Assembly (NCBI GenBank): GCA_963662945.1 | Contig: OY759974.1 | Location: 1,280,001 to 1,344,000 of the forward strand | DNA: 64,000 nt | Origin: Arcobacteraceae bacterium | GTDB lineage: Bacteria; Campylobacterota; Campylobacteria; Campylobacterales; Arcobacteraceae | Direction of reading: 5' to 3' | Shown: one piece after another, positions 1-64,000 of the stretch | Layout of the letters: every line of letters starts with the position of its first letter | How positions within the stretch are numbered: position 1 is the stretch's first letter | The notes under the pieces: model-generated | Databases searched by the model: none | What the model saw: only the letters and a program-made list of their open reading frames with translations | Told to the model about the DNA's origin: nothing | Made by a program: the position numbers and the translations under genes

Positions 1-274
1 CTGGTCTTTTTAAAAGCATATTTTCTTTACATAACCATTCAAGTTTTCCATTATCATCTAGATTTAATTCTTTTAAACCTAAATCCTTATATTTAGTTCC
101 TTTATTATTAAAAAGTATATTTATATCAACTTTAGATGCAAAATATTTTACTTTTTCACAATCAAGTGGTGTAACTCTAAAATCTATAAAAGTATGTTCT
201 AAATTATTATCTTTACAAAACTTAATAGCTTTTCTAACTGTACTGCAAGTTTTGATACCATAAATATTTATCAT
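1..274 (-). CDS. ArsC/Spx family protein (partial, runs off window)
   Basis: Not in ORF track; hand translation MINIYGIKTCSTVRKA...ENMLLKRP is ArsC/YffB-like. Confidence 0.8.
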   Translation of the reverse strand, partial: MINIYGIKTCSTVRKAIKFCKDNNLEHTFIDFRVTPLDCEKVKYFASKVDINILFNNKGTKYKDLGLKELNLDDNGKLEWLCKENMLLKRP

Positions 275-277
275 AAT

Positions 278-568
278 TTACTCTATAATAGCTGGCACTA
301 CAAAATAATTATCTTCACTCTTTGGAGCATTTTTCATAATAGCTTCTGCTTCACCCTCAACTTTTATAGCAACATCCTCTCTCATAGGTTGTCCACCTGA
401 AATTGTAGTAAAAGTAGCATCCACATGACTTACATCAATCTCATTTAAATTTTCAACAAAAGCTACAATATCACCTAGTTCTTTCGCTATCTTTTCTTTT
501 TTATCTTCATCAATTGTAAGTGATGAAAGTTTCGCTAGTTTATCAATTGTTGTATTATCTATCGTCAT
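278..568 (-). CDS. gatC: Asp/Glu-tRNA amidotransferase subunit C
   Basis: 96 aa; LAKLSSL, MREDVA, NAP..EDNYFVVP. Confidence 0.93.
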   Translation of the reverse strand: MTIDNTTIDKLAKLSSLTIDEDKKEKIAKELGDIVAFVENLNEIDVSHVDATFTTISGGQPMREDVAIKVEGEAEAIMKNAPKSEDNYFVVPAIIE

Positions 569-639
569 TATTTCTCCTATATTTTTAAGTTTTTTAAAAG
601 ATTAGATAACTTTTTAAAATATCTAACCTTACTACTAAC

Positions 640-2591
<1,952 letters not shown>

Positions 2592-2711
2592 TTTATCTCT
2601 CTTTGAAATATTAATTTTTTATTTGTTTAAACTTTAGTGTTCTTCTTAAAGTCTTATTATATCATTTATTAGATATAATCACAAAAATTAATATAAATGG
2701 GATTTAATTAT

Positions 2712-4019
2712 ATGAAAAATATTTTATTATTAACACTTTCTTTTGTGGTGACTATTTCTCTTTTTGCACAAGAAACAAAAGAGATTGAAAAAGAACCAAC
2801 GCGACTAGAATCATATACAAAACTTCAAAAAGTACTTGCAGCTGTTGAGATGCTTTATGTTGAAGATATGAATTTAAGTAAAATTGTAGATAAGTCTATA
2901 TCAGGACTACTTCATGAACTAGACGCACACTCTTCTATGCTTAACAAAGAATCATATAAAGATATGCAAGTTGAAACAAAAGGGGAATTTGGTGGACTAG
3001 GTATTGTTATAGGGCAAAGAGATGGTGCACTTACAATTATTTCTCCAATTGATGATACTCCTGCATATAAAGCTGGTGTTGAATCTGGTGATATTATTTT
3101 AAAAATCGATGACAAATCAACAATCAATATGACACTTGAAGATGCTGTTGATTTAATGAGAGGGAAAGTAGGAACACCAATAAGTATCACAATTGTACGA
3201 AAAACTGAAAATAAACCTATTAAAATAGACATCATAAGAGATACTATAAAAATACAATCTGTTTATGCAAAAACTATCAATGATGATATTCTTTATTTAA
3301 GAATATCATCATTTATGGATATGAAAGTTGCTAGCGAACTTAAAAAATATATTCTTGAACATAAAGCAAAAACAAAAGGTATTATTTTAGACCTTAGAAA
3401 CAATCCAGGTGGTCAATTAGGACAAGCAATTGACACTGTAGATTTATTTGTGGACAAAGGTATTATTGTTTCTCAAAGGGGTCGTGATAAAAAAGATGAT
3501 GAAGAGTTCAATGCAAGTTCTTCTACAACTGTTACAGATGTACCAATGGTAGTACTTGTAAATGGAGGAAGTGCTAGTGCTAGTGAAATTGTAAGTGGTG
3601 GTTTACAAGATTTAAAAAGAGCTGTTTTAGTAGGAGAAACAACATTTGGGAAAGGAAGTGTTCAAAGAATTATTCCAATTACAGATGATGGTAGTGAAGC
3701 AATCAAACTTACAATTGCAAAATATTATTTACCAAGTGGAAGAACAATTCAAGCTAAAGGCATTATTCCAGATATAACAGTTGCTCCAGGAGAAGTTATC
3801 GCAAAAGAAGACACAGCTTTTAAGATAAAAGAAGCTGATATGAGAAATCACCTAGAAGAGGAACTTACAAAAGTAGAAACAAAGAAAAAGAAAACAAAAG
3901 AAGATGAAAAAAAAGAGCAAGATGCTAAAAAAATCATAACACAAGAACAAGTTATGAAAGATAATCAACTAAAATCAGCTCTTGATATTTTAAAATCACT
4001 TATTATAATGAAAAACTAA
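2712..4019 (+). CDS. ctpA: Carboxyl-terminal processing protease (S41); start probably 2712
   Basis: Signal peptide, PDZ GLGI, DLRNNPGG, SASASE, GKGSVQ. Confidence 0.93.
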   Translation: MKNILLLTLSFVVTISLFAQETKEIEKEPTRLESYTKLQKVLAAVEMLYVEDMNLSKIVDKSISGLLHELDAHSSMLNKESYKDMQVETKGEFGGLGIVIGQRDGALTIISPIDDTPAYKAGVESGDIILKIDDKSTINMTLEDAVDLMRGKVGTPISITIVRKTENKPIKIDIIRDTIKIQSVYAKTINDDILYLRISSFMDMKVASELKKYILEHKAKTKGIILDLRNNPGGQLGQAIDTVDLFVDKGIIVSQRGRDKKDDEEFNASSSTTVTDVPMVVLVNGGSASASEIVSGGLQDLKRAVLVGETTFGKGSVQRIIPITDDGSEAIKLTIAKYYLPSGRTIQAKGIIPDITVAPGEVIAKEDTAFKIKEADMRNHLEEELTKVETKKKKTKEDEKKEQDAKKIITQEQVMKDNQLKSALDILKSLIIMKN

Positions 4020-4032
4020 AAAGGAATAGTAG

Positions 4033-4986
4033 ATGACAATAAACGATATCAAAGCTCTTGGGCTTTGGCCAGATTCAAAAAAGACTACAACTCAAAAAGG
4101 AATTACAGAGCTTGAAGAGCTAGGATACAATTTATTTTATATTGGTAAAAATGCAGATCTTTACACTTGTCCAGGGAATGACCCAAAAGTACTTCTTGTA
4201 AGAAGTGATCGTTGTTCAGTATTTGATATTCCATTAAATCTTGAAATTAACGGAAAAGGTGTTTCTCAAACTGCAATATCAAATGATGGTGCAGCATTTG
4301 CAAGAGAAGCGGGTATAAGAACAGCTATTTTAGATGAAAGTATTGATGCCTCTTTAAGTGTTGCACCAAGATGTCAACTAATGGAGTTGTGTAAACCATT
4401 AGAGGCTGAGATAGATGGTGATGTGGTACAATTTGAATTAATCTTCAGAAATTATTTAACTGGTTCTTTATTTGATGCTTGTCAAAATGGGAATGATCCT
4501 TATGGACTAAATTTACCTTCTGGTTTAGAACAATGGCATAAATTTGATACTCCTATTTTTACACCAACAACAAAAGGGATTAAAGATGAACCTTTAAAAT
4601 CTGCTCAAGTTAGAGAATTATTCCCTGAAATTGTTACAAACTTAGAAAAATTATTTAAAGAATTTACTGTTTTTGCTGAACAAAGAGGAATTATTGTAGT
4701 AGATACAAAGTTTGAAATTTTTGTAAATTCAAAAGGTGAATGGGTTTTAGGTGATGAAGTTTTAACACCTGAAAGCTCAAGATTTATATCAAAAGAAGAC
4801 TTTGATGCAAAAAATTATATCTCAATGGATAAACAAATTTTAAGAGATTTTGGTAAAGCTAATAACTGGAAAGAACAATCAAAAGATTTAAAAGCTGGAG
4901 AAAAACTTGATGTTATAGTGCCAGATTCAGTTAAAAATGTTATTTTAGATGGATATGAAACTATTCATAATAGATTACATAAATAG
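4033..4986 (+). CDS. purC: SAICAR synthetase, long type
   Basis: FTPTTKG, DTKFE, DEVLTPESSRF, DKQ; upstream of purS/purQ. Confidence 0.88.
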   Translation: MTINDIKALGLWPDSKKTTTQKGITELEELGYNLFYIGKNADLYTCPGNDPKVLLVRSDRCSVFDIPLNLEINGKGVSQTAISNDGAAFAREAGIRTAILDESIDASLSVAPRCQLMELCKPLEAEIDGDVVQFELIFRNYLTGSLFDACQNGNDPYGLNLPSGLEQWHKFDTPIFTPTTKGIKDEPLKSAQVRELFPEIVTNLEKLFKEFTVFAEQRGIIVVDTKFEIFVNSKGEWVLGDEVLTPESSRFISKEDFDAKNYISMDKQILRDFGKANNWKEQSKDLKAGEKLDVIVPDSVKNVILDGYETIHNRLHK

Positions 4987-5064
4987 GTCAAAATAAAGTT
5001 GTCTAAATTGTTGTAAGACAGTTTTAGATATAATCGCAATAATATATAGAATAGAAGGTAATAA

Positions 5065-5310
5065 ATGAAAGCAATAATTAACATAGGACTTAAAAAAGGT
5101 GTTCTTGACTCAGCGGGAAAAGCTACTCATCATAGACTTGATACTGTTGGATTCTCTGATATTGTAAAAGATATTAGAGTTGGAAAACAAATTATTATGG
5201 AATTAAATTGTGCCGATGAAGCAACTGCAAGAACTGAAGTAACTAAAATGTGTGAACAGCTTTTAGCAAACACAGTAATTGAAGATTACGAAATCATCAT
5301 AGAAGCGTAA
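5065..5310 (+). CDS. purS: FGAM synthase subunit PurS
   Basis: KKGVLD, LLANTVIEDY. Confidence 0.93.
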   Translation: MKAIINIGLKKGVLDSAGKATHHRLDTVGFSDIVKDIRVGKQIIMELNCADEATARTEVTKMCEQLLANTVIEDYEIIIEA

Positions 5311-5315
5311 TAAAG

Positions 5316-5987
5316 ATGTTAGTAGCAGTATTACAATTTCCAGGAACTAACTGTGAGTATGATACAAAATATGCATTTGAAAAGCTAGGAGCAGAAGTAA
5401 CTGTTGTTTGGCATGAAGAAACTTCTCTTCCTCAAAATGTAGATTTAGTTGTAGTACCTGGCGGATTTTCTTATGGAGATTATTTAAGAAGTGGTGCTTT
5501 AGCAAAATTTGCTCCAATTATGGATGCAGTTAAAGCATATGCTGCAAATGGTGGAAAAGTATTAGGTATCTGTAATGGTTTTCAAATTCTTACTGAGACT
5601 GGATTACTTCCAGGTGCTTTAAAAAGAAATGACAATTTACATTTTATATCAAAACATCATCATTTAAAAGTTGTAAATAATGAAAATACATTTTTACAAG
5701 AACTTCAAATTGGAGATGTAGTAAACATCCCTGTTGCACACCACGATGGTAATTACTACATAGATGATGAAGGATTACAAGAATTAAAAGCAAATGGGCA
5801 AATTTTATTACAATATTGTGATAAAAATGGAACAAATAAAGTTCTGAATGGAAGTGTAAACCAAATCGCAGGTGTATGTAACAAAGAAAAAAATGTATTT
5901 GGACTTATGCCACATCCAGAACGAGCTATGGAGACACTTTTAGGTTGTGATGATGGTGTTAAAATGCTTCAAGGCTTTTTTAAATAA
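5316..5987 (+). CDS. purQ: FGAM synthase glutaminase subunit
   Basis: FPGTNC, GGFSYGDYLR, GICNGFQ, MPHPER. Confidence 0.97.
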   Translation: MLVAVLQFPGTNCEYDTKYAFEKLGAEVTVVWHEETSLPQNVDLVVVPGGFSYGDYLRSGALAKFAPIMDAVKAYAANGGKVLGICNGFQILTETGLLPGALKRNDNLHFISKHHHLKVVNNENTFLQELQIGDVVNIPVAHHDGNYYIDDEGLQELKANGQILLQYCDKNGTNKVLNGSVNQIAGVCNKEKNVFGLMPHPERAMETLLGCDDGVKMLQGFFK

Positions 5988-6007
5988 TAATGTGTAAGTA
6001 GAAACTA

Positions 6008-7087
6008 GTGAATACAACAATCAAACTAATTCTACTTATAACCCTATGTTTTAGTTATCTTTTATCTAATGATGATACAAAATCAAAAGAGATTTATCTC
6101 TCATATGATAAATATCCAAATAGAGTCTTTACAGGTCAAAAATTCGATATTCAATTTAGTTCAATAATCTTAAAAGATCCAACTTCGTATGATAAAATTG
6201 TAACAACTTTTACTACTGAAGAGGGAATTGATATTTTAACAACTGATATCAACTGGACAGAGATTAAACCAAATAGATATACAACAACAGTCTCTTATAA
6301 AGTATATGACAAAGAGTTTATTTTACCACGAATCACACTTGCCTTAATTAAAAATGGTCAAATTATTGATTATGCATCTATCGAATCACCAAAAATTGAA
6401 TATGAAAAAATTGCAATTAATCAAAAACTATTTTCAAATATTATTGCAAAAGATTTACAAGTTCACACTGTAAAAACTAAACAATATACGAATAATGTTT
6501 TACATACTACATTACATATAGAAGGTGTTAATAGTAATCTTGAAGATATACATTTAAGTAATTATGGAGATCAAGGAATTAACAGTTTAACTGAAAATTA
6601 TCCAAATCAAAGTTTATATTACTTTATTATGATTCCTAGTCATACAAAACAGATAAATTTTACATATTATAATACACTACAAAAAGAATTTATAACCATT
6701 CAAATTCCAATTATTTTAGATGAAGAATTAGTAAGTACCCAAACAGAACTTAATCCTTATAACAGTAGTATTCTTATTTATAAACAAGTTTTAAGTGGAG
6801 TATTTCTTGCTCTTTTTATACTACTATATTTTATTACTAAACATAATAGATATTTAATTCTTATGACTATTATGATAATAATTCTTGCTTATTTATTTAT
6901 ACCAAATAAAAAAATATTATTAAATGAAAATACAAAAGTATATATACTTCCAACAAGTAATTCTACAGTATATAAAATTTTAGATAGAAAACATATTGTT
7001 GAGATAATTAATGAAAAAGATAAATTTGTCAAAGTGCTTTTTGACAATGAAAATATTGGATGGATAAAGGAGAGTGACCTTGAGTAA
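6008..7087 (+). CDS. Exported/membrane protein with C-terminal SH3-like domain
   Basis: Signal peptide, two TM helices near the C-terminus, IGWIK end; conserved position between purQ and plsC. Confidence 0.65.
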   Translation: MNTTIKLILLITLCFSYLLSNDDTKSKEIYLSYDKYPNRVFTGQKFDIQFSSIILKDPTSYDKIVTTFTTEEGIDILTTDINWTEIKPNRYTTTVSYKVYDKEFILPRITLALIKNGQIIDYASIESPKIEYEKIAINQKLFSNIIAKDLQVHTVKTKQYTNNVLHTTLHIEGVNSNLEDIHLSNYGDQGINSLTENYPNQSLYYFIMIPSHTKQINFTYYNTLQKEFITIQIPIILDEELVSTQTELNPYNSSILIYKQVLSGVFLALFILLYFITKHNRYLILMTIMIIILAYLFIPNKKILLNENTKVYILPTSNSTVYKILDRKHIVEIINEKDKFVKVLFDNENIGWIKESDLE

Positions 7088-7763
7088 GATAAGAGCTTTA
7101 TTTACTGTAATACAATTTTCAATAACCGTATCAGTTGTTATCATTTTAATGTATCTATTTAATAAAATCAATTATAAGTTTAGAAGACTTTGGGCAAAAA
7201 TGCAAATGAAACTTATGGGTGTTGATGTTATTGTCAAAGGGGAACTTAACCAAAATGCTCAAATGCTCCTTATGAATCATCAATCTATTTTAGATATTGT
7301 TGTAATGGAGTCATTACACCCAAAAAATCTTGCATGGGTAGCTAAAAACGAAATAGCAAAAATTCCTTGGTTTGGACGAATTTTAAAGGCTCCTCATATG
7401 ATAATTGTTGAGAGAGAAAGTAAAACAAGTTTAGTAAAACTGTTAAGAGATGCAAAAGATCGATTAGAGAAAAAAAGACCAATTGCCATATTTCCAGAAG
7501 GAACAAGAACCGATGGAAAAAGTTTACGAAAATTTAAAGCTGGTGCAAAAATGATTGCTGATAAAAATACTCTTTTAGTACAACCTGTAGTTATTGTAGG
7601 AACACGAGCTATTTTTGATTCCCAAAACTTTTCGCAAAAAAGTGGTAAGGTAAAGGTGATTTTTCTCCCTCCTATACAAGCAGATAAAAAATCAACTTGG
7701 TATGAAGATACTGAAAATTTAATGGCTCAAACACTAAAAAAAGAGTTACACCATGACATTTAA
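7074..7763 (+). CDS. plsC: 1-acyl-sn-glycerol-3-phosphate acyltransferase
   Basis: NHQSILD, FPEGTR. Confidence 0.92.
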   Translation: MTLSKIRALFTVIQFSITVSVVIILMYLFNKINYKFRRLWAKMQMKLMGVDVIVKGELNQNAQMLLMNHQSILDIVVMESLHPKNLAWVAKNEIAKIPWFGRILKAPHMIIVERESKTSLVKLLRDAKDRLEKKRPIAIFPEGTRTDGKSLRKFKAGAKMIADKNTLLVQPVVIVGTRAIFDSQNFSQKSGKVKVIFLPPIQADKKSTWYEDTENLMAQTLKKELHHDI

Positions 7764-8139
7764 TCTAAGTACAGTTATTGCTGTAGGAATTGGTGGTTTT
7801 ATAGGTGCAGTTGGACGTTTTTATGTTGGAATTCAAGTTGTAAAATATTTTCCACATGAAGTACCTTTAGCTACTCTTACAGTCAATGTTGTTGGTAGTT
7901 TTGTGATTGGTTTACTCATAGCATTGTTTTTAGTATTTACACCCTCAGATATTGTAAAAGGTTTTTTAGTTACTGGAATATTAGGTGCCCTTACTACCTA
8001 TTCTACATTTGCTATTGAAAGTTATATTTTACTTAATAATCATATATGGTATGGTATTTTGAATATTATTTTAAATGTAGTTGGTACAATTGCAGCTGCA
8101 GGACTTGGATACAAACTTGTATCTTATTTTATTAGATAA
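7753..8139 (+). CDS. crcB: Fluoride channel Fluc/CrcB
   Basis: GGFIGAVGR, TLTVNVVGSF, GILGALTTYSTF. Confidence 0.93.
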   Translation: MTFNLSTVIAVGIGGFIGAVGRFYVGIQVVKYFPHEVPLATLTVNVVGSFVIGLLIALFLVFTPSDIVKGFLVTGILGALTTYSTFAIESYILLNNHIWYGILNIILNVVGTIAAAGLGYKLVSYFIR

Positions 8140-8151
8140 GGATTTTATATA

Positions 8152-9009
8152 ATGCAATTATACATATATGCAAAAAGTGGTCATAGTTTTGGATTAGAGA
8201 ATATAAGACGTGCAAGTGCTTTGCATAATATGTTAGAAAATTGTGATCCTATATTATGTAGTGCAGATTATAGAGCTGCGACATTTGCAAAAGCGGAACT
8301 TGGTGTAAAAAAAGGTGTTGGTGTTGATGTAATAGGAAATATGCCAAATGTTATGGAAAGAGGAGATATGCTCATTTATGATGATAGCAATGAAGCAAGT
8401 TCTACAATGCAATCACATATGAAAGAGTTTTGTACTCATTTATATAAAGTTGGAGTAGATATACCTTTTGATATAGTTGATGAGACATTTTTTGAACATA
8501 CTAAAGTTACAAATGAAAAAGCAATATTTTTTGCAGATGATGATTATGCAGAATGGTTTTTTAAACTTATTCAAACAGGAGAGAAACAAAATCTTCCACT
8601 TATTTGGGGGCATTATTTTTTCTTTAAAAATGAATCTAAGATTGCTTCTTATTTTAGTGAAGTAATTGAAGAAGATGGATATATAAATACAGTTAAATCT
8701 ACAAACTATCTTCTAAGTGCAAGTGTTCATACTTGTCTAGAATCACTTGCAAGTGGTAACCACCCTGTATTTTTCCAAAGAGGTGATAAACCAGTAGAAC
8801 ATAGAGATTTACTTGAAAAATATAATATACCTTGTATTTTAGAAATAAAAACAATGGAAGAATTAATGAACAATTTTGAACAAATAATTCAAAATTATCC
8901 ACAAACTAATCCTATTGAAAAATTTGATATTTCAAAAATCAAAAAAGAGATAGAAGATACTATCAAAAAGTTTGAGATGATTCAACCATCTTTAGAATAT
9001 AAATTCTAA
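8152..9009 (+). CDS. Hypothetical protein, possibly degenerate PseG/GT-B-like fold
   Basis: Intact ORF with RBS; N-terminal SGHSFGLENIRR loosely resembles the PseG start. Confidence 0.45.
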   Translation: MQLYIYAKSGHSFGLENIRRASALHNMLENCDPILCSADYRAATFAKAELGVKKGVGVDVIGNMPNVMERGDMLIYDDSNEASSTMQSHMKEFCTHLYKVGVDIPFDIVDETFFEHTKVTNEKAIFFADDDYAEWFFKLIQTGEKQNLPLIWGHYFFFKNESKIASYFSEVIEEDGYINTVKSTNYLLSASVHTCLESLASGNHPVFFQRGDKPVEHRDLLEKYNIPCILEIKTMEELMNNFEQIIQNYPQTNPIEKFDISKIKKEIEDTIKKFEMIQPSLEYKF

Positions 9010-9030
9010 AGAAAATTATCACAAAGAGAA

Positions 9031-9366
9031 CTAGTAAAGTTCTCCATCTTTTATAGAAAAGTTTTCAAGAAATTTATCCAAAGTATATTTATCTCTGTAT
9101 TCTTGAGTCATAAGATGAATAAGGATATCTCCTAAATCAACGATAGTCCAATCTCCGTCTTCTTCAGTTCTTACAAACTCTTCACCAGCTGGTTTAAGTT
9201 CCTCTTTTAAATTTTCTAAAAGTGCTAATGAATGTTTTGTGTTTAATGCAGTTGCTATAACTACTTGATTTGTGATATATCCTTTATCAGTCAAATCAAA
9301 TACTTCAATATCTTCAGCTTTTCTTGCATCAAGTAAATTAACTATTCGCTTTATTCTTTCTTCCAT
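9031..9366 (-). CDS. rsfS: Ribosome silencing factor
   Basis: KAEDIEVFD, WTIVDLGDILIHLM...RDKYTL. Confidence 0.93.
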   Translation of the reverse strand: MEERIKRIVNLLDARKAEDIEVFDLTDKGYITNQVVIATALNTKHSLALLENLKEELKPAGEEFVRTEEDGDWTIVDLGDILIHLMTQEYRDKYTLDKFLENFSIKDGELY

Positions 9367-9896
9367 ATATTTTTTACCTTTTGTTGTATTTTTTTGGGGA
9401 TATATTTCAAATCAAAATTATCTCGTAAGAGGCTTGAACTTATATCTATATCCATATTTATTGTATTAAATCGTATTATATCATTTTTAACTTCATATCC
9501 CTCTCTTTGAATAACAATGAACTTCACACTTGTCTTTAGTTCCTCAAAATTATTCCATAAATGAATAGATTTTAAATTATCTGCACCAATAACTAAATAG
9601 ATATTTTTGGGAGAATATTTTTGTTGTAAATATCTCACTGTTTCTATGGTAGGAACTGCCCTATTTTGTGTTATTTCAAAATCACTTACTTCAACTTTTT
9701 TAAATTCTTGAAATAAATCTATTAATAACTCCAATCTCTCTCTTGGTTCAAGATGATACTTATCCTTAAAAGGGCTTAAATACGTTGGCACAACATATAA
9801 TTTATCTATATCTTTTACTTGAAGTAAACTTTTAACAATCTCTTCATGTGCAATATGAGGAGGATCAAAACTTCCACCAAAAAGAGCAATATTCAT
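9351..9896 (-). CDS. nadD: Nicotinate-nucleotide adenylyltransferase
   Basis: GGSFDPPHIAH, IGADN, ISSS; next to rsfS. Confidence 0.94.
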   Translation of the reverse strand: MNIALFGGSFDPPHIAHEEIVKSLLQVKDIDKLYVVPTYLSPFKDKYHLEPRERLELLIDLFQEFKKVEVSDFEITQNRAVPTIETVRYLQQKYSPKNIYLVIGADNLKSIHLWNNFEELKTSVKFIVIQREGYEVKNDIIRFNTINMDIDISSSLLRDNFDLKYIPKKIQQKVKNIWKKE

Positions 9897-9897
9897 C

Positions 9898-10632
9898 TTA
9901 CACAATATCCATAATAAGTGTTTTTATATTCTTTTTTTCTTGTATTTCTACAAGTTTTAATCCTTCTATTTCTAACTTCATTAACTCTTCAAAATTTTTA
10001 ATATTGTGCTTTGCTAATTCTTTTACAATCTGTCCTCTATAATGTTTTGCCCAATGACTTACAACTTTTCCATCTTTTAAAAATTTAAAAGTTACTGTTT
10101 GGGCCTTTGGCTTATAGAACTTATCGTAAAAACCTGCTCTTAAATCAATAACCTCATCTCCTAAATATGTATCTAAAATATCTTTAATAGCAATTTTATA
10201 CTTATTAATCACATCAATATTAGGTAAGTTTTCTCCCTGCTTAAATTTATAATCAGGAATCAAATCATCAGCTTTTAAAGGACCAAAAAGATTAGAAAAT
10301 AAAATGACATTTTCATCACAGTATTGTTGCTCTATTGGTATTAAATTGTCATAATCTAGTGCATCAAATGCTACACCTGTATATCTCTGAATTGCTTTCA
10401 TTGTTGGTTTTTCCATAATTGGTTGAGAGTATTTTTCACACTCTTTAAAACTTTTTAATCCAAACCAAGATGAAAGTTCTTCTAGTGAACTTGTTTTTAG
10501 AAATTCTTCATATTGAAAAACAATCTCATTTCGGACTGGTTCAAACTCTTTGAAGAAAAAGTTATGTTTACAATATGAAGGAAGGCTTCCACTTTCTCTT
10601 TTTGTTTCTGCAGGTGCTAGTAATATTTTCAT
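9898..10632 (-). CDS. yaaA: YaaA family peroxide stress protein
   Basis: MKILLAPAETK, AIQRYTGVAFDAL, SNLFG, SHWAKHYRG. Confidence 0.82.
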   Translation of the reverse strand: MKILLAPAETKRESGSLPSYCKHNFFFKEFEPVRNEIVFQYEEFLKTSSLEELSSWFGLKSFKECEKYSQPIMEKPTMKAIQRYTGVAFDALDYDNLIPIEQQYCDENVILFSNLFGPLKADDLIPDYKFKQGENLPNIDVINKYKIAIKDILDTYLGDEVIDLRAGFYDKFYKPKAQTVTFKFLKDGKVVSHWAKHYRGQIVKELAKHNIKNFEELMKLEIEGLKLVEIQEKKNIKTLIMDIV

Positions 10633-10712
10633 ATGAAATTTTATCATAATAATAATTTCAATCTATTTATGACATTAAGTAAAACTCTGATATATTTATC
10701 TTAGGAGTTTTT

Positions 10713-11663
10713 ATGATACAAAAAATATTTAAAGAAGTACTGGTTATTGGATTATTATCTACTTCAACTTTATTTGGGGAAACACACTCTTTTACAGTAG
10801 AAAATGATGCGTTAGCAAGTCATGATGATGGTTATTATACCAATGGATTATTTTATACATATATGGATGAAATACAACATCCTTCATATATAAAATTGAT
10901 GGAAGATTTAGAAACTAATACTGCTATATCTTTTACACATCTTATGTTTACACCGGACAATAAACAAAAAACAACTGCACAATTAAATGATATTCCTTAT
11001 GCTGGATATGCTAAGTTAAATTTTTTACTTTACAAATCTTCAAAAAATTATTTCCACGAATTTGGTGTTAATATAGGTTTAGTTGGACCTTCAACTTTAG
11101 CAGAAGAATTTCAATCTAATTTTCATAGTCTCATAGGTCAAGATAAAGCTAAAGGTTGGGATACACAGTTAAAAGATCAATTTACTTCTGGTATTTCGTA
11201 TCAATTTGCATATAAAACAGATAGTTTTGATGTAGGTAATTTTAAAGTAGATTGGACAAATAATATCCGAATAGAAGCAGGAAATTACTATAGTGGAGTT
11301 TTAGCTTCAAGTACTCTTAGAATAGGGAGTATGGCTTATGATGATTTTGCAACAACAGGTAACTTTACTGTTACAGATGAAAATCATCTTCTCAATAAAA
11401 AATATCCAAAAAACTTCAATTGGTCTATATCATTTGGTTTATTTGCAAATGAAATTTTCAACTATTACATTATTGATGAAGCAAGAGACCTAGGATACAC
11501 TTTAGAAAAGTTAGATTATATTTCTGGTGAACAAGTAAGTTACAATATTTTTTATGATGAAATACAATATTCATTTACAATAAAATCTGTGTATCTTAAT
11601 GACCACTTATTTACAAGTGCAAATAAACAATGGGGTGGATTAACAATTAGCTGGAAATTTTAA
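10713..11663 (+). CDS. LpxR-family lipid A deacylase-like outer membrane beta-barrel
   Basis: ENDAL..DGYYTNG, FTP, PYAGY, GLVGP, GWDTQL, C-terminal Phe. Confidence 0.78.
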   Translation: MIQKIFKEVLVIGLLSTSTLFGETHSFTVENDALASHDDGYYTNGLFYTYMDEIQHPSYIKLMEDLETNTAISFTHLMFTPDNKQKTTAQLNDIPYAGYAKLNFLLYKSSKNYFHEFGVNIGLVGPSTLAEEFQSNFHSLIGQDKAKGWDTQLKDQFTSGISYQFAYKTDSFDVGNFKVDWTNNIRIEAGNYYSGVLASSTLRIGSMAYDDFATTGNFTVTDENHLLNKKYPKNFNWSISFGLFANEIFNYYIIDEARDLGYTLEKLDYISGEQVSYNIFYDEIQYSFTIKSVYLNDHLFTSANKQWGGLTISWKF

Positions 11664-12290
11664 AAGTTCTATTAAATCAGAAAGTTTTTCTATCTTATAA
11701 GTAGCTTTTGAAAAATCATGTGTTTTTGTAAACTCATTGTGTACAATAACACATTCAATCCCTGCACTATGTGCTGAAGTCAATCCTCTTTGAGAGTCTT
11801 CTACAACTATAGCTTCCTCTTTTATACCACCAAAAAGTTCTAATCCCTTTAAATATGGTTCTGGATGTGGTTTTGCATTTGTATAATCCTCTTCACATAA
11901 TACAAAATCCATAAAATTAGTTATTCCTCTGTTTTTATGTATAATCTCAAAATCAACTCTTCTTGAAGTGGTTACTATTCCCATTTGAAAATTTTGAGAT
12001 AACTGATGTAATATATCTTGAATATCTTGTATGGCTATATCTTCTGTTTGTAAATATTTTTGATAATAGCTATTTCTTTTATCTCTAGCTATTGCAATCT
12101 TTTCTTCACTAAAACCTTTTTTTATAGCAGGTTCCCACGCTGTTTTTCCATGAGCCATAATATCCATATATTCATCGAACTGTAAATTAATATCAAAAAA
12201 CTCTTTTAAAGTTTTTTTACTCGCTTCAAAATACCATTTTTCTGTTTCTACTAATACACCATCATTATCAAAAAGGATATATTTTTTCAT
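11640..12290 (-). CDS. HAD-family phosphatase
   Basis: FDNDGVLVETE, KPHPEPY, VEDSQRG. Confidence 0.9.
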   Translation of the reverse strand: MKKYILFDNDGVLVETEKWYFEASKKTLKEFFDINLQFDEYMDIMAHGKTAWEPAIKKGFSEEKIAIARDKRNSYYQKYLQTEDIAIQDIQDILHQLSQNFQMGIVTTSRRVDFEIIHKNRGITNFMDFVLCEEDYTNAKPHPEPYLKGLELFGGIKEEAIVVEDSQRGLTSAHSAGIECVIVHNEFTKTHDFSKATYKIEKLSDLIELLKFPANC

Positions 12291-12384
12291 CAAATACCTT
12301 AATTTTTTATTTTGAAATTGTACCAAATAAGATTTTAGTACAACTTATGATAAAATCAATAAATCAACAAATCAAGGATTAACT

Positions 12385-12897
12385 TTGGAACAATACTATT
12401 TACCAATTCTAACTTTTCATGTGATTAGTGTATTATCATGGATGGCCATGCTTTTTTATTTACCGCGACTTTATGTTTATCATCAAGAAAATAGTGAAAA
12501 AAAAGAATTCATAGAAATAGTAAAAATACAAGAATTAAAACTTTACAAATATATAGGTCTTCCTGCTATGTGGGCAACAATCACTAGTGGTATCTTAATG
12601 ATAATTGCAAATCCTGAACTTTTTCAACACGGATGGTTTCACGCAAAATTAACTGTAGTAATATTACTTATTGCTTACTCTTTTAGTCTAGGATATTATA
12701 GAAAACAATTAGAAAATGATACTTGTAATAAAAGTGGAAAGTTTTTCCGAGCTTACAATGAAGTCCCAACCATTTTTGCAATATTAATAGTAACATTTGT
12801 AATTATGAAATCAATTCCTATTGTATTTTCAATTGGAATTACTTTATTTTTTGGATTTATTATTTTTATGATTATGAAACCAAAAAAAGAAATTTGA
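12385..12897 (+). CDS. hemJ: Protoporphyrinogen oxidase HemJ
   Basis: HVISVLSWMAMLFYLPRLYVYH, WFHAKL, NEVPT. Confidence 0.93.
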   Translation: MEQYYLPILTFHVISVLSWMAMLFYLPRLYVYHQENSEKKEFIEIVKIQELKLYKYIGLPAMWATITSGILMIIANPELFQHGWFHAKLTVVILLIAYSFSLGYYRKQLENDTCNKSGKFFRAYNEVPTIFAILIVTFVIMKSIPIVFSIGITLFFGFIIFMIMKPKKEI

Positions 12898-12923
12898 CTT
12901 TAATTGTTTTATTAATGTATAAT
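12894..12923 (+). promoter_or_regulatory. Putative sigma70 promoter of glycosylation island
   Basis: TTGACT-N18-TATAAT upstream of 13039. Confidence 0.5.
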
Positions 12924-13038
12924 AATTACAAACTAAATAAATGTTTTGGAGTGATGGATGAAAAGTTCAAAATATCAAACTTTTAAAATGCTGCAATGTA
13001 TTATACCTCTTTACTCTAATTTTAATAAGATTTAATAA

Positions 13039-14226
13039 ATGAATATTTTACAATTAATAGGTCGAAATAAAACACTTTTTCTTGATGATATTAAGCAAAC
13101 TACTATAGAGTTAACAAAGGTTGTATCTAATTCTAGCTTTTTAGTATTAGGTGGTGCTGGAAGTATTGGGCAAGCAGTAACAAAAGAAATATTTAAAAGA
13201 AATCCAAAGAAACTACATGTAGTGGATATTTCTGAAAATAATATGGTTGAATTAGTTAGAGATATAAGAAGTAGTTTTGGTTATATTAATGGAGATTTTC
13301 AAACTTTTGCATTGGATATCGGTAGTATAGAATATGATGGCTTTATAAAAGCAGATGGGAAATATGATTATGTGTTAAATCTTTCAGCACTAAAACATGT
13401 ACGAAGTGAAAAAGATCCTTTCACTCTTATGCGTATGATCAATGTTAATATTTTTAATACAGATAAAACACTTCAACAATCAATTGACAATGAAGTGAAA
13501 AAATATTTTTGTGTAAGTACAGATAAAGCAGCAAATCCTGTTAATATGATGGGTGCAAGTAAACGAATTATGGAAATGTTTGTTATGAGAAAATCGAAGC
13601 AGATTAATGTTTCTATGGCAAGATTTGCGAATGTTGCTTTTAGTGATGGAAGTTTACTTCATGGATTTGATCAAAGAATAAAAAAACAACAACCAATTGT
13701 AGCTCCAAATGATATAAAAAGGTATTTTGTAACACCTCAAGAGAGTGGAGAACTGTGTCTAATGTCATGTATTTTTGGGGAAAATAGAGATATCTTTTTC
13801 CCAAAATTAAGTGAAAATCTCCATTTAATTTCTTTTGCTGATATAGCTATAAAATATCTTAAAAACTTAAGTTATGAACCATATCTTTGCAATACAGAAG
13901 AAGAAGCAAGAGAATTATCAAAAACATTACCACAAAGTGGGAAATGGCCTTGTTTATTTACTTCAAGTGATACAACAGGAGAAAAAGACTTTGAAGAATT
14001 TTTTACAGAAAATGAAACCCTAGATATGGATAAATTTTTTAATCTTGGAGTGATTAAAAATGAACCTCTATTTGACGAAGATAAGTTAAATCATTTTGAG
14101 CATACTATTAAAAATTTCCAACATAAATTATTATGGACAAAAGAAGATATAGTTAAAGAGTTTTTTACTATGATCCCAGATTTTGGTCACAAAGAAACTG
14201 GAAAATATCTTGATGGAAAAATGTAA
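13039..14226 (+). CDS. NDP-GlcNAc 4,6-dehydratase (LegB/LgaA-type)
   Basis: GGAGSIG, SALKHVRSE, STDKAANPVNMMGASK; heads a nonulosonate operon. Confidence 0.85.
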   Translation: MNILQLIGRNKTLFLDDIKQTTIELTKVVSNSSFLVLGGAGSIGQAVTKEIFKRNPKKLHVVDISENNMVELVRDIRSSFGYINGDFQTFALDIGSIEYDGFIKADGKYDYVLNLSALKHVRSEKDPFTLMRMINVNIFNTDKTLQQSIDNEVKKYFCVSTDKAANPVNMMGASKRIMEMFVMRKSKQINVSMARFANVAFSDGSLLHGFDQRIKKQQPIVAPNDIKRYFVTPQESGELCLMSCIFGENRDIFFPKLSENLHLISFADIAIKYLKNLSYEPYLCNTEEEARELSKTLPQSGKWPCLFTSSDTTGEKDFEEFFTENETLDMDKFFNLGVIKNEPLFDEDKLNHFEHTIKNFQHKLLWTKEDIVKEFFTMIPDFGHKETGKYLDGKM

Positions 14227-15366
14227 ATGGAAAAAATAGTTCAATTTATACAAAATACTTTTAAGACAAAAAATTTTGTTCCTTTACATGAACCAAGGTT
14301 TTTGGGTAATGAAAAACTATATCTTAATGATTGTATAGACTCTACATTTGTTTCTAGTGTTGGAAAATATGTTGATAAATTTGAAGAAGAATTTGCCAAA
14401 TTTGTTGGTAGTAAATATGCCGTTGCTACAGTAAATGGAACATCTGCTTTACATATTTCTTTATTACTTGCTGATGTGAATGAAAATGATGAAGTTTTAA
14501 CACAGCCATTAACTTTTATTGCAACATGTAATGCAATAAGTTATTGTCGTGCGAAACCAATTTTTATAGATGTAGATATTGACACTATGGGAATGTCAGC
14601 AATAATTTTAAATAAATTTTTGGAAGAAAATTGTGAATTACTTGATAATAAATGTATAAATAAAACGACTGGAAAAACAATAAAAGCTTGTGTTCCAATG
14701 CATACCTTTGGTCATCCTTGTAAAATAGATGAAATACAAAACATTTGTAAAAAATGGAAAATTACTTTGGTAGAAGATAGTGCTGAAAGTCTAGGCTCTT
14801 TTTATAAAGAACAACATACTGGAACTTTTGGAAAACTTGGAGCTTTTTCTTTTAATGGGAATAAAATAATTACTTCTGGTGGGGGTGGAGTAATTGTTAC
14901 AGATGATGAAAAATTAGCCAAAAGAGCAAAGCATTTAACTACAACTGCAAAAATACCACATCCTTTTGAATATATTCATGATGAGATAGGATACAATTAT
15001 AGAATGCCAAATCTTAATGCTGCACTATTAGTAGCCCAGCTTGAACAATTAGATAATTTTTTAAAAAACAAAAAATTATTAACACATCGGTATAGAGATT
15101 TTTTTAATTCTATAGAAAATATAAAATTTGTTGAAGAACCTCAAAATTCAAATTCCAATTATTGGCTACAAGCTGTAATCTTAGATAACTTAGAAGAAAG
15201 AGATCGATTCTTGGAATTTACAAATAAAAATGGTGTTATGACAAGACCAATTTGGAAACTTATGAATGAACTACCAATGTTTCAAGAATTTCAAACAACA
15301 ACTCTAGATAACGCTAAATATTTAGAACAAAGAGTTGTTAATATCCCAAGTAGTGTGATTTTATAA
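14227..15366 (+). CDS. legC: LegC-family PLP aminotransferase
   Basis: PLHEP, NGTSALH, EDSAESLGS, SFNGNKIITSGGGG, GYNYRMPN. Confidence 0.88.
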   Translation: MEKIVQFIQNTFKTKNFVPLHEPRFLGNEKLYLNDCIDSTFVSSVGKYVDKFEEEFAKFVGSKYAVATVNGTSALHISLLLADVNENDEVLTQPLTFIATCNAISYCRAKPIFIDVDIDTMGMSAIILNKFLEENCELLDNKCINKTTGKTIKACVPMHTFGHPCKIDEIQNICKKWKITLVEDSAESLGSFYKEQHTGTFGKLGAFSFNGNKIITSGGGGVIVTDDEKLAKRAKHLTTTAKIPHPFEYIHDEIGYNYRMPNLNAALLVAQLEQLDNFLKNKKLLTHRYRDFFNSIENIKFVEEPQNSNSNYWLQAVILDNLEERDRFLEFTNKNGVMTRPIWKLMNELPMFQEFQTTTLDNAKYLEQRVVNIPSSVIL

Positions 15367-15944
15367 TGGAAAAAGAAAAAATAGTTTTAATTGGTGGTGG
15401 TGGACATTGTCACAGTGTGATTGATGTCATAGAACAAGAAAATAAATATGAAATCATAGGAGTTGTGGATAAAAAAGAATTAATTGGTACAAAAGTTTTA
15501 AATTATGACATTATAGGTTGTGATGACGATTTACCAAAGATATTTAAAATTTGTCAGAATGCTGTCATTTCAGTTGGACAAATACAATCTTCTTTAGTAA
15601 GAGAAAAACTATTTAAAGTTGCTAAGAAAATAGGTTTTTCTTTACCTATAATTATTTCTCCTCTTGCCTATGTATCTAAACATGCTAAAATAAAAGAAGG
15701 GACTGTTATAATGCATCATGTGCTAGTTAATGCAAATGCTGCCATAGGAGAAAATTGCATAATAAATACTAAAGCATTGATAGAACATGATTCAATTATT
15801 GAAGATAATTGTCATATTTCAACAGCTTCTGTTATAAATGGCGGTGTAAATGTTAAAAATGGAACTTTTTATGGAAGTAATGCTACATCAAAAGAATATA
15901 TAGAAGTTGTAGGTTTTATAAAAGCTGGGAGTCTAGTAAAGTGA
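15366..15944 (+). CDS. NeuD/PglD-family sugar acetyltransferase
   Basis: IGGGGH, hexapeptide repeats, EHD. Confidence 0.87.
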   Translation: MEKEKIVLIGGGGHCHSVIDVIEQENKYEIIGVVDKKELIGTKVLNYDIIGCDDDLPKIFKICQNAVISVGQIQSSLVREKLFKVAKKIGFSLPIIISPLAYVSKHAKIKEGTVIMHHVLVNANAAIGENCIINTKALIEHDSIIEDNCHISTASVINGGVNVKNGTFYGSNATSKEYIEVVGFIKAGSLVK

Positions 15945-16936
15945 GTGTATTTATAATTGCAGAAGCAGGAGTTAATCATAACGGTTCAATAAAATTGGCA
16001 AAACAATTAATTGATGTTGCAGTTAATAGTGGAGCTGATGCTGTAAAATTTCAAACATTTAAAACAGAAAATTTGGTCTCAAAAAATGCACAAAAGGCAG
16101 ATTATCAAAAAGAGACTACTAATGCAAATGAAACACAGTTTAATATGATTAAAAAGCTTGAACTTGATGTAGAAACACATAAAGCATTAATAACTTATTG
16201 CAATGAAAAAAATATTATGTTCCTTTCAACACCTTTTGATAATGACAGTATTGAGTTACTTAATGTTCTAGGTCTAGAAATTTTTAAAATACCTAGTGGT
16301 GAGATTACAAATTTACCATATTTAAGAAAAATTGGACAATTAAAGAAAAGAGTTATTTTATCAACAGGTATGGCTGATATTGGGGAAATAGAAGATGCAT
16401 TGGATATACTGATTCAATCAGGTGCAAAAAAAGAAGATATTATCATACTTCATGCCAACACAATGTACCCGACACCTTATGAAGATGTCAATTTAAAAGC
16501 AATGGTTACAATAGGAAAAACTTTTGATATCAAATATGGTTATAGTGACCATACACTGGGTATAGAAGTGGATGTCGCAGCTGTAGCACTTGGAGCTTGC
16601 TGTATTGAAAAACATTTTACATTAGATAAAAATATGGAAGGACCAGACCATAAAGCGAGTTTAGAACCAGATGAATTGAAATATATGGTTCAAACCATTA
16701 GAAATGTAGAATTAGCATTGGGTAGTGGCATAAAAAAACCTAGTCCAAGTGAACAACCAAATATTCAAATAGCACGAAAATCTATTGTTGCAAATTGTGA
16801 TATAGAAATAGGAGATATTTTTACAGAAAATAATATCACCATTAAAAGACCAGGTAATGGAATCAATCCTATGAGATGGGATGAAATTCTTGGTACGTAT
16901 GCAACTAAAAATTATAAAGCAGATGAATTAATATGA
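15941..16936 (+). CDS. neuB: Nonulosonate (legionaminate-type) synthase, LegI/NeuB
   Basis: IAEAGVNHNG, KFQTF, GYSDHT, EKHFTLD, C-terminal SAF domain. Confidence 0.92.
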   Translation: MSVFIIAEAGVNHNGSIKLAKQLIDVAVNSGADAVKFQTFKTENLVSKNAQKADYQKETTNANETQFNMIKKLELDVETHKALITYCNEKNIMFLSTPFDNDSIELLNVLGLEIFKIPSGEITNLPYLRKIGQLKKRVILSTGMADIGEIEDALDILIQSGAKKEDIIILHANTMYPTPYEDVNLKAMVTIGKTFDIKYGYSDHTLGIEVDVAAVALGACCIEKHFTLDKNMEGPDHKASLEPDELKYMVQTIRNVELALGSGIKKPSPSEQPNIQIARKSIVANCDIEIGDIFTENNITIKRPGNGINPMRWDEILGTYATKNYKADELI

Positions 16937-18084
16937 AAAAAGTTTGTGTAATTACAGGAACTAGAGCTGAGTATGGTCTCCTTTATTGGTTAATGAAAGG
17001 TATTGAACTAGATCAAGAATTACAACTTCAATTAATCGTTACGGGAATGCATTTAAGTCCTGAATTTGGTCTCACTTATAAAGAAATAGAAAAAGAGTTT
17101 ACAATAAATAAAAAAATTGAAATGTTATTATCTTCAGATACTGCTGTAGGAATTTCAAAATCTATGGGATTAGCTCAAATTTCTTTTTCTGAAGCATATG
17201 AAGAATTAAAACCAGATATGATAGTAGTTTTAGGAGATAGATATGAAATTTTTTCTGCTGTAAGTGCTGCTATGATAGCTTGTATTCCAATAGCACATCT
17301 TCATGGTGGAGAAAGAACAGAAGGTGCATTTGATGAAACAATAAGACATTGTATCACTAAAATGAGTTATCTTCATTTTACTTCTACAGAAGAATATAGA
17401 ACTAGAGTCATTCAATTAGGAGAAAATCCTAACCGTGTTTTTAATGTTGGTGGACTGGGTATTGAAAATATTAAACGTTTAGCTCTTTTCTCTAAAACCG
17501 AATTTGAAAAATCAATCAATTTTAAATTAAATAAAAAAAATATTCTTGTTACTTTTCATCCTGTAACTCTCGAAAATTCTACATCACAAGAACAATTTCA
17601 AGAATTACTAAATGCAATAGATGAACTACAAGATACAAATATAATTTTTACAAAAGCAAATAGTGATACTAATGGTAGGATTATTAATAAAATGATTGAA
17701 GAATATGTTTCAACTAATAGACATAAATCTATAGAATTTACATCACTTGGTCAATTACGATATTTGAGTGCTTTACAATATGTTGATGCAGTTGTAGGAA
17801 ATAGCTCAAGCGGTATCTTAGAAGCACCATCTTTTAAACTTGGTACAATCAATATTGGGGATAGACAAAAAGGCAGACTACAAACAAATAGCATCATTAA
17901 CTGTAATCCCATCAAAAATGATATTATTAGTGCATTTAAGACATTATACTCGTCAGAATTCCAAACTGAATTAAAAACTGTAAAAAATATTTACGGGGAG
18001 GGTGATACAAGCACTAAGATCATTACTATTTTACACCAATTTAAATGGAATAAATCTTTGAAAAAATCTTTTTTTGATATATAA
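16933..18084 (+). CDS. neuC: Hydrolysing NDP-sugar 2-epimerase, LegG/NeuC
   Basis: TGTRAEYG, GDRYE, HLHGGE, GNSSSG. Confidence 0.92.
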   Translation: MKKVCVITGTRAEYGLLYWLMKGIELDQELQLQLIVTGMHLSPEFGLTYKEIEKEFTINKKIEMLLSSDTAVGISKSMGLAQISFSEAYEELKPDMIVVLGDRYEIFSAVSAAMIACIPIAHLHGGERTEGAFDETIRHCITKMSYLHFTSTEEYRTRVIQLGENPNRVFNVGGLGIENIKRLALFSKTEFEKSINFKLNKKNILVTFHPVTLENSTSQEQFQELLNAIDELQDTNIIFTKANSDTNGRIINKMIEEYVSTNRHKSIEFTSLGQLRYLSALQYVDAVVGNSSSGILEAPSFKLGTINIGDRQKGRLQTNSIINCNPIKNDIISAFKTLYSSEFQTELKTVKNIYGEGDTSTKIITILHQFKWNKSLKKSFFDI

Positions 18085-18099
18085 TATCAAAATGTAAAT

Positions 18100-18672
18100 T
18101 TATTGTTTATCCTCAGTATAAATGTAATAAGAATAAATAATATGATCAAAAATCATATGTAAATCTTCAACTAACCCATATTCATTCTTTGCTGTCTGTA
18201 TATGATACACGATATCTGACATATCTTTTAATTCTCCACCATCAAAACCAGTAAGTCCTATTACTGTAGTTCCTACGCTTTTTGCATATTTTACAGCATT
18301 TACTATATTTGGAGAATTTCCACTACATGAGATAGCTATTAAAACATCATTCTTGAAAATTCTATCTTTAATTTGTTCATAAAAAATATTCTCATATCCA
18401 ATATCATTTGCTAGTGCTGTTACTACAGACATATTATCAGATAAACTTTCTATATTAAAGTTTTTAATATTCCTTCTTTTAAGTCCGACCCCTAAATCAT
18501 TTACAATATGAGATGCCGTTGCGGCACTTCCACCATTACCAATTACATATATCTTATCCTGTTTACAATCTAAACTATCTAGTTTTTTAAGAATAGTCTC
18601 TAAAACATCTCTGTCAATGTTTTCCAATAAATATGTCAATTTTTTTATGTAACCATCAATAAAAGTTTTTAT
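18100..18672 (-). CDS. SIS-domain phosphosugar isomerase (GmhA-like); start TTG 18639 or ATA 18672
   Basis: GNGGSAATASH, TALANDIGY, ISCSGNSPN, LTGFDGG, EDLH. Confidence 0.85.
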   Translation of the reverse strand: MKTFIDGYIKKLTYLLENIDRDVLETILKKLDSLDCKQDKIYVIGNGGSAATASHIVNDLGVGLKRRNIKNFNIESLSDNMSVVTALANDIGYENIFYEQIKDRIFKNDVLIAISCSGNSPNIVNAVKYAKSVGTTVIGLTGFDGGELKDMSDIVYHIQTAKNEYGLVEDLHMIFDHIIYSYYIYTEDKQ

Positions 18673-18747
18673 GGTACTGTCCTTTTATAAAAATATTTGT
18701 TATACTTCGATATTATATCATAATAAAATCTAATAAAAAGGTTAAAG

Positions 18748-20163
18748 ATGAATATAGAAGATACATACTATCTAAATTATGATGAAGCATTAAAAATAGC
18801 AAAACAAAATAATAAAATAAATAATAATAAATATATTCATCAAATTTGTTATTTTAATGGAACTCAAGATATTGATAACCTTCCTAATCTAAAACCTTTG
18901 CCTATAGATAATATTGTTGATACTTTGGCAGTTTCAATACTAAGAATACCATCAAAAATCAACTTTAATGGTATAGATATATCAGAAGATATACAAAATG
19001 AAATCAAACATAATTTTTATCTAGCCACAGAAAAAGCAGAAATCTTAAAAAAAGAAGTTGCAAAATACTATAGAGAAACCTATTTACAAAGTAAATTAGA
19101 TTTTAATGAAAAAACACGTTTTTTTTTAATGGGAAATTCCAATACGGAAGTTATGCAATATGTTTCAAAAAATATTGTTACAGCATTACAAGAATTAAAT
19201 TATGAAGTTTACTATCAAGAAATAACAGGGATAGAAGATAATATATCAATATTAAATGAATTTTATCAATTTAATCCACATGTTACTATCAACATCAATC
19301 ATCTCAGTAATGAATTTTTAAATGACGATGTTTTTAACTTTGTATGGTTTCAAGACCCTATGCCAATTTTATTAGATGACTCTGTAGTAAGATTAAGAAA
19401 AAGAGACTATCTTTACTCCTTAGTTAATGTATTAGATTCATTTTTAAATAGAAAACATCTTCCATTTAAACGACAAAGTTTTTGTGTGAATAAAAATATC
19501 TTTTATAACAATGCGGATATTCAAAGAGATAAAAAAATTATTTTCATAGGAAGTTCATATTTAAGTATGATTCCTTCAGATAATAATACAAAACTATTAG
19601 TTGATGATATCGTAGAGATTTTTAATCAGGGAGAATCTTTTTCTCCAGAAGTAATAAACAAATTATCTCAAAAATTTAATATAGATAAAGATTTAATTAC
19701 AACGAGAATTATACCTTATGTTATTAGAGATTTTAGTGTTTTAAATTTATGTGAACTCAAAACCCCTTATACAGTTGAAATTTATGGGAATGGATGGGAA
19801 AGCTATCCAAAAATCAAATCCTTTTATCATGGAGTTTTAGACTATGGGAAAAAACTTTCAGATGTATATAATACAGCTACTTTTGTTTTTGCTCCACATC
19901 AAAATTATATATTACAACAAAGAACCCTAGAAGGTGCTGCTTGTGGAGCAATACCAATTCTATATGACTGTAGAGAAATTAGTGACGAAAAAACATATGA
20001 AGAAGCAATATGTTATTTCAAAACAAAAGCAGAGTTAGAACATATACTAAATAATGAAAAGTCCTTAAAAAAAGACTTGTCCAATTTAGTAAATGATAAT
20101 ACCTATCATTCATTTGTCAATAAAATACTTGAAGTTATTAAGGAACAAGAAAATGTCAGATAA
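18748..20163 (+). CDS. Putative glycosyltransferase (CgeB-like C-terminal domain)
   Basis: WFQDP, IIFIGS, IYGNGW, QRTLEGAACGA. Confidence 0.65.
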   Translation: MNIEDTYYLNYDEALKIAKQNNKINNNKYIHQICYFNGTQDIDNLPNLKPLPIDNIVDTLAVSILRIPSKINFNGIDISEDIQNEIKHNFYLATEKAEILKKEVAKYYRETYLQSKLDFNEKTRFFLMGNSNTEVMQYVSKNIVTALQELNYEVYYQEITGIEDNISILNEFYQFNPHVTININHLSNEFLNDDVFNFVWFQDPMPILLDDSVVRLRKRDYLYSLVNVLDSFLNRKHLPFKRQSFCVNKNIFYNNADIQRDKKIIFIGSSYLSMIPSDNNTKLLVDDIVEIFNQGESFSPEVINKLSQKFNIDKDLITTRIIPYVIRDFSVLNLCELKTPYTVEIYGNGWESYPKIKSFYHGVLDYGKKLSDVYNTATFVFAPHQNYILQQRTLEGAACGAIPILYDCREISDEKTYEEAICYFKTKAELEHILNNEKSLKKDLSNLVNDNTYHSFVNKILEVIKEQENVR

Positions 20164-21247
20164 ATACAATATAGATAGTCATAAGCTTATATATCATCCA
20201 AATAGGGTTTCTCAATGGCTAGAGTCTGACAGTAATTGGAACAAACAAAAAAATATTTACCCTATATATGTTGAAATCACACCTATTGGTTCTTGTAATC
20301 ATAGATGTACTTTTTGCTCGGTTGATTATATAGGATATAAAAGTATTAAGCAAGATGAAAAAATTCTTGAAACACGTATTCGAGAGATGGGAAGACTTGG
20401 TGTAAAAAGTATAATGTTTGCAGGAGAAGGGGAACCTACTTTATATAAGCCTTTAACTCATATTTTAGACGTGTGTAGTGAATCAGGAATTGATACATCT
20501 CTTACTACAAATGCTCTCGCTATGAACACAAAGAGCATGCATAATTATATGAAAAATTGCAAATGGATAAAAGTAAGTATCAATGCAGGAGATAAAGAAA
20601 CTTATGCAAAAGTACATCAAACGAAAGAAGATGATTTTGATAAAGTTGTTCACAATCTAACGTATATGTCTAAAATTAAAAAAGAAAATGGTTACAAATG
20701 TACGGTTGGCTCTCAAATGCTTTTGCTTCCAGAAAATAAAGACAGTACACTATCCCTTGCTAGAAAAATGAAAGATGCAGGAGTTGATTATCTCGTGATA
20801 AAACCTTACACTCAAAGTTTATATGGAACATCAAGAGTTTATGAAGGTTTAACGTATGAGAATATGATGTATCTCGAAACTGAACTAAAAAAAATAGAAA
20901 CAGAAAATTTCAAAATTATTTTTAGAGCCAATACTATGAAAAAACTCGAAGAAGAATCTCAACCATATAAAAAATGTTATTCGACACCTTATTTTTGGTC
21001 ATATATTATGGCAGATGGTTCAGTGTATGGTTGTAGTGCTTATCTACAAAATGATAAATTTAATTATGGCAATATTAATAATCAGACTTTTCAAGAGATA
21101 TGGGAAGGTAATAAGCGTAAACAAGGTATCACTTTTATAGAAAATAATCTTGATATTTCAATGTGTCGAAAAAATTGTCGTATGGATGAAGTAAATAGAT
21201 ATTTATGGAATTTAAAAAACCCAACATCACATGTAAATTTTATATAG
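20153..21247 (+). CDS. Radical SAM protein with SPASM/Twitch-like domain (RS1)
   Basis: CNHRCTFC, GEGEP, C-terminal Cys..GSVYGC..GNI..CRKNC; RBS favours ATG 20153. Confidence 0.9.
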   Translation: MSDKYNIDSHKLIYHPNRVSQWLESDSNWNKQKNIYPIYVEITPIGSCNHRCTFCSVDYIGYKSIKQDEKILETRIREMGRLGVKSIMFAGEGEPTLYKPLTHILDVCSESGIDTSLTTNALAMNTKSMHNYMKNCKWIKVSINAGDKETYAKVHQTKEDDFDKVVHNLTYMSKIKKENGYKCTVGSQMLLLPENKDSTLSLARKMKDAGVDYLVIKPYTQSLYGTSRVYEGLTYENMMYLETELKKIETENFKIIFRANTMKKLEEESQPYKKCYSTPYFWSYIMADGSVYGCSAYLQNDKFNYGNINNQTFQEIWEGNKRKQGITFIENNLDISMCRKNCRMDEVNRYLWNLKNPTSHVNFI

Positions 21248-21259
21248 GAATCAATTAAA

Positions 21260-22057
21260 ATGTTAATAGCAAAAGATATTCGAAAAAAAACAATTAAATT
21301 ATCTTGTGATACGGGTGCCGGTCATTTGGCACCAGCGTTATCTACTATTGAAATTTTAACTGTCATGTTTAATAAATATTTGCGATATAATAAAAATAAT
21401 CCTAAAGATGAAAGCCGCGATAGGTTTATAATGAGTAAGGGACATGGTGCTTATGCATATTATATTATATTAAATGAATTGGGATTTTTACCAGATATTG
21501 AACTTCAAAATTTCAATACAGAAAAGGCCTCCATTAAAGGTTGTTTAGTTGAGAATAAAGAATATATGATAGAAGCTTCCACTGGCTCGTTAGGTCATGG
21601 TTTACCCATTGCTGTAGGGATGGCACAATCCTTTAAAATACAAAACAAACCCAATAAGGTCATTTGTATGATAGGAGATGGGGAGATGCAGGAGGGCAGT
21701 AATTTTGAAGCGCTTATGTTAGCCCATAGATTTAAACTCGATAATTTATTTGTTATAATTGATGCAAATGATTTACAGGCTATGGGAAGAGTTGAGGATA
21801 TTGCATTATCTAATGATAGGTTATCAAAAGTTTTAAGTAGTTTTATTGATACAAATTATTTTGATATAGATGGACATAATGAAGAGGATATAGATAGATG
21901 TTTCAATCAATTTTATAAAGGTGTTAGTGACAACTTTTCAATATTATTTGCTCGAACTATTAAAGGGAAAGGGATAGATATTTTAGAGCATTCTGAACAA
22001 CATCATTTTCGATGTCCAACTTTGGATGGATATACTTTGGAGTTAGACAATGAATAA
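21260..22057 (+). CDS. Transketolase-like protein, N-terminal TPP-binding subunit
   Basis: GHLAPALS, RDRFIMSKGH, STGSLGHG, GDGEMQEGSN. Confidence 0.9.
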   Translation: MLIAKDIRKKTIKLSCDTGAGHLAPALSTIEILTVMFNKYLRYNKNNPKDESRDRFIMSKGHGAYAYYIILNELGFLPDIELQNFNTEKASIKGCLVENKEYMIEASTGSLGHGLPIAVGMAQSFKIQNKPNKVICMIGDGEMQEGSNFEALMLAHRFKLDNLFVIIDANDLQAMGRVEDIALSNDRLSKVLSSFIDTNYFDIDGHNEEDIDRCFNQFYKGVSDNFSILFARTIKGKGIDILEHSEQHHFRCPTLDGYTLELDNE

Positions 22058-22538
22058 GTTAATTTCAAAGCAAGACGTAATGAAAGAATTTTATAATTAC
22101 TTTAAAACAGATGATAACATGGTTCTTTTAGCAGGAGACATGGGCTTTGCTGTACTTGATTCATATTTTAATAATCATGAAAATAGAGCTTTTAATTCAG
22201 GAATCAACGAACAAGCAACTGTAAGTATGGCTGCTGGAATGGCAATGACAGGACTTACTCCTATTATCTATTCTCAAATACCTTTTATCACAATGAGAGC
22301 ATTTGAACAACTAAGATATGATATAAATGAACACAAATTGAATATTAAAATTATTGGTGTTGGTGCAGATAATTATTTTAGTGCACTAGGAAGAAGTCAT
22401 TGTATGGATGATGATGATATAAAACTTATTTCTATTCTTAAAAATATTTTAATAATATCACCAACAAAAGCTACTATAAAAAATGATATAAAACGTATGT
22501 TAGAATATAATGGTCCTGTTTATATGAGGTCCTTGTAG
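22050..22538 (+). CDS. Transketolase-like pyrimidine-binding subunit without C-terminal domain
   Basis: GINEQ..VSMAAGMA, RAFEQLR, G.SH, ends GPVYMR. Confidence 0.85.
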   Translation: MNKLISKQDVMKEFYNYFKTDDNMVLLAGDMGFAVLDSYFNNHENRAFNSGINEQATVSMAAGMAMTGLTPIIYSQIPFITMRAFEQLRYDINEHKLNIKIIGVGADNYFSALGRSHCMDDDDIKLISILKNILIISPTKATIKNDIKRMLEYNGPVYMRSL

Positions 22539-23527
22539 TGAAATATTTGATATTAGGTAGTAACTCCTTTTCAGCAAGCTCTTTTATAAATTATATACTT
22601 AATCATGAATTAAATTGTAAAATCTTTGCTATTAGTCGTTCAAAAGAATATGACGCCTGTCAATTACCATATAAAAATAATACTAAGTTAAATAATGTTC
22701 ATTTTTTTCAATATAATATAAATACTGAAACAGACAAGATTGTACAACTTATCGCTGATGAAAAAATTGAATATATTTTAAACTTTGCTGCACAAGGAAT
22801 GGTTGCTCAAAGTTGGGATAATCCAGAGCAATGGTTTCAAACAAATAGTTTAAGTTTGGTGAAACTAGTTGATAAGATTTATAATTTCCCGTTTATAAAA
22901 AAATTTATACAAGTTTCAACCCCAGAAGTTTACGGCTCTTGCAATAATATCAAAGAATCTATGTGTTTTTATCCATCTTCACCATATGCAGCTTCAAAAG
23001 CTAGTGCAGATCTTATTCTTTATACTTATTTTTCTACACATAATTTTCCTATCAATTATACAAGAGCTTCAAATGTTTATGGTCCCTATCAGCAGTTGTA
23101 TCGAATAATACCAAAAACTATTCTTATGATTAAAAAAGGTGAAAAACTTCAATTACATGGTGGAGGAAAAGCTATAAGAAGTTTTATTCATATTAAAGAT
23201 GTTGCAGCAGCTACACTAAAAATAATACATGAAGCAAAAGCTGGGGAAATATATCACTTAAGCGATTCTAAAACTATACCTATTTATAATTTAGTGCAAT
23301 TGATTTGTGAATTAATGGGAAAAAATATTCATGATTGTATTGATATTGTAGAAGATAGAATAGGTCAAGATTCTTTATATTTAATGAATAATCAAAAAAT
23401 GATTGATGATTTTAATATGCAACCAAACGTATCTTTAAAAGAGGGAATCAAAGAAGTTATAAATTGGATTGAGTTAAACTATGAAGAATTACAGAAAAAA
23501 CCAGATTATTATAAACATAAAAGATAA
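22538..23527 (+). CDS. NAD-dependent NDP-sugar dehydratase/epimerase (RmlB/Gmd-like)
   Basis: GSNSFSA, STPEVYG, PSSPYAASK, NVYGP. Confidence 0.88.
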   Translation: MKYLILGSNSFSASSFINYILNHELNCKIFAISRSKEYDACQLPYKNNTKLNNVHFFQYNINTETDKIVQLIADEKIEYILNFAAQGMVAQSWDNPEQWFQTNSLSLVKLVDKIYNFPFIKKFIQVSTPEVYGSCNNIKESMCFYPSSPYAASKASADLILYTYFSTHNFPINYTRASNVYGPYQQLYRIIPKTILMIKKGEKLQLHGGGKAIRSFIHIKDVAAATLKIIHEAKAGEIYHLSDSKTIPIYNLVQLICELMGKNIHDCIDIVEDRIGQDSLYLMNNQKMIDDFNMQPNVSLKEGIKEVINWIELNYEELQKKPDYYKHKR

Positions 23528-23538
23528 AAGGAAGTGAA

Positions 23539-23832
23539 ATGAAGGATACAATACAATATACAAGATATGAATCTCCAGAGTTACAAAAGTGGAAACAATT
23601 ACCACAACTAACGCAGTTAGAAAAAATAGAAAGTTTAAGTCAAGATTTTAGAAATGAACTTAAAGTAATAAATGTAAAAGATCAAATGATTGAAGTAAAT
23701 GTTTATGTTCCAAAAGAACAAGTTTATCAGTTATTAGTAAATTATGAAAAATATTTAAGAGAGAAATTAGATAATATGCCTATTATTGTATTATTAAAGG
23801 AACGACTAGATGAAAACAAAAAAAGAAAATAA
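23539..23832 (+). CDS. Small hypothetical protein
   Basis: 97 aa, AAGGAAG RBS, overlaps start of RS2. Confidence 0.6.
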   Translation: MKDTIQYTRYESPELQKWKQLPQLTQLEKIESLSQDFRNELKVINVKDQMIEVNVYVPKEQVYQLLVNYEKYLREKLDNMPIIVLLKERLDENKKRK

Positions 23833-24928
23833 ATATATTTTAGATGCAACAAAAGTATATTGGCATCAAGAAAGAATAAAACAATGGGAAAAGGGAGAAA
23901 AAATTGCTCCTATTACCATTGATATGGCTCTTACAAGAGCATGTAATTATGGATGCCACTTCTGCTATGCTAGATTACAAGAAAATGATAGATTTGATAT
24001 AACAAAAGAGCATATTGATAACTTTTTAGAAGATTGTGCTGAAATGGGTGTTAAAGCTATATCTTTAGTAAGTGATGGTGAAAGTTCTTTATCCCCAATT
24101 TATGAGCATACCATTATAAGAGGTTCTGAACTAGGTATATCAATGGCTGCTGCAACACATGGATACAACACTAGATATGAAGCTTTAGAAAGAATTCTTC
24201 CTCATCTTACTTATCTAAGAGTCAATATATCTGCTGGTGAACCAAAAAGATATGCACAGATTATGGGTGTAAAAGAGGAAGCATTTTATCAAGTTATTCA
24301 GAATATCAAAGATATGGTTGAGATAAAGAAAAGAGATGATCTTGATGTAACAATTGGTATGCAAATGGTACTTATGCCTGAAGATGCTGATCAAGTAATT
24401 CCTTTGGCGAAACTAGGGAAAGAGATTCGTCCAGATTACTTAGTAGTAAAACACACAAGTGATAGTGAAGATGGGAAACTAGGTGTTGATTATTCTAAAT
24501 ATGCCGAATTAACGCATATTTTAGAAGAAGCCGAATCTTATAGCGATGAAAATTATCAAGTTTCTGTAAAATGGTCAAAAATTAATGCTGAAGGAAAACG
24601 AAGCTACCAAAGATGTTATGGACCACCATTTCAAATACAGATTTCAGGTTCAGGACTAGTGGCACCTTGTGGAATGTTTTTTAATGAACGATATAGCCGA
24701 TTCCATATTGGAAATATCACTCAACAAAGATTTAAGGATATAGTGCAAAGTGATCGATATTGGGAAATTATGAATCATATTGCTTCTCCAAATTTTGATG
24801 CACAAACTATGTGTGGTTCATTGTGCTTACAACACAAAGTTAATGAGTTTTTAGATAATTACAAAAAAGGTAATGTACAACTTAAGAAACCAAGTGGTAC
24901 ACCACCGAATCATATAAATTTTATATAA
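23810..24928 (+). CDS. Radical SAM protein with SPASM/Twitch-like domain (RS2)
   Basis: CNYGCHFC; C..GLVAPC..GNI..CGSLC; ends HINFI like RS1 (HVNFI). Confidence 0.9.
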   Translation: MKTKKENKYILDATKVYWHQERIKQWEKGEKIAPITIDMALTRACNYGCHFCYARLQENDRFDITKEHIDNFLEDCAEMGVKAISLVSDGESSLSPIYEHTIIRGSELGISMAAATHGYNTRYEALERILPHLTYLRVNISAGEPKRYAQIMGVKEEAFYQVIQNIKDMVEIKKRDDLDVTIGMQMVLMPEDADQVIPLAKLGKEIRPDYLVVKHTSDSEDGKLGVDYSKYAELTHILEEAESYSDENYQVSVKWSKINAEGKRSYQRCYGPPFQIQISGSGLVAPCGMFFNERYSRFHIGNITQQRFKDIVQSDRYWEIMNHIASPNFDAQTMCGSLCLQHKVNEFLDNYKKGNVQLKKPSGTPPNHINFI

Positions 24929-24937
24929 AGTATTTTA

Positions 24938-26350
24938 ATGAAAAAAGTATTTGTAAGTGGTGATTTTAATATATTACATCCTGGTCACTTAAGATTATTA
25001 AAATTTGCAAAAGAAAGTGGTGATTATTTAATAGTAGGAGTAAATAGTGATGCCATCAGTTATAAAGGCATTAACGAAGATATTAGATTAGAATCAATCA
25101 AAGCTACTAGTTATGTAGATGAAGCTTTTATACTTAATATCTCTCCACTAAAATATATAGAACAACATAAACCTCATATTGTGGTAAAAGGGAAAGAACA
25201 TGAAAATAGAGAAAATCCAGAATTAGAAGTTATTAACAGCTATGGGGGAAAACTACTATTTAGTTCTGGAGAAATTGGATTTTCCTCTATAGACCTTTTA
25301 AAACAAGAATTTTTACATACTAACTATAAAGTAGAGCATCATACAAAATATCTTAAAAGACATAATTTTAATTTTTCTGACTTAAACACTATAATCGATA
25401 AATTTAGCAACTTAAATATTCTTGTCATAGGAGATACAATTGTTGATGAGTATATTACTTGTGAACCTTTAGGTATGAGTCAAGAAGATCCAACTATTGT
25501 TGTGAGTCCCTTATTAAATGATAAATTTATAGGCGGTGCTGCTATTGTAGCTAGTCACGCTAAAACATTAGGTGCACATGTAAAATTTATCTCAGTGGTT
25601 GGAGATGATGAAAATCATTATTTTGTAAAAGAAGGATTAGAAAAACTAGATATAGATGTTTCACTGTATGTAGATAGTACTCGACCAACTACTTTAAAAC
25701 AGCGATTTAGAGCAAAAGACAAAACCCTCCTAAGGGTAAATCACCTTAAACATCATGGTATTAGTAAAGATATACAAAATGATATAATAAAAAACATTGA
25801 AAAAAATATTCAAGACATAGATTTAATTATATTTTCTGATTTTAGTTATGGTGTTTTAACAAATACCCTAATAAATAACATCTCAAATCTAGGTTTACAT
25901 CATAATATACTTATGTCTGCAGATTCCCAAAGTTCATCTCAAGTAGGAGATATATCTAAATTTAAAAATATGACCCTTGTAACACCAACAGAAAGAGAAA
26001 TTCGATTATCACTAAATGATTTTGAATCAGGGCTAGTTGTTTTATCCGAGAAGCTTGTAGAAAAAACTCATACAAAATTTATCTTTACTACACTTGGAAG
26101 TGAAGGTGTTATGATATATAATGATGAGAAAGAAGGGCTACTAACAGATAATATAAATGCTCTTGGAAATATTGTAAAAGATGTAAGTGGTGCTGGTGAT
26201 TCACTACTCACATGCAGTTCTATGGCATTATGTGTGGGAGCAACAATTTGGCAAAGTGCTTATTTAGGTTCATTAGCTTCAGCTATCCAAGTTAGTCGAT
26301 TAGGTAATGTTCCAATCAAAAAAGATGAACTTTTAAAAGAATTACAATAG
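24938..26350 (+). CDS. Bifunctional nucleotidyltransferase / PfkB sugar kinase (HldE-like, reversed domains)
   Basis: N-terminal GDFNILHPGH; C-terminal IGDTIVDEY, GGAA, DVSGAGD. Confidence 0.85.
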   Translation: MKKVFVSGDFNILHPGHLRLLKFAKESGDYLIVGVNSDAISYKGINEDIRLESIKATSYVDEAFILNISPLKYIEQHKPHIVVKGKEHENRENPELEVINSYGGKLLFSSGEIGFSSIDLLKQEFLHTNYKVEHHTKYLKRHNFNFSDLNTIIDKFSNLNILVIGDTIVDEYITCEPLGMSQEDPTIVVSPLLNDKFIGGAAIVASHAKTLGAHVKFISVVGDDENHYFVKEGLEKLDIDVSLYVDSTRPTTLKQRFRAKDKTLLRVNHLKHHGISKDIQNDIIKNIEKNIQDIDLIIFSDFSYGVLTNTLINNISNLGLHHNILMSADSQSSSQVGDISKFKNMTLVTPTEREIRLSLNDFESGLVVLSEKLVEKTHTKFIFTTLGSEGVMIYNDEKEGLLTDNINALGNIVKDVSGAGDSLLTCSSMALCVGATIWQSAYLGSLASAIQVSRLGNVPIKKDELLKELQ

Positions 26351-26353
26351 AAC

Positions 26354-27064
26354 ATGAAAGCATTACTTCTAAGTGCAGGTTTAGGAACAAGACTTCGACC
26401 AATCACTAATACAATTCCTAAATGTTTAGTACCTATTAATGGAAAACCTTTATTAGAGTATTGGCTGGAAAACCTTTCAAATGCTGGGATTGAAGAGTTT
26501 TTAATCAATACATCTTATTTAAGTGAACAAATTGAGGCATTTGTAAAAGATAGTCAATATCAAGAGAAAATAACTTTAGTTCATGAAAATGAATTGCTAA
26601 ATACTGGTGGAACAATAGTAAAAAATAGTAATTTTTTTGATGATAAACCTTTTATGTTAATTCATGCAGACAATCTCTCTTTTTGTGACTTTAAATCTTT
26701 TATAAATTCTCATAACGATAGACCAAAAAATTGTGAATTAACCATGATGTTATTTCATACAGATAATCCAAGTAGTTGTGGTATTGTCGAACTAGATTCA
26801 TCTAATAGAGTAATCAAATTTCATGAAAAAGTGAAAAATCCACCATCAAATATAGCAAATGGTGCCGTATACATTTGTGAACCTTCAATTATTGAGTTTT
26901 GTATCAATTTAGATAAAAAAAATATAGATTTTTCAAATGAAGTTTTGCCAAAATACATGGGAAAGATAAATACTTTTTTAAACGATATTTATCATAGAGA
27001 TATAGGAAATATAGAAAGTTATGCTTTGGCACAGATTGAAATACGAGAAATCAATTTTAATTAG
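26354..27064 (+). CDS. Sugar-1-phosphate nucleotidyltransferase (HddC-like)
   Basis: LSAGLGTRLRPIT..PK, TGG, FHEK, DIG. Confidence 0.85.
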   Translation: MKALLLSAGLGTRLRPITNTIPKCLVPINGKPLLEYWLENLSNAGIEEFLINTSYLSEQIEAFVKDSQYQEKITLVHENELLNTGGTIVKNSNFFDDKPFMLIHADNLSFCDFKSFINSHNDRPKNCELTMMLFHTDNPSSCGIVELDSSNRVIKFHEKVKNPPSNIANGAVYICEPSIIEFCINLDKKNIDFSNEVLPKYMGKINTFLNDIYHRDIGNIESYALAQIEIREINFN

Positions 27065-27122
27065 CATTTCTTAATATTAGTTTAATAAATATTTTGTTAC
27101 AGTAGCCATAAAGGATTTGATT

Positions 27123-28166
27123 ATGAATGTTAGAGAATTACTACTCACTGAAGATACTCCAATTATACAAGCCTTAGATATTATTGCAAAAGGTGCTAAA
27201 AGTATTGCCTTAATAGTTGATACAAATAATAAATTATTGGGAACTTTAAATGATGGAGATATTAGAAGAGCCCTTTTAAATAGTTATGATTTACAACAGC
27301 CGATTAAAGATATTTATCAACAAAATCCTTGTGTTTGTACTATAAATGACACAAAAGAATTTATTATACAAAAAGCAATCAAAAATAAAGTATATCAAAT
27401 TCCAATAGTAGATAATAACTACAAATTAGTAGATCTTGAAGATTTAGCCACTCTACTCACAAATGTTAAAAGGAAGAATAGAGTTTTTTTAATGGCAGGA
27501 GGATTAGGAACTAGACTACGACCTTTAACTACAAATACACCTAAACCCCTTCTTGAAGTGGGGAATAAGCCTATTTTAGAAACGATAATTGAAAATTTTG
27601 CAAAATATGGATTTGTAAATATAACTATAAGTGTAAATTATAAAGCAAATATGATAAAGGATTATTTTGGTGATGGTAGTCGTTTTGGAGTTAGTATTGA
27701 CTATATAGAAGAAACAAAAAGATTAGGCACAGCAGGTGCACTTGGACTTATTGACAATAAACCTACAGAACCATTTTTTGTCATGAATGCAGATTTATTA
27801 ACAAATATTAATTTTACCCATTTACTAGATTTTCACTCTTTTGAAAATTCAATTGCTACAATGTGTGTTCGAGAATATGATTTTCAAGTACCTTTTGGAG
27901 TAGTTGAAACTGAAGATGGAAATATTGTATCAATTAAAGAAAAACCTGTACATAAATTTTTTGTCAATGCGGGTATTTATACTTTATCACCTCAAGTATT
28001 TCAATATATTCCAATTAACACATTTTATGATATGCCAACATTATTTGAAGATTTGATACAAAATCAACATAAAACAATTTCATTTCCTATTCATGAATAT
28101 TGGCTTGATATTGGGAGAATTGAAGAGTTTGAGAAAGCTAATAATGAATATGACGAGGTATTTTAA
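27123..28166 (+). CDS. ptmE: CBS-domain nucleotidyltransferase (PtmE/LgaF-type)
   Basis: DGDIRR CBS pair, MAGGLGTRLRPLT..PKP, WLDIG. Confidence 0.85.
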   Translation: MNVRELLLTEDTPIIQALDIIAKGAKSIALIVDTNNKLLGTLNDGDIRRALLNSYDLQQPIKDIYQQNPCVCTINDTKEFIIQKAIKNKVYQIPIVDNNYKLVDLEDLATLLTNVKRKNRVFLMAGGLGTRLRPLTTNTPKPLLEVGNKPILETIIENFAKYGFVNITISVNYKANMIKDYFGDGSRFGVSIDYIEETKRLGTAGALGLIDNKPTEPFFVMNADLLTNINFTHLLDFHSFENSIATMCVREYDFQVPFGVVETEDGNIVSIKEKPVHKFFVNAGIYTLSPQVFQYIPINTFYDMPTLFEDLIQNQHKTISFPIHEYWLDIGRIEEFEKANNEYDEVF

Positions 28167-29027
28167 TTGAATATCTTAATTATTGGGTATGGTTCAATTG
28201 GAAAACGTCATGAACGTATATTGTCAACAATGCAAGATAGTACTTATAGCATAGATATTGTTACCAAGCAAAATATTGAACAAAAAAATACCTTTACAAG
28301 CATATCACAAATAAAAAATTTAAATAGATATGATTATTTTATAATAGCAAATGAAACTTACAAACATTCTCTTACACTAAAAACTATCGATAAACTTGTC
28401 AATCACAAAATAATTTTAGTTGAAAAACCATTATTTAAAGATTATGAAAAATTTCAGCCAAAAAATAAAGTTTTGGTTGCCTACAACTTACGATTTCATC
28501 CTATAATAGAGTTCTTAAAACCATATAAATTTATCTTTTTCAATGCTATTGTAGGACAAGATTTAAAACAATGGAGAGATAGAAATTATATTAAAAACTA
28601 CAGTGCAAAAAAACAATACGGAGGTGGTGTACTCCGTGATTTAAGTCATGAAATTGATTATATCCAATATCTAAATGGTAAAATTAAGGATATTCACTCT
28701 ACCATTGATAAAAAAAGTAACTTAAACATAGATGTAGAAGACATTGTTATAGGTAATGGAAAAACAAGAAATGCTATTATAGGATTTTCTATGGATTATA
28801 TAAGTAAAATACCATTTAGACAAATTATAGCCCATACAAAAAATGAAACTTTTATTTGTGATTTTATTTCAAATTCAATTAATAATAAAAAATTAAAAGA
28901 TATAGATAGGGACTATACCTATAGAGAAATGCATAAAGCAATTTTAAACAATAACTTTGATAAAGTTTGTACTTATAAAGAAGGTTTAAAAACTATGAAA
29001 GTAATACAAGAAATAGAAAATGAGTAA
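28167..29027 (+). CDS. Gfo/Idh/MocA oxidoreductase (PtmF/ElaA-like)
   Basis: IGYGSIGKRH, VEKP, YNLRFHP, GGGVLRDLSHEID. Confidence 0.82.
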   Translation: MNILIIGYGSIGKRHERILSTMQDSTYSIDIVTKQNIEQKNTFTSISQIKNLNRYDYFIIANETYKHSLTLKTIDKLVNHKIILVEKPLFKDYEKFQPKNKVLVAYNLRFHPIIEFLKPYKFIFFNAIVGQDLKQWRDRNYIKNYSAKKQYGGGVLRDLSHEIDYIQYLNGKIKDIHSTIDKKSNLNIDVEDIVIGNGKTRNAIIGFSMDYISKIPFRQIIAHTKNETFICDFISNSINNKKLKDIDRDYTYREMHKAILNNNFDKVCTYKEGLKTMKVIQEIENE

Positions 29028-29721
29028 TATCTTATGTACAATATGTGCCAGAGGTGGTTCTAAAGGTGTTAAAAATAAAAACATTAAATTACTTAATGGA
29101 AAACCTCTTATTGCATATACAATAGAACAAGCTAGAACAACAAATCTTTTTGATCATATAGTTGTTAGTACAGATTCTGATAAAATTGCTAATATTGCAA
29201 GAGAATATGGAGCAGAAATATTTTTTCAAAGAGATGCGGAAATGGCAAGTGATACAGCAGGAAAGTTAGATGTAATTAAAGATGCTTTTATAAAAAGTGA
29301 GCAATACTATAAAAAACAATTTGAGTATCTTATAGATTTGGATGTAACATCACCATTAAGAGATGCATCAGACATTACTAATTCATTTCAACAATTTTTA
29401 GAAAATAAAAATGATAATCTTATAACTGCAATGCCTAGTAGAAGAAGTCCTTATTTTAATTTAGTAGAATTACATAATGGAAAGGTTGTTTTATCAAAGA
29501 ATTTAGACTGTAAAGTAGTACGTAGGCAAGATGCCCCAAAAAGTTACGATATGAATGCTTCTATATATATTTGGAAAAGGGATGTTATTTTAAATGAGAA
29601 TAAACTTTTTCTTGAGAATACTGGCTTATACGTAATGCCTGAAGAGCGATCTATTGATATAGATACTGAATTAGATTATAAATTTGTAGAGTTTTTAATG
29701 AGGGAAAAAAACAATGATTAA
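29020..29721 (+). CDS. neuA: CMP-nonulosonate synthetase (LegF/PtmB/NeuA)
   Basis: ARGGSKGVKNKN, TSPLR, RRQD, SIDID. Confidence 0.9.
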   Translation: MSNILCTICARGGSKGVKNKNIKLLNGKPLIAYTIEQARTTNLFDHIVVSTDSDKIANIAREYGAEIFFQRDAEMASDTAGKLDVIKDAFIKSEQYYKKQFEYLIDLDVTSPLRDASDITNSFQQFLENKNDNLITAMPSRRSPYFNLVELHNGKVVLSKNLDCKVVRRQDAPKSYDMNASIYIWKRDVILNENKLFLENTGLYVMPEERSIDIDTELDYKFVEFLMREKNND

Positions 29722-30484
29722 AGGACAAGTTGTCGTAATAACTGGCGGTGCTGGACTTATAGGAAAAGAATTTGTAAAGGCTGTAGTTCAAAATAATGGT
29801 ATAGCAATTATAGCAGATATAAATGAGCAAGTTGGAATAAAAACAAAAGATGATTTATCAAAAGAACTTCGCACTACACAAATTGACTTTGTACAATTAA
29901 ATATTACATCAAAACATTCTATAAATGAAGCTATACATATTATTTCTTCTAAATATACAAAAATTGATGCCCTAGTTAATAATGCTTATCCTAGAAATCA
30001 AAACTATGGTAACCATTTTTTTGATGTTGAATATGAAGATTTTATTGAAAACCTAGGTCTTAATTTAGGTGGCTATTTTACTTCCTCTCAACAGTTTGCC
30101 AAGTATTTTCAATTGCAAGGATATGGAAATATTATTAATATATCTTCAATTTATGGAGTAGTTGCTCCAAAGTTTGAAATATATAATCATACGCCGATGA
30201 CTATGCCTGTAGAATACGCAGCTATAAAGTCTGGACTTATTCACCTTACAAAATATATGGCAAAATATTTTAAAGGAATGAATATAAGAGTGAATGCACT
30301 AAGTCCTGGTGGAATTTTTGATAATCAACCTAAGCTTTTTTTAGAACAATATAAAAACAATTGTTTGACTAAAGGGATGCTTAATGCAAGTGACTTAAAA
30401 GGTACTTTAATCTATTTGCTAAGTGATATGAGTCAATATGTTAATGGACAAAATATTATTGTCGATGATGGTTTTAGTTTATAA
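29714..30484 (+). CDS. ptmA: SDR oxidoreductase (PtmA/ElaC-like)
   Basis: TGGAGLIG, NNAYPRN, SSIYG, YAAIK. Confidence 0.8.
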   Translation: MIKGQVVVITGGAGLIGKEFVKAVVQNNGIAIIADINEQVGIKTKDDLSKELRTTQIDFVQLNITSKHSINEAIHIISSKYTKIDALVNNAYPRNQNYGNHFFDVEYEDFIENLGLNLGGYFTSSQQFAKYFQLQGYGNIINISSIYGVVAPKFEIYNHTPMTMPVEYAAIKSGLIHLTKYMAKYFKGMNIRVNALSPGGIFDNQPKLFLEQYKNNCLTKGMLNASDLKGTLIYLLSDMSQYVNGQNIIVDDGFSL

Positions 30485-30493
30485 AGGAAAAAA

Positions 30494-31639
30494 ATGAGTA
30501 ATAAAAAAATTTTTTGGTGTAAAAATTGTTTAAATATGTCTACAAGACCTAGAATATCATTTGACAATAGAGGTTGGTGTAATGCTTGTCAATGGATGGA
30601 AGAAAAGAAAACTATAGATTGGACGCCAAGGGAAATAGAATTACAAACATTATTAAATAAATATCGTTCTAAAAATAGTAACTTTGACTGTATTGTTCCT
30701 GTAAGTGGAGGTAAAGATGGTTCTTATGTTGCACATCAATTAAAACACAAATATAATATGAATCCCTTAACAATAACTGTTAAACCTGCATTATCTCTAG
30801 AAATTGGTGATCAGAATTTATCGAACTTTATTCAATCAGGTTATAATCATATACATATTTCAACTAACCCTATCGTATTAGATCGATTAAATAAATATGG
30901 ATTTATAGAAAAAGGATTTCCATATTATGGTTGGCTTATTGCTATCATGACCGCTGTAATTAAAACAGCAGCAAATTTTAAAATCCCATTAATCTTCTAT
31001 GGAGAAGATGGTGAAATAGAATATGGTGGTTCTACAGAAAGTAAAAATAAAGCACTCTATGATATAGAGTATATGAAGAGGGTATATCTTGAAGGTGGTC
31101 ATGAAAAAGTATTTGATAGAATCAAACAAGATGGTGATATAAGTGATGCTGATTTAGCCTTTTTTCAATTTCCAACAACAGATGAAATTTCTGAAGTTGG
31201 ATTATCATTTACACATTGGTCATATTTTGAAGCTTGGGATTCTTATCGAAATTATGTTGTTGCAAAAGAGCATTGTGGTCTTATAGAAAAAGATGATGGT
31301 AACCATGATACTTTTACAAACTTTGCTCAAAATGACCAAGCTTTATATGCCCTTCATGCATATATGATGTATTTAAAATTTGGTTTTGGAAGAGCAACTC
31401 AAGATGCAGGAATAGAAATTAGAAGAGGTTCTATGTCAAGAGACCAAGCGATAAATCTTGTCAATATGTATGACAATGCTTATCCTTATGATTTAATAGA
31501 TACCTATTTAGAATATTACAAAATGTCAAAAGAAGAATTTGATGCCGTTCTTGATAAATATGCAAATACAGATTTATTTGACAAGATTGATGGTATTTGG
31601 CAACCAAAATTTACAGTGGGAGAAGAATTTAGTTTATGA
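30494..31639 (+). CDS. N-acetyl sugar amidotransferase (PseA/PtmG/WbuX family)
   Basis: CKNC..CNAC, SGGKDG PP-loop, KFGFGRAT. Confidence 0.88.
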   Translation: MSNKKIFWCKNCLNMSTRPRISFDNRGWCNACQWMEEKKTIDWTPREIELQTLLNKYRSKNSNFDCIVPVSGGKDGSYVAHQLKHKYNMNPLTITVKPALSLEIGDQNLSNFIQSGYNHIHISTNPIVLDRLNKYGFIEKGFPYYGWLIAIMTAVIKTAANFKIPLIFYGEDGEIEYGGSTESKNKALYDIEYMKRVYLEGGHEKVFDRIKQDGDISDADLAFFQFPTTDEISEVGLSFTHWSYFEAWDSYRNYVVAKEHCGLIEKDDGNHDTFTNFAQNDQALYALHAYMMYLKFGFGRATQDAGIEIRRGSMSRDQAINLVNMYDNAYPYDLIDTYLEYYKMSKEEFDAVLDKYANTDLFDKIDGIWQPKFTVGEEFSL

Positions 31640-32247
31640 AACTTGTAATTATTGATTATGGTATGGGAAATATAAAATCACTTATTAGTGCTTATAACTA
31701 TATCGGTGTTCACAATATCATTCTTTCAAATAATTATCAAGAAATTAAATCTGCAGATAAAATATTACTTCCTGGTGTTGGCTCTTTTTTTCAAGCAATG
31801 CAAAATATCAAGAATTTAGAACTTGACAAATATCTCGAAGAAATTGTACTTTCTGATAAAAAACCAATTTTAGGAATTTGTCTGGGGATGCAACTTTTAG
31901 GTTCAAGCAGTGAAGAAGATGGTTTTACAGAAGGATTAAATTTTATCGAAGCAAGCTGTAAAAAATTCAAACAAGCTAATTTAAAAGTACCGCATGTTGG
32001 TTTTAATCAAGTAAATATAAATAAAAACTCTAAATTGTTTTTAGAACTAGAAGACAAAAGTGATTTTTATTTTACCCATAGTTATAAAATGTCTACAAAA
32101 AAAGATATTAATGAATCAACTTGTGTATATGGAGATAATTTTGTTGCAGCCTTTGAATATGGTAATATTTTAGGTACACAATTTCATCCGGAGCTGAGTC
32201 AAACTAATGGCTTACAAATATTAAAAAACTTTATTGAGAAATTTTAA
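31636..32247 (+). CDS. HisH-like glutaminase (WbuY-like)
   Basis: DYGMGN, LPGVG, GICLGMQ, QFHPE. Confidence 0.88.
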   Translation: MKLVIIDYGMGNIKSLISAYNYIGVHNIILSNNYQEIKSADKILLPGVGSFFQAMQNIKNLELDKYLEEIVLSDKKPILGICLGMQLLGSSSEEDGFTEGLNFIEASCKKFKQANLKVPHVGFNQVNINKNSKLFLELEDKSDFYFTHSYKMSTKKDINESTCVYGDNFVAAFEYGNILGTQFHPELSQTNGLQILKNFIEKF

Positions 32248-33018
32248 ATGTTACGAAAAAGAATTATATTCTCACTCATTTATGAAAATGGTATTTTTAA
32301 TCAAAGTCGAAATTTTCGATTACAAAAAGTAGGAAATATTCAATGGCTAGAAAAAAACTATAAATTTCAAGAGATAGCTTTTTCATTAGATGAACTAATC
32401 GTTTTAAATGCATCCAAAAATAAAAAAAACATGCAAGAATTTGGTCAAACTTTAAGTGCATTAGTAAATGATGTTTTTATTCCTATAGCAGCTGGTGGTG
32501 GTATTAGAACAATTGAAGATGCACAATACCTATTTCAAAATGGTGCCGATAAATTAGTCATAAATACTATTCTTTATCAAGATCCAAACTTAGTAAAAGA
32601 ATTAGCTAAAATATATGGCTCTCAAAGCCTTGTTGCAAGTATTGATTATAAAATCATTGATAATTTACCAAAAGTATTTATTCATAATGGAACAGAACCA
32701 CTTGATATCTCTTTAAAAGAATATTTAGAATATATTCAAGAACTAAATATTGGTGAAATTTATTTGAACTCAATAGATAAGGATGGGACTGGATTTGGTT
32801 ATGATTTTGATACAATACAAAATATAAAAGATGTTATTGATGTTCCTCTAATTATTGCCGGTGGAGCAGGTAATGAAACTCACTTAAAAAGTGGACTAGA
32901 ACTAGAATATGTAAGTGCTGTTGCAACAGCTAATCTGTTTAACTTTATAGGAAACGGCTTACCTAATGCAAGAAAAAGTATTTTAAAAGAAGGGTTAAAT
33001 ATATCAAAATGGATGTAA
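32248..33018 (+). CDS. HisF-like barrel (WbuZ-like ammonia channel)
   Basis: GGGIR, GADK, SIDKDGTG.GYD, GGAG. Confidence 0.85.
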   Translation: MLRKRIIFSLIYENGIFNQSRNFRLQKVGNIQWLEKNYKFQEIAFSLDELIVLNASKNKKNMQEFGQTLSALVNDVFIPIAAGGGIRTIEDAQYLFQNGADKLVINTILYQDPNLVKELAKIYGSQSLVASIDYKIIDNLPKVFIHNGTEPLDISLKEYLEYIQELNIGEIYLNSIDKDGTGFGYDFDTIQNIKDVIDVPLIIAGGAGNETHLKSGLELEYVSAVATANLFNFIGNGLPNARKSILKEGLNISKWM

Positions 33019-33989
33019 AACAAACTACAGTATATGAATATGCATTAATAACAGATAAAATAGTATTTGCCGACGGTATCTCAAGAACTGGTAAAGCAAT
33101 GATTAGTAACCTATTACTTGGTTTTGACAAAATGTCAAGTGTACAATTTATTAATCCATTTGAACAACTTATGCCAATGTACATGCATAATAAAATTACA
33201 AAAGATGCGATGTCTGGGTTTCTACGTCTTTTTTTTAACGAAAATTTTTATAATTATAAGTTATCAAGAAATATAAATTTTAGATATGATGATTTAACAA
33301 GTATTTACAATACAAATAATCCCATAGAATTTCACAAAAACTTATCTAAAAAAGATGGTGATGCAATCATAAATGAACTACTAAATGAAACACTATATTT
33401 TCAATTTCAAACACATGACTTACTAACTCATTATTCAAAGTTTCTTGAATTAAATATAGATGCATATGTCATTGAATTACTAAGGAATCCTATTGATACT
33501 GTACATTCTTGGCATAAAAGAGGATGGGGTACACGATTTGATCAAGTAGATCCAAGAAGTGGTACAACATTATTTCAATATAAAAATAAAACTATTCCGC
33601 ACTATGCTATTGGGAATGAAGAATATTACTTAAAATTAAATCCTATGGAAAAATGTGTATTTATGCATAATTCCCTACAAAAAAAATCTATTTTTGAATA
33701 TAAAAAATTAACTGCTGAACAAAAAAATAAAATTTTACTTATTAAGTATGAAGATATGATTGATGATCCAAATCTTCAACTTAATAAAATATCAGAATTT
33801 TTAAATCTTAAAATAACTTCACACATGACAAAAATGATGAAAGATGCAAAAGTTCCAAGAATAATTAATACACAAGATAGAAATATTAAACTTGAAGAAA
33901 TTAAAAACAATGTTTCTCAAGATATTTATGATGATTTACTCAAATTAGCATATGAATATGAAACAAACTTTTACACCCTAAATCCGTAG
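33009..33989 (+). CDS. PAPS-dependent sulfotransferase-fold protein
   Basis: GISRTGK (5'-PSB-like), RNPIDTVHSW (3'-PB-like), KYED. Confidence 0.75.
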   Translation: MDVKQTTVYEYALITDKIVFADGISRTGKAMISNLLLGFDKMSSVQFINPFEQLMPMYMHNKITKDAMSGFLRLFFNENFYNYKLSRNINFRYDDLTSIYNTNNPIEFHKNLSKKDGDAIINELLNETLYFQFQTHDLLTHYSKFLELNIDAYVIELLRNPIDTVHSWHKRGWGTRFDQVDPRSGTTLFQYKNKTIPHYAIGNEEYYLKLNPMEKCVFMHNSLQKKSIFEYKKLTAEQKNKILLIKYEDMIDDPNLQLNKISEFLNLKITSHMTKMMKDAKVPRIINTQDRNIKLEEIKNNVSQDIYDDLLKLAYEYETNFYTLNP

Positions 33990-33997
33990 GAAACTAG

Positions 33998-34711
33998 ATG
34001 GATATTTATCTTTTACTTACTATTATAATTACGGCAGCTATACAATCTTTATTTGGTGTTGGAGTATTGCTTTTTGGTACTCCAATTCTCCTACTATTAA
34101 ATTATGAATTCTTTGATGCTTTAATAATACTCCTTCCCATATCAGCATCAATCAACTTAATGCAAGTTATTAAAGGCTATAAACAAATTGATTTTGATAT
34201 CTATAAACATATATTATTCATTTCAGTACCTTTTATTATTTTAACATTATATCTTCTTTCAAAATTCACTATACATATAACCGTATACATAGGCTTATTA
34301 CTAATGATTATTGCACTCAAAGAGTATGTAAGTGTTATACAAAATTTTATCAATAAATTATTATCATACAATAACTTTTTTTATGTAATTATGGGATTAG
34401 TTCATGGTATGACAAACTTAGGTGGGGCGCTGCTAACTGCCAAAATTTTTAATACTAACTTAGATAAATATCAAAAAAGAAGTACTATTGCGATATCGTA
34501 TATGACATTTGCTTTATTTCAAATAGTTACAATTTTACTTTTAACATATGAATATAATATTTTCAATCTTTTATTTATTTTAATTGGACTAAGTGTTTAT
34601 ATATTAGTAAATAAAATATTTTTTTATAAAATTACAAATAATAAATATGATAGACTATTTGCAATATTTTTATTCACATCTGGATTGACACTAACTTTAA
34701 AAGGATTATGA
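33998..34711 (+). CDS. TauE/SafE (TSUP) family permease
   Basis: Highly hydrophobic, QSLFGVG..FGTP and HGMTNLGG repeats. Confidence 0.72.
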   Translation: MDIYLLLTIIITAAIQSLFGVGVLLFGTPILLLLNYEFFDALIILLPISASINLMQVIKGYKQIDFDIYKHILFISVPFIILTLYLLSKFTIHITVYIGLLLMIIALKEYVSVIQNFINKLLSYNNFFYVIMGLVHGMTNLGGALLTAKIFNTNLDKYQKRSTIAISYMTFALFQIVTILLLTYEYNIFNLLFILIGLSVYILVNKIFFYKITNNKYDRLFAIFLFTSGLTLTLKGL

Positions 34712-35205
34712 TGGTAATTTGGTTAATTGGTATATCAGGAGCGGGCAAAACAACATTAGGGAATAAAATTCATAATCATTATGTAAAAAAAAATCAAAAA
34801 TCTTTTATCATTGATGGAGATATTGTAAGAAGTTTTTATAATAACGATTTAGGATACACAAAAGAAGATCGAATAGCAAATATAAAAAGAATAATGCTAT
34901 CAGCTTATGTTTTAGAAAAGAATGGTATTATCCCAATTGTATGTAACATCTCTCCTTTTGAAAATTTACGAAATTTTGCTAGAGAAAAATTTGAGAATTA
35001 CCAAGAAATATATTTAAAAAAAAATATACAAGATGCCAAAAGTAATGATGTTAAAGAGATATATAAAAATAATCTTCATAAAACAGATTTAGTTGGAATC
35101 GATATGGTTTTTGAAGAACCACAATATAGTAATTTAATTTTAGAAGTTGATAAAGAAACTGAAGAAGCGTCGTTTAATAAAATAATTTCACATTTAGAAA
35201 GTTAA
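34708..35205 (+). CDS. cysC: Adenylyl-sulfate kinase
   Basis: GISGAGKTT, DGDIVR, DLGYTKEDR..NI.R, FEEP. Confidence 0.85.
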   Translation: MMVIWLIGISGAGKTTLGNKIHNHYVKKNQKSFIIDGDIVRSFYNNDLGYTKEDRIANIKRIMLSAYVLEKNGIIPIVCNISPFENLRNFAREKFENYQEIYLKKNIQDAKSNDVKEIYKNNLHKTDLVGIDMVFEEPQYSNLILEVDKETEEASFNKIISHLES

Positions 35206-35211
35206 AATAGT

Positions 35212-36279
35212 ATGTCAGTAAAATATAATTTAAATGAAGAATCACTGCAAGATTGTATCAATATAGCTACAGGTTTATTTTATCCACTAACAGGATTTAT
35301 GTCATCAACAGATTATCATAATGTTGTTATAAATATGAAACTTAGCAACCAACAAATATGGACTATTCCTATTAGTTTAGATATAGACTATGCCACATAT
35401 ATGGAAGCTGTTGAATCTACAAAATTAGACCTTTTATTTGATAATAACTTAATTGGTTTTATGAAAATTGACGATTGCTATATTGTTGACCAAAAACAAG
35501 ATATAAAATCTATTTTTGGGACAGATGATCCTAATCATCCTGGTGTTTCAAAAGAATTATCAAGAGAAAAATATAGAGTAGGTGGAGAGATAACAATTAC
35601 CAATCAATCCATATTAAATGATTCATTAAACCCAAAAAAAACTAAAGCTTATTTTAAAAGTCAGAATTGGAAAACAATTGCTGGTTTTCAAACTCGAAAT
35701 CCTGTTCATAAAGCACATGAACATTTACAAAGGATAGCTCTTGATATCTGTGATGGATTATTTATAAATCCACTAGTAGGATGGAAAAAAGTAGGTGACT
35801 TTAGTGAACAAGCAGTTATAGATGGTTATAAAGCTATGATTACAGAATACTATGCTGGTTTAAATGTTTACTTTGAAAGTTTAAAAACACCTATGCGATA
35901 TGCTGGTCCAAGAGAAGCTATTTTTCATGCACTTATAAGAAGAAATTTAGGCTGTACCCATTTTATAATTGGACGAGATCATGCCGGCGTTGGAGATTAT
36001 TATGGAAAATATGAAGCACAAGAACTTGCTAGAGAAATTCTTAAAGACAATGATTTAGGTATTGAACTTCTTCTTCTCAGTGAACCATTTTATTGTCATA
36101 AATGTGACCAAATTGTTTCAGATAAAACTTGCCATCACGATGACCAATATATAGAAAAAATAAGTGGTACAAAGATCAGAGCAATGCTTGCTGAAAATAA
36201 AAGACCAAAAGAATTGTATATGAGAAAAGAAATAGCTGATGCTATTATAAAATTAAATGATGATAAATTTATAAGATAA
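35212..36279 (+). CDS. sat: Sulfate adenylyltransferase (Sat-type)
   Basis: FQTRNPVHKAHE, MRYAGPREA, GRDHAG, ISGTKIR. Confidence 0.93.
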   Translation: MSVKYNLNEESLQDCINIATGLFYPLTGFMSSTDYHNVVINMKLSNQQIWTIPISLDIDYATYMEAVESTKLDLLFDNNLIGFMKIDDCYIVDQKQDIKSIFGTDDPNHPGVSKELSREKYRVGGEITITNQSILNDSLNPKKTKAYFKSQNWKTIAGFQTRNPVHKAHEHLQRIALDICDGLFINPLVGWKKVGDFSEQAVIDGYKAMITEYYAGLNVYFESLKTPMRYAGPREAIFHALIRRNLGCTHFIIGRDHAGVGDYYGKYEAQELAREILKDNDLGIELLLLSEPFYCHKCDQIVSDKTCHHDDQYIEKISGTKIRAMLAENKRPKELYMRKEIADAIIKLNDDKFIR

Positions 36280-36292
36280 TAAGAGGTAAAAA

Positions 36293-37273
36293 ATGAAAAA
36301 ACTAATTGCTACAGTAGGTCCATCTTTATTGAAAACACTACCATTAAATACAATACATGATGAAAAAAATATTTATAGAATAAATGGTGCCCATGGGACA
36401 ATAGAAGATATTGAGAATTATATCTTAGAAATAAGAGCTCAAGAAAAAGATGCTAATATATTAATGGACTTGCCAGGAAATAAAGTACGAACAGCAAATT
36501 TAAATGGTGGCTTTATTGATATCAAAGAAAACGAAGAGTTTTCTCTCTTATTTAGTCAAATGAATTACAAAGAATTTTTTAAGCATATTAAGGTAGGAGA
36601 TACTGTTTGGGCAAATGATTCAATCTTTAAATTTACTGTAAAAAGCATTCATATTGAAGCAATGGAGATTAAATTTATTTCACATTCTACAGGAAGATTA
36701 CTAAATAATAAAGGAATGCATATCCGAGGTATTCATGAACATATTCCCTTTCTATTTGATAAAGATAAAGAACTCATTAAATTAGCAAATAAATATAACT
36801 TAGCTTATGTAGGATTGTCTTTTGTTCGTACACGAAGTGATGTTTTAGAAGCAAAACAACTCATTAACGAAAATATCAAAATAATTTCAAAAGTAGAAAC
36901 AATTGCAGCAGTTGAGAATTTAATAGATATTCTAAAAGAAGTTGAATATATTTTAATTGATAGAGGTGATTTATCTACGGAAATAGGATTAGAAAAAGTA
37001 CCCGCTTACCAAAAATATATTATTGATAAAGCCATTTTTTATGGTACTAAAGTATTTTTAGCAACACAATTTTTAAAAAGTATGGAACACAATCCGATTC
37101 CAACAATTCCTGAAGTTATAGATATGTATAACACATTAAAAAGTGGAATTTATGGTATTCAACTTTCAGAAGAAACAGCCGTTGGAAAATATCCTAAAGA
37201 ATGTTTAAATACTATAAATAAACTATTAGAAGAAATAGATAATGAGAGACTTACCAACAAAATAACATGTTAA
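36293..37273 (+). CDS. Pyruvate kinase-like protein lacking the C-terminal domain
   Basis: ATVGP, RINGAHG, SFVR, SKVE, DRGDL, ATQ, LSEETAVGKYP; only 326 aa. Confidence 0.82.
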   Translation: MKKLIATVGPSLLKTLPLNTIHDEKNIYRINGAHGTIEDIENYILEIRAQEKDANILMDLPGNKVRTANLNGGFIDIKENEEFSLLFSQMNYKEFFKHIKVGDTVWANDSIFKFTVKSIHIEAMEIKFISHSTGRLLNNKGMHIRGIHEHIPFLFDKDKELIKLANKYNLAYVGLSFVRTRSDVLEAKQLINENIKIISKVETIAAVENLIDILKEVEYILIDRGDLSTEIGLEKVPAYQKYIIDKAIFYGTKVFLATQFLKSMEHNPIPTIPEVIDMYNTLKSGIYGIQLSEETAVGKYPKECLNTINKLLEEIDNERLTNKITC

Positions 37274-38016
37274 ATACAATTGATATAAATCTCATCAAAA
37301 ATATTGCAAGTGATGCCGGAAAAGCTATTATGGATATTTATGTTAAAAATTTTGCAATAAGTTATAAAATGGATAATTCTCCTTTAACAGAAGCAGATAT
37401 ACTAGCAAATGAAATTATATGTAATCAACTTCAATACTATTATCCTTCAATTCCCATACTTTCAGAAGAGAATAAAGAAATACCCTATGTAGAAAGAAAA
37501 GATTGGGAATATTATTGGTGTATTGATCCAATTGATGGAACAAAAGAATTTATAAAAAAGAATGGTGAATTTACTGTAAATATTGCACTTATTCATAAAA
37601 ATCGTCCTATATTAGGAGTAGTATTATCTCCAACAACAAAAGATATTTTTTATGCAAAAAAGGGCTTTGGAGCATTTCAAAATAATACTAAACTACCAAT
37701 TGATTTAAACAAAAAAGAATTTGTGATTGTTGCTAGTAAATCTCACTTAACTAATACAACTACAGAATATATAGACTCTATAAAAACGTCCAAATTCAAA
37801 AAACTAATCTCTATTGGAAGCTCATTGAAACTATGCCTTGTCGCAAGTGGATTAGCTGATATATACCCAAGATTTGCTCCTACAAAAGAATGGGATACAG
37901 CTGCTGCTCATGCAATTTTATTAGAATCTGGAAAAAATATATTTCAAGCTAATAGTAATGATGAACTTGAATATAATAAAAAAAATCTTACTAATCCAAG
38001 CTTTATTGCAAAATAG
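37267..38016 (+). CDS. cysQ: 3'(2'),5'-bisphosphate nucleotidase
   Basis: SPLTEAD, LSEE, DPIDGTKEF, GSSLK, EWDTAA. Confidence 0.93.
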   Translation: MLNTIDINLIKNIASDAGKAIMDIYVKNFAISYKMDNSPLTEADILANEIICNQLQYYYPSIPILSEENKEIPYVERKDWEYYWCIDPIDGTKEFIKKNGEFTVNIALIHKNRPILGVVLSPTTKDIFYAKKGFGAFQNNTKLPIDLNKKEFVIVASKSHLTNTTTEYIDSIKTSKFKKLISIGSSLKLCLVASGLADIYPRFAPTKEWDTAAAHAILLESGKNIFQANSNDELEYNKKNLTNPSFIAK

Positions 38017-38017
38017 A

Positions 38018-39973
38018 TTACTTAACAGCTTTCTTCAAATCTTTAAATAATTCAATAACCGCGATTGACCACAGTTTTGCTACATCATTAATTACTTTTT
38101 TGGAATGTAAATCTTTTTGTTTTAAATTTAAAATAAAATTTACATAAATATCTGCCAATGCAGTAAAATGTAAAAAGATATCAGAAAATACATGATGAGA
38201 ATCATTTTTTAATATTTCTAATATCCAAATCATAATATCTAATTTATGTTGTAAAAAGTCATCTTTTGATTTATATTCTTTAGTGTTAAATCTTTTTGCT
38301 CTATTTAATATTGTATTAATTACTTGAATATCTTTTTGAAATTCTAAATTATCTACAACTACAGAAATATTATTTATTGCTTCAATGCTAGAAAACTTTA
38401 TATCATCAAATTTTTGAGCCTTTTTATTAAATTCTTCATAATTTAATGGTTCTAATCCTTCTATGTATGCTCCGTCTGAAAGATTATATGCTTTATAGTT
38501 CAAATGAGTTAAATCTCTCATCGCCATTTTATAATGATCGATAAAAATTATTAACTCTCTATTTGTTTTAACTGTTTCTCTAAAATTTCCCTTTACTGTA
38601 AGAACATCTGAATTTGAAACTCTATTTTTATCTTCGGATTCTTTTAAAGTATGCTTAATTATATTCTTACAATCTGTAGCATAATTTTGTCCTGTTTCCT
38701 GATGAAATGCGGCATCATTTCCTATAAGATATAATTCTTCTGCACCTAAATGTACAGATACTAAAAATGCATAAGTACCTACATTAGGAACAGACCCTAA
38801 ATAACCAAGACTCTCAACTAAGGGTAAAACTTGTGCAAAATAATAATGCTTGTCTCCAATTATATCAAATACTCCAGAATCTTGTTGTGTTAAAAATATA
38901 ATAGCAGTGTTATTTAAAAAATTAGGATCTTGTGTAGTTAAATGTAAAGCAATTCTTGGCGAAGGATCAATTGAGAATATTATATCTGGTATAATTTTAT
39001 GCTTTTCTAATTTTGAAACCATTGTATCTACAGAAACAATAATAAATTTATTCTGATTTTCAACTATCCACTCTATATAACTATCAAGAGAGGGACCAGC
39101 ACTAATCATCAATAATTTTTTCCCTGTTAATACTTTTTTTTCATATGCTAATGGTACACTAATAAATTTTTCTTTCTTTTTGATAAAATCAACAATTTTA
39201 TGTAAATTATCTACTACCATTTTATAAGGAAATGTTATTACAGAGTTTTCAGCAAAAAAATCAACTAATTCATCCTTGATATATGCATTTGAAGTAACTA
39301 AGTTGTAATATTTTACATTATAGTTCATATATTGGTGATGAGAAGAAAAATCATCATATACAATTTGTCTTTTGTTTTTATCTTGCCCTACGCTTAAAAA
39401 TAAAGTTCTATTCCCTTTTGCAAACTCTGAATAGTCTGTTGTAAATAAAGATAATCTAAAAATTTCTAACTCTGGTTCTATTATTAATGTAGTGTACGAT
39501 TGAATTTTGGAATCAATTTCTTGAATATGAAAACCTAATCCTGTTCCAATAAAAACAAATTTATATATTTTCTGATACTCCACATTTTCTAAATCAACAT
39601 TTTCATTGATATAATTAACTATAGGCATTACATCTTTATAAATCTCACCTGATACTAATTTATTTGTATAAGGATTCTTTCTTAATAAATCTAAAGAGTT
39701 ATTATTGGTAAAATCTACATATTTTTTTCTTTCTTCAGCATCTTTATAACTATCTGTAAAATAATACATTCCATTATTTTCATGATTTAATATATCAAAA
39801 TAACCATCTACATATTCTAAAGTATATTGCTCTTTCTTATTTCCTACTGCAATTTCATGAGACAAGTTCTTTACATCTTCATATATATCATAAAAGTTAT
39901 CCTTTAAAAAAGATAAGTTTTTATGATATATACTAACTGCCAACTTATTCAACTCTTCTACATTTACATTCAT
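38018..39973 (-). CDS. maf: Motility accessory factor (Maf) flagellin glycosyltransferase
   Basis: GTGLGFHI, IEPELEIF, SAGPSL, PNVG, LIGND; adjacent to flagellins. Confidence 0.85.
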   Translation of the reverse strand: MNVNVEELNKLAVSIYHKNLSFLKDNFYDIYEDVKNLSHEIAVGNKKEQYTLEYVDGYFDILNHENNGMYYFTDSYKDAEERKKYVDFTNNNSLDLLRKNPYTNKLVSGEIYKDVMPIVNYINENVDLENVEYQKIYKFVFIGTGLGFHIQEIDSKIQSYTTLIIEPELEIFRLSLFTTDYSEFAKGNRTLFLSVGQDKNKRQIVYDDFSSHHQYMNYNVKYYNLVTSNAYIKDELVDFFAENSVITFPYKMVVDNLHKIVDFIKKKEKFISVPLAYEKKVLTGKKLLMISAGPSLDSYIEWIVENQNKFIIVSVDTMVSKLEKHKIIPDIIFSIDPSPRIALHLTTQDPNFLNNTAIIFLTQQDSGVFDIIGDKHYYFAQVLPLVESLGYLGSVPNVGTYAFLVSVHLGAEELYLIGNDAAFHQETGQNYATDCKNIIKHTLKESEDKNRVSNSDVLTVKGNFRETVKTNRELIIFIDHYKMAMRDLTHLNYKAYNLSDGAYIEGLEPLNYEEFNKKAQKFDDIKFSSIEAINNISVVVDNLEFQKDIQVINTILNRAKRFNTKEYKSKDDFLQHKLDIMIWILEILKNDSHHVFSDIFLHFTALADIYVNFILNLKQKDLHSKKVINDVAKLWSIAVIELFKDLKKAVK

Positions 39974-40002
39974 AATATACTATCCTTTTCTAATATTCTA
40001 GC

Positions 40003-40037
40003 AAAAAAAAACCCAAGTTAAAGTTAACTTGGGTTTT
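40003..40037 (-). terminator. Intrinsic terminator after flagellin 1
   Basis: aaaacccaagttaa-ag-ttaacttgggtttt with T-run on the minus strand. Confidence 0.8.
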
Positions 40038-40063
40038 CCATAATTTAATTATCTTAAAGAAAA

Positions 40064-40945
40064 CTATTGAAGTAATCTTAAAACATTTTGACTTGTAGCA
40101 TTAGCTTGACTTATTGCATAAGTACCTGCTTGTGCTATAATGTTTTGTTTATTAAAGTTTGCAGATTCTTGTGCATAATCAACATCTCTAATAACTGACT
40201 CAGCAGCAAGAGTATTTGTAACTTGAGTCATCATATTTCTAATACTTGACTGTAATTGATTTTGAGTAGAACCAATATCTGCTCTCCATCCATTTAATTG
40301 TGTTAATGCACTATCTAGAGCTGCAATATATGTTCTTGCAATCGCTTGAGCTGATGCTGCTGTTGTAGTCGCAGCTGCAAGAAATGCACTTCCTGCTTTA
40401 ATCATTAGTGCTGACATTTTGTTTAATCCAGTTGTATTAGCTTGAATACCAGAACCTAGTGTAATTAAATCAGCTGATGTTGAACCCATTTGGAATGTTA
40501 ATTTTACTGATGCACTTGCACCTGCAGCACTTCTTTGTAATAATGTTGTACCATTATATGTTGTTTGTTGTGCAATATTATTAACTTGTTCCAATAGTTT
40601 TTTAATATCTTTACCAATTGCTTCAATACCATCTAATGATGTTGTAGCTGTCGATGCCTGAATTAATTTTTGTTTTACGATATCTAAAATATTAGATGTT
40701 TCTGCCATCGCTTTATCAGCAATTTGTGTTAATGAAACAGCTGAATTACCATTTGCAACAGCTTGATTCAATGAACTAGCTTGTGTTCTTAGTTTATCAG
40801 CAATTGCTAAACCAGATGCATCATCTGATGCTTTATTAATTCTATAACCTGTAGATAATTTTTCTAGTGAACTAGATATATTATTATTTGTATTTGCATT
40901 CGCTTCTTGAGCTATTAGTGAGCTCACATTTGTATTTATTCTCAT
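40064..40945 (-). CDS. Flagellin 1
   Basis: MRINTN, LSTGYRINKASDDASGLAI, IRDVDYAQE, VLRLLQ. Confidence 0.97.
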   Translation of the reverse strand: MRINTNVSSLIAQEANANTNNNISSSLEKLSTGYRINKASDDASGLAIADKLRTQASSLNQAVANGNSAVSLTQIADKAMAETSNILDIVKQKLIQASTATTSLDGIEAIGKDIKKLLEQVNNIAQQTTYNGTTLLQRSAAGASASVKLTFQMGSTSADLITLGSGIQANTTGLNKMSALMIKAGSAFLAAATTTAASAQAIARTYIAALDSALTQLNGWRADIGSTQNQLQSSIRNMMTQVTNTLAAESVIRDVDYAQESANFNKQNIIAQAGTYAISQANATSQNVLRLLQ

Positions 40946-41065
40946 AATTTATCCTTTTAAATTTATGACACATTGTAATCAAATTGATTACGACGAAAAA
41001 CATTCTCATTCTATCTCTATCCTGAGCATAGGGACTTTCACCCTTCGGTATCAATTGATACCTAT
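40706..41065. repeat. 360-bp exact direct repeat, copy 1 (flagellin 5' end plus 120-bp leader)
   Basis: Identical by eye to 41785-42144 (offset 1079). Confidence 0.9.
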
Positions 41066-41117
41066 AAATTAAATCTCAAAAATAAAATCAATAACCTCAT
41101 TTTTAAAATCTAATCAT

Positions 41118-41143
41118 AAAGCTACACAATTCAGTGTAGCTTT
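41118..41143 (-). terminator. Hairpin/terminator after flagellin 2
   Basis: aaagctacac-aattca-gtgtagcttt. Confidence 0.7.
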
Positions 41144-41154
41144 ACTTTAGAAAA

Positions 41155-42024
41155 CTATTGAAGTAATCTTAAAACATTTTGACTTGTAGCATTAGCTTGA
41201 CTTATTGCATAAGTACCTGCTTGTGCTATAATGTTTTGTTTATTAAAGTTTGCAGATTCTTGTGCATAATCAACATCTCTAATAACTGACTCAGCAGCAA
41301 GAGTATTTGTAACTTGAGTCATCATATTTCTAATGCTTGACTCTAATTGATTTTGAGTAGAACCAACGTCTGCTCTCCATCCATTTAATTGTGTTAATGC
41401 ACTATCAATTTTAGCAATGAATGTTCTTGCGTATGTTTGCCCAGAAGTTGCTCCCATATTTGCAAAACCACTTAAACCAGCTAATTTTAATGCTGACATA
41501 CCATTCAATCCTGTTGTATTTGCATGTACACCAGATGCTAATGAAATTAAGTCAGCTGATGTTGCACCCATTTGGAATGTTAACTTCGCAGCAACTACAC
41601 CAGCACTAGCACCTTCAAGTAATTGAATACCATTGTATGTAGTTTGAGATGCTATATTATCAATTTGATCTAACAATTTATTAATATCTTTACCAATTGC
41701 TTCAATACCATCTGCAGATGTAGTAGCAGTTGCAGCTTGAATTAATTTTTGTTTTACGATATCTAAAATATTAGATGTTTCTGACATCGCTTTATCAGCA
41801 ATTTGTGTTAATGAAACAGCTGAATTACCATTTGCAACAGCTTGATTCAATGAACTAGCTTGTGTTCTTAGTTTATCAGCAATTGCTAAACCAGATGCAT
41901 CATCTGATGCTTTATTAATTCTATAACCTGTAGATAATTTTTCTAGTGAACTAGATATATTATTATTTGTATTTGCATTCGCTTCTTGAGCTATTAGTGA
42001 GCTCACATTTGTATTTATTCTCAT
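41155..42024 (-). CDS. Flagellin 2
   Basis: Same conserved termini, distinct central region. Confidence 0.97.
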   Translation of the reverse strand: MRINTNVSSLIAQEANANTNNNISSSLEKLSTGYRINKASDDASGLAIADKLRTQASSLNQAVANGNSAVSLTQIADKAMSETSNILDIVKQKLIQAATATTSADGIEAIGKDINKLLDQIDNIASQTTYNGIQLLEGASAGVVAAKLTFQMGATSADLISLASGVHANTTGLNGMSALKLAGLSGFANMGATSGQTYARTFIAKIDSALTQLNGWRADVGSTQNQLESSIRNMMTQVTNTLAAESVIRDVDYAQESANFNKQNIIAQAGTYAISQANATSQNVLRLLQ

Positions 42025-42144
42025 AATTTATCCTTTTAAATTTATGACACATTGTAATCAAATTGATTACGACGAAAAACATTCTCATTCTATCTCTATC
42101 CTGAGCATAGGGACTTTCACCCTTCGGTATCAATTGATACCTAT
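41785..42144. repeat. 360-bp exact direct repeat, copy 2
   Basis: Identical to 40706-41065. Confidence 0.9.
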
Positions 42145-42182
42145 TATAATAAAATTATTCCGTAACAATTCTTAAAATTAGT

Positions 42183-42383
42183 TTAATTTAAAGTTTCTTC
42201 TAATTTTTTTATTGTTTCTATAGTTTTAATATTACTATTAACACGTTTTTGCATTGCATGTTTCTTAATATGTTTCGCAAGAATTTTTTTATACTTCATA
42301 TAATTTCTTGAATCTATTTCATATCCACACAATTTCTTTTGAATTTTTAAAATATCACTAGGTATAGAACTCATATTTTCCAT
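42183..42383 (-). CDS. Small basic hypothetical protein (66 aa)
   Basis: GGAGGG RBS before ATG 42383 (MENMSSIP...). Confidence 0.65.
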   Translation of the reverse strand: MENMSSIPSDILKIQKKLCGYEIDSRNYMKYKKILAKHIKKHAMQKRVNSNIKTIETIKKLEETLN

Positions 42384-42452
42384 TTTACCCTCCAAGATAT
42401 TAAAATTATTACATAACATTTCTTAAATTTAGATTAATTTTAAGAAAGTTAT

Positions 42453-42485
42453 AAAAAAACCTAAGCTATTACACTTAGGTTTTTT
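42453..42485 (-). terminator. Intrinsic terminator after flagellin 3
   Basis: aaaaaacctaag-ctattaca-cttaggtttttt. Confidence 0.8.
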
Positions 42486-42500
42486 ATATACTAATAAAAT

Positions 42501-43382
42501 CTACTGTAATAATCTTAAAACATTTTGTTGTACATTATTAGCTTGACTTATTGCATAAGTACCTGCTTGAGATATTATATTTTGTTTATTAAAATTTGCA
42601 GATTCTTGTGCATAATCAACATCTCTAATAACTGACTCAGCAGCTTTTGTATTAGTTACTTGAGTCATCATATTTCTAATACTTGACTCTAATTGATTTT
42701 GAGTAGAACCAATATCTGCTCTCCATCCATTTAATTGTGTTAATGCACTATCTATTGATGAAATATATGCTCTTGCAATCGCTTGAGCTGATGCTGCTGT
42801 TGTAGTCGCAGCTGCAAGAAATGCACTTCCTGCTTTAATCATTAGTGCTGACATTTTGTTTAATCCAGTTGTATTAGCTTGTACTCCTGAACCTAATGTA
42901 ATTAAATCAGCTGAAGTAGTACCCATTTGGAATGTTAATTTTACTGATGCACTTGCACCAGCTGCACTTCTTTGTAGCAAAGAAATCCCATTATACGTAG
43001 TTTGTGAAGCTATATTATTAACTTGTTCCAATAGTTTTTTAATATCTTTACCAATTGCTTCAATACCATCTAATGATGTTGTAGCTGTCGATGCCTGAAT
43101 TAATTTTTGTTTTACGATATCTAAAATATTAGATGTTTCTGCCATCGCTTTATCAGCAATTTGAAGCAATGAAACAGCTGAATTACCATTTGCAACAGCT
43201 TGATTTAATCCACTTGCTTGTGTTCTTAGTTTATCAGCAATTGATAAACCAGATGCATCATCTGATGCTTTATTTATTTTAAGACCAGTAGATAACTTTT
43301 CTAAAGAATTAGAAAGAGTAACATTTGTTTGTGCATTTGCTTCAAGTGCAGTAAGTGAAGAAACATTTGTATTGATTCTCAT
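42501..43382 (-). CDS. Flagellin 3
   Basis: Flagellin N- and C-terminal helical domains. Confidence 0.97.
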   Translation of the reverse strand: MRINTNVSSLTALEANAQTNVTLSNSLEKLSTGLKINKASDDASGLSIADKLRTQASGLNQAVANGNSAVSLLQIADKAMAETSNILDIVKQKLIQASTATTSLDGIEAIGKDIKKLLEQVNNIASQTTYNGISLLQRSAAGASASVKLTFQMGTTSADLITLGSGVQANTTGLNKMSALMIKAGSAFLAAATTTAASAQAIARAYISSIDSALTQLNGWRADIGSTQNQLESSIRNMMTQVTNTKAAESVIRDVDYAQESANFNKQNIISQAGTYAISQANNVQQNVLRLLQ

Positions 43383-43510
43383 AATTTATCCTTATTTCCA
43401 ATAGGTTGTATATGTTTTATTGACACATTATATTTGAACAAATCTTAATTTAAGCTTAAATGTATAGCTTTTAATGACCTTTATTCCCTTTATTTATGGG
43501 ATTTGTATTC

Positions 43511-43554
43511 CAATTCTTAATTTGAGATTAACAATAATCTTAAATTAAGAATTG
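43511..43554. terminator. Long hairpin downstream of hom
   Basis: caattcttaatttgagatta-acaa-taatcttaaattaagaattg, 20-bp stem with 1 mismatch. Confidence 0.55.
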
Positions 43555-43580
43555 TAAATCACTATAATTCTACCTTATAA

Positions 43581-44849
43581 TTAATCTTCGATTCGAATCA
43601 TGATAGGTGTAGTTTTTACAACTCCTGAATCTTCCAATTTTTTTAATGCAATTTTAATATCTGATTCTTTACACACATGTGTTGATAAAAGTAAACTAGC
43701 ACTTTGATCATTTTGTTCTTTTTGTATCATTGTTTTTATAGAAATATCTTGTTCTCCAAGTATTGTTGCTACTTTTGCCAATACTCCACTTTTATCTTCT
43801 ACATTTAACCTTATGTAATACTTTGTATAAATATCATCACTTGATGCTAGTGTTAAACTACCTGTTTCCATAGGTTTTGTAAATCCTAACATTGGCGAAC
43901 CTTTTCCTCGCCGTGCGATATCTACAAGATTTGCTATTACTGCACTAGCTGTTGCATCTCCTCCAGCTCCTGGTCCTATATAAAGAGTTTCGCCTACTTT
44001 ATCACCTAAAACACTAATTCCATTCATCACACCATCAACTTTTGCTATCATATCTTGATTACTAATTAATGCTGGGTGAACTCTTAATTCAACTTTACCA
44101 TCTTTGTTTTTCTGAGCTATTGCTAAAAGTTTAATTGAATAATTTTGTTCTCTTGCAAAATAGATATCATCTGCAGAAATATTTTCAATCCCTTCTATAA
44201 GAATATCTTCCGGTTTAGCATCTATCCCATAAGCAATACTTGCTAAAATTAGAAGTTTATGTGCTGCATCAAAACCACCAACATCAAATGTTGGATCTGC
44301 TTCGGCATATCCTAACTCTTGTGCTTCTTTCAAAACATCTTCGTAAGCAATACCCTCATTAATCATCTTAGTTAACATATAATTACAAGTACCATTTAAA
44401 ATACCCCAAATAGAAACGATATGATTTGCACTTAAACCATCCCTTAAAGCATTAATTATAGGAATTCCTCCAGCAACTGCCGCCTCAAATTCAAATGGAG
44501 TATTTCCTGCACACTCCTGTAGCTCATATCTATGATAAGCCAAAAGTGCTTTATTTGCTGTTACTACTGCTTTTCCTTTTTCAAGAGCTTTTTTTACTAC
44601 TGCATAAGGTTTTTCAACACCACCCATAAGTTCTACTACAATATCAATTGAATCATCATCTAAGATATCATCTGGGTTATCGGTAATTTTTATAGATACA
44701 TCTCTTTTTTTAGAAAGATTATTTACAACACCCGCAACAGGAACAATTTCAACTCCTGCACGTGCTGTAATAATATCTTTATTATCTTCTAAAATTTGGC
44801 ATACGCTTGTACCTACAGTTCCAACTCCAATGATACCTACTTTTAACAT
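43581..44849 (-). CDS. hom: Homoserine dehydrogenase
   Basis: GVGTVG, VTANKA, EAAVAGGIP, GYAEADP, C-terminal ACT domain. Confidence 0.96.
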   Translation of the reverse strand: MLKVGIIGVGTVGTSVCQILEDNKDIITARAGVEIVPVAGVVNNLSKKRDVSIKITDNPDDILDDDSIDIVVELMGGVEKPYAVVKKALEKGKAVVTANKALLAYHRYELQECAGNTPFEFEAAVAGGIPIINALRDGLSANHIVSIWGILNGTCNYMLTKMINEGIAYEDVLKEAQELGYAEADPTFDVGGFDAAHKLLILASIAYGIDAKPEDILIEGIENISADDIYFAREQNYSIKLLAIAQKNKDGKVELRVHPALISNQDMIAKVDGVMNGISVLGDKVGETLYIGPGAGGDATASAVIANLVDIARRGKGSPMLGFTKPMETGSLTLASSDDIYTKYYIRLNVEDKSGVLAKVATILGEQDISIKTMIQKEQNDQSASLLLSTHVCKESDIKIALKKLEDSGVVKTTPIMIRIED

Positions 44850-46094
44850 TTATTTTTCCTCATCCTCTGATTCTGGAATTTCACATCCATCATATTGTTT
44901 TAAAAATCTTTTTATATTCTTTGCAGCTTGTCTAATTCTCTTATCATTTTCAATTAATGCAATTCTTACGTAGCCTTCACCATAATCACCAAAACCAATA
45001 CCTGGTGCAACTGCAACATCTGCTTCCACTAATAGTTTTTTAGAGAATTCTAAACTTCCAAGATGTTCTACACATTTTGGTATTTTTGCCCATACAAACA
45101 TACTTGCTTTATTTTTTCGCAAAGGCCATCCAGCATTGTTAAAAGCCTCAATAAGTACATCTTGCCGATGATCATATTTATCTATAATATCCTTTACACA
45201 TTGTTGATCTCCATTAAGGGCAACTGTCGCTGCTACTTGAATAGGAGTAAACATCCCATAATCAAGCCAAGATTTAATTTTTTGTAAAGCTCCTATAAGC
45301 TTTTTATTCCCAACAAAGAAACCAACTCTCCATCCAGCCATATTATATGATTTACTCAATGTAAAACTTTCAACCGCCACATCAAGTGCCCCTGGCACCT
45401 CAAGGATTGAAGGAGTTTTGTATCCATCAAAAGTGATATCACCATAGGCAATATCCGAAATTACATAAAATCTCTCTTTTTTTGCCATCGCCACAAGTCT
45501 TACATAAAAATCTGGAGTCACTGTCGCCGTACTTGGATTATGCGGAAAATTTACTACTACATATTTTGGTTTTGGACTTGCTTCTTTAAAAACTCTCTCT
45601 AAATCTTTAAAAAATTGATCTTCATCAACATTATAGTCCTCATCAAATACTAATCCAAATTTATGGACATTTCCTCCTGCTAATATAAACGCATAAGAGT
45701 GTATTGGATATGTTGGATCTGGTACCACTGCCACATCCCCTGGATTAGTAATAGCATACGCAAGATGTGCATATCCCTCTTTACTCCCAATCGTTGCCAC
45801 ACATTGAGTTTGTGGATCCACAATTACATTGTATTTTCGTTTATACCAATCTGCTATTGCTTGTAAAAGTTTAGGAATCCCTTTTGAGGAAGAGTATCCA
45901 TGCGTTTTTGTTTTTTGCGCAGATTCTACTAATTTTTCACGAATATGCTCTGGAGTATCTCCATCAGGATTTCCCATAGAAAAATCAATTACATCATGCC
46001 CTGCTCTTCTTTGAGCCATTTTTAACTCATTTACTTCTGCAAACACATATTTTGGTAATCTTTCAATTCTATCAAACTTTATCTCATCAAACAT
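44850..46094 (-). CDS. Class I/II PLP aminotransferase (AlaC/DapL-like)
   Basis: GSKEG, NFPHNP, DIAY, SKSYNMAGWRVG. Confidence 0.88.
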   Translation of the reverse strand: MFDEIKFDRIERLPKYVFAEVNELKMAQRRAGHDVIDFSMGNPDGDTPEHIREKLVESAQKTKTHGYSSSKGIPKLLQAIADWYKRKYNVIVDPQTQCVATIGSKEGYAHLAYAITNPGDVAVVPDPTYPIHSYAFILAGGNVHKFGLVFDEDYNVDEDQFFKDLERVFKEASPKPKYVVVNFPHNPSTATVTPDFYVRLVAMAKKERFYVISDIAYGDITFDGYKTPSILEVPGALDVAVESFTLSKSYNMAGWRVGFFVGNKKLIGALQKIKSWLDYGMFTPIQVAATVALNGDQQCVKDIIDKYDHRQDVLIEAFNNAGWPLRKNKASMFVWAKIPKCVEHLGSLEFSKKLLVEADVAVAPGIGFGDYGEGYVRIALIENDKRIRQAAKNIKRFLKQYDGCEIPESEDEEK

Positions 46095-46113
46095 TGTTTC
46101 TCCTTTATCTTAC

Positions 46114-46929
46114 TCATCTAACTATGATGGTAAGTCCCCTTTTAATATTAATTAAATTATAAAGGTCTGTAACCTTTACATATCTCGTACCTTCTGGTAC
46201 TTTTGTTTTTATCCCTTTATACTCTCTATCTTTTTTAATTACACCTAATACTTGTAAATCTTTATCAAAAAAGACAATATGAGGATACCAATTATTTAAA
46301 TTTCTACTAATTACTTGTAATTCTTTTATATCATCAACTTGTAAAAAAAATGCTCTTAAAGGCTTTTGAAACCTTACTTTTTCATTTTTTTCTATCTTTA
46401 TAGCTTTGCTTAATCTTGAATTATCAAACTCTATTTCATAATACCAATTATTAGCATCTTTTACGACTAAATCATTTACTCTACAATTATTCAGTCGTAA
46501 CTCTTTTATAAAGATAACTGGATCTAACATATATTCAGCTTTAAATACTACATTCCACAATAATTCGTCTTGTGTATTTAAACTCATACTACTTGTAAAA
46601 AAATATCTATAACCAAGTGATTGTAAAGTATCATTTAATATTTTATAGGCTTTAATGTTCTTACCTAACATTTTAAATTCTATTTTTATATCCGTAGGTT
46701 GGTTTAATCGTAAATTTAAAAGTCCATTTTGTTGTAATACCTCAAAAAGCTTAAGATATTCTATTTTATCATTATGCAAAAATTTTTTTTCATCTTTCAA
46801 TAAAAGTTCAATAAGACCTTTATGTACTTGAAAATTTTGATTTCCAACAATCGATTGCACTTTTTCTTCTAATAAAGTTGCATTAAGCGTTAATGATAAT
46901 ATAAATGAATAGACTAATATTTTAAACAT
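46114..46929 (-). CDS. Exported hypothetical protein
   Basis: Signal peptide; intact ORF in rlmB-hom run. Confidence 0.6.
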   Translation of the reverse strand: MFKILVYSFILSLTLNATLLEEKVQSIVGNQNFQVHKGLIELLLKDEKKFLHNDKIEYLKLFEVLQQNGLLNLRLNQPTDIKIEFKMLGKNIKAYKILNDTLQSLGYRYFFTSSMSLNTQDELLWNVVFKAEYMLDPVIFIKELRLNNCRVNDLVVKDANNWYYEIEFDNSRLSKAIKIEKNEKVRFQKPLRAFFLQVDDIKELQVISRNLNNWYPHIVFFDKDLQVLGVIKKDREYKGIKTKVPEGTRYVKVTDLYNLINIKRGLTIIVR

Positions 46930-46932
46930 TTT

Positions 46933-47616
46933 CTATTTTAACTCATAAATTAATATGCCAGCTGCCACGGATACATTTAAACTATCAAAATTATTTTCCA
47001 TATTTATTGATACTTTTAAATCAAGTTTTTTCTTTAATTTATTTGATAGTCCTTCAGATTCATTTCCTAAAAATAATGCGGTTTTTTGACCACTTTCTCT
47101 AGTTATAGATTTTACTTCATATCCATCCATATCAGCACCAACAAGACTAAATCCAACTTGTTTTAACTCATTTGCAAGATCATAACTACTTTGTGTAGTT
47201 GCTACTGGCATATCAAGCATTGCTCCACTACTAGTACGAATAACTGGTGCTGCATTAAAGTTTTTTAAACCACATACAACTACACTATCCACACCCAGTG
47301 CATAACAAGTTCTTACAATTGCCCCAATGTTTCCAACATCGCTTAATCCATCAAGAACAACTATAAATTCACCTTGTTTTATATCTTTTATTTGAGTAAA
47401 TTCAAACTCTTCAATATCTAGCAAAAATCCTTGATGGTTTCCACCACGAGCCAAACTTTGTGCTTTTTTACTGTCAGGTCTTATTATCTTTACACCAATA
47501 TCCATAAATTTTTTAAACAGTTTTGGTTCTATCTCTTTTGTTAAATAGATCTGTTTTATCAATTTTGGATGATGTTCTAAAATATAAAATACTATTTGTT
47601 TTCCGTATACTATCAT
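46933..47616 (-). CDS. rlmB: 23S rRNA 2'-O-methyltransferase (SpoU family)
   Basis: NHQG, DVGNIGAIVRT, GNESEG, DSLNVSVAAG. Confidence 0.88.
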   Translation of the reverse strand: MIVYGKQIVFYILEHHPKLIKQIYLTKEIEPKLFKKFMDIGVKIIRPDSKKAQSLARGGNHQGFLLDIEEFEFTQIKDIKQGEFIVVLDGLSDVGNIGAIVRTCYALGVDSVVVCGLKNFNAAPVIRTSSGAMLDMPVATTQSSYDLANELKQVGFSLVGADMDGYEVKSITRESGQKTALFLGNESEGLSNKLKKKLDLKVSINMENNFDSLNVSVAAGILIYELK

Positions 47617-47671
47617 CTTGGGATTTTATCAAAATACAACTTAAATGTTGTATTGATTTTTGTAGTTTATT

Positions 47672-48073
47672 TTATTGGCACTTTTTACAAGTTCCAGAGA
47701 TAACAACATCACTTTGAGATACTGTAAAATCGTATTTTTTTGCAATATCTCTAGTAATATTTTCTGTCTCTACTTGTATATCTATAACTTCTCCACAAGA
47801 ATTACATAAAAGATGTGAATGTTCCTCTTTTATAATCTCATATACTGACTTTTCATTTGGTAATTTTACCTCTTGTAAAAGTAAGTTTTTTGTCATCGCG
47901 TTTATATTCTTATATATAGTTGCTAGGGAAATTGAATCAAACTTTTGTTTAACCTCATCATAAAGTTTGTCAATATTAATGTGTCCATATAAAAATATAC
48001 TCTCTAAGATAGCTAACCTTTGTGGGGTTGCTTTTAAATGGTGTTCTCTTAATATATTTGTAAAATCTTTCAT
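47672..48073 (-). CDS. perR: Fur-family regulator, PerR-like
   Basis: LKATPQR, SLATIYK, HSHLLCNSC, CKKC; divergent from peroxide defence genes. Confidence 0.8.
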   Translation of the reverse strand: MKDFTNILREHHLKATPQRLAILESIFLYGHINIDKLYDEVKQKFDSISLATIYKNINAMTKNLLLQEVKLPNEKSVYEIIKEEHSHLLCNSCGEVIDIQVETENITRDIAKKYDFTVSQSDVVISGTCKKCQ

Positions 48074-48116
48074 AATGTTATTATACTGTAACTTTTCTAT
48101 AATTTTATTTTTAATT

Positions 48117-48132
48117 AATAATAATTATTATT
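48117..48132. promoter_or_regulatory. Fur/PerR-box-like palindrome
   Basis: Perfect palindrome AATAATAATTATTATT in the divergent intergenic region. Confidence 0.6.
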
Positions 48133-48224
48133 TACATATTTCATTTTATTTTTATATAAGATTTATTGCCCTACAATTTCTTTATGGAAAAAAATTATCC
48201 ATTAGAAAATCAAAAGGAGACATT

Positions 48225-48740
48225 ATGGCTAGAGTTGGCAATTCAATAATCAAAGGATTAGAGATACAAGAGATTATAAATCTTTTGAATAAAGCTTATG
48301 CAGATGAGTGGTTAGCATACTATCAATATTTTATTGAGGGTAAAGTTGTAAAAGGTATAATGAAAGATGCAGCAATTGCAGAGCTTACACAACATGCGAC
48401 AGATGAACTAAGACATGCTAATATGATTGCAGATAGGATTTTACAACTTGGTGGAACACCTTTACTGCACCCCAATGACTGGATGAAATACACAAATTGT
48501 GGTTATGAAGCTCCAAATAATTTTGATGTAGTAAGTATTTTAAATGATGCTATCAAAGGGGAACAATGTGCTATTAAAACTTATAGTAGTATAGTTGATC
48601 TTACAAAAGATAAAGATATTGTGACTTATGATATAGTAAGTCAAATACTTGCCGATGAAGTAGAACATGAGGAAGATTTACAAGCTCTTCATGATGATAT
48701 TACAGAATTTGTCAATGATTTGAAAAAAAATATGCAATAA
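48225..48740 (+). CDS. DPS-like (DPSL) ferritin-family protein
   Basis: AAGGAG RBS before ATG 48225; ADEWLAYYQY, DELRHA, NCGY, EQCAI, DEVEHE. Confidence 0.82.
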   Translation: MARVGNSIIKGLEIQEIINLLNKAYADEWLAYYQYFIEGKVVKGIMKDAAIAELTQHATDELRHANMIADRILQLGGTPLLHPNDWMKYTNCGYEAPNNFDVVSILNDAIKGEQCAIKTYSSIVDLTKDKDIVTYDIVSQILADEVEHEEDLQALHDDITEFVNDLKKNMQ

Positions 48741-48756
48741 ACAAAAGGAAAAATAG

Positions 48757-49416
48757 ATGAAAAAATATGAAACGTATAAATGTCCTAAGTGTGGAAATGA
48801 AGTTGAATTACAAGTAGTTGGTGGTGGGAAGCTAGTTTGTTGTGGTGTACCTATGGAATGTATCACAGAAAATCTTACCGCTGTTAATCTAATGAAAGCT
48901 TTTGCAGGAGAATCTCAAGCAAGAAATAAATATGAATTTTTTGCAGATATAGCTTTCGAAGAGGGTTATCACAGAATTGCAAGATTTTTACAAGAAGCCG
49001 CTGACAATGAAAAATACCACGCAATGGCAGAATATACAGCATATAACAAATTAGTACATGATTTTGAATTTGATTCAACAGCTAAAAACCTTGTTTATGC
49101 AGCTGAAGGTGAGAAATATGAGCATGAAATTATGTATCCTGAATTTGAAGAGATTGCAAAAGAAGAAGGATTAAAAGAGATTGCAAGAATGTTTAAAGCA
49201 ATTGGGAAAGTTGAAGTTGAGCATGAAAAAGAATATAGAGAATTACTTGAAGAATTAGAAAAAGAAGGATTCTTTGGCAGCGATGAAGATGAAGAATGGG
49301 TTTGTGAAGTGTGTGGTCACGTACACAAAGGGAAAAAACCTCCAGGGGCCTGTCCATTATGTAAAGTAGATAAAGAATACTTCAAAAAAAGATCAAAAGA
49401 TGTAACAATAGGGTAA
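48757..49416 (+). CDS. Desulforubrerythrin-type rubrerythrin
   Basis: N-terminal CPKC..CCG, AFAGESQA, EKYH/EVEH diiron motifs, C-terminal CEVC..CPLC. Confidence 0.9.
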   Translation: MKKYETYKCPKCGNEVELQVVGGGKLVCCGVPMECITENLTAVNLMKAFAGESQARNKYEFFADIAFEEGYHRIARFLQEAADNEKYHAMAEYTAYNKLVHDFEFDSTAKNLVYAAEGEKYEHEIMYPEFEEIAKEEGLKEIARMFKAIGKVEVEHEKEYRELLEELEKEGFFGSDEDEEWVCEVCGHVHKGKKPPGACPLCKVDKEYFKKRSKDVTIG

Positions 49417-49453
49417 TAACTTTTACTCAATAATCACTGTAAAGGTGCTATAA

Positions 49454-50299
49454 ATGGAAAATTTAACTTTAAACAATTATCTAATAGCATTTTTACTGAC
49501 ACTTTTTGCAGGACTTAGCACTAGTATTGGTGCTATACTTGCATTTTTTTCAAAAGAAAAAAATTATACTGTTCTATCTATAGGTATGGGATTCTCTGCT
49601 GGCGTTATGATATATGTTTCTTTTATAGAGATACTAAAAAAATCACAAGATGCCTTTACCTCTATATTTCAAAATGAAATTACAGGGGAAACTGTAGCCC
49701 TTATTTGTTTTTTTCTTGGAATAGGACTTAGTGCTTTAATAGATAGGCTTATCCCTGATGATGTAAATCCTCATGAAACAAAAAGCTATAAAGAACTTCA
49801 AGAACTAAAACCTCATAATAAAAACTCTGTACTAAAAAATAGCTCTTTACACAGAACTGGTATTTTTACAGCACTTGCTATTGGAATACATAATTTTCCA
49901 GAAGGATTTGCAACTTTTATATCAGCACTTGATAATATTACTTTAGGAATAACTATAGCCCTTGCTATTGCAATCCATAATATACCTGAAGGTATGGCCG
50001 TTTCTTTGCCTATTTACCATGCAACAGGGAATAAGAAAAAAGCATTCTGGTATGCGACACTTTCAGGCTTGGCAGAACCAATTGGAGCATTATTAGGATT
50101 TTTTTTATTATTACCTATTATGGGAGAAGCAACTCTAGGAATTACCTTTGGTGTAGTTGCAGGTATTATGATATATATCTCTTTTGATGAACTTTTACCT
50201 TCTGCTAGAGTTTATGGAAATGCCCATACAACTATTTTAGGATTAGTATTGGGTATGTTAATAATGGCAAGTAGCTTAATTCTCTTCAAATTTATTTGA
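49454..50299 (+). CDS. zupT: ZIP-family metal transporter
   Basis: HNFPEG, HNIPEG, GLAEPIG, DELLP. Confidence 0.9.
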   Translation: MENLTLNNYLIAFLLTLFAGLSTSIGAILAFFSKEKNYTVLSIGMGFSAGVMIYVSFIEILKKSQDAFTSIFQNEITGETVALICFFLGIGLSALIDRLIPDDVNPHETKSYKELQELKPHNKNSVLKNSSLHRTGIFTALAIGIHNFPEGFATFISALDNITLGITIALAIAIHNIPEGMAVSLPIYHATGNKKKAFWYATLSGLAEPIGALLGFFLLLPIMGEATLGITFGVVAGIMIYISFDELLPSARVYGNAHTTILGLVLGMLIMASSLILFKFI

Positions 50300-50420
50300 A
50301 ATTTCTATATAAAAATATTATAAAATGAATCTTAAAGGAAAAAGTTTATTACTTAATTATGTGTTAACTTAAACTTTTTTCGTTACAATTCTCAAAATAA
50401 AAATTTAAAAGGAAATAAAT

Positions 50421-51017
50421 ATGTTAGTAACAACAAAAGCTCCAGATTTTACAGCAACAGCTGTACTTGCAGACGGTCAAATAGTAGAAGATTTTAATTT
50501 AATGAAAAACTTAGGTTCAAAAGGTGCCGTATTATTTTTCTACCCATTAGACTTTACATTCGTATGTCCATCAGAAATTATTGCATTCTCTCACAGAATT
50601 GAAGAGTTTACTTCAAGAGGAATTAATGTAATTGGTGTATCTGTAGATTCACAATTCTCACACTTTGCATGGAGAGAAACTCCAATTGAAAAAGGTGGAA
50701 TTGGAAGAATTAAATACCCACTAGTTGCTGACTTAAGTAAACAAATTTCAAAAGACTATGATGTATTATTTGGAGATTCTGTTGCTTTAAGAGGATCATT
50801 CTTAATTGATGCTGATGGTACAATTAGACATGCAGTTATCAATGACTTACCTCTAGGAAGAAACATTGATGAGATGATTAGAATGGTTGATACAATGTTA
50901 TTTACAAACGAGCATGGTGAAGTTTGTCCTGCAGGTTGGACAAAAGGTGACGAAGGTATGAAAGCTTCAACAGAAGGTGTTGCTGCATACTTAGAAAAAA
51001 ATGCTGAAAAATTATAA
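50421..51017 (+). CDS. ahpC: 2-Cys peroxiredoxin
   Basis: FYPLDFTFVCPSE, GEVCPAGW. Confidence 0.95.
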   Translation: MLVTTKAPDFTATAVLADGQIVEDFNLMKNLGSKGAVLFFYPLDFTFVCPSEIIAFSHRIEEFTSRGINVIGVSVDSQFSHFAWRETPIEKGGIGRIKYPLVADLSKQISKDYDVLFGDSVALRGSFLIDADGTIRHAVINDLPLGRNIDEMIRMVDTMLFTNEHGEVCPAGWTKGDEGMKASTEGVAAYLEKNAEKL

Positions 51018-51039
51018 TAATTAATTCATTTTAATCTTT

Positions 51040-51070
51040 AAGGGGAGATGTGAAAACATCTCCCCTTTTT
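51040..51070 (+). terminator. Intrinsic terminator after ahpC
   Basis: aggggagatg-tgaaaa-catctcccct followed by a T-run. Confidence 0.85.
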
Positions 51071-52188
51071 TATGGATGGATTACTATTTCGGTAATCTCA
51101 GAAGTAGCACCTAATCGCATAGGTGGTCCCCAAAAACCTGTTCCTTTATTTACATAAATTTGTAAATTTTCATTATGTTGATGTAAACCTTCAATATAAG
51201 GTTGAACTATTTTAACCAAAAATCTAAATGGATAAAGCTGTCCACCATGCGTATGCCCACTTAACATCAAATCAACTTCCTCTTTAACTTCATCTATAAA
51301 TTTTGGCTGATGGGCTAAAAGAACTGTAGGAGAATTTTTTTCTATATTTAAAAGAGCTTTTTTAATATCTGGTATATATCTATTGATCCTATATCCAAAA
51401 ACATCATAAACTCCTGCAAGATTAAATCCTTTATCTTTTTCTCCTATATAAATATTTTCATTTTCTAATACCGTTATCCCTAATGATTTAACAGTAGCTA
51501 CAATTTCTTCAATTCCATGAAAATACTCATGATTTCCTACTATAAAATAAGTTCCATAAGAAGATTTTAATTTTATAAATTGCTCCAAAGCTTTTTTTGC
51601 TGAACTTATTTTTATATCTATTAAATCTCCAGTGATAACAACTAAATCTGGCTTTAATTCATTTACCTTATTAACAATATCTCCAATAAATTTTTCATCT
51701 ATAAGTCCACCAATATGAATATCACTCAACTGTACTATTTTATATGGTTGTTTTAGATTTTTTAATTTTATATCTACTTTTTCAATTTTTACAAACCTCG
51801 CTTCGTATAAAGCCCTCCCACTTAAAGCAACTGCTCCAAATAAAGAAAATATATCAAGTGATTTTTTTAAAAACTTTCTTCTTGAGGATTGAAGTGGTAT
51901 ATTCTCTATAGTGACTCTAGCGATATCATAAATTACTGCCGTACAAAAAAGTAAAAACAATACACCTATAGGAAGTGAAAATAAAAAATAAAGAGTATTA
52001 GGGATATTTGCATAATATCTCCCACTTAAATATCCAATAATCCCTATAAAATTTATCACTAAGAATATATTAAAATACTTTTTATACTTTCTATTGATAT
52101 CTAGTTTTTCTATAAACCTTTTAGATACATAAAAACTTATCAGCACAAACACAATCAAAAAAATTATCATAAATATTGTTATTCTCAT
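51070..52188 (-). CDS. Membrane-anchored metallophosphoesterase
   Basis: SDIH, TGDLID, GNHE, GHTHGGQ; N-terminal TM helices. Confidence 0.9.
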   Translation of the reverse strand: MRITIFMIIFLIVFVLISFYVSKRFIEKLDINRKYKKYFNIFLVINFIGIIGYLSGRYYANIPNTLYFLFSLPIGVLFLLFCTAVIYDIARVTIENIPLQSSRRKFLKKSLDIFSLFGAVALSGRALYEARFVKIEKVDIKLKNLKQPYKIVQLSDIHIGGLIDEKFIGDIVNKVNELKPDLVVITGDLIDIKISSAKKALEQFIKLKSSYGTYFIVGNHEYFHGIEEIVATVKSLGITVLENENIYIGEKDKGFNLAGVYDVFGYRINRYIPDIKKALLNIEKNSPTVLLAHQPKFIDEVKEEVDLMLSGHTHGGQLYPFRFLVKIVQPYIEGLHQHNENLQIYVNKGTGFWGPPMRLGATSEITEIVIHP

Positions 52189-52226
52189 AACTAAAAGTAT
52201 ATACTTAATTTGCTATAATCCACTTT

Positions 52227-52445
52227 ATGGAAAATAATATAAAAATAGAACTCAATTCACATATTGTACAAGATCTTCAAGTATTTTCTGAAATTTTAGG
52301 AAAAACACCAAGTGAAATTATCAACACAGCATTAAAAGATTATTTTGAAAAAGAACAAGAGAAATTAGATGCAGATACTTTAGATATGGATAATGGTATG
52401 TCAAAGATGGACTTCAATGAATTTTGGGATGGTGTAGATATATAA
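52227..52445 (+). CDS. Small protein, possible ribbon-helix-helix fold
   Basis: Beta-helix-helix pattern ending GKTPSEIINTALKDYF; acidic tail. Confidence 0.55.
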   Translation: MENNIKIELNSHIVQDLQVFSEILGKTPSEIINTALKDYFEKEQEKLDADTLDMDNGMSKMDFNEFWDGVDI

Positions 52446-52569
52446 CACGAGATTTTTTACTTGTTTTTATTAAATATCCCATATAAGAAAAAGTAAATAA
52501 AACTTAGATATAATCAAAATTAAAATCAAATAGGGGTATTTTTATCCTAAATAAAATAGTATAAGGTAA

Positions 52570-53919
<1,350 letters not shown>

Positions 53920-53944
53920 AACTATAGATTTTTAATCTATAGTT
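53920..53944 (+). terminator. Hairpin after thiC
   Basis: aactatagatt-ttt-aatctatagtt. Confidence 0.55.
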
Positions 53945-54035
53945 GAATAGTTATTCACTTTTAGTTTTTTTAATTAAGACTATTTTTATCTTATTTAGAT
54001 ATACTCAACCTTAGATATTAATTAAGGATATAATT

Positions 54036-55094
54036 GTGACTACAGAAGAGATAATCTTTGCTCTTATAAGCTTATCTATAGGAATAGCATATGGAGTTAT
54101 TGCTCAAAGAGAACAATTTTGTTTTAGTGGTGGTATAAAAGATTTAATACTTTTCAAACATACAAGAAGAACAGCTTCACTTATAATAGCGATTACAACT
54201 GCCATCGTTTTTACTCAAATATTTTCTGGGATTTATAATGTTGATTTAACCCAAACTAGATATTATCTCAATGTAAATTACTTATTTATAATCATTGGTG
54301 GTGCAATGTTTGGTTTTGGAATGATGATTAGCGATGGTTGTAGTTCAAGACATTTAATAAAATTTGCACAAGGGGATATGGACTCATTACATATCCTTAT
54401 CTCTCTTGGAATATTCTCTTTTCTAACCTACACTATTATGGGATATTTTTCTACTAGCATCTATTCAAGTGACATTATAGCTAGTGCTCAAATACAAAAA
54501 TCAATACATATACCTATATATATTATGGGAATTATTTTATTATTCTTACTTTACAAAAGTTTAAAAAAATGTAGAAATATTTTTCAAACGTGGGATGGTT
54601 TTTTAATTGGATTATTAATAACAGCTGGTTGGTATCTTACTACTATAGTTGCTGATAACTATTTTTTAACACAATCTAAACAAAGTTTATCTTTTGTCTA
54701 TCCTTTGGGGAAAATTGTTGAATATGTACTAAGTGGTTTTAGTAGTAATATATTAATATTTTCTGTTCTTGCTATGGTGGGTGTAGTAATTGGTGCTTTT
54801 ATATCTTCAAAATTTAATAAAAAATACTCATCAAAATTTATGTGTAACAATTCACAACAAAATCCTCCTAAACTTTTTGAAAAAATAGTTGGTGGTGCAT
54901 TTATGGGAATAGGTGGTATACTTGCTATAGGATGTACTGTAGGGCAAGGACTTAGTGGACTTTCCACTTTATCGTTTGCTTCACTTCTTGCAATTGGTTC
55001 AATTTATATATCTGCATATCTCACTGCACTTTATATGAAAAAGAAAAATGCACTTATAGCATGTTTTGTTTTTGATTTTGAAGAGAAAAAATAA
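54036..55094 (+). CDS. YeeE/YedE (TsuA-like) sulfur-compound transporter
   Basis: QREQFCF, GGAMFGFGM..GC, GGAFMGIGG..GCTVGQG. Confidence 0.85.
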   Translation: MTTEEIIFALISLSIGIAYGVIAQREQFCFSGGIKDLILFKHTRRTASLIIAITTAIVFTQIFSGIYNVDLTQTRYYLNVNYLFIIIGGAMFGFGMMISDGCSSRHLIKFAQGDMDSLHILISLGIFSFLTYTIMGYFSTSIYSSDIIASAQIQKSIHIPIYIMGIILLFLLYKSLKKCRNIFQTWDGFLIGLLITAGWYLTTIVADNYFLTQSKQSLSFVYPLGKIVEYVLSGFSSNILIFSVLAMVGVVIGAFISSKFNKKYSSKFMCNNSQQNPPKLFEKIVGGAFMGIGGILAIGCTVGQGLSGLSTLSFASLLAIGSIYISAYLTALYMKKKNALIACFVFDFEEKK

Positions 55095-55164
55095 GATAGT
55101 TCTATTAAGACTAAATTTATCTTAATTGGTTAGAATTTGAAAAATTTAAATAAGGATTAAAAAT

Positions 55165-56373
55165 ATGGCAAATATAGATGATATAAAAGAAAAATTAAAA
55201 TCTGTTGCATATCCTGGATTCACAAAATCTATAATAGATTTTGGTTTTGTAAAAGATATCGAACTCAATGGAAATGATGTAATAATTGATTTAGAAATCA
55301 CTTCAAGTGCTCAAGAAGTTGAGGATACCTTAAAAGATGATATAACAAAAGAATTAAAAGTTTTAGGACTTCAAAATATTCAAATCATAGTAAAAAAACC
55401 AAGCGCACCAAAACAACAAAGTAACAGTGTAAGTGGAAAAAATATAGCACCACAAGTAAAAAACTTTGTAATGGTTAGTTCAGGAAAAGGTGGTGTTGGA
55501 AAATCAACAACATCAGTAAACTTAGCAATTGCTCTTGCAATGCAAGGGAAAAAAGTGGGACTACTTGATGCAGATATCTATGGTCCAAATATTCCAAGAA
55601 TGGTTGGATTTGAAGGGCAAGAACCAGAAATCGTTGGAAATAAAGTAATCCCTTTTAAAGCATACGGTATTGAGATGATGTCTATGGGAAGTTTAATAGA
55701 TCAAGGACAAGCTTTAATGTGGAGAGGTGCAATGGTTATGAAAGCTATTACACAGCTTTTACAAGATATCGCTTGGGGTGAATTAGATGTATTAGTTATT
55801 GATATGCCACCAGGAACTGGTGATGCACAATTAACTCTTGCACAATCAGTTCCAGTAGCAGCTGGAGTTAACGTAACAACTCCTCAACATGTGGCACTTG
55901 ATGATTCAAGAAGAAGTTTAGATATGTTTAAAAAACTTCATATTCCAGTAGCTGGTATAGTTGAAAATATGTCTGGGTTTGTTTGTCCAAAATGTGGTGA
56001 AGAATCTGATATCTTTGGAGCTGGAACTTGTGAAGATTTAGCAAAAGAATATGGTACTAAAGTTATTGCAAATATTCCTATTGAACCAAGTATTAGAGTT
56101 GGAGGAGATGAAGGAAAGCCAATAGTTTATTTCTATCCAGATAGTGCAAGTGGAAAAAGATATTTAAAAGCGGCAGAAGCTTTATGGGAAAATATTCAAG
56201 AATCACATAAAGAGGGAAAAATAGGTAATGAAGCTATTCAACCAACAATGCCAGCTGGAGTAAGTGCTTGTAGTACAGAAGGTCAAGCACATAAAGCAAA
56301 ACAAGAAGCTACTAAAAGTGGTGGTTGTGGATCTCATGGTGGTGATGGACAAGGTGGATGTGGTTGCCACTAA
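55165..56373 (+). CDS. mrp: Mrp/ApbC Fe-S carrier ATPase
   Basis: SGKGGVGKST, DADIYGP, DMPPGTGD, ENMS..CPKC. Confidence 0.93.
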   Translation: MANIDDIKEKLKSVAYPGFTKSIIDFGFVKDIELNGNDVIIDLEITSSAQEVEDTLKDDITKELKVLGLQNIQIIVKKPSAPKQQSNSVSGKNIAPQVKNFVMVSSGKGGVGKSTTSVNLAIALAMQGKKVGLLDADIYGPNIPRMVGFEGQEPEIVGNKVIPFKAYGIEMMSMGSLIDQGQALMWRGAMVMKAITQLLQDIAWGELDVLVIDMPPGTGDAQLTLAQSVPVAAGVNVTTPQHVALDDSRRSLDMFKKLHIPVAGIVENMSGFVCPKCGEESDIFGAGTCEDLAKEYGTKVIANIPIEPSIRVGGDEGKPIVYFYPDSASGKRYLKAAEALWENIQESHKEGKIGNEAIQPTMPAGVSACSTEGQAHKAKQEATKSGGCGSHGGDGQGGCGCH

Positions 56374-56395
56374 AAAGTAACCATATAAAAAATTT

Positions 56396-56429
56396 AAAAG
56401 CTTGTAAGTTTATCTTACAAGCTTTTTTT
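56396..56429 (+). terminator. Intrinsic terminator after mrp
   Basis: aaaagcttgtaag-tttat-cttacaagcttttttt. Confidence 0.8.
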
Positions 56430-56463
56430 ATATAATACTAAAATTAAATCCCAAAGGAAAAAT

Positions 56464-57144
56464 ATGAAAGTAGATTTATTACAACACAGTAGTTTAGAAG
56501 TTTGTGCACATGCTATTAGAACTTGCTGGCAAAGTTTTGACAAAAGTGATGATGGCGGTGAAAAAGATAAAGAACTTATCAACAGAGTTGGAAATAAATT
56601 TAAACATGCTTCAACATTAGAACATCTTTCATATACCTTTTATATCAGTGGAGTAAGTCGTGCACTACTTCAAGAATTAGCACGTCACAGAATGGCAAGC
56701 CCAAGTGTAAAAAGTACACGATATACATTAAAAGAATTAAAAGATGAAGCATCTTTTACAGATGGTGCTAGTATGATTGAACTAAAAGCTAAATATACAA
56801 ATCCAACTGAAGTTTATGCAGATAAACATATGATTCGAGCTAGTAAATATCTTGTTTGGACAGGGGAGCTTGGTGTTGATTTTTCTTCAATTGTAGCTTT
56901 AGAAAATTTACGATTAATGTTAATAGATGGTATTGCAAACGATAAAGCAAAATATTGTTTACCAGAAAGTTATAAAACTGAACTTACATGGAGTATCAAC
57001 GCAAGAAGTTTACAAAACTTTATCTCTTTACGTAGTAGTAAAAGTGCTTTATGGGAAATAAGAGACTTAGCAAAATTATTATTTGAATCACTCCCTGAAG
57101 ATCATCAATATCTCTTTAATGATTGTATTTTAAGTGAACATTAA
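56464..57144 (+). CDS. thyX: Flavin-dependent thymidylate synthase
   Basis: HASTLEH, QELARHRMAS..VKSTRY, NARSL, WEIR. Confidence 0.93.
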   Translation: MKVDLLQHSSLEVCAHAIRTCWQSFDKSDDGGEKDKELINRVGNKFKHASTLEHLSYTFYISGVSRALLQELARHRMASPSVKSTRYTLKELKDEASFTDGASMIELKAKYTNPTEVYADKHMIRASKYLVWTGELGVDFSSIVALENLRLMLIDGIANDKAKYCLPESYKTELTWSINARSLQNFISLRSSKSALWEIRDLAKLLFESLPEDHQYLFNDCILSEH

Positions 57145-57205
57145 TAGTTTCATTTAAGTTTAATATAGTTATAATGGACATAATTTATGCGAGGTAAGTT
57201 TTAGA

Positions 57206-57595
57206 ATGAATATAGAATTAATAAAAACTTTAAAAGTGTTATATGTAGAAGATGAAATTATCTTGAGAGATACAACATGTAATTCTTTAAATTCTATACT
57301 AAAAGAAGTTGTTGTAGCTGATAATGGTAAAGAAGGTCTAGAAAAATTTAAAAATGATAAATTTGACTTGATTATAACTGATTTATCAATGCCTGTAATG
57401 TCAGGAACTGAAATGATTATGGCAATTAGAGAAATTGATAAAACTATACCTATTATTATAACAACAGCATATGGTAGTCAGAACATTGAAGTTCAAGAAT
57501 TATCTAAAATAGGTATGACTGACTATGTTATGAAACCTGTTGATGTTATGAAACTTGTTGAAACTATAGATAAAGCAGTATCTACTAATTCTTAG
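57206..57595 (+). CDS. Single-domain response regulator
   Basis: YVEDE, TDLSMP, TTA, KP. Confidence 0.9.
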
Positions 57596-58073
57596 AACGA
57601 AACTTCACTCTTTGTGCATGAGTGAGTGAAACAGCAATTGCATCAGTAATATCAAGAGGTTTAATCTCTTGTTTTATCCCTAAAAGTCTTTTTACCATAA
57701 ATGCAACTTGTTCTTTTGTAGCTTTTCCATTTCCAACAACTGCCTTTTTCACTTGTAAAGGTGTATATTCACTAAAATTACCAAGTTCTTGAAGTATTTT
57801 TAAACTTAATGCTCCTCGAAACTGTGCCAACTTTATAACAGACTTAGGGTTAAAAGCAAAAAACATATCTTCTATAGCAACTTCATCTATTTTGTTATTT
57901 TTCAAAATTATGTCTATTCCTTCTATTAATTCAACAATTTGTTCTTGTAAAATTCTACTTTTTATTTTAATAAGTCCCGCTTCAATCAATTTTGGTTTAT
58001 TCACATTTTCACTTAACTCTAAAACCGCATAACCACAGTTAATTGTCCCAGGATCTATACCTAATATTTTCAA
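57585..58073 (-). CDS. ruvC: Holliday junction resolvase; start TTG 58073
   Basis: ILGIDPG, AIED, YTP.QVK, KEQV, DITDAIA. Confidence 0.93.
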
Positions 58074-58115
58074 CTTTTCACACCTTTTCACAATATAAAT
58101 CAATAGTATTTCACA
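58074..58115. promoter_or_regulatory. oriC1-like DnaA-box cluster
   Basis: CTTTTCACA at 58074 and 58084, TATTTCACA at 58107, between ruvC and dnaA. Confidence 0.6.
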
Positions 58116-58227
58116 TATATTTACTATTATATCCATATATTCTTACTTTTTATTTTTTACTTTTTACTTTTTTTAGATATAATAAGAGAATTTACATTAA
58201 AAGATATATTAATTAGGATTATATAAT

Positions 58228-59547
58228 TTGACTACAAAAGAGATATTATCACAACTACAAGAAGAAGTATCAAAAAATGATTTTGATAGATACCTAAAAC
58301 AACTTGTATATAAGAAATCAAGTTCAAGTGATGAAATAGCTGTTTTTGAAGTAAACAATAAATTTATTGCAAATTATATCAAAACAAAATTTTCTTCTGT
58401 TATTCAAGATGTTTTTGAAAAAAATGCAGAAGCAAAACCATCTATTGAAATAAAAGTAACTGGAGAAAGAAGAAGAACAACAAAAGAGATACTCAATCAA
58501 AAAATCTCAAATGATAGTTCTGAAAGTACTATTTTAAATCAATCATATACCTTTGAATCATTTGTTGTTGGAAACTCTAATAAAATGGCTTACACAGCTT
58601 CGAAAGCAGTTGCAGAAAAACCTGGTGTTCAATATAATCCATTGTTTTTATATGGTGGAACTGGTCTTGGTAAAACACATTTACTACAAGCTATTGGTAA
58701 TGATGCTATAGAAAAAGATAGAAATGTGATCTATGTAACTGTTGAACAGTTTATGAATGATTTTTTATTTAGTATGAAAAATAAAAATTTGGAACATTTT
58801 AAATCTAAATATAGACAATGTGATCTTTTACTTATAGATGATGTTCAATTTTTAAGTGGAAAAGAGACAACTCAAGAGGAGTTTTTTCACACTTTCAATG
58901 AACTTCATAATGCAAATAAACAGATAGTTTTAACAAGTGACAAACTTCCATCACAAATTGCTGGTCTTGAAGAGAGATTAAAAAGTAGATTTGATCATGG
59001 ATTAAAATCACATATTCAACTTCCAGAACTTGAAACTAAAATTGCAATTATTGAGAAAAAAAGTGAATTAAATGGTATTCATCTTAATAAAGATATTGTA
59101 CACTATATAGCAACAAATCTTGGTAATTCAATACGAGAAATTGAAGGTGTACTTATTCAAATAAATGCAAATGCAAATTTAATAGGTGGTGATATTAATA
59201 TAGATCTTGTAAAACGAGTTTTAAAAGATCAAATTAAAGAAACAAAAGAAAATATAAAACTTATTGATATTATTAATGTTGTTTCAAATGAATTAAATAT
59301 AAAACCATCAGATCTTAAATCATCAAAAAGAACAAAAAATGTTGTTGATGGAAGAAGAACTGTAATTTATCTAGCACGTGAGCTTACACATAACTCTATG
59401 CCAGATATTGCAAAGTTTTTAGGTATGAAAGATCACTCTAGTGTATCAAAAAATATTTCTAAAGCAAATGAACTTATAGAAACAGATGAAAATTTTAGAT
59501 TAAAACTTGAAAATCTAAAAAATAAAATTATAAATAAGGACTATTAA
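58228..59547 (+). CDS. dnaA: Replication initiator DnaA
   Basis: YNPLFLYGGTGLGKTHL, IDDVQF, QEEFFHTFN, KDHSSV. Confidence 0.98.
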   Translation: MTTKEILSQLQEEVSKNDFDRYLKQLVYKKSSSSDEIAVFEVNNKFIANYIKTKFSSVIQDVFEKNAEAKPSIEIKVTGERRRTTKEILNQKISNDSSESTILNQSYTFESFVVGNSNKMAYTASKAVAEKPGVQYNPLFLYGGTGLGKTHLLQAIGNDAIEKDRNVIYVTVEQFMNDFLFSMKNKNLEHFKSKYRQCDLLLIDDVQFLSGKETTQEEFFHTFNELHNANKQIVLTSDKLPSQIAGLEERLKSRFDHGLKSHIQLPELETKIAIIEKKSELNGIHLNKDIVHYIATNLGNSIREIEGVLIQINANANLIGGDINIDLVKRVLKDQIKETKENIKLIDIINVVSNELNIKPSDLKSSKRTKNVVDGRRTVIYLARELTHNSMPDIAKFLGMKDHSSVSKNISKANELIETDENFRLKLENLKNKIINKDY

Positions 59548-59695
59548 GATATGTAAATGTGAATAGATGTGAACAAAATATCTTTATTTGAAACAAAAAA
59601 TTTGCTTTAAATAAAGGCTTTATAAGTTGTTTTCATCTATTCACACCTACTACTGCTAATACTACTTATTTAATAATATAATAAAAGGGGAAAAA
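59548..59695. other. oriC2 / DNA unwinding element
   Basis: DnaA boxes at 59558, 59568, 59637; TAC/TGC/TAA trio run 59647-59666; AT-rich tract. Confidence 0.85.
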
Positions 59696-63104
<3,409 letters not shown>

Positions 63105-63112
63105 TTCTAATG

Positions 63113-63140
63113 AAGATAAGAAGTAACAACTTCTTATCTT
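63113..63140. terminator. Hairpin between convergent gyrB and lipoprotein gene
   Basis: aagataagaagt-aaca-acttcttatctt. Confidence 0.65.
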
Positions 63141-63658
63141 ATACATTCTTTAAATTTAGGATCTTCAAATATTTTTTCAATATTTAATTTTATAACTTCA
63201 TTTAGACTTCCAAATACATTAGAAAATTTAGGGGTTCTTTTCTTAATTTGCTGAGATTTATTATAACAATTATCAATTTTGTAAGTAATATCTAATGTCC
63301 AATCAATATTATAACCTAAATCATCAATTATAAATTCATTTATATCACCATGGATTGTTTTATTAGAATTCTCATCAATATTGATACCTACAAATCTTGA
63401 TTCAGCAAATATAGCATTTTCTATATAAGTGTTAATATTTTTTTCAAAATAAATTGAACCCATTGCAGTGTTTTTAATTTGATTGGCTTTTACTATATTT
63501 TTTTCAGCGGGTAAATAATTAAAGTCTCCTACATTCATTGAACCTTTTACAGTTTTTAAAGAACTAGGTGCATAGTTAATTATATGCTCTTTTTGAGCAC
63601 AACCTGTTAATCCAAGAACAATAAATATTCCTACAAGACTTAAATACATTTTTTTCAT
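63134..63658 (-). CDS. Lipoprotein of unknown function
   Basis: Lipobox LTGC after hydrophobic signal; AAGGA RBS. Confidence 0.78.
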   Translation of the reverse strand: MKKMYLSLVGIFIVLGLTGCAQKEHIINYAPSSLKTVKGSMNVGDFNYLPAEKNIVKANQIKNTAMGSIYFEKNINTYIENAIFAESRFVGINIDENSNKTIHGDINEFIIDDLGYNIDWTLDITYKIDNCYNKSQQIKKRTPKFSNVFGSLNEVIKLNIEKIFEDPKFKECIR

Positions 63659-63751
63659 TTTTATCCTTTTCTATTAAATTAGATTATTATATCAAAAGAA
63701 TGTCACATCTAATGTCACATTTTTAGTTTATTATATCTATCATATAGTGAT

Positions 63752-63958
63752 TTATTTAAAATACTTAACAACAATTTCTTCTATAGGTTCCCATAGACTC
63801 ACTTGTCCATTTTTTTCATTAAAAACTTTACCATGATTTTTTTCTGATATAGTTTTTAATAGATTATAATTTGATAGAAATACTTTAGGATCAAGATTAC
63901 TATGCATTTCGAGTAATCTTGTACTTATAGTGTGCTTATTGTTATTTGATAGACTCAT
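63752..63958 (-). CDS. Hypothetical protein
   Basis: 68-aa ORF only; no motif or clear RBS. Confidence 0.35.
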   Translation of the reverse strand: MSLSNNNKHTISTRLLEMHSNLDPKVFLSNYNLLKTISEKNHGKVFNEKNGQVSLWEPIEEIVVKYFK

Positions 63959-64000
63959 AAATGTATTTAATATTTTGTAATTATATTGATTTTGTTTTTT

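Follow-up and report, generated by a model that had tools for sequence, protein, structure and literature searches.

A widespread radical SAM and thiamine-enzyme cassette in an Arcobacteraceae flagellin glycosylation island, and the heptose-derived sugar it may make

Between the legionaminic-acid genes and the Ptm-type genes of an Arcobacteraceae bacterium lies a set of genes whose composition raises a question: what would two radical SAM enzymes, a split thiamine enzyme and a suite of heptose-type activation enzymes make together, and where would the product go? The window analysed here, a stretch of 64,000 nucleotides, holds these genes at 18100-27064 as ten intact open reading frames, each with a significant family match except the 97-aa ORF (s97). 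Measured against curated NCBIfam/TIGR cut-offs, every cassette enzyme scores under the cut-off of its nearest named family. The ten-gene cassette is confirmed as real within a flagellin glycosylation island: all genes listed in a preliminary description of the locus exist, as does the island context it had claimed, with Leg and Ptm genes on either side, a Maf gene and three flagellin genes. Its account of three features (the start of RS1, the second half of the transketolase and the domain order of the HldE-like protein) had to be corrected. The features are as follows:

13039..18084, forward strand: legionaminic-acid genes legB/C/H/I/G (dehydratase, aminotransferase, acetyltransferase, NeuB-type synthase, hydrolysing 2-epimerase), by Pfam matches
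18100..18639, reverse strand: SIS-domain sugar-phosphate isomerase, GmhA-like (PF13580, 68.7 bits)
18748..20163, forward strand: putative glycosyltransferase with a GT-B-like C-terminal half (PF13524 Glyco_trans_1_2, 31.5 bits, cut-off 25)
20153..21247, forward strand: RS1, radical SAM enzyme with one Twitch-type auxiliary cluster (listed as 20093-21247)
21260..22057, forward strand: transketolase-type N-terminal (PP) subunit (PF00456, 104 bits)
22050..22538, forward strand: Pyr-domain subunit of the thiamine enzyme (PF02779, 48.8 bits, its sole Pfam match)
22538..23527, forward strand: extended SDR, dTDP-glucose-4,6-dehydratase-like (RmlB-like, type A; TIGR01181, 222.8 bits, cut-off 365)
23539..23832, forward strand: s97, a Cys-free alpha/beta protein of 97 aa with no Pfam or NCBIfam match
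23810..24928, forward strand: RS2, second radical SAM enzyme (PF04055 and PF13186)
24938..26350, forward strand: fusion of an N-terminal HldC-like nucleotidyltransferase and a C-terminal HldA-like PfkB sugar kinase
26354..27064, forward strand: RmlA/ManC/HddC-like sugar-1-phosphate nucleotidyltransferase (PF00483, 136 bits)
27117..33018, forward strand: ptmE/F/B/A-like genes, a WbuX-type N-acetyl-sugar amidotransferase and a HisH/HisF-like pair
38018-39973, reverse strand: Maf gene
40064-43382, reverse strand: three tandem flagellin genes

The cassette is thus flanked by legB/C/H/I/G and ptmE/F/B/A, and the Maf gene and three flagellin genes, the latter encoding proteins of 85-91% mutual identity, lie some 11 kb away. 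Elsewhere the genome carries separate housekeeping gmhA, hldE (in the normal domain order), tkt, dxs and gmhB genes, beside which the cassette appears to be a second, divergent copy of the pathway. Its GmhA-like isomerase, likewise a divergent second copy, shares 35% identity with the housekeeping GmhA, has the GmhA motifs in alignment and scores 108.4 bits against a TIGR00441 (gmhA) cut-off of 209. The protein previously termed HldE-like does contain both domain types, in the reverse of the HldE order: the nucleotidyltransferase (residues 3-122; TIGR02199, 63.8 bits, cut-off 181.5) precedes the PfkB kinase (residues 153-469; TIGR02198, 210 bits, cut-off 345), and HldA (4e84) and 5x9q, an entry deposited under the name 'putative cytidylyltransferase', are the top PDB matches. 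This order recurs at 41 of the 46 related loci with a kinase match, kinase-then-nucleotidyltransferase at none of them (0/46). Throughout the close clade the fusion gene adjoins the RmlA/ManC-like nucleotidyltransferase gene, whose best NCBIfam scores all fall short of the cut-off (NF052502, 127.6 versus 440; HddC NF049965, 96.7 versus 300). The cassette holds no GmhB-type phosphatase, and the only strong gmhB in the genome adjoins the housekeeping gmhA. Known NDP-heptose pathways (GmhA, HldE or HldA plus HldC, GmhB and HldD, with HddA/HddC in the GDP route) share with the cassette an SIS protein bearing GmhA motifs, a PfkB kinase nearest to HldA, an HldC-like nucleotidyltransferase domain and an HddC/RmlA-like transferase; the cassette differs from them in its sub-cut-off scores, its reversed fusion, its lack of GmhB and HldD, and its occurrence as extra copies beside housekeeping genes.

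A neighbourhood search of the kind proposed in the preliminary description recovered the same cassette from other genomes of the order and from metagenomes, and the recurrence of the same gene order there indicates that the arrangement is not chance. More than 6000 clusters of RS1 homologues bear nothing but generic names; the cassette is not peculiar to this genome and is part of a very large family that spans several phyla. The locus survey covered the 53 RS1 loci whose flanking DNA reached at least 3 kb on the upstream and 5 kb on the downstream side; these are mutually related and were all retrieved through RS1, so that their counts are not independent samples. A two-subunit thiamine enzyme lies within 6 kb of RS1 at 52/53 (38 of split-transketolase type, 15 of E1 alpha/beta type and one locus with both), its first subunit being on the same strand and within 1.3 kb at 41/53. 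At the same 6 kb distance a SIS gene is present at 35 loci and missing at 18, and an HldE-like gene present at 40 and missing at 13; these heptose-type genes occur across loci of GC 0.22-0.68. In a distant Campylobacterales clade, which has a GT9-like gene, the thiamine enzyme stands beside RS1 but without the SIS and HldE-like genes. The invariant core of the module is a DesII-like RS1 with a two-subunit thiamine diphosphate (ThDP) enzyme, and RS1 is its hub.

The true start of RS1 is 20153 rather than 20093, because its homologues are 364 aa long. Its CxxxCxxC motif and four C-terminal Cys are invariant among 27 sequences. With only four Cys in their C-terminal regions, both RS1 and RS2 are Twitch-like and not full seven-Cys SPASM proteins. 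The top PDB fold match of the RS1 AF2 model (pLDDT 90.3) is DesII (8hzv, E 1.9e-17, TMq 0.66), a radical enzyme with an NDP-sugar substrate, and further matches include BlsE and viperin (nucleoside/nucleotide substrates). In E-value DesII leads the peptide-modifying SuiB and SkfB by a factor of only about 100, and RS1 scores 45.9 bits against the DesII family profile, whose cut-off is 450. BtrN, AprD4, HygY and NeoN are likewise radical SAM enzymes that act on sugars or sugar nucleotides; BtrN, which like RS1 has one Twitch-type auxiliary cluster, was absent from a sequence search of the PDB with RS1 at E 0.01 or better.

Both halves of a transketolase-type enzyme, as first described, are present, although the C-terminal half proves to be a protein of 162 aa with a Pyr domain only and no Transketolase_C. 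This is a conserved short form lacking the transketolase C-terminal domain: at most close-clade loci the subunit is 161-171 aa long, in the distant clade about 290-307 aa, and the cofactor-activating Glu aligns. The N-terminal subunit has the GDG...N ThDP motif, scores 195 bits with NF004559 (cut-off 488), has the split transketolase 6yak as top PDB match, and carries Cys95 in place of the canonical His, a replacement invariant in the close clade (the window and 18 loci). Split transketolase and E1 pair share one slot, as a comparison of locus L054 (SIS-RS1-SDR-E1a-E1b-small protein-RS2) with locus L009 (SIS-RS1-SDR-TKN-TKC-s97-domain protein-RS2) illustrates. We know of no PDH-E1-type enzyme that makes sedoheptulose-7-phosphate or other ketose phosphates, and the thiamine step is therefore probably a reaction of the pathway rather than a supply of sedoheptulose; the presence of the enzyme at 52/53 loci, in 15 of them as E1 alpha/beta, argues for a step that adds two carbons. 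There are precedents for such chemistry: the acetolactate-synthase-type YerE and ErwE put acyl branches on NDP-keto-sugars (PMC9306805), as do AviB1/AviB2 and Pau11/Pau12, proposed to be E1-type pairs (PMC4753412). The likeness lies in a thiamine enzyme placed by an SDR in a nucleotide-sugar operon and, for AviB1/B2, in the E1 alpha/beta pair found at 15/53 of the loci related to the cassette. The cassette enzyme differs in that it is a split transketolase, truncated and with a His changed to Cys, and in that a radical SAM enzyme always accompanies it, whereas none is involved in those systems in the passages of the two papers that were consulted; moreover its sugar appears to be of heptose type, theirs being a 3,6-dideoxyhexose.

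The SDR has RmlB 6bi4 as top PDB match (185 bits) and a YxxxK motif, together with a STPEVYG motif and a degenerate N-terminal glycine motif, both of which the type-A orthologues conserve. Elsewhere the gene that separates RS1 from the thiamine enzyme encodes a GalE-like SDR of type B, and since types A (dehydratase-like) and B (epimerase-like) are not equivalent, the products of the subclades probably differ. RS2 is a paralogue of RS1 (27% identity) with 77-91% identity across subclades, and its four auxiliary-cluster Cys are jointly lost in 6/23 aligned homologues. Its ORF overlaps that of s97 by 23 nt; s97-domain proteins lie directly upstream of RS2 at 15/26 loci, and elsewhere the domain forms the C-terminus of fusion proteins of about 240 aa. 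The AF2 model of s97 (pLDDT 83) gives only weak fold matches, the best being CnfU/NifU-C at E 0.027, and the protein has neither Cys nor a recognised carrier motif. Prediction of an s97-RS2 complex scored 0.82 (runs 0.28, 0.82 and 0.82) against 0.00 for the best of three controls, with at least 70% of contacts shared between runs, a partner pLDDT of at least 78 and a docking site that falls on the Twitch region of RS2, not in its active site. A score of 0.82 is reached by 58/80 solved complexes and 2/110 mismatched pairs, counts that apply only roughly here, since the s97-RS2 run used alignments made by us. s97 is thus a predicted binding partner of RS2.

As for destination, the glycosyltransferase has no NCBIfam match, no PDB sequence relative and no recognisable acceptor specificity; its orthologues (32-47% identity) adjoin the cassette at 10/53 loci, and it is the candidate transferase for the cassette's sugar. 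RS1 lies 16.8 kb from Maf in this genome. Of 15 other Campylobacterales genomes examined, ten have the two genes on one contig within 25 kb of each other and five have them on different contigs; this proximity lends support to the link with flagellin made in the preliminary description.

On homology and gene linkage, from which every step is drawn, a route can be proposed. The GmhA-like isomerase, the reversed fusion and the RmlA-like transferase would convert sedoheptulose-7-phosphate into a nucleotide-activated heptose-type sugar; RS1, with the SDR, would create a keto or deoxy-keto centre from a sugar carbinol; the transketolase-type enzyme would add a two-carbon unit to that carbonyl, giving a C-branched or chain-extended (C9) sugar; RS2, complexed with the 97-aa protein, would carry out a second, probably redox-neutral radical step; and the adjacent glycosyltransferase would pass the product to a flagellin glycan founded by Maf with legionaminic acid. 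We put at roughly one in two the probability that the cassette, as one copy of a widespread and uncharacterised sugar-tailoring module, makes an NDP-heptose-derived sugar that is branched or extended by two carbons and bound for flagellin. The idea of a higher-carbon or branched NDP-sugar tailored by two radical steps had been put forward in the preliminary description; its logic is backed by the thiamine pairing at 52/53 loci, its product and acceptor we infer. Against the route stand the lack of a GmhB-type phosphatase in the cassette, the presence of two nucleotidyltransferases where one suffices for a single NDP-sugar, and the absence within 6 kb of SIS (18/53) and HldE-like genes (13/53), the distant clade lacking both.

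Were the sugar made in this way, it might still be destined here for lipooligosaccharide or capsule, which we consider unlikely. Flagellin or Maf lies within 12 kb at just 11/53 loci and the L054 relatives stand beside Wzz, ManC and an outer-membrane efflux protein, a non-flagellar glycan context, both of which weigh against the flagellin part of the route, as does the unrecognisable acceptor specificity of the glycosyltransferase; here, however, legG and ptmE enclose the cassette on the same strand, within one tight gene string that extends as far as Maf and the flagellins, only one Maf match occurs in the genome, and there is the proximity to Maf in 10/15 other genomes (five on different contigs). 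It is slightly more doubtful that the transketolase-type enzyme merely supplies a precursor, sedoheptulose-7-phosphate or octulose-8-phosphate, and that a plain NDP-heptose or NDP-octose, to which no carbon is added, is all that the radical SAM enzymes epimerise or deoxygenate. The N subunit resembles genuine transketolases most closely, the neighbouring genes include those for a GmhA-like isomerase and a heptose-kinase-like domain, and the lincomycin octose is made by the same isomerase-kinase-nucleotidyltransferase logic, through LmbR transaldolase, LmbN isomerase, LmbP kinase, LmbK phosphatase and LmbO nucleotidyltransferase. That pathway and the cassette have in common a carbon-transfer enzyme joined to this logic for a higher-carbon NDP-sugar, but the former uses a transaldolase and a dedicated phosphatase and no radical SAM enzymes, the latter a thiamine enzyme and two radical SAMs. 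Interchange with a PDH-E1 alpha/beta pair in the same position (15/53 loci) argues against simple precursor supply in the lincomycin style, and to this may be added the housekeeping transketolase already in the genome, the distant clade that keeps the thiamine enzyme by RS1 without SIS or HldE-like genes, and, in the close clade, both the Cys in place of the active-site His and differing residues at what we take to be the phosphate-binding positions.

Less probable again is that no separate sugar exists and the cassette builds a substituent of legionaminic acid, such as a glycolyl- or hydroxyacyl-type group derived from a ThDP-bound C2 unit. Some split transketolases of natural-product pathways donate glycolyl units to carrier proteins, the cassette is embedded among Leg and Ptm genes, and nonulosonate genes lie within 12 kb at 29/53 loci; yet none is nearby at the other 24, the GmhA-like isomerase, anomeric-kinase-like domain and two nucleotidyltransferases indicate a sugar nucleotide, Pfam and NCBIfam reveal no carrier protein, ligase or acyltransferase in the cassette, and s97 lacks both Cys and a recognised carrier motif. 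It would be very surprising if RS2 and s97 formed a RiPP-like peptide-maturation pair unrelated to sugars, with s97 as substrate or recognition element: although the sequence-nearest SPASM/Twitch enzymes include the peptide maturases SkfB and SuiB, and a small ORF lies directly 5' of RS2, s97 is a predicted folded domain (pLDDT 83) without Cys, is elsewhere fused as the C-terminus of proteins of about 240 aa, is predicted to sit on the Twitch region away from the active site, and is found with RS2 always within sugar gene strings.

The preferred reading, a two-carbon-branched or -extended heptose derivative for flagellin, has no characterised equivalent that we found in the open-access literature searched, in agreement with the earlier statement that no characterised flagellin glycan pathway has this composition; the enzyme combination is widespread, yet nobody in that literature has identified its product. 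The Maf-dependent islands of Campylobacter, Helicobacter and Aeromonas (Leg/Pse) likewise bring together Leg and Ptm genes, Maf and tandem flagellins in one island. To our knowledge the characterised examples carry no radical SAM/thiamine/heptose cassette, and none was found in them in the open-access literature searched. The Arcobacteraceae island differs from them further in that it also contains a PAPS-sulfation module.

The cassette at 18100-27064 is real and conserved, and its combination of genes is a new variant of nucleotide-sugar tailoring. All ten genes listed in the preliminary description were confirmed individually by Pfam and NCBIfam, and their placement in a flagellin island is borne out by legionaminic-acid genes on both flanks, a Maf gene and three flagellin genes. 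From 13039 to 38016 the region is one unbroken string of closely packed forward-strand genes, in which the isomerase gene at 18100-18639 is the sole inverted member; the window is AT-rich overall (GC 0.25-0.34 in 2-kb steps) and the cassette shows no compositional break.

Genes of the cassette and its flanks
13039-18084, forward strand: legionaminic-acid flank (Polysacc_synt_2 dehydratase, DegT aminotransferase, PglD-like acetyltransferase, NeuB, hydrolysing 2-epimerase)
18100-18639, reverse strand: SIS, GmhA-like isomerase
Next, forward strand: glycosyltransferase of 471 aa with a weak GT-B match in its C-terminal part
20153-21247, forward strand: RS1, radical SAM protein with a SPASM-family C-terminus
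21260-22057 and 22050-22538, forward strand: thiamine enzyme in two pieces, transketolase N and Pyr
Next, forward strand: RmlB-like SDR
23539-23832, forward strand: s97, a 97-aa ORF without a family match in Pfam or NCBIfam
23810-24928, forward strand: RS2, radical SAM protein with a SPASM-family C-terminus
24938-26350, forward strand: fusion of a cytidylyltransferase-like domain and a PfkB kinase
Next, forward strand: RmlA/ManC-like nucleotidyltransferase
27117-30484, forward strand: other legionaminic-acid flank (CBS-nucleotidyltransferase, GFO oxidoreductase, CMP-sugar synthetase, SDR)
Farther downstream: acetamidino-type amidotransferase set, PAPS-sulfation set, Maf gene, three flagellin genes

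The clustering of a Maf protein (MptE-like plus Maf N-terminal domain), flagellin and nonulosonate genes is that of a Maf-type flagellin glycosylation island. Every cassette enzyme scores below the curated NCBIfam cut-off of its nearest named family, and housekeeping gmhA, hldE (in the normal domain order), tkt and dxs are present separately in the genome, as is gmhB, which adjoins the housekeeping gmhA. These scores and separate copies mark the cassette as a second, divergent pathway, separate from LPS-core heptose synthesis.

RS1 was matched at E ≤ 1e-60 in 20 of 401 genomes drawn from the order, this one included (fourteen at 55-100% identity, six at 38-40%), and this scatter over six families is typical of variable glycan islands. 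Flanking DNA was taken from genomes of the order, eight GTDB contigs and 80 metagenome contigs (GC 0.22-0.68), and window proteins were mapped onto it by tblastn, giving 109 loci where an RS1-family gene scores 200 bits or more. Before counting, nine loci were set aside: L001-L008 are short pieces, several of which duplicate later loci, and L019 is a weak partial match. The census was confined to the 53 loci with at least 3 kb upstream and at least 5 kb downstream of RS1, the window not being counted. A two-subunit thiamine enzyme lay within 6 kb of RS1 in 52 of the 53 (38 of transketolase type, 15 of PDH-E1 alpha/beta type, one with both), figures that express linkage and not independent trials, since the loci are relatives found via RS1; the single exception was L038. 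Thiamine and radical SAM chemistries are thus obligately paired here, with the first thiamine subunit within 1.3 kb of RS1 and on the same strand in 41 loci. The neighbourhood search proposed in the preliminary description recovered the same gene combination in other genomes and in metagenome contigs.

Genes found near RS1, as linkage counts among the 53 census loci
Second radical SAM gene: 42
HldE-like gene: 40
SDR: 37
SIS gene: 35
Nonulosonate genes: 29
RmlA-like transferase: 23
Flagellin or Maf within 12 kb: 11
Cassette glycosyltransferase: 10

Some relatives (L013, 13381-17968; L014, 13378-17757 and 19180-20691) have other tailoring genes in place of the s97-RS2 segment, which encode methyltransferases, a 2OG-Fe(II) oxygenase of the 'sporadic carbohydrate cluster' family, an SDR, two more SPASM-type radical SAM proteins, a Zn-alcohol dehydrogenase and a B12-binding radical SAM protein; the tailoring part of the cassette is modular. 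Three genes beside the cassette on a metagenome contig of GC 0.56 (L054, 15932-20698), each scoring above its curated cut-off, encode a bifunctional aldolase/SDR, an MTA phosphorylase and a methylthioribose-1-P isomerase, in what looks like 5'-deoxyadenosine/MTA salvage alongside SAM-consuming radical enzymes; relatives of the aldolase/SDR and MtnA occur at L057, and a relative of MtnP at L065. One complete genome of the same family (G156) holds two cassette copies about 85 kb apart (L021 and L022; C1, about 1008500-1028499 and 1093000-1112999), only one of them beside Maf and three flagellin genes.

Of the 'two transketolase halves' first described, both pieces are present, the second being a protein of 162 aa that matches the Pyr domain only. 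The ThDP motif GDG(x)nN (GDGEMQEG...DAND, N piece) and the cofactor-activating glutamate (GINEQ, Pyr piece) align with the housekeeping transketolase, whereas the three-domain transketolase architecture is absent, there being no Transketolase_C domain and the Pyr piece ending at 162 aa, and the pieces score 195.3 and 50.2 bits against a transketolase cut-off of 488 (NF004559/TIGR00232). The short Pyr piece is not damage, since it measures 161-171 aa in most loci of the close clade (about 290-307 aa in the distant clade). In the alignment with the housekeeping enzyme, three histidines correspond at putative donor-binding positions (E. coli TktA numbering), and the histidine of the GHP motif is Cys95, a substitution shared without exception by the window and the 18 other loci of the close clade, with histidine kept in the eight distant-clade loci; residues at positions presumed to bind phosphate also differ. 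Judged by these residues, the transketolase-type enzyme of the window is derived relative to its housekeeping counterpart.

The window enzyme, being of transketolase type, is not an E1 pair like AviB1/AviB2, and a PDH-E1 alpha/beta pair fills the thiamine slot at 15 of the 53 loci. The order at L054 is SIS, RS1, GalE-like SDR, E1 alpha, E1 beta, a 112-aa protein and RS2; at L009, from the same genus as the window, it is SIS, RS1, GalE-like SDR, transketolase N, transketolase Pyr, a 239-aa protein, RS2, fusion and nucleotidyltransferase. E1-type enzymes decarboxylate 2-oxo acids, and we know of none that makes sedoheptulose-7-P. Because two thiamine enzyme types share one slot and E1 is not known as a maker of sedoheptulose-7-P, the simplest job for both would be to pass a two-carbon unit, bound to ThDP, on to an intermediate of the pathway. 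Such a role agrees with known sugar-branching ThDP chemistry: YerE and ErwE use CDP-4-keto-3,6-dideoxyglucose as an acceptor of acyl groups (PMC9306805), and the role proposed for AviB1/AviB2 and Pau11/Pau12 is to place an acetyl branch at C-4, with pyruvate as its source (PMC4753412).

Both radical SAM proteins carry the CxxxCxxC motif (RS1 C68/C72/C75 in the numbering of the 384-aa ORF; RS2 C45/C49/C52) and match PF04055 (65.7 and 55.3 bits). The start of RS1 was placed at 20153, with an 11-nt overlap of the glycosyltransferase gene, because homologues of 364 aa cover 95% of the ORF. Each C-terminus has four cysteines in place of the seven of the SPASM motif, which indicates one putative Twitch-type auxiliary cluster apiece, against two in SPASM enzymes; the four of RS1 are invariant among 27 sequences. 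An AlphaFold2 model of RS1 (mean pLDDT 90.3, pTM 0.89) supports a partial TIM barrel, and its top Foldseek match in the PDB was DesII (8hzv, E 1.9e-17, TMq 0.66), followed by SuiB (1.2e-15), SkfB (2.3e-14), anSME (1.2e-12), BlsE (1.4e-11), viperin (4.3e-11) and MoaA (8.7e-10). DesII acts on a TDP-sugar, which it can deaminate or dehydrogenate at C3/C4. It is the nearest relative by fold and not at family sequence level, with RS1 and RS2 at 45.9 and 29.6 bits against the DesII cut-off of 450 (TIGR04426). The modelled fold would fit an NDP-sugar substrate for RS1, the DesII match lying only modestly above those of peptide maturases. In the ESM Atlas, RS1 matched only radical SAM clusters with generic names.

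RS2 shares 27% identity with RS1 and, at 77-91% identity across subclades, is the better conserved of the two. All four of its auxiliary cysteines are replaced together in 6 of 23 homologues, and those six travel with E1 pairs; their joint loss suggests that the auxiliary cluster may be dispensable for the chemistry of RS2, which would fit a redox-neutral step. The s97 gene overlaps that of RS2 by 23 nt. An RS2 homologue with 45% identity or more occurs at 26 loci, and at 15 of them an s97-domain protein lies directly upstream of it: four of these proteins have 92-104 aa, six have 110-121 aa (one annotated longer), and five have about 240 aa and carry the domain at the C-terminal end. This kinship was drawn from profile matches within a 27-sequence set (E 1e-9 to 1e-5); hhalign gave 87%, 64% and 14% probability for three pairs of kinds, the lowest for s97 and the 112-aa kind, and BLASTP did not connect s97 with the 112-aa protein of L054. 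A 90-aa ORF upstream of RS2 in L023 was rejected as unrelated: it aligns poorly, and the HMM by which it was scored had been trained on a set that included it. The s97 protein has no cysteine; its model (pLDDT 83) drew nothing at E ≤ 0.001 from Foldseek, where the best match, NifU-like CnfU/NifU-C at E 0.027, is a lead only, and the ESM Atlas returned unnamed clusters only. Complex prediction for s97 with RS2 reached 0.82 (runs 0.28, 0.82 and 0.82), whereas none of three controls scored above 0.00. In calibration, 58 of 80 solved complexes attained this mark, as did 2 of 110 mismatched pairs; custom alignments make that calibration rough here. Contact agreement between runs was at least 70% and partner pLDDT at least 78. 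The model supports binding of s97 to RS2, the predicted interface being the Twitch region (residues 265-334).

The remaining enzymes resemble those of heptose and nucleotide-sugar pathways. SIS scores 108.4 bits against the GmhA cut-off of 209.45 (TIGR00441); its fold is confirmed by PF13580 (68.7 bits), and its motifs GNGGS, ND.GY, S.SGNS and E/D..H....H align with the housekeeping GmhA of the genome. The fusion, described earlier as HldE-like, does contain both domains but in reversed order, with an HldC-like nucleotidyltransferase (residues 3-122) ahead of an HldA-like kinase (153-469), unlike HldE (NF008454), and its scores fall below the cut-offs (TIGR02198, 210 against 345; TIGR02199, 63.8 against 181.5; NF008454, 163.4 against 521). 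Among 46 loci with a kinase-domain match the nucleotidyltransferase is directly upstream in 41 and downstream in none, the kinase standing alone in five; such a reversal is a hallmark of the module. The best solved relative of the kinase domain is heptose-7-phosphate kinase HldA, and that of the nucleotidyltransferase domain is 5x9q, deposited as a putative cytidylyltransferase, which we take to be HldC. The cassette carries two nucleotidyltransferases and no phosphatase gene. The SDR reaches 222.8 of the 365.1 bits required for RmlB (TIGR01181); it has YxxxK, and both its degenerate glycine-rich NAD motif and its S-T-P-E, with proline for the aspartate of what we take to be the RmlB catalytic triad Thr-Asp-Glu, are kept in orthologues. 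Matches of the glycosyltransferase to PDB sequences were at chance level only. A distant Campylobacterales clade lacks SIS and the fusion; there a GT9 gene (GT9 being a heptosyltransferase family) and an RmlD-like reductase accompany RS1, transketolase and RS2 alongside Maf and flagellin.

RS1 and Maf are 16.8 kb apart in this genome, and a Maf domain lies on the RS1 contig in 10 of the 15 other module-bearing genomes of the order, the two being on different contigs in the other five.

Distance from RS1 to Maf in the ten genomes
G156: 2.7 kb (one of two cassette copies)
G178: 5.7 kb
G395: 6.2 kb
G304: 8.0 kb
G202: 9.4 kb
G357: 11.9 kb
G260: 12.7 kb
G230: 17.2 kb
G006: 21.5 kb
G360: 24.2 kb (weak 47-bit Maf match)

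This linkage makes flagellin the likeliest acceptor in this order. Elsewhere the module occurs beside Wzz and ManC (L054), so that the target need not be the same everywhere.

The preliminary proposal of a higher-carbon or branched NDP-sugar, tailored by two radical steps and added to a flagellin glycan, is still the best available reading and is better grounded by the comparison of loci, with product and acceptor both inferred. A more specific and improbable version has the RS1/thiamine core turn an NDP-heptose into a C9 sugar, by joining a C2 unit to the heptose, without a NeuB-type condensation, with a radical enzyme perhaps closing a carbocycle as in caryose. Caryose, 4,8-cyclo-3,9-dideoxy-nonose, would be the model for such a closure, and the passage devoted to it in a 2022 review (PMC9092360) gives its origin as not known. 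Were the C9 version true, flagellin would bear two different C9 sugars from unrelated chemistry.

The branched or higher-carbon NDP-sugar would in either form add a new component to the flagellar glycan repertoire, and flagellar glycans affect filament assembly, phage recognition and immune recognition. To our knowledge, thiamine-dependent carbon addition to sugar nucleotides is confined to a few antibiotic and O-antigen pathways, and radical SAM tailoring of sugars to a few antibiotic pathways. The radical-SAM/thiamine/heptose gene combination was not found described in the open-access papers and bioRxiv preprints searched, in agreement with the earlier statement that no characterised flagellin glycan pathway of this composition is known. 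RS1 has 5270 homologues at E ≤ 0.001, and a search from the L054 protein gave 6222 at E ≤ 1e-60; their names are generic or mistaken (e.g. cyclic pyranopterin phosphate synthase), and their source names, screened for organisms known for unusual glycans, yielded only generic names and environmental lineages. The family has thousands of members in many phyla and no representative known to be characterised. In the window the module sits in a genome that is complete and belongs to a flagellated member of the Campylobacterales, with near-identical DNA in several public runs, and, flagellin being abundant, easily purified and suited to mass spectrometry, this likely acceptor makes the present copy a practical entry point to the product of the family.

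Several features of the surrounding island were also recorded. The first dehydratase of the legionaminic-acid pathway (13039-14226) is a 395-aa Polysacc_synt_2 protein, FnlA/PseB-like and below cut-offs, and not the LegB-type SDR of TIGR04180. At 30494-33018 a WbuX-type N-acetyl-sugar amidotransferase (347.6 bits, above its cut-off of 203.2) stands with HisH- and HisF-like partners, a set used for acetamidino groups on nonulosonic acids. The three tandem flagellin genes (40064-43382) encode proteins of only 289-293 aa with 85-91% mutual identity, and a fourth flagellin-like gene, 41% identical, is found in another part of the genome. A complete PAPS-sulfation set (33009-38016), placed between the Ptm genes and Maf, comprises a sulfotransferase, TauE-family exporter, APS kinase, ATP sulfurylase, a pyruvate-kinase barrel of 326 aa without the C-terminal domain and a CysQ-like phosphatase; this set suggests that the flagellin glycan may be sulfated. 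In metagenome loci L041 and L043, CysC, Sat and PK-like genes lie directly 5' of RS1, with TauE in L041 only, and L034 has a sulfotransferase in the RS1 gene string. No RNA run is listed among the public runs that carry the stretch. Two contigs of one run cover window positions 14000-33000 with 0-1 differences; an algae-metagenome run has a relative, diverged by a few percent across the cassette. In other runs under the same coded organism label, only a quarter to a half of the sampled words were matched.

Follow-up and report, generated by a model that had tools for sequence, protein, structure and literature searches.

A proposed flagellar sugar sulfation unit in the flagellin glycosylation island of an Arcobacteraceae bacterium

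Six tightly packed genes in the genome of an Arcobacteraceae bacterium are best explained as a self-contained unit for the supply and use of PAPS, forming the last part of a legionaminic-acid-type operon within a flagellin glycosylation island. On balance, we lean toward a reading in which the cell makes an O-sulfated legionaminic-type sugar and places it on flagellin; we infer the sulfate group, its acceptor and the delivery to flagellin alike from the genes and their surroundings. The original prediction of a sulfated flagellin glycan is supported in silico and contradicted by no test, and gene context in this one genome suggests flagellin as the destination. If true, a bacterium with no nutritional use of activated sulfate makes it for the sulfation of a flagellar sugar. 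Our literature search found no description of a sulfated sialic-acid-like sugar on bacterial flagella.

The cassette and its island

The window, the whole 64,000-nucleotide stretch that was analyzed, carries at 33009-38016 on the plus strand a sulfotransferase, a TSUP/TauE permease, CysC, Sat, a pyruvate kinase lacking its C-terminal domain, and CysQ (Table 1). All six reading frames of the module, claimed from the outset to be packed next to Maf and flagellins, are present where they were placed and have Pfam support. From the WbuZ-like gene (end 33018) through the six genes, the spacing is -10, +8, -4, +6, +13 and -7 nt, such that the start of the sulfotransferase gene shares 10 nt with the end of the WbuZ-like gene, and 1 nt separates the end of CysQ from the convergent Maf gene. 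Because the same order recurs in metagenome contigs (L016, L018, L019, L022 and L039, of which the last two are near-copies of one another; also L017, cut by the contig end), at protein identities of 43-76%, the block is more than a chance assembly.

Table 1. Features of the island (window positions; scores in bits)
Feature	Position	Strand	Support
Legionaminic-acid-type core: 4,6-dehydratase-like, LegC-family aminotransferase, NeuD/PglD-type acetyltransferase, NeuB-type synthase, NeuC-type hydrolysing 2-epimerase	13039..18084	+	Pfam; NCBIfam TIGR04181 (LegC family) 569.5, cut-off 420; TIGR03569 517.3, cut-off 399.65; TIGR03568 493.3, cut-off 235.9
Heptose-type sugar pathway, radical-SAM/transketolase cassette	18100-27064		Pfam
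PtmE-like CBS nucleotidyltransferase, PtmF-like GFO oxidoreductase, CMP-nonulosonate synthetase, PtmA-like SDR	27117..30484	+	Pfam; NCBIfam NF050062 (PtmA) 285.6, below cut-off 350; NF006619 374.7, above 255; TIGR03584 (PseF) 157.2, below 205.7
WbuX-type N-acetyl sugar amidotransferase with HisH-like and WbuZ/HisF-like partners (acetamidino-forming)	30494..33018	+	NCBIfam TIGR03573 347.6, cut-off 203.2; TIGR01855 219.3, cut-off 105.4; TIGR03572 217.7, below 299.7
Cytoplasmic PAPS-type sulfotransferase (P0001); small unnamed family; proposed nonulosonate O-sulfotransferase	33009-33989	+	PF00685 (Sulfotransfer_1) 35.2, cut-off 22
TSUP/TauE membrane protein	33998-34711	+	PF01925 (TauE) 51.9, cut-off 32.6
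CysC, APS kinase, short form (P0173)	34708-35205	+	PF01583 (APS_kinase) 114.3
Sat, ATP sulfurylase	35212-36279	+	Pfam PUA_2 121.8, ATP-sulfurylase 268.9; NF003166 422.6, cut-off 387
Pyruvate kinase (P0002)	36293-37273	+	PF00224 (PK barrel) 200.3; no PK_C
CysQ, 3'(2'),5'-bisphosphate nucleotidase	37267-38016	+	Pfam Inositol_P 177.5; TIGR01331 281.1, cut-off 228.8
Maf-family flagellin nonulosonate glycosyltransferase	38018..39973	-	PF01973 84.9, PF20157 43.5
Three tandem flagellin genes (293, 289, 293 aa)	40064..43382	-	Flagellin_N and Flagellin_C in each

The cassette forms the end of a gene cluster of legionaminic-acid and amidino type, and the island as a whole is flanked by housekeeping genes. 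At the same site, four congeners (G008, G009, G013 and G020) carry Pse-type genes together with WbuX, HisH and WbuZ, without the sulfation unit. The genes flanking the island are 79-93% identical (G008, G013), the flagellins 68-76% (G008, G013, G020), and Maf shares 47-52% identity with its counterparts in the syntenic islands of congeners.

Destination of the sugar

This Maf is the single match to PF01973 in the genome. The sugar that it uses is only putative, because a second, Pse-type nonulosonate cluster is present in a polysaccharide locus elsewhere in the genome. One alternative, which we consider unlikely, is that PAPS is made as proposed and the sulfated legionaminic-type sugar ends up on lipooligosaccharide, capsule or some other surface glycan. 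All 30 well-flanked homologous loci (those with at least 5 kb on either side of the sulfotransferase homologue) are of polysaccharide type, with Wzx flippases, GT1/GT2 glycosyltransferases, ABC/Wzt transporters and Capsule_synth genes as neighbors; since none of the 30 holds Maf or flagellin, flagellar use is seen in this species alone. Some loci are non-independent, being identical or near-identical (L029/L030, L062/L063, L091/L093/L095, L031/L032 and L022/L023/L039). Against a surface glycan, however, the cassette's island abuts the genome's only Maf and the flagellins, Pfam identifies no Wzx flippase, Wzy polymerase or export gene within 13039-43382, and the genome's polysaccharide locus has a Pse-type pathway of its own. 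A search for the sialyltransferase family PF06002 gave no match, and its control likewise matched nowhere.

Sulfotransferase and acceptor

The sulfotransferase looks functional, judged by its invariant loops, confident model and fold matches. Both PAPS-binding loops and one histidine are invariant across 25 sequences (D22-G23-x-x-R26-x-G28-K29, H136 and R159-x-P161-x-x-T164-x-x-S167), and the AF2 model (pLDDT 87.3, pTM 0.84) returns 39 Foldseek matches in the PDB at E <= 0.001 (best E 6e-7); among the matches listed, all have the PAPS sulfotransferase fold. PF00685 and PF13469 each match one gene genome-wide, in both cases this sulfotransferase. A search of 400 further species genomes from the order did not find it, save for one 24% match. 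Hosts of homologues include a Bacteroidota isolate, Leptospira and an Omnitrophota MAG.

The acceptor is probably a nonulosonate, to judge from gene neighborhoods. What had been put forward only as a possibility is strengthened by the presence of the sulfotransferase family within legionaminic-type nonulosonate clusters in 26 of the 30 well-flanked loci. CMP-nonulosonate synthetase accompanies the homologue in 26 of these loci, WbuZ in 25, WbuX, HisH and PtmA in 24 each, PtmE in 23 and PtmF in 21; the immediate upstream gene is WbuZ, PtmA, WbuX or HisH in 33/65 loci. One locus (L016) shares the PtmE/PtmF/CMP-nonulosonate synthetase/PtmA gene order with the window.

It is improbable that the enzyme instead acts on something other than a nonulosonate, such as the heptose-type sugar of the island or a Tyr, Ser or Thr side chain of flagellin. 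The island's second sugar pathway could supply such an acceptor, similar transketolase and kinase genes accompany a homologue in one distant locus (L086), and the top Foldseek matches are tyrosylprotein (protein-tyrosine) sulfotransferases. Yet TM to the latter is only ~0.5, similar to that for small-molecule and glycan sulfotransferases, family members are found in flagellin-free loci, and heptose-type genes are rarely found beside homologues, in contrast to CMP-nonulosonate synthetase.

Sulfate activation

Sat and CysQ clear their NCBIfam cut-offs (Table 1). The Sat alignment (A3) shows conservation at the QTRNP, H-x-x-H and GRDHAG columns, which we take to be the Sat motifs. CysC has a visible P-loop, GISGAGKT, falls below the equivalog APS kinase cut-off (TIGR00455, 125.9 vs 138.7) and reaches a nearly equal score with the subfamily model NF004041, whose cut-off is exceeded by CysC-like genes of methyl-phosphoramidate-type loci. 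The TSUP/TauE protein is a putative sulfate importer, and its gene lies immediately 3' of the sulfotransferase gene in 12 of the 64 loci with at least 900 nt downstream; two SulP-family transporters are encoded elsewhere in the genome, so the TSUP/TauE protein need not be the importer.

The shortfall of CysC at APS kinase cut-offs bears on whether the transferred group is sulfate at all. The CysC-like kinase and the transferase might use a PAPS-like donor, for example 3'-phospho-CDP-phosphoramidate, as in the O-methyl-phosphoramidate pathway of the Campylobacter jejuni capsule, in which Cj1415-1418 are reported to produce CDP-phosphoramidate 3'-phosphate (PMC11800397). Genes like Cj1415-1418 are present in 9 of 80 homologue loci, and these nine are interleaved with Sat-linked loci on the family tree, where L026 and L027 are sisters. 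We nonetheless regard this reading as very unlikely: the same operon encodes above-cut-off Sat and CysQ together with the TauE protein, neither a glutamine-kinase-like nor a C26 hydrolase gene lies in the island, and the nearest clade holds no phosphoramidate-type locus. That clade, of 13 rows including the window's own, is supported in a quick tree (SH-aLRT 96); Sat adjoins in eight rows, CysC, TauE and pyruvate kinase are present in two, and three are too short to judge.

Sulfur metabolism across the genome

The original observation that the window lacks PAPS/APS and sulfite reductases is borne out: a scan of 67 window ORFs, each 100 aa or longer, found none of their domains. The genome (2.50 Mb, one contig, 99.99% complete) has no match to PF01507, the PAPS/APS reductase family that includes CysD, in a search whose control was positive in 14/14 genomes; in a congener survey, PF01507 was found at E <= 0.001 in 50 of 61 genomes, the present one (G000) being among the 11 without. 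Cassette PAPS is therefore without assimilatory use, and PAPS has no visible use in the genome beyond the cassette sulfotransferase. The concern that these might be the only assimilatory sat and cysC copies is allayed by the missing PF01507 and by a second Sat located elsewhere; the cassette CysC is the only PF01583 APS kinase match genome-wide. That the cassette performs ordinary assimilatory sulfate activation and lies beside the flagellar island by chance is scarcely credible: Sat and CysC do catalyze the first steps of assimilation as well, and one NIR_SIR-family protein is encoded elsewhere, but the genome is without PF01507, the operon includes a sulfotransferase and CysQ, the cassette accompanies nonulosonate genes in other phyla, and sulfate-assimilating congeners use CysD/CysH with a canonical CysC of ~240 bits vs 114 here.

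Pyruvate kinase

The cassette pyruvate kinase has the A and B domains and falls below the TIGR01064 cut-off (251.5 vs 306.4). Its catalytic columns are kept (R29, N31, H34, D59, G62, R66, K200, E202, D223-R-G-D226, T258 and E294-T295), as they are in the module pyruvate kinases; a full-length pyruvate kinase is encoded elsewhere in the genome. Each of three loci (L012, L083 and L085) encodes a fusion protein that joins the PK barrel to PUA_2 and ATP-sulfurylase, and the best 120 of 3381 matches to the PK-Sat fusion all have the three domains, one with APS kinase in addition. Because such fusions exist and are common elsewhere, the pyruvate kinase, to which the original prediction gave no role, belongs to PAPS synthesis, for which we propose that it regenerates ATP from PEP. 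In the portions of the literature consulted, we found no description of pyruvate kinase coupled or fused to sulfate-activation enzymes.

Proposed mechanism

Sulfate would enter the cell, possibly via the TSUP protein, whereupon Sat, by its family assignment, would convert ATP and sulfate to APS, and CysC, likewise, APS to PAPS. As fusions elsewhere suggest, the truncated pyruvate kinase may use PEP to turn the ADP left by CysC back into ATP, thereby pulling an unfavorable pathway and clearing inhibitory ADP. The cytoplasmic sulfotransferase would then pass sulfate to a hydroxyl of the legionaminic-type sugar, which probably bears an acetamidino group. The only free hydroxyls of legionaminic acid are O-4 and O-8; the candidate acceptors are the free sugar, the CMP-sugar or the flagellin-bound sugar. 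Maf, which is reported to act before export (PMC4065374), would attach the sugar to Ser/Thr residues of the three flagellins ahead of that step, and CysQ would break down the by-product PAP. The same biosynthetic cassette would serve polysaccharide loci in other phyla, and would here have taken the place of pseudaminic-type genes in a variable island.

Comparison with known systems

The flagellin locus of Campylobacter jejuni/coli combines legionaminic acid ptm/leg genes, the Maf family and acetamidino derivatives. Shared with the window are a LegC-type aminotransferase, NeuB/NeuC-type synthase and epimerase, PtmE/PtmF/PtmA-like genes, a CMP-sugar synthetase, an acetamidino amidotransferase, and Maf adjoining tandem flagellins. 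We know of no PAPS-making genes or sulfotransferase in the Campylobacter locus; the window has, in addition, the sulfation unit and the radical-SAM/transketolase cassette.

Dedicated PAPS supply with a sulfotransferase for one product is familiar from NodP/NodQ/NodH of Sinorhizobium meliloti and RaxP/RaxQ/RaxST of Xanthomonas. As in these systems, private sulfate-activation genes lie beside a specific sulfotransferase, apart from assimilation. Whereas Nod and Rax employ CysD/CysN-type sulfurylases, the window has a Sat-type enzyme and a short CysC encoded separately, along with pyruvate kinase, CysQ and a TSUP protein; the acceptors of Nod and Rax, a lipochitooligosaccharide and a peptide tyrosine, also differ from the one proposed here.

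Sulfated N-glycans are reported on the archaellins of Halobacterium salinarum (PMC11239922), likewise a motility filament with sulfated sugars, as proposed from genes in the window. By that account, the archaeal glycans differ in being N-linked, dolichol-built and sulfated on hexuronic acids, without nonulosonate, on a filament non-homologous to the bacterial flagellum. The type B flagellin glycan of Clostridium difficile, reported to contain a sulfonated peptidylamido sugar (PMC5207246), places a sulfur oxyanion on a bacterial flagellin O-glycan, as is proposed here, but is described as sulfonated and without nonulosonate; the authors of that report remark that its locus includes no glycosulfotransferase gene (PMC5207246).

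Finally, fused Sat-CysC (PAPS synthase) and CysN-CysC proteins (NCBIfam NF004040, NF004035) couple the steps of PAPS synthesis, as the tight operon of the window does; the window differs from them in its coupling to pyruvate kinase, encoded here as a separate protein and fused in L012, L083 and L085.

A proposed six-gene sulfation unit in a flagellin glycosylation island

The window covers positions 1280001-1344000 of a single 2.50 Mb contig, with a G+C content of ~28%. A Pfam scan places within it a flagellin glycosylation island of 30 kb, with housekeeping genes on either side. Inside this island the original prediction had described a compact sulfation unit of six genes; the ORFs prove to be real and correctly placed, and the domain calls agree with ours. 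All gaps and overlaps within the unit are 13 nt or less, the stop of a WbuZ-like gene is overlapped by 10 nt by the start of the sulfotransferase gene, and the convergent Maf gene lies 1 nt from the end of CysQ, with three flagellin genes coming next.

Features of the glycosylation island and its surroundings (window coordinates)
Feature	Position	Strand	Basis
Flagellin glycosylation island	13039-43382		Pfam scan of window
Radical-SAM/transketolase/heptose-type cassette	18100-27064		
Sulfotransferase	33009-33989	+	PF00685, 35.2 bits vs cut-off 22
TauE/TSUP membrane protein	33998-34711	+	Pfam
APS kinase (CysC)	34708-35205	+	PF01583, 114.3 bits vs 21.1
ATP sulfurylase (Sat) with PUA_2 domain	35212-36279	+	Pfam, NF003166
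Pyruvate kinase barrel without C-terminal domain	36293-37273	+	PF00224
CysQ	37267-38016	+	TIGR01331
Maf	38018-39973	convergent to unit	PF01973 + PF20157
Hairpin-forming repeats in tandem flagellin genes	40116-43268		
YeeE/YedE-type sulfur transporter	54036-55094		PF04143
dnaA-dnaN-gyrB group	58228-63104		

No strong plus-strand terminator-like site was found in the window scan within 33009-38016, and a promoter scan of the window was no richer than chance (123 found vs a shuffle mean of 129.5). The 18 terminator-like sites counted against a shuffle mean of 3.9 reflect repeated flagellin coding sequence: the tandem genes share identical stretches able to form hairpins (e.g. at 40813, 41892 and 43250). 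At 16-25 kb downstream of the island come the sulfur transporter and the dnaA-dnaN-gyrB group. Base composition gives no sign of a foreign origin for the unit, GC content being 0.265 for the module, 0.279 for the island and 0.289 for the genome.

Two of the PAPS-handling enzymes score above curated NCBIfam cut-offs: Sat (NF003166, 422.6 vs 387) and CysQ, at the equivalog level (TIGR01331, 281.1 vs 228.8). In an alignment of 12 sequences, the Sat columns QTRNP, H166-x-x-H169 and R255-D-H-A-G259 are invariant or nearly so. CysC falls under its curated equivalog cut-offs (TIGR00455, 125.9 vs 138.7; NF004041, 114.3 vs 127), and we infer from the adjoining Sat that its substrate is APS.

A small and distant sulfotransferase family

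Judged from its predicted structure, the window protein is a distant member of the sulfotransferase fold. The AlphaFold (AF2) model is confident (pLDDT 87.3, pTM 0.84), and Foldseek returned 39 PDB matches at E <= 0.001, all of those listed having the PAPS sulfotransferase fold. Tyrosylprotein sulfotransferases, the CurM ST and mycobacterial Stf9 lead the matches, with TM-scores of only ~0.3-0.58 and sequence identities of 10-15%. Profile comparison with PDB sequences yielded only weak sulfotransferase matches (best E 4.5e-4); the second Pfam sulfotransferase model, PF13469, scores 24.5 bits, under its cut-off of 27, and no NCBIfam model matches the protein. Across 25 aligned family members, D22-G23-x-x-R26-x-G28-K29, H136 and R159-x-P161-x-x-T164-x-x-S167 are invariant. 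By position rather than by superposition, we take the first to be the 5'-phosphosulfate-binding loop, the histidine to be the catalytic base and the last to be the 3'-phosphate-binding motif. The protein has no signal peptide-like start and should therefore act in the cytoplasm.

The family is small. When 1393 candidates drawn from 5.8 billion clusters were scored, 49 proteins matched at E <= 0.001, all at least 48% identical, the closest being P0005 (77%) and P0006 (72%). A source name is given for seven of the 49, six of them being labelled 'hypothetical protein', and no member bears a functional name. Searches of 60 relatives and 400 species genomes of the order did not find the sulfotransferase, save one 24% match, which fits horizontal acquisition.

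PAPS with a single visible consumer

The use of PAPS in this organism is, on genome content, close to certain to be dedicated and non-assimilatory. In a genome whose completeness the estimating tool puts at 99.99%, PF01507, covering APS/PAPS reductase and the CysD family, has no match, and the same search was positive in 14/14 control genomes; on this ground an assimilatory role for the module is rejected. Whole-genome searches find one APS kinase gene and one sulfotransferase gene (by PF00685 and by PF13469 alike), in each case the unit's own. PAPS made here would thus have one visible consumer, the adjacent sulfotransferase. For comparison, CysD/CysH matches are strong in many congeners, some of which additionally carry a canonical CysC (~240 bits on PF01583, vs 114 here).

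The genome encodes two Sat proteins, the second of them far from the island (L004:9698-11808, about positions 2482700-2484800 of the contig) and adjoining a DHH/DHHA2, family II pyrophosphatase-like, protein. One NIR_SIR-family protein and two SulP-family transporters are also found elsewhere in the genome.

A pyruvate kinase probably coupled to ATP sulfurylase

The fifth gene of the unit encodes an extra pyruvate kinase paralogue, a 473 aa full-length enzyme being present elsewhere in the genome. Its only domain is PF00224 (residues 3-304), with no PK_C, and it scores 251.5 vs 306.4 on TIGR01064. Alignments to 3t05, 2e28 and 19 other pyruvate kinases nevertheless show R-x-N-x-x-H, D..G..R, S-K-x-E, D-R-G-D-L, A-T-Q..S-M, P-T..E and E-T-A-x-G to be kept; we take these to be catalytic and metal or PEP ligands. 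The protein also has a lysine at what is presumably the position where K+-independent pyruvate kinases carry one.

Gene fusions point to its role. At three homologue loci (L012:10908-13094, L083:10984-13161 and L085:11492-13693), pyruvate kinase barrel, PUA_2 and ATP sulfurylase form one protein of 726-734 aa. Used as a query, the L083 fusion matched 3381 of the 8000 candidates scored (E <= 0.001); each of the best 120 has the same three-domain architecture, one of them with an APS kinase domain in addition. Names among the listed matches are 'sulfate adenylyltransferase', 'ATP sulfurylase' or 'pyruvate kinase', two empty tags aside, and a search of literature available in part found no description of such a fusion. 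In view of the fusions we take the unit's pyruvate kinase to be part of PAPS synthesis, where it would most likely remake ATP from the ADP released by CysC, spending PEP. The fusions to Sat also make it less likely that the protein instead serves nonulosonate synthesis, for example by supplying PEP to NeuB. A predicted complex of Sat with the pyruvate kinase-like protein scored 0.00 vs a mark of 0.32, a figure given no weight for or against binding.

Homologue loci point to a probable nonulosonate acceptor

To place the sulfotransferase in a wider context, all ORFs of 7 genome loci and 80 metagenome loci encoding homologues were compared with the window proteins by BLASTP (1e-8, at least 50% coverage). 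Relatives found in the genome-contig search are distant (24-36% identity), and named hosts are very diverse, among them Aquirufa, Leptospira ilyithenensis, and Omnitrophota and Methanosarcinales MAGs. Neighbours were counted where the locus extends at least 5 kb to either side, which holds for 30 loci; several loci are duplicates, so the counts are not independent. The most frequent is CMP-nonulosonate synthetase (26/30 loci), followed by WbuZ (25/30), WbuX, HisH and PtmA (24/30 each), PtmE (23/30), PtmF (21/30), CysC (20/30), NeuB and NeuC (16/30 each), pyruvate kinase (14/30, its fusions being entered under Sat), Sat (12/30), and TauE and CysQ (9/30 each). Maf and flagellin genes occur in 0/30 of these well-flanked loci. 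Directly upstream of the sulfotransferase stands WbuZ (15), PtmA (9), WbuX (7) or HisH (2), together 33/65 loci with enough upstream DNA. Other neighbours include Wzx flippases, GT1/GT2 enzymes, ABC/Wzt transporters, asparagine synthases and capsule genes; two archaeal loci have no nonulosonate genes by BLASTP against the window proteins.

By these counts, the conserved partner of the enzyme is the making of legionaminic-type nonulosonates, amidino formation included, rather than the flagellum, and the acceptor is probably a nonulosonate. In one locus, L016, the 15 genes running from NeuB to CysQ stand in the same order as in the window (42-80% identity), apart from the window's ~9 kb radical-SAM/transketolase/heptose-type cassette. 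In L016, NeuB-NeuC are followed by PtmE onward; in the window this second cassette interrupts the legionaminic one, and from the comparison it looks like an insertion.

Sulfate or phosphoramidate

A further question is which group is transferred. In 9/80 homologue loci (L008, L009, L027, L031, L032, L046, L047, L048 and L079), genes like Cj1415-1418 are found instead of Sat; three of them (L009, L027 and L031) have a glutamine-kinase-like gene (NF004508), a C26 hydrolase (NF045546) and a cytidylyltransferase beside a CysC-like kinase. In C. jejuni, according to the available part of one report, the product of Cj1415-1418 is CDP-phosphoramidate 3'-phosphate (PMC11800397), a donor for O-methyl phosphoramidate that resembles PAPS. 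In a quick maximum-likelihood tree, the phosphoramidate-type loci are interleaved with Sat-linked loci, and the window enzyme sits in a supported clade of 13 rows, which are only Sat- or CysC-linked or uninformative. A Pfam/NCBIfam scan finds none of the NF004508, NF045546 and cytidylyltransferase set in the window's island. Because a Sat above its cut-off, CysQ and TauE share the operon, sulfate is the likely group here.

Flagellin as a plausible destination

The island has the genome's only Maf (PF01973 search), three flagellin genes and a LegC/NeuB/NeuC/CMP-synthetase set, of which the LegC-family aminotransferase and the NeuB- and NeuC-type enzymes are all above NCBIfam cut-offs, marking a legionaminic-type pathway. 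We take this to be an island of the type known for Campylobacter flagellin glycosylation with legionaminic acid. A Pfam scan of the window ORFs found no polysaccharide assembly genes in it.

Four congeners (G008, G009, G013 and G020) provide a syntenic comparison. All four carry PseB/PseI-type genes with WbuX/HisH/WbuZ at the same chromosomal site, and the sulfation unit is absent from the island in 4/4. Flanking genes are 79-93% identical (G008, G013) and flagellins 68-76% (G008, G013, G020), Mafs only 47-52%. The island is thus a replaceable cassette site, with Maf changing along with the sugar. Among the congener islands (L113-L119), that of G013 has a tandem pair of Maf genes and that of G008 five flagellin genes; the Maf match of another relative, G006, carries two stop codons.

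A second nonulosonate cluster, of Pse type, lies in a polysaccharide locus elsewhere in the genome (L125:1-19864, contig positions 682000-701863). It comprises PseB, PseC-like, PseF-like, PseG and a NeuB-family synthase, and is accompanied by an ABC transporter, UDP-glucose dehydrogenases, an ATP-grasp protein, a radical SAM protein and methyltransferases. Given this second cluster, it is by proximity that the legionaminic-type sugar is assigned to Maf. A search for sialyltransferase (PF06002) gave no match in the genome, nor in any control genome, and so has no bearing on this point. Flagellin is, on the gene order of this one genome, a plausible destination, and we consider a legionaminic-type sugar O-sulfated at O-4 or O-8 on flagellin the most likely product, with slightly better than an even chance. 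The original prediction of a dedicated circuit sulfating a flagellin glycan, possibly a nonulosonate, is in this way supported in silico.

Wider meaning and known systems

A broader and more tentative proposal, to which we give somewhat less than an even chance, is that the sulfotransferase family is a dedicated nonulosonate O-sulfotransferase defining a horizontally mobile 'sulfo-legionaminic acid' cassette, whose range extends from Arcobacteraceae to Bacteroidota and candidate phyla. PEP would drive the cassette's PAPS supply by way of a pyruvate kinase that is coupled to ATP sulfurylase, many organisms having the two as one fused protein; in this genome the cassette would be plugged into a flagellin island, and in some sister loci the family may now use the PAPS-like phosphoramidate as donor instead. 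If this is true, the product would be without precedent both as a sulfated nonulosonate in prokaryotes and as a sulfate-ester glycan on the flagellin of a bacterium. Motility, as well as phage and immune recognition, is shaped by the nonulosonates that flagella and capsules carry, and sulfate would add a strong fixed charge to these sugars. If the prediction holds, an enzyme family unannotated in public data could be named for this modification, natural comparators with and without it would exist within the same genus, and an undescribed PEP-driven PAPS synthesis might prove useful for enzymatic PAPS production.

In the full-text literature, which mostly does not cover subscription journals, we found no report of sulfated legionaminic or pseudaminic acid, of a sulfate ester on bacterial flagellin, or of such modification by a sulfotransferase in flagellin glycosylation islands. 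A private PAPS supply joined to a specific sulfotransferase follows the logic of NodPQH or RaxPQ/RaxST. On the glycan side, reports available in part give the following: sulfotransferases have been placed in O-chain islands, not the flagellar one (PMC3542563), a sulfonated sugar is known from C. difficile type B flagellin (PMC5207246), and sulfated glycans are known on archaellins (PMC11239922).
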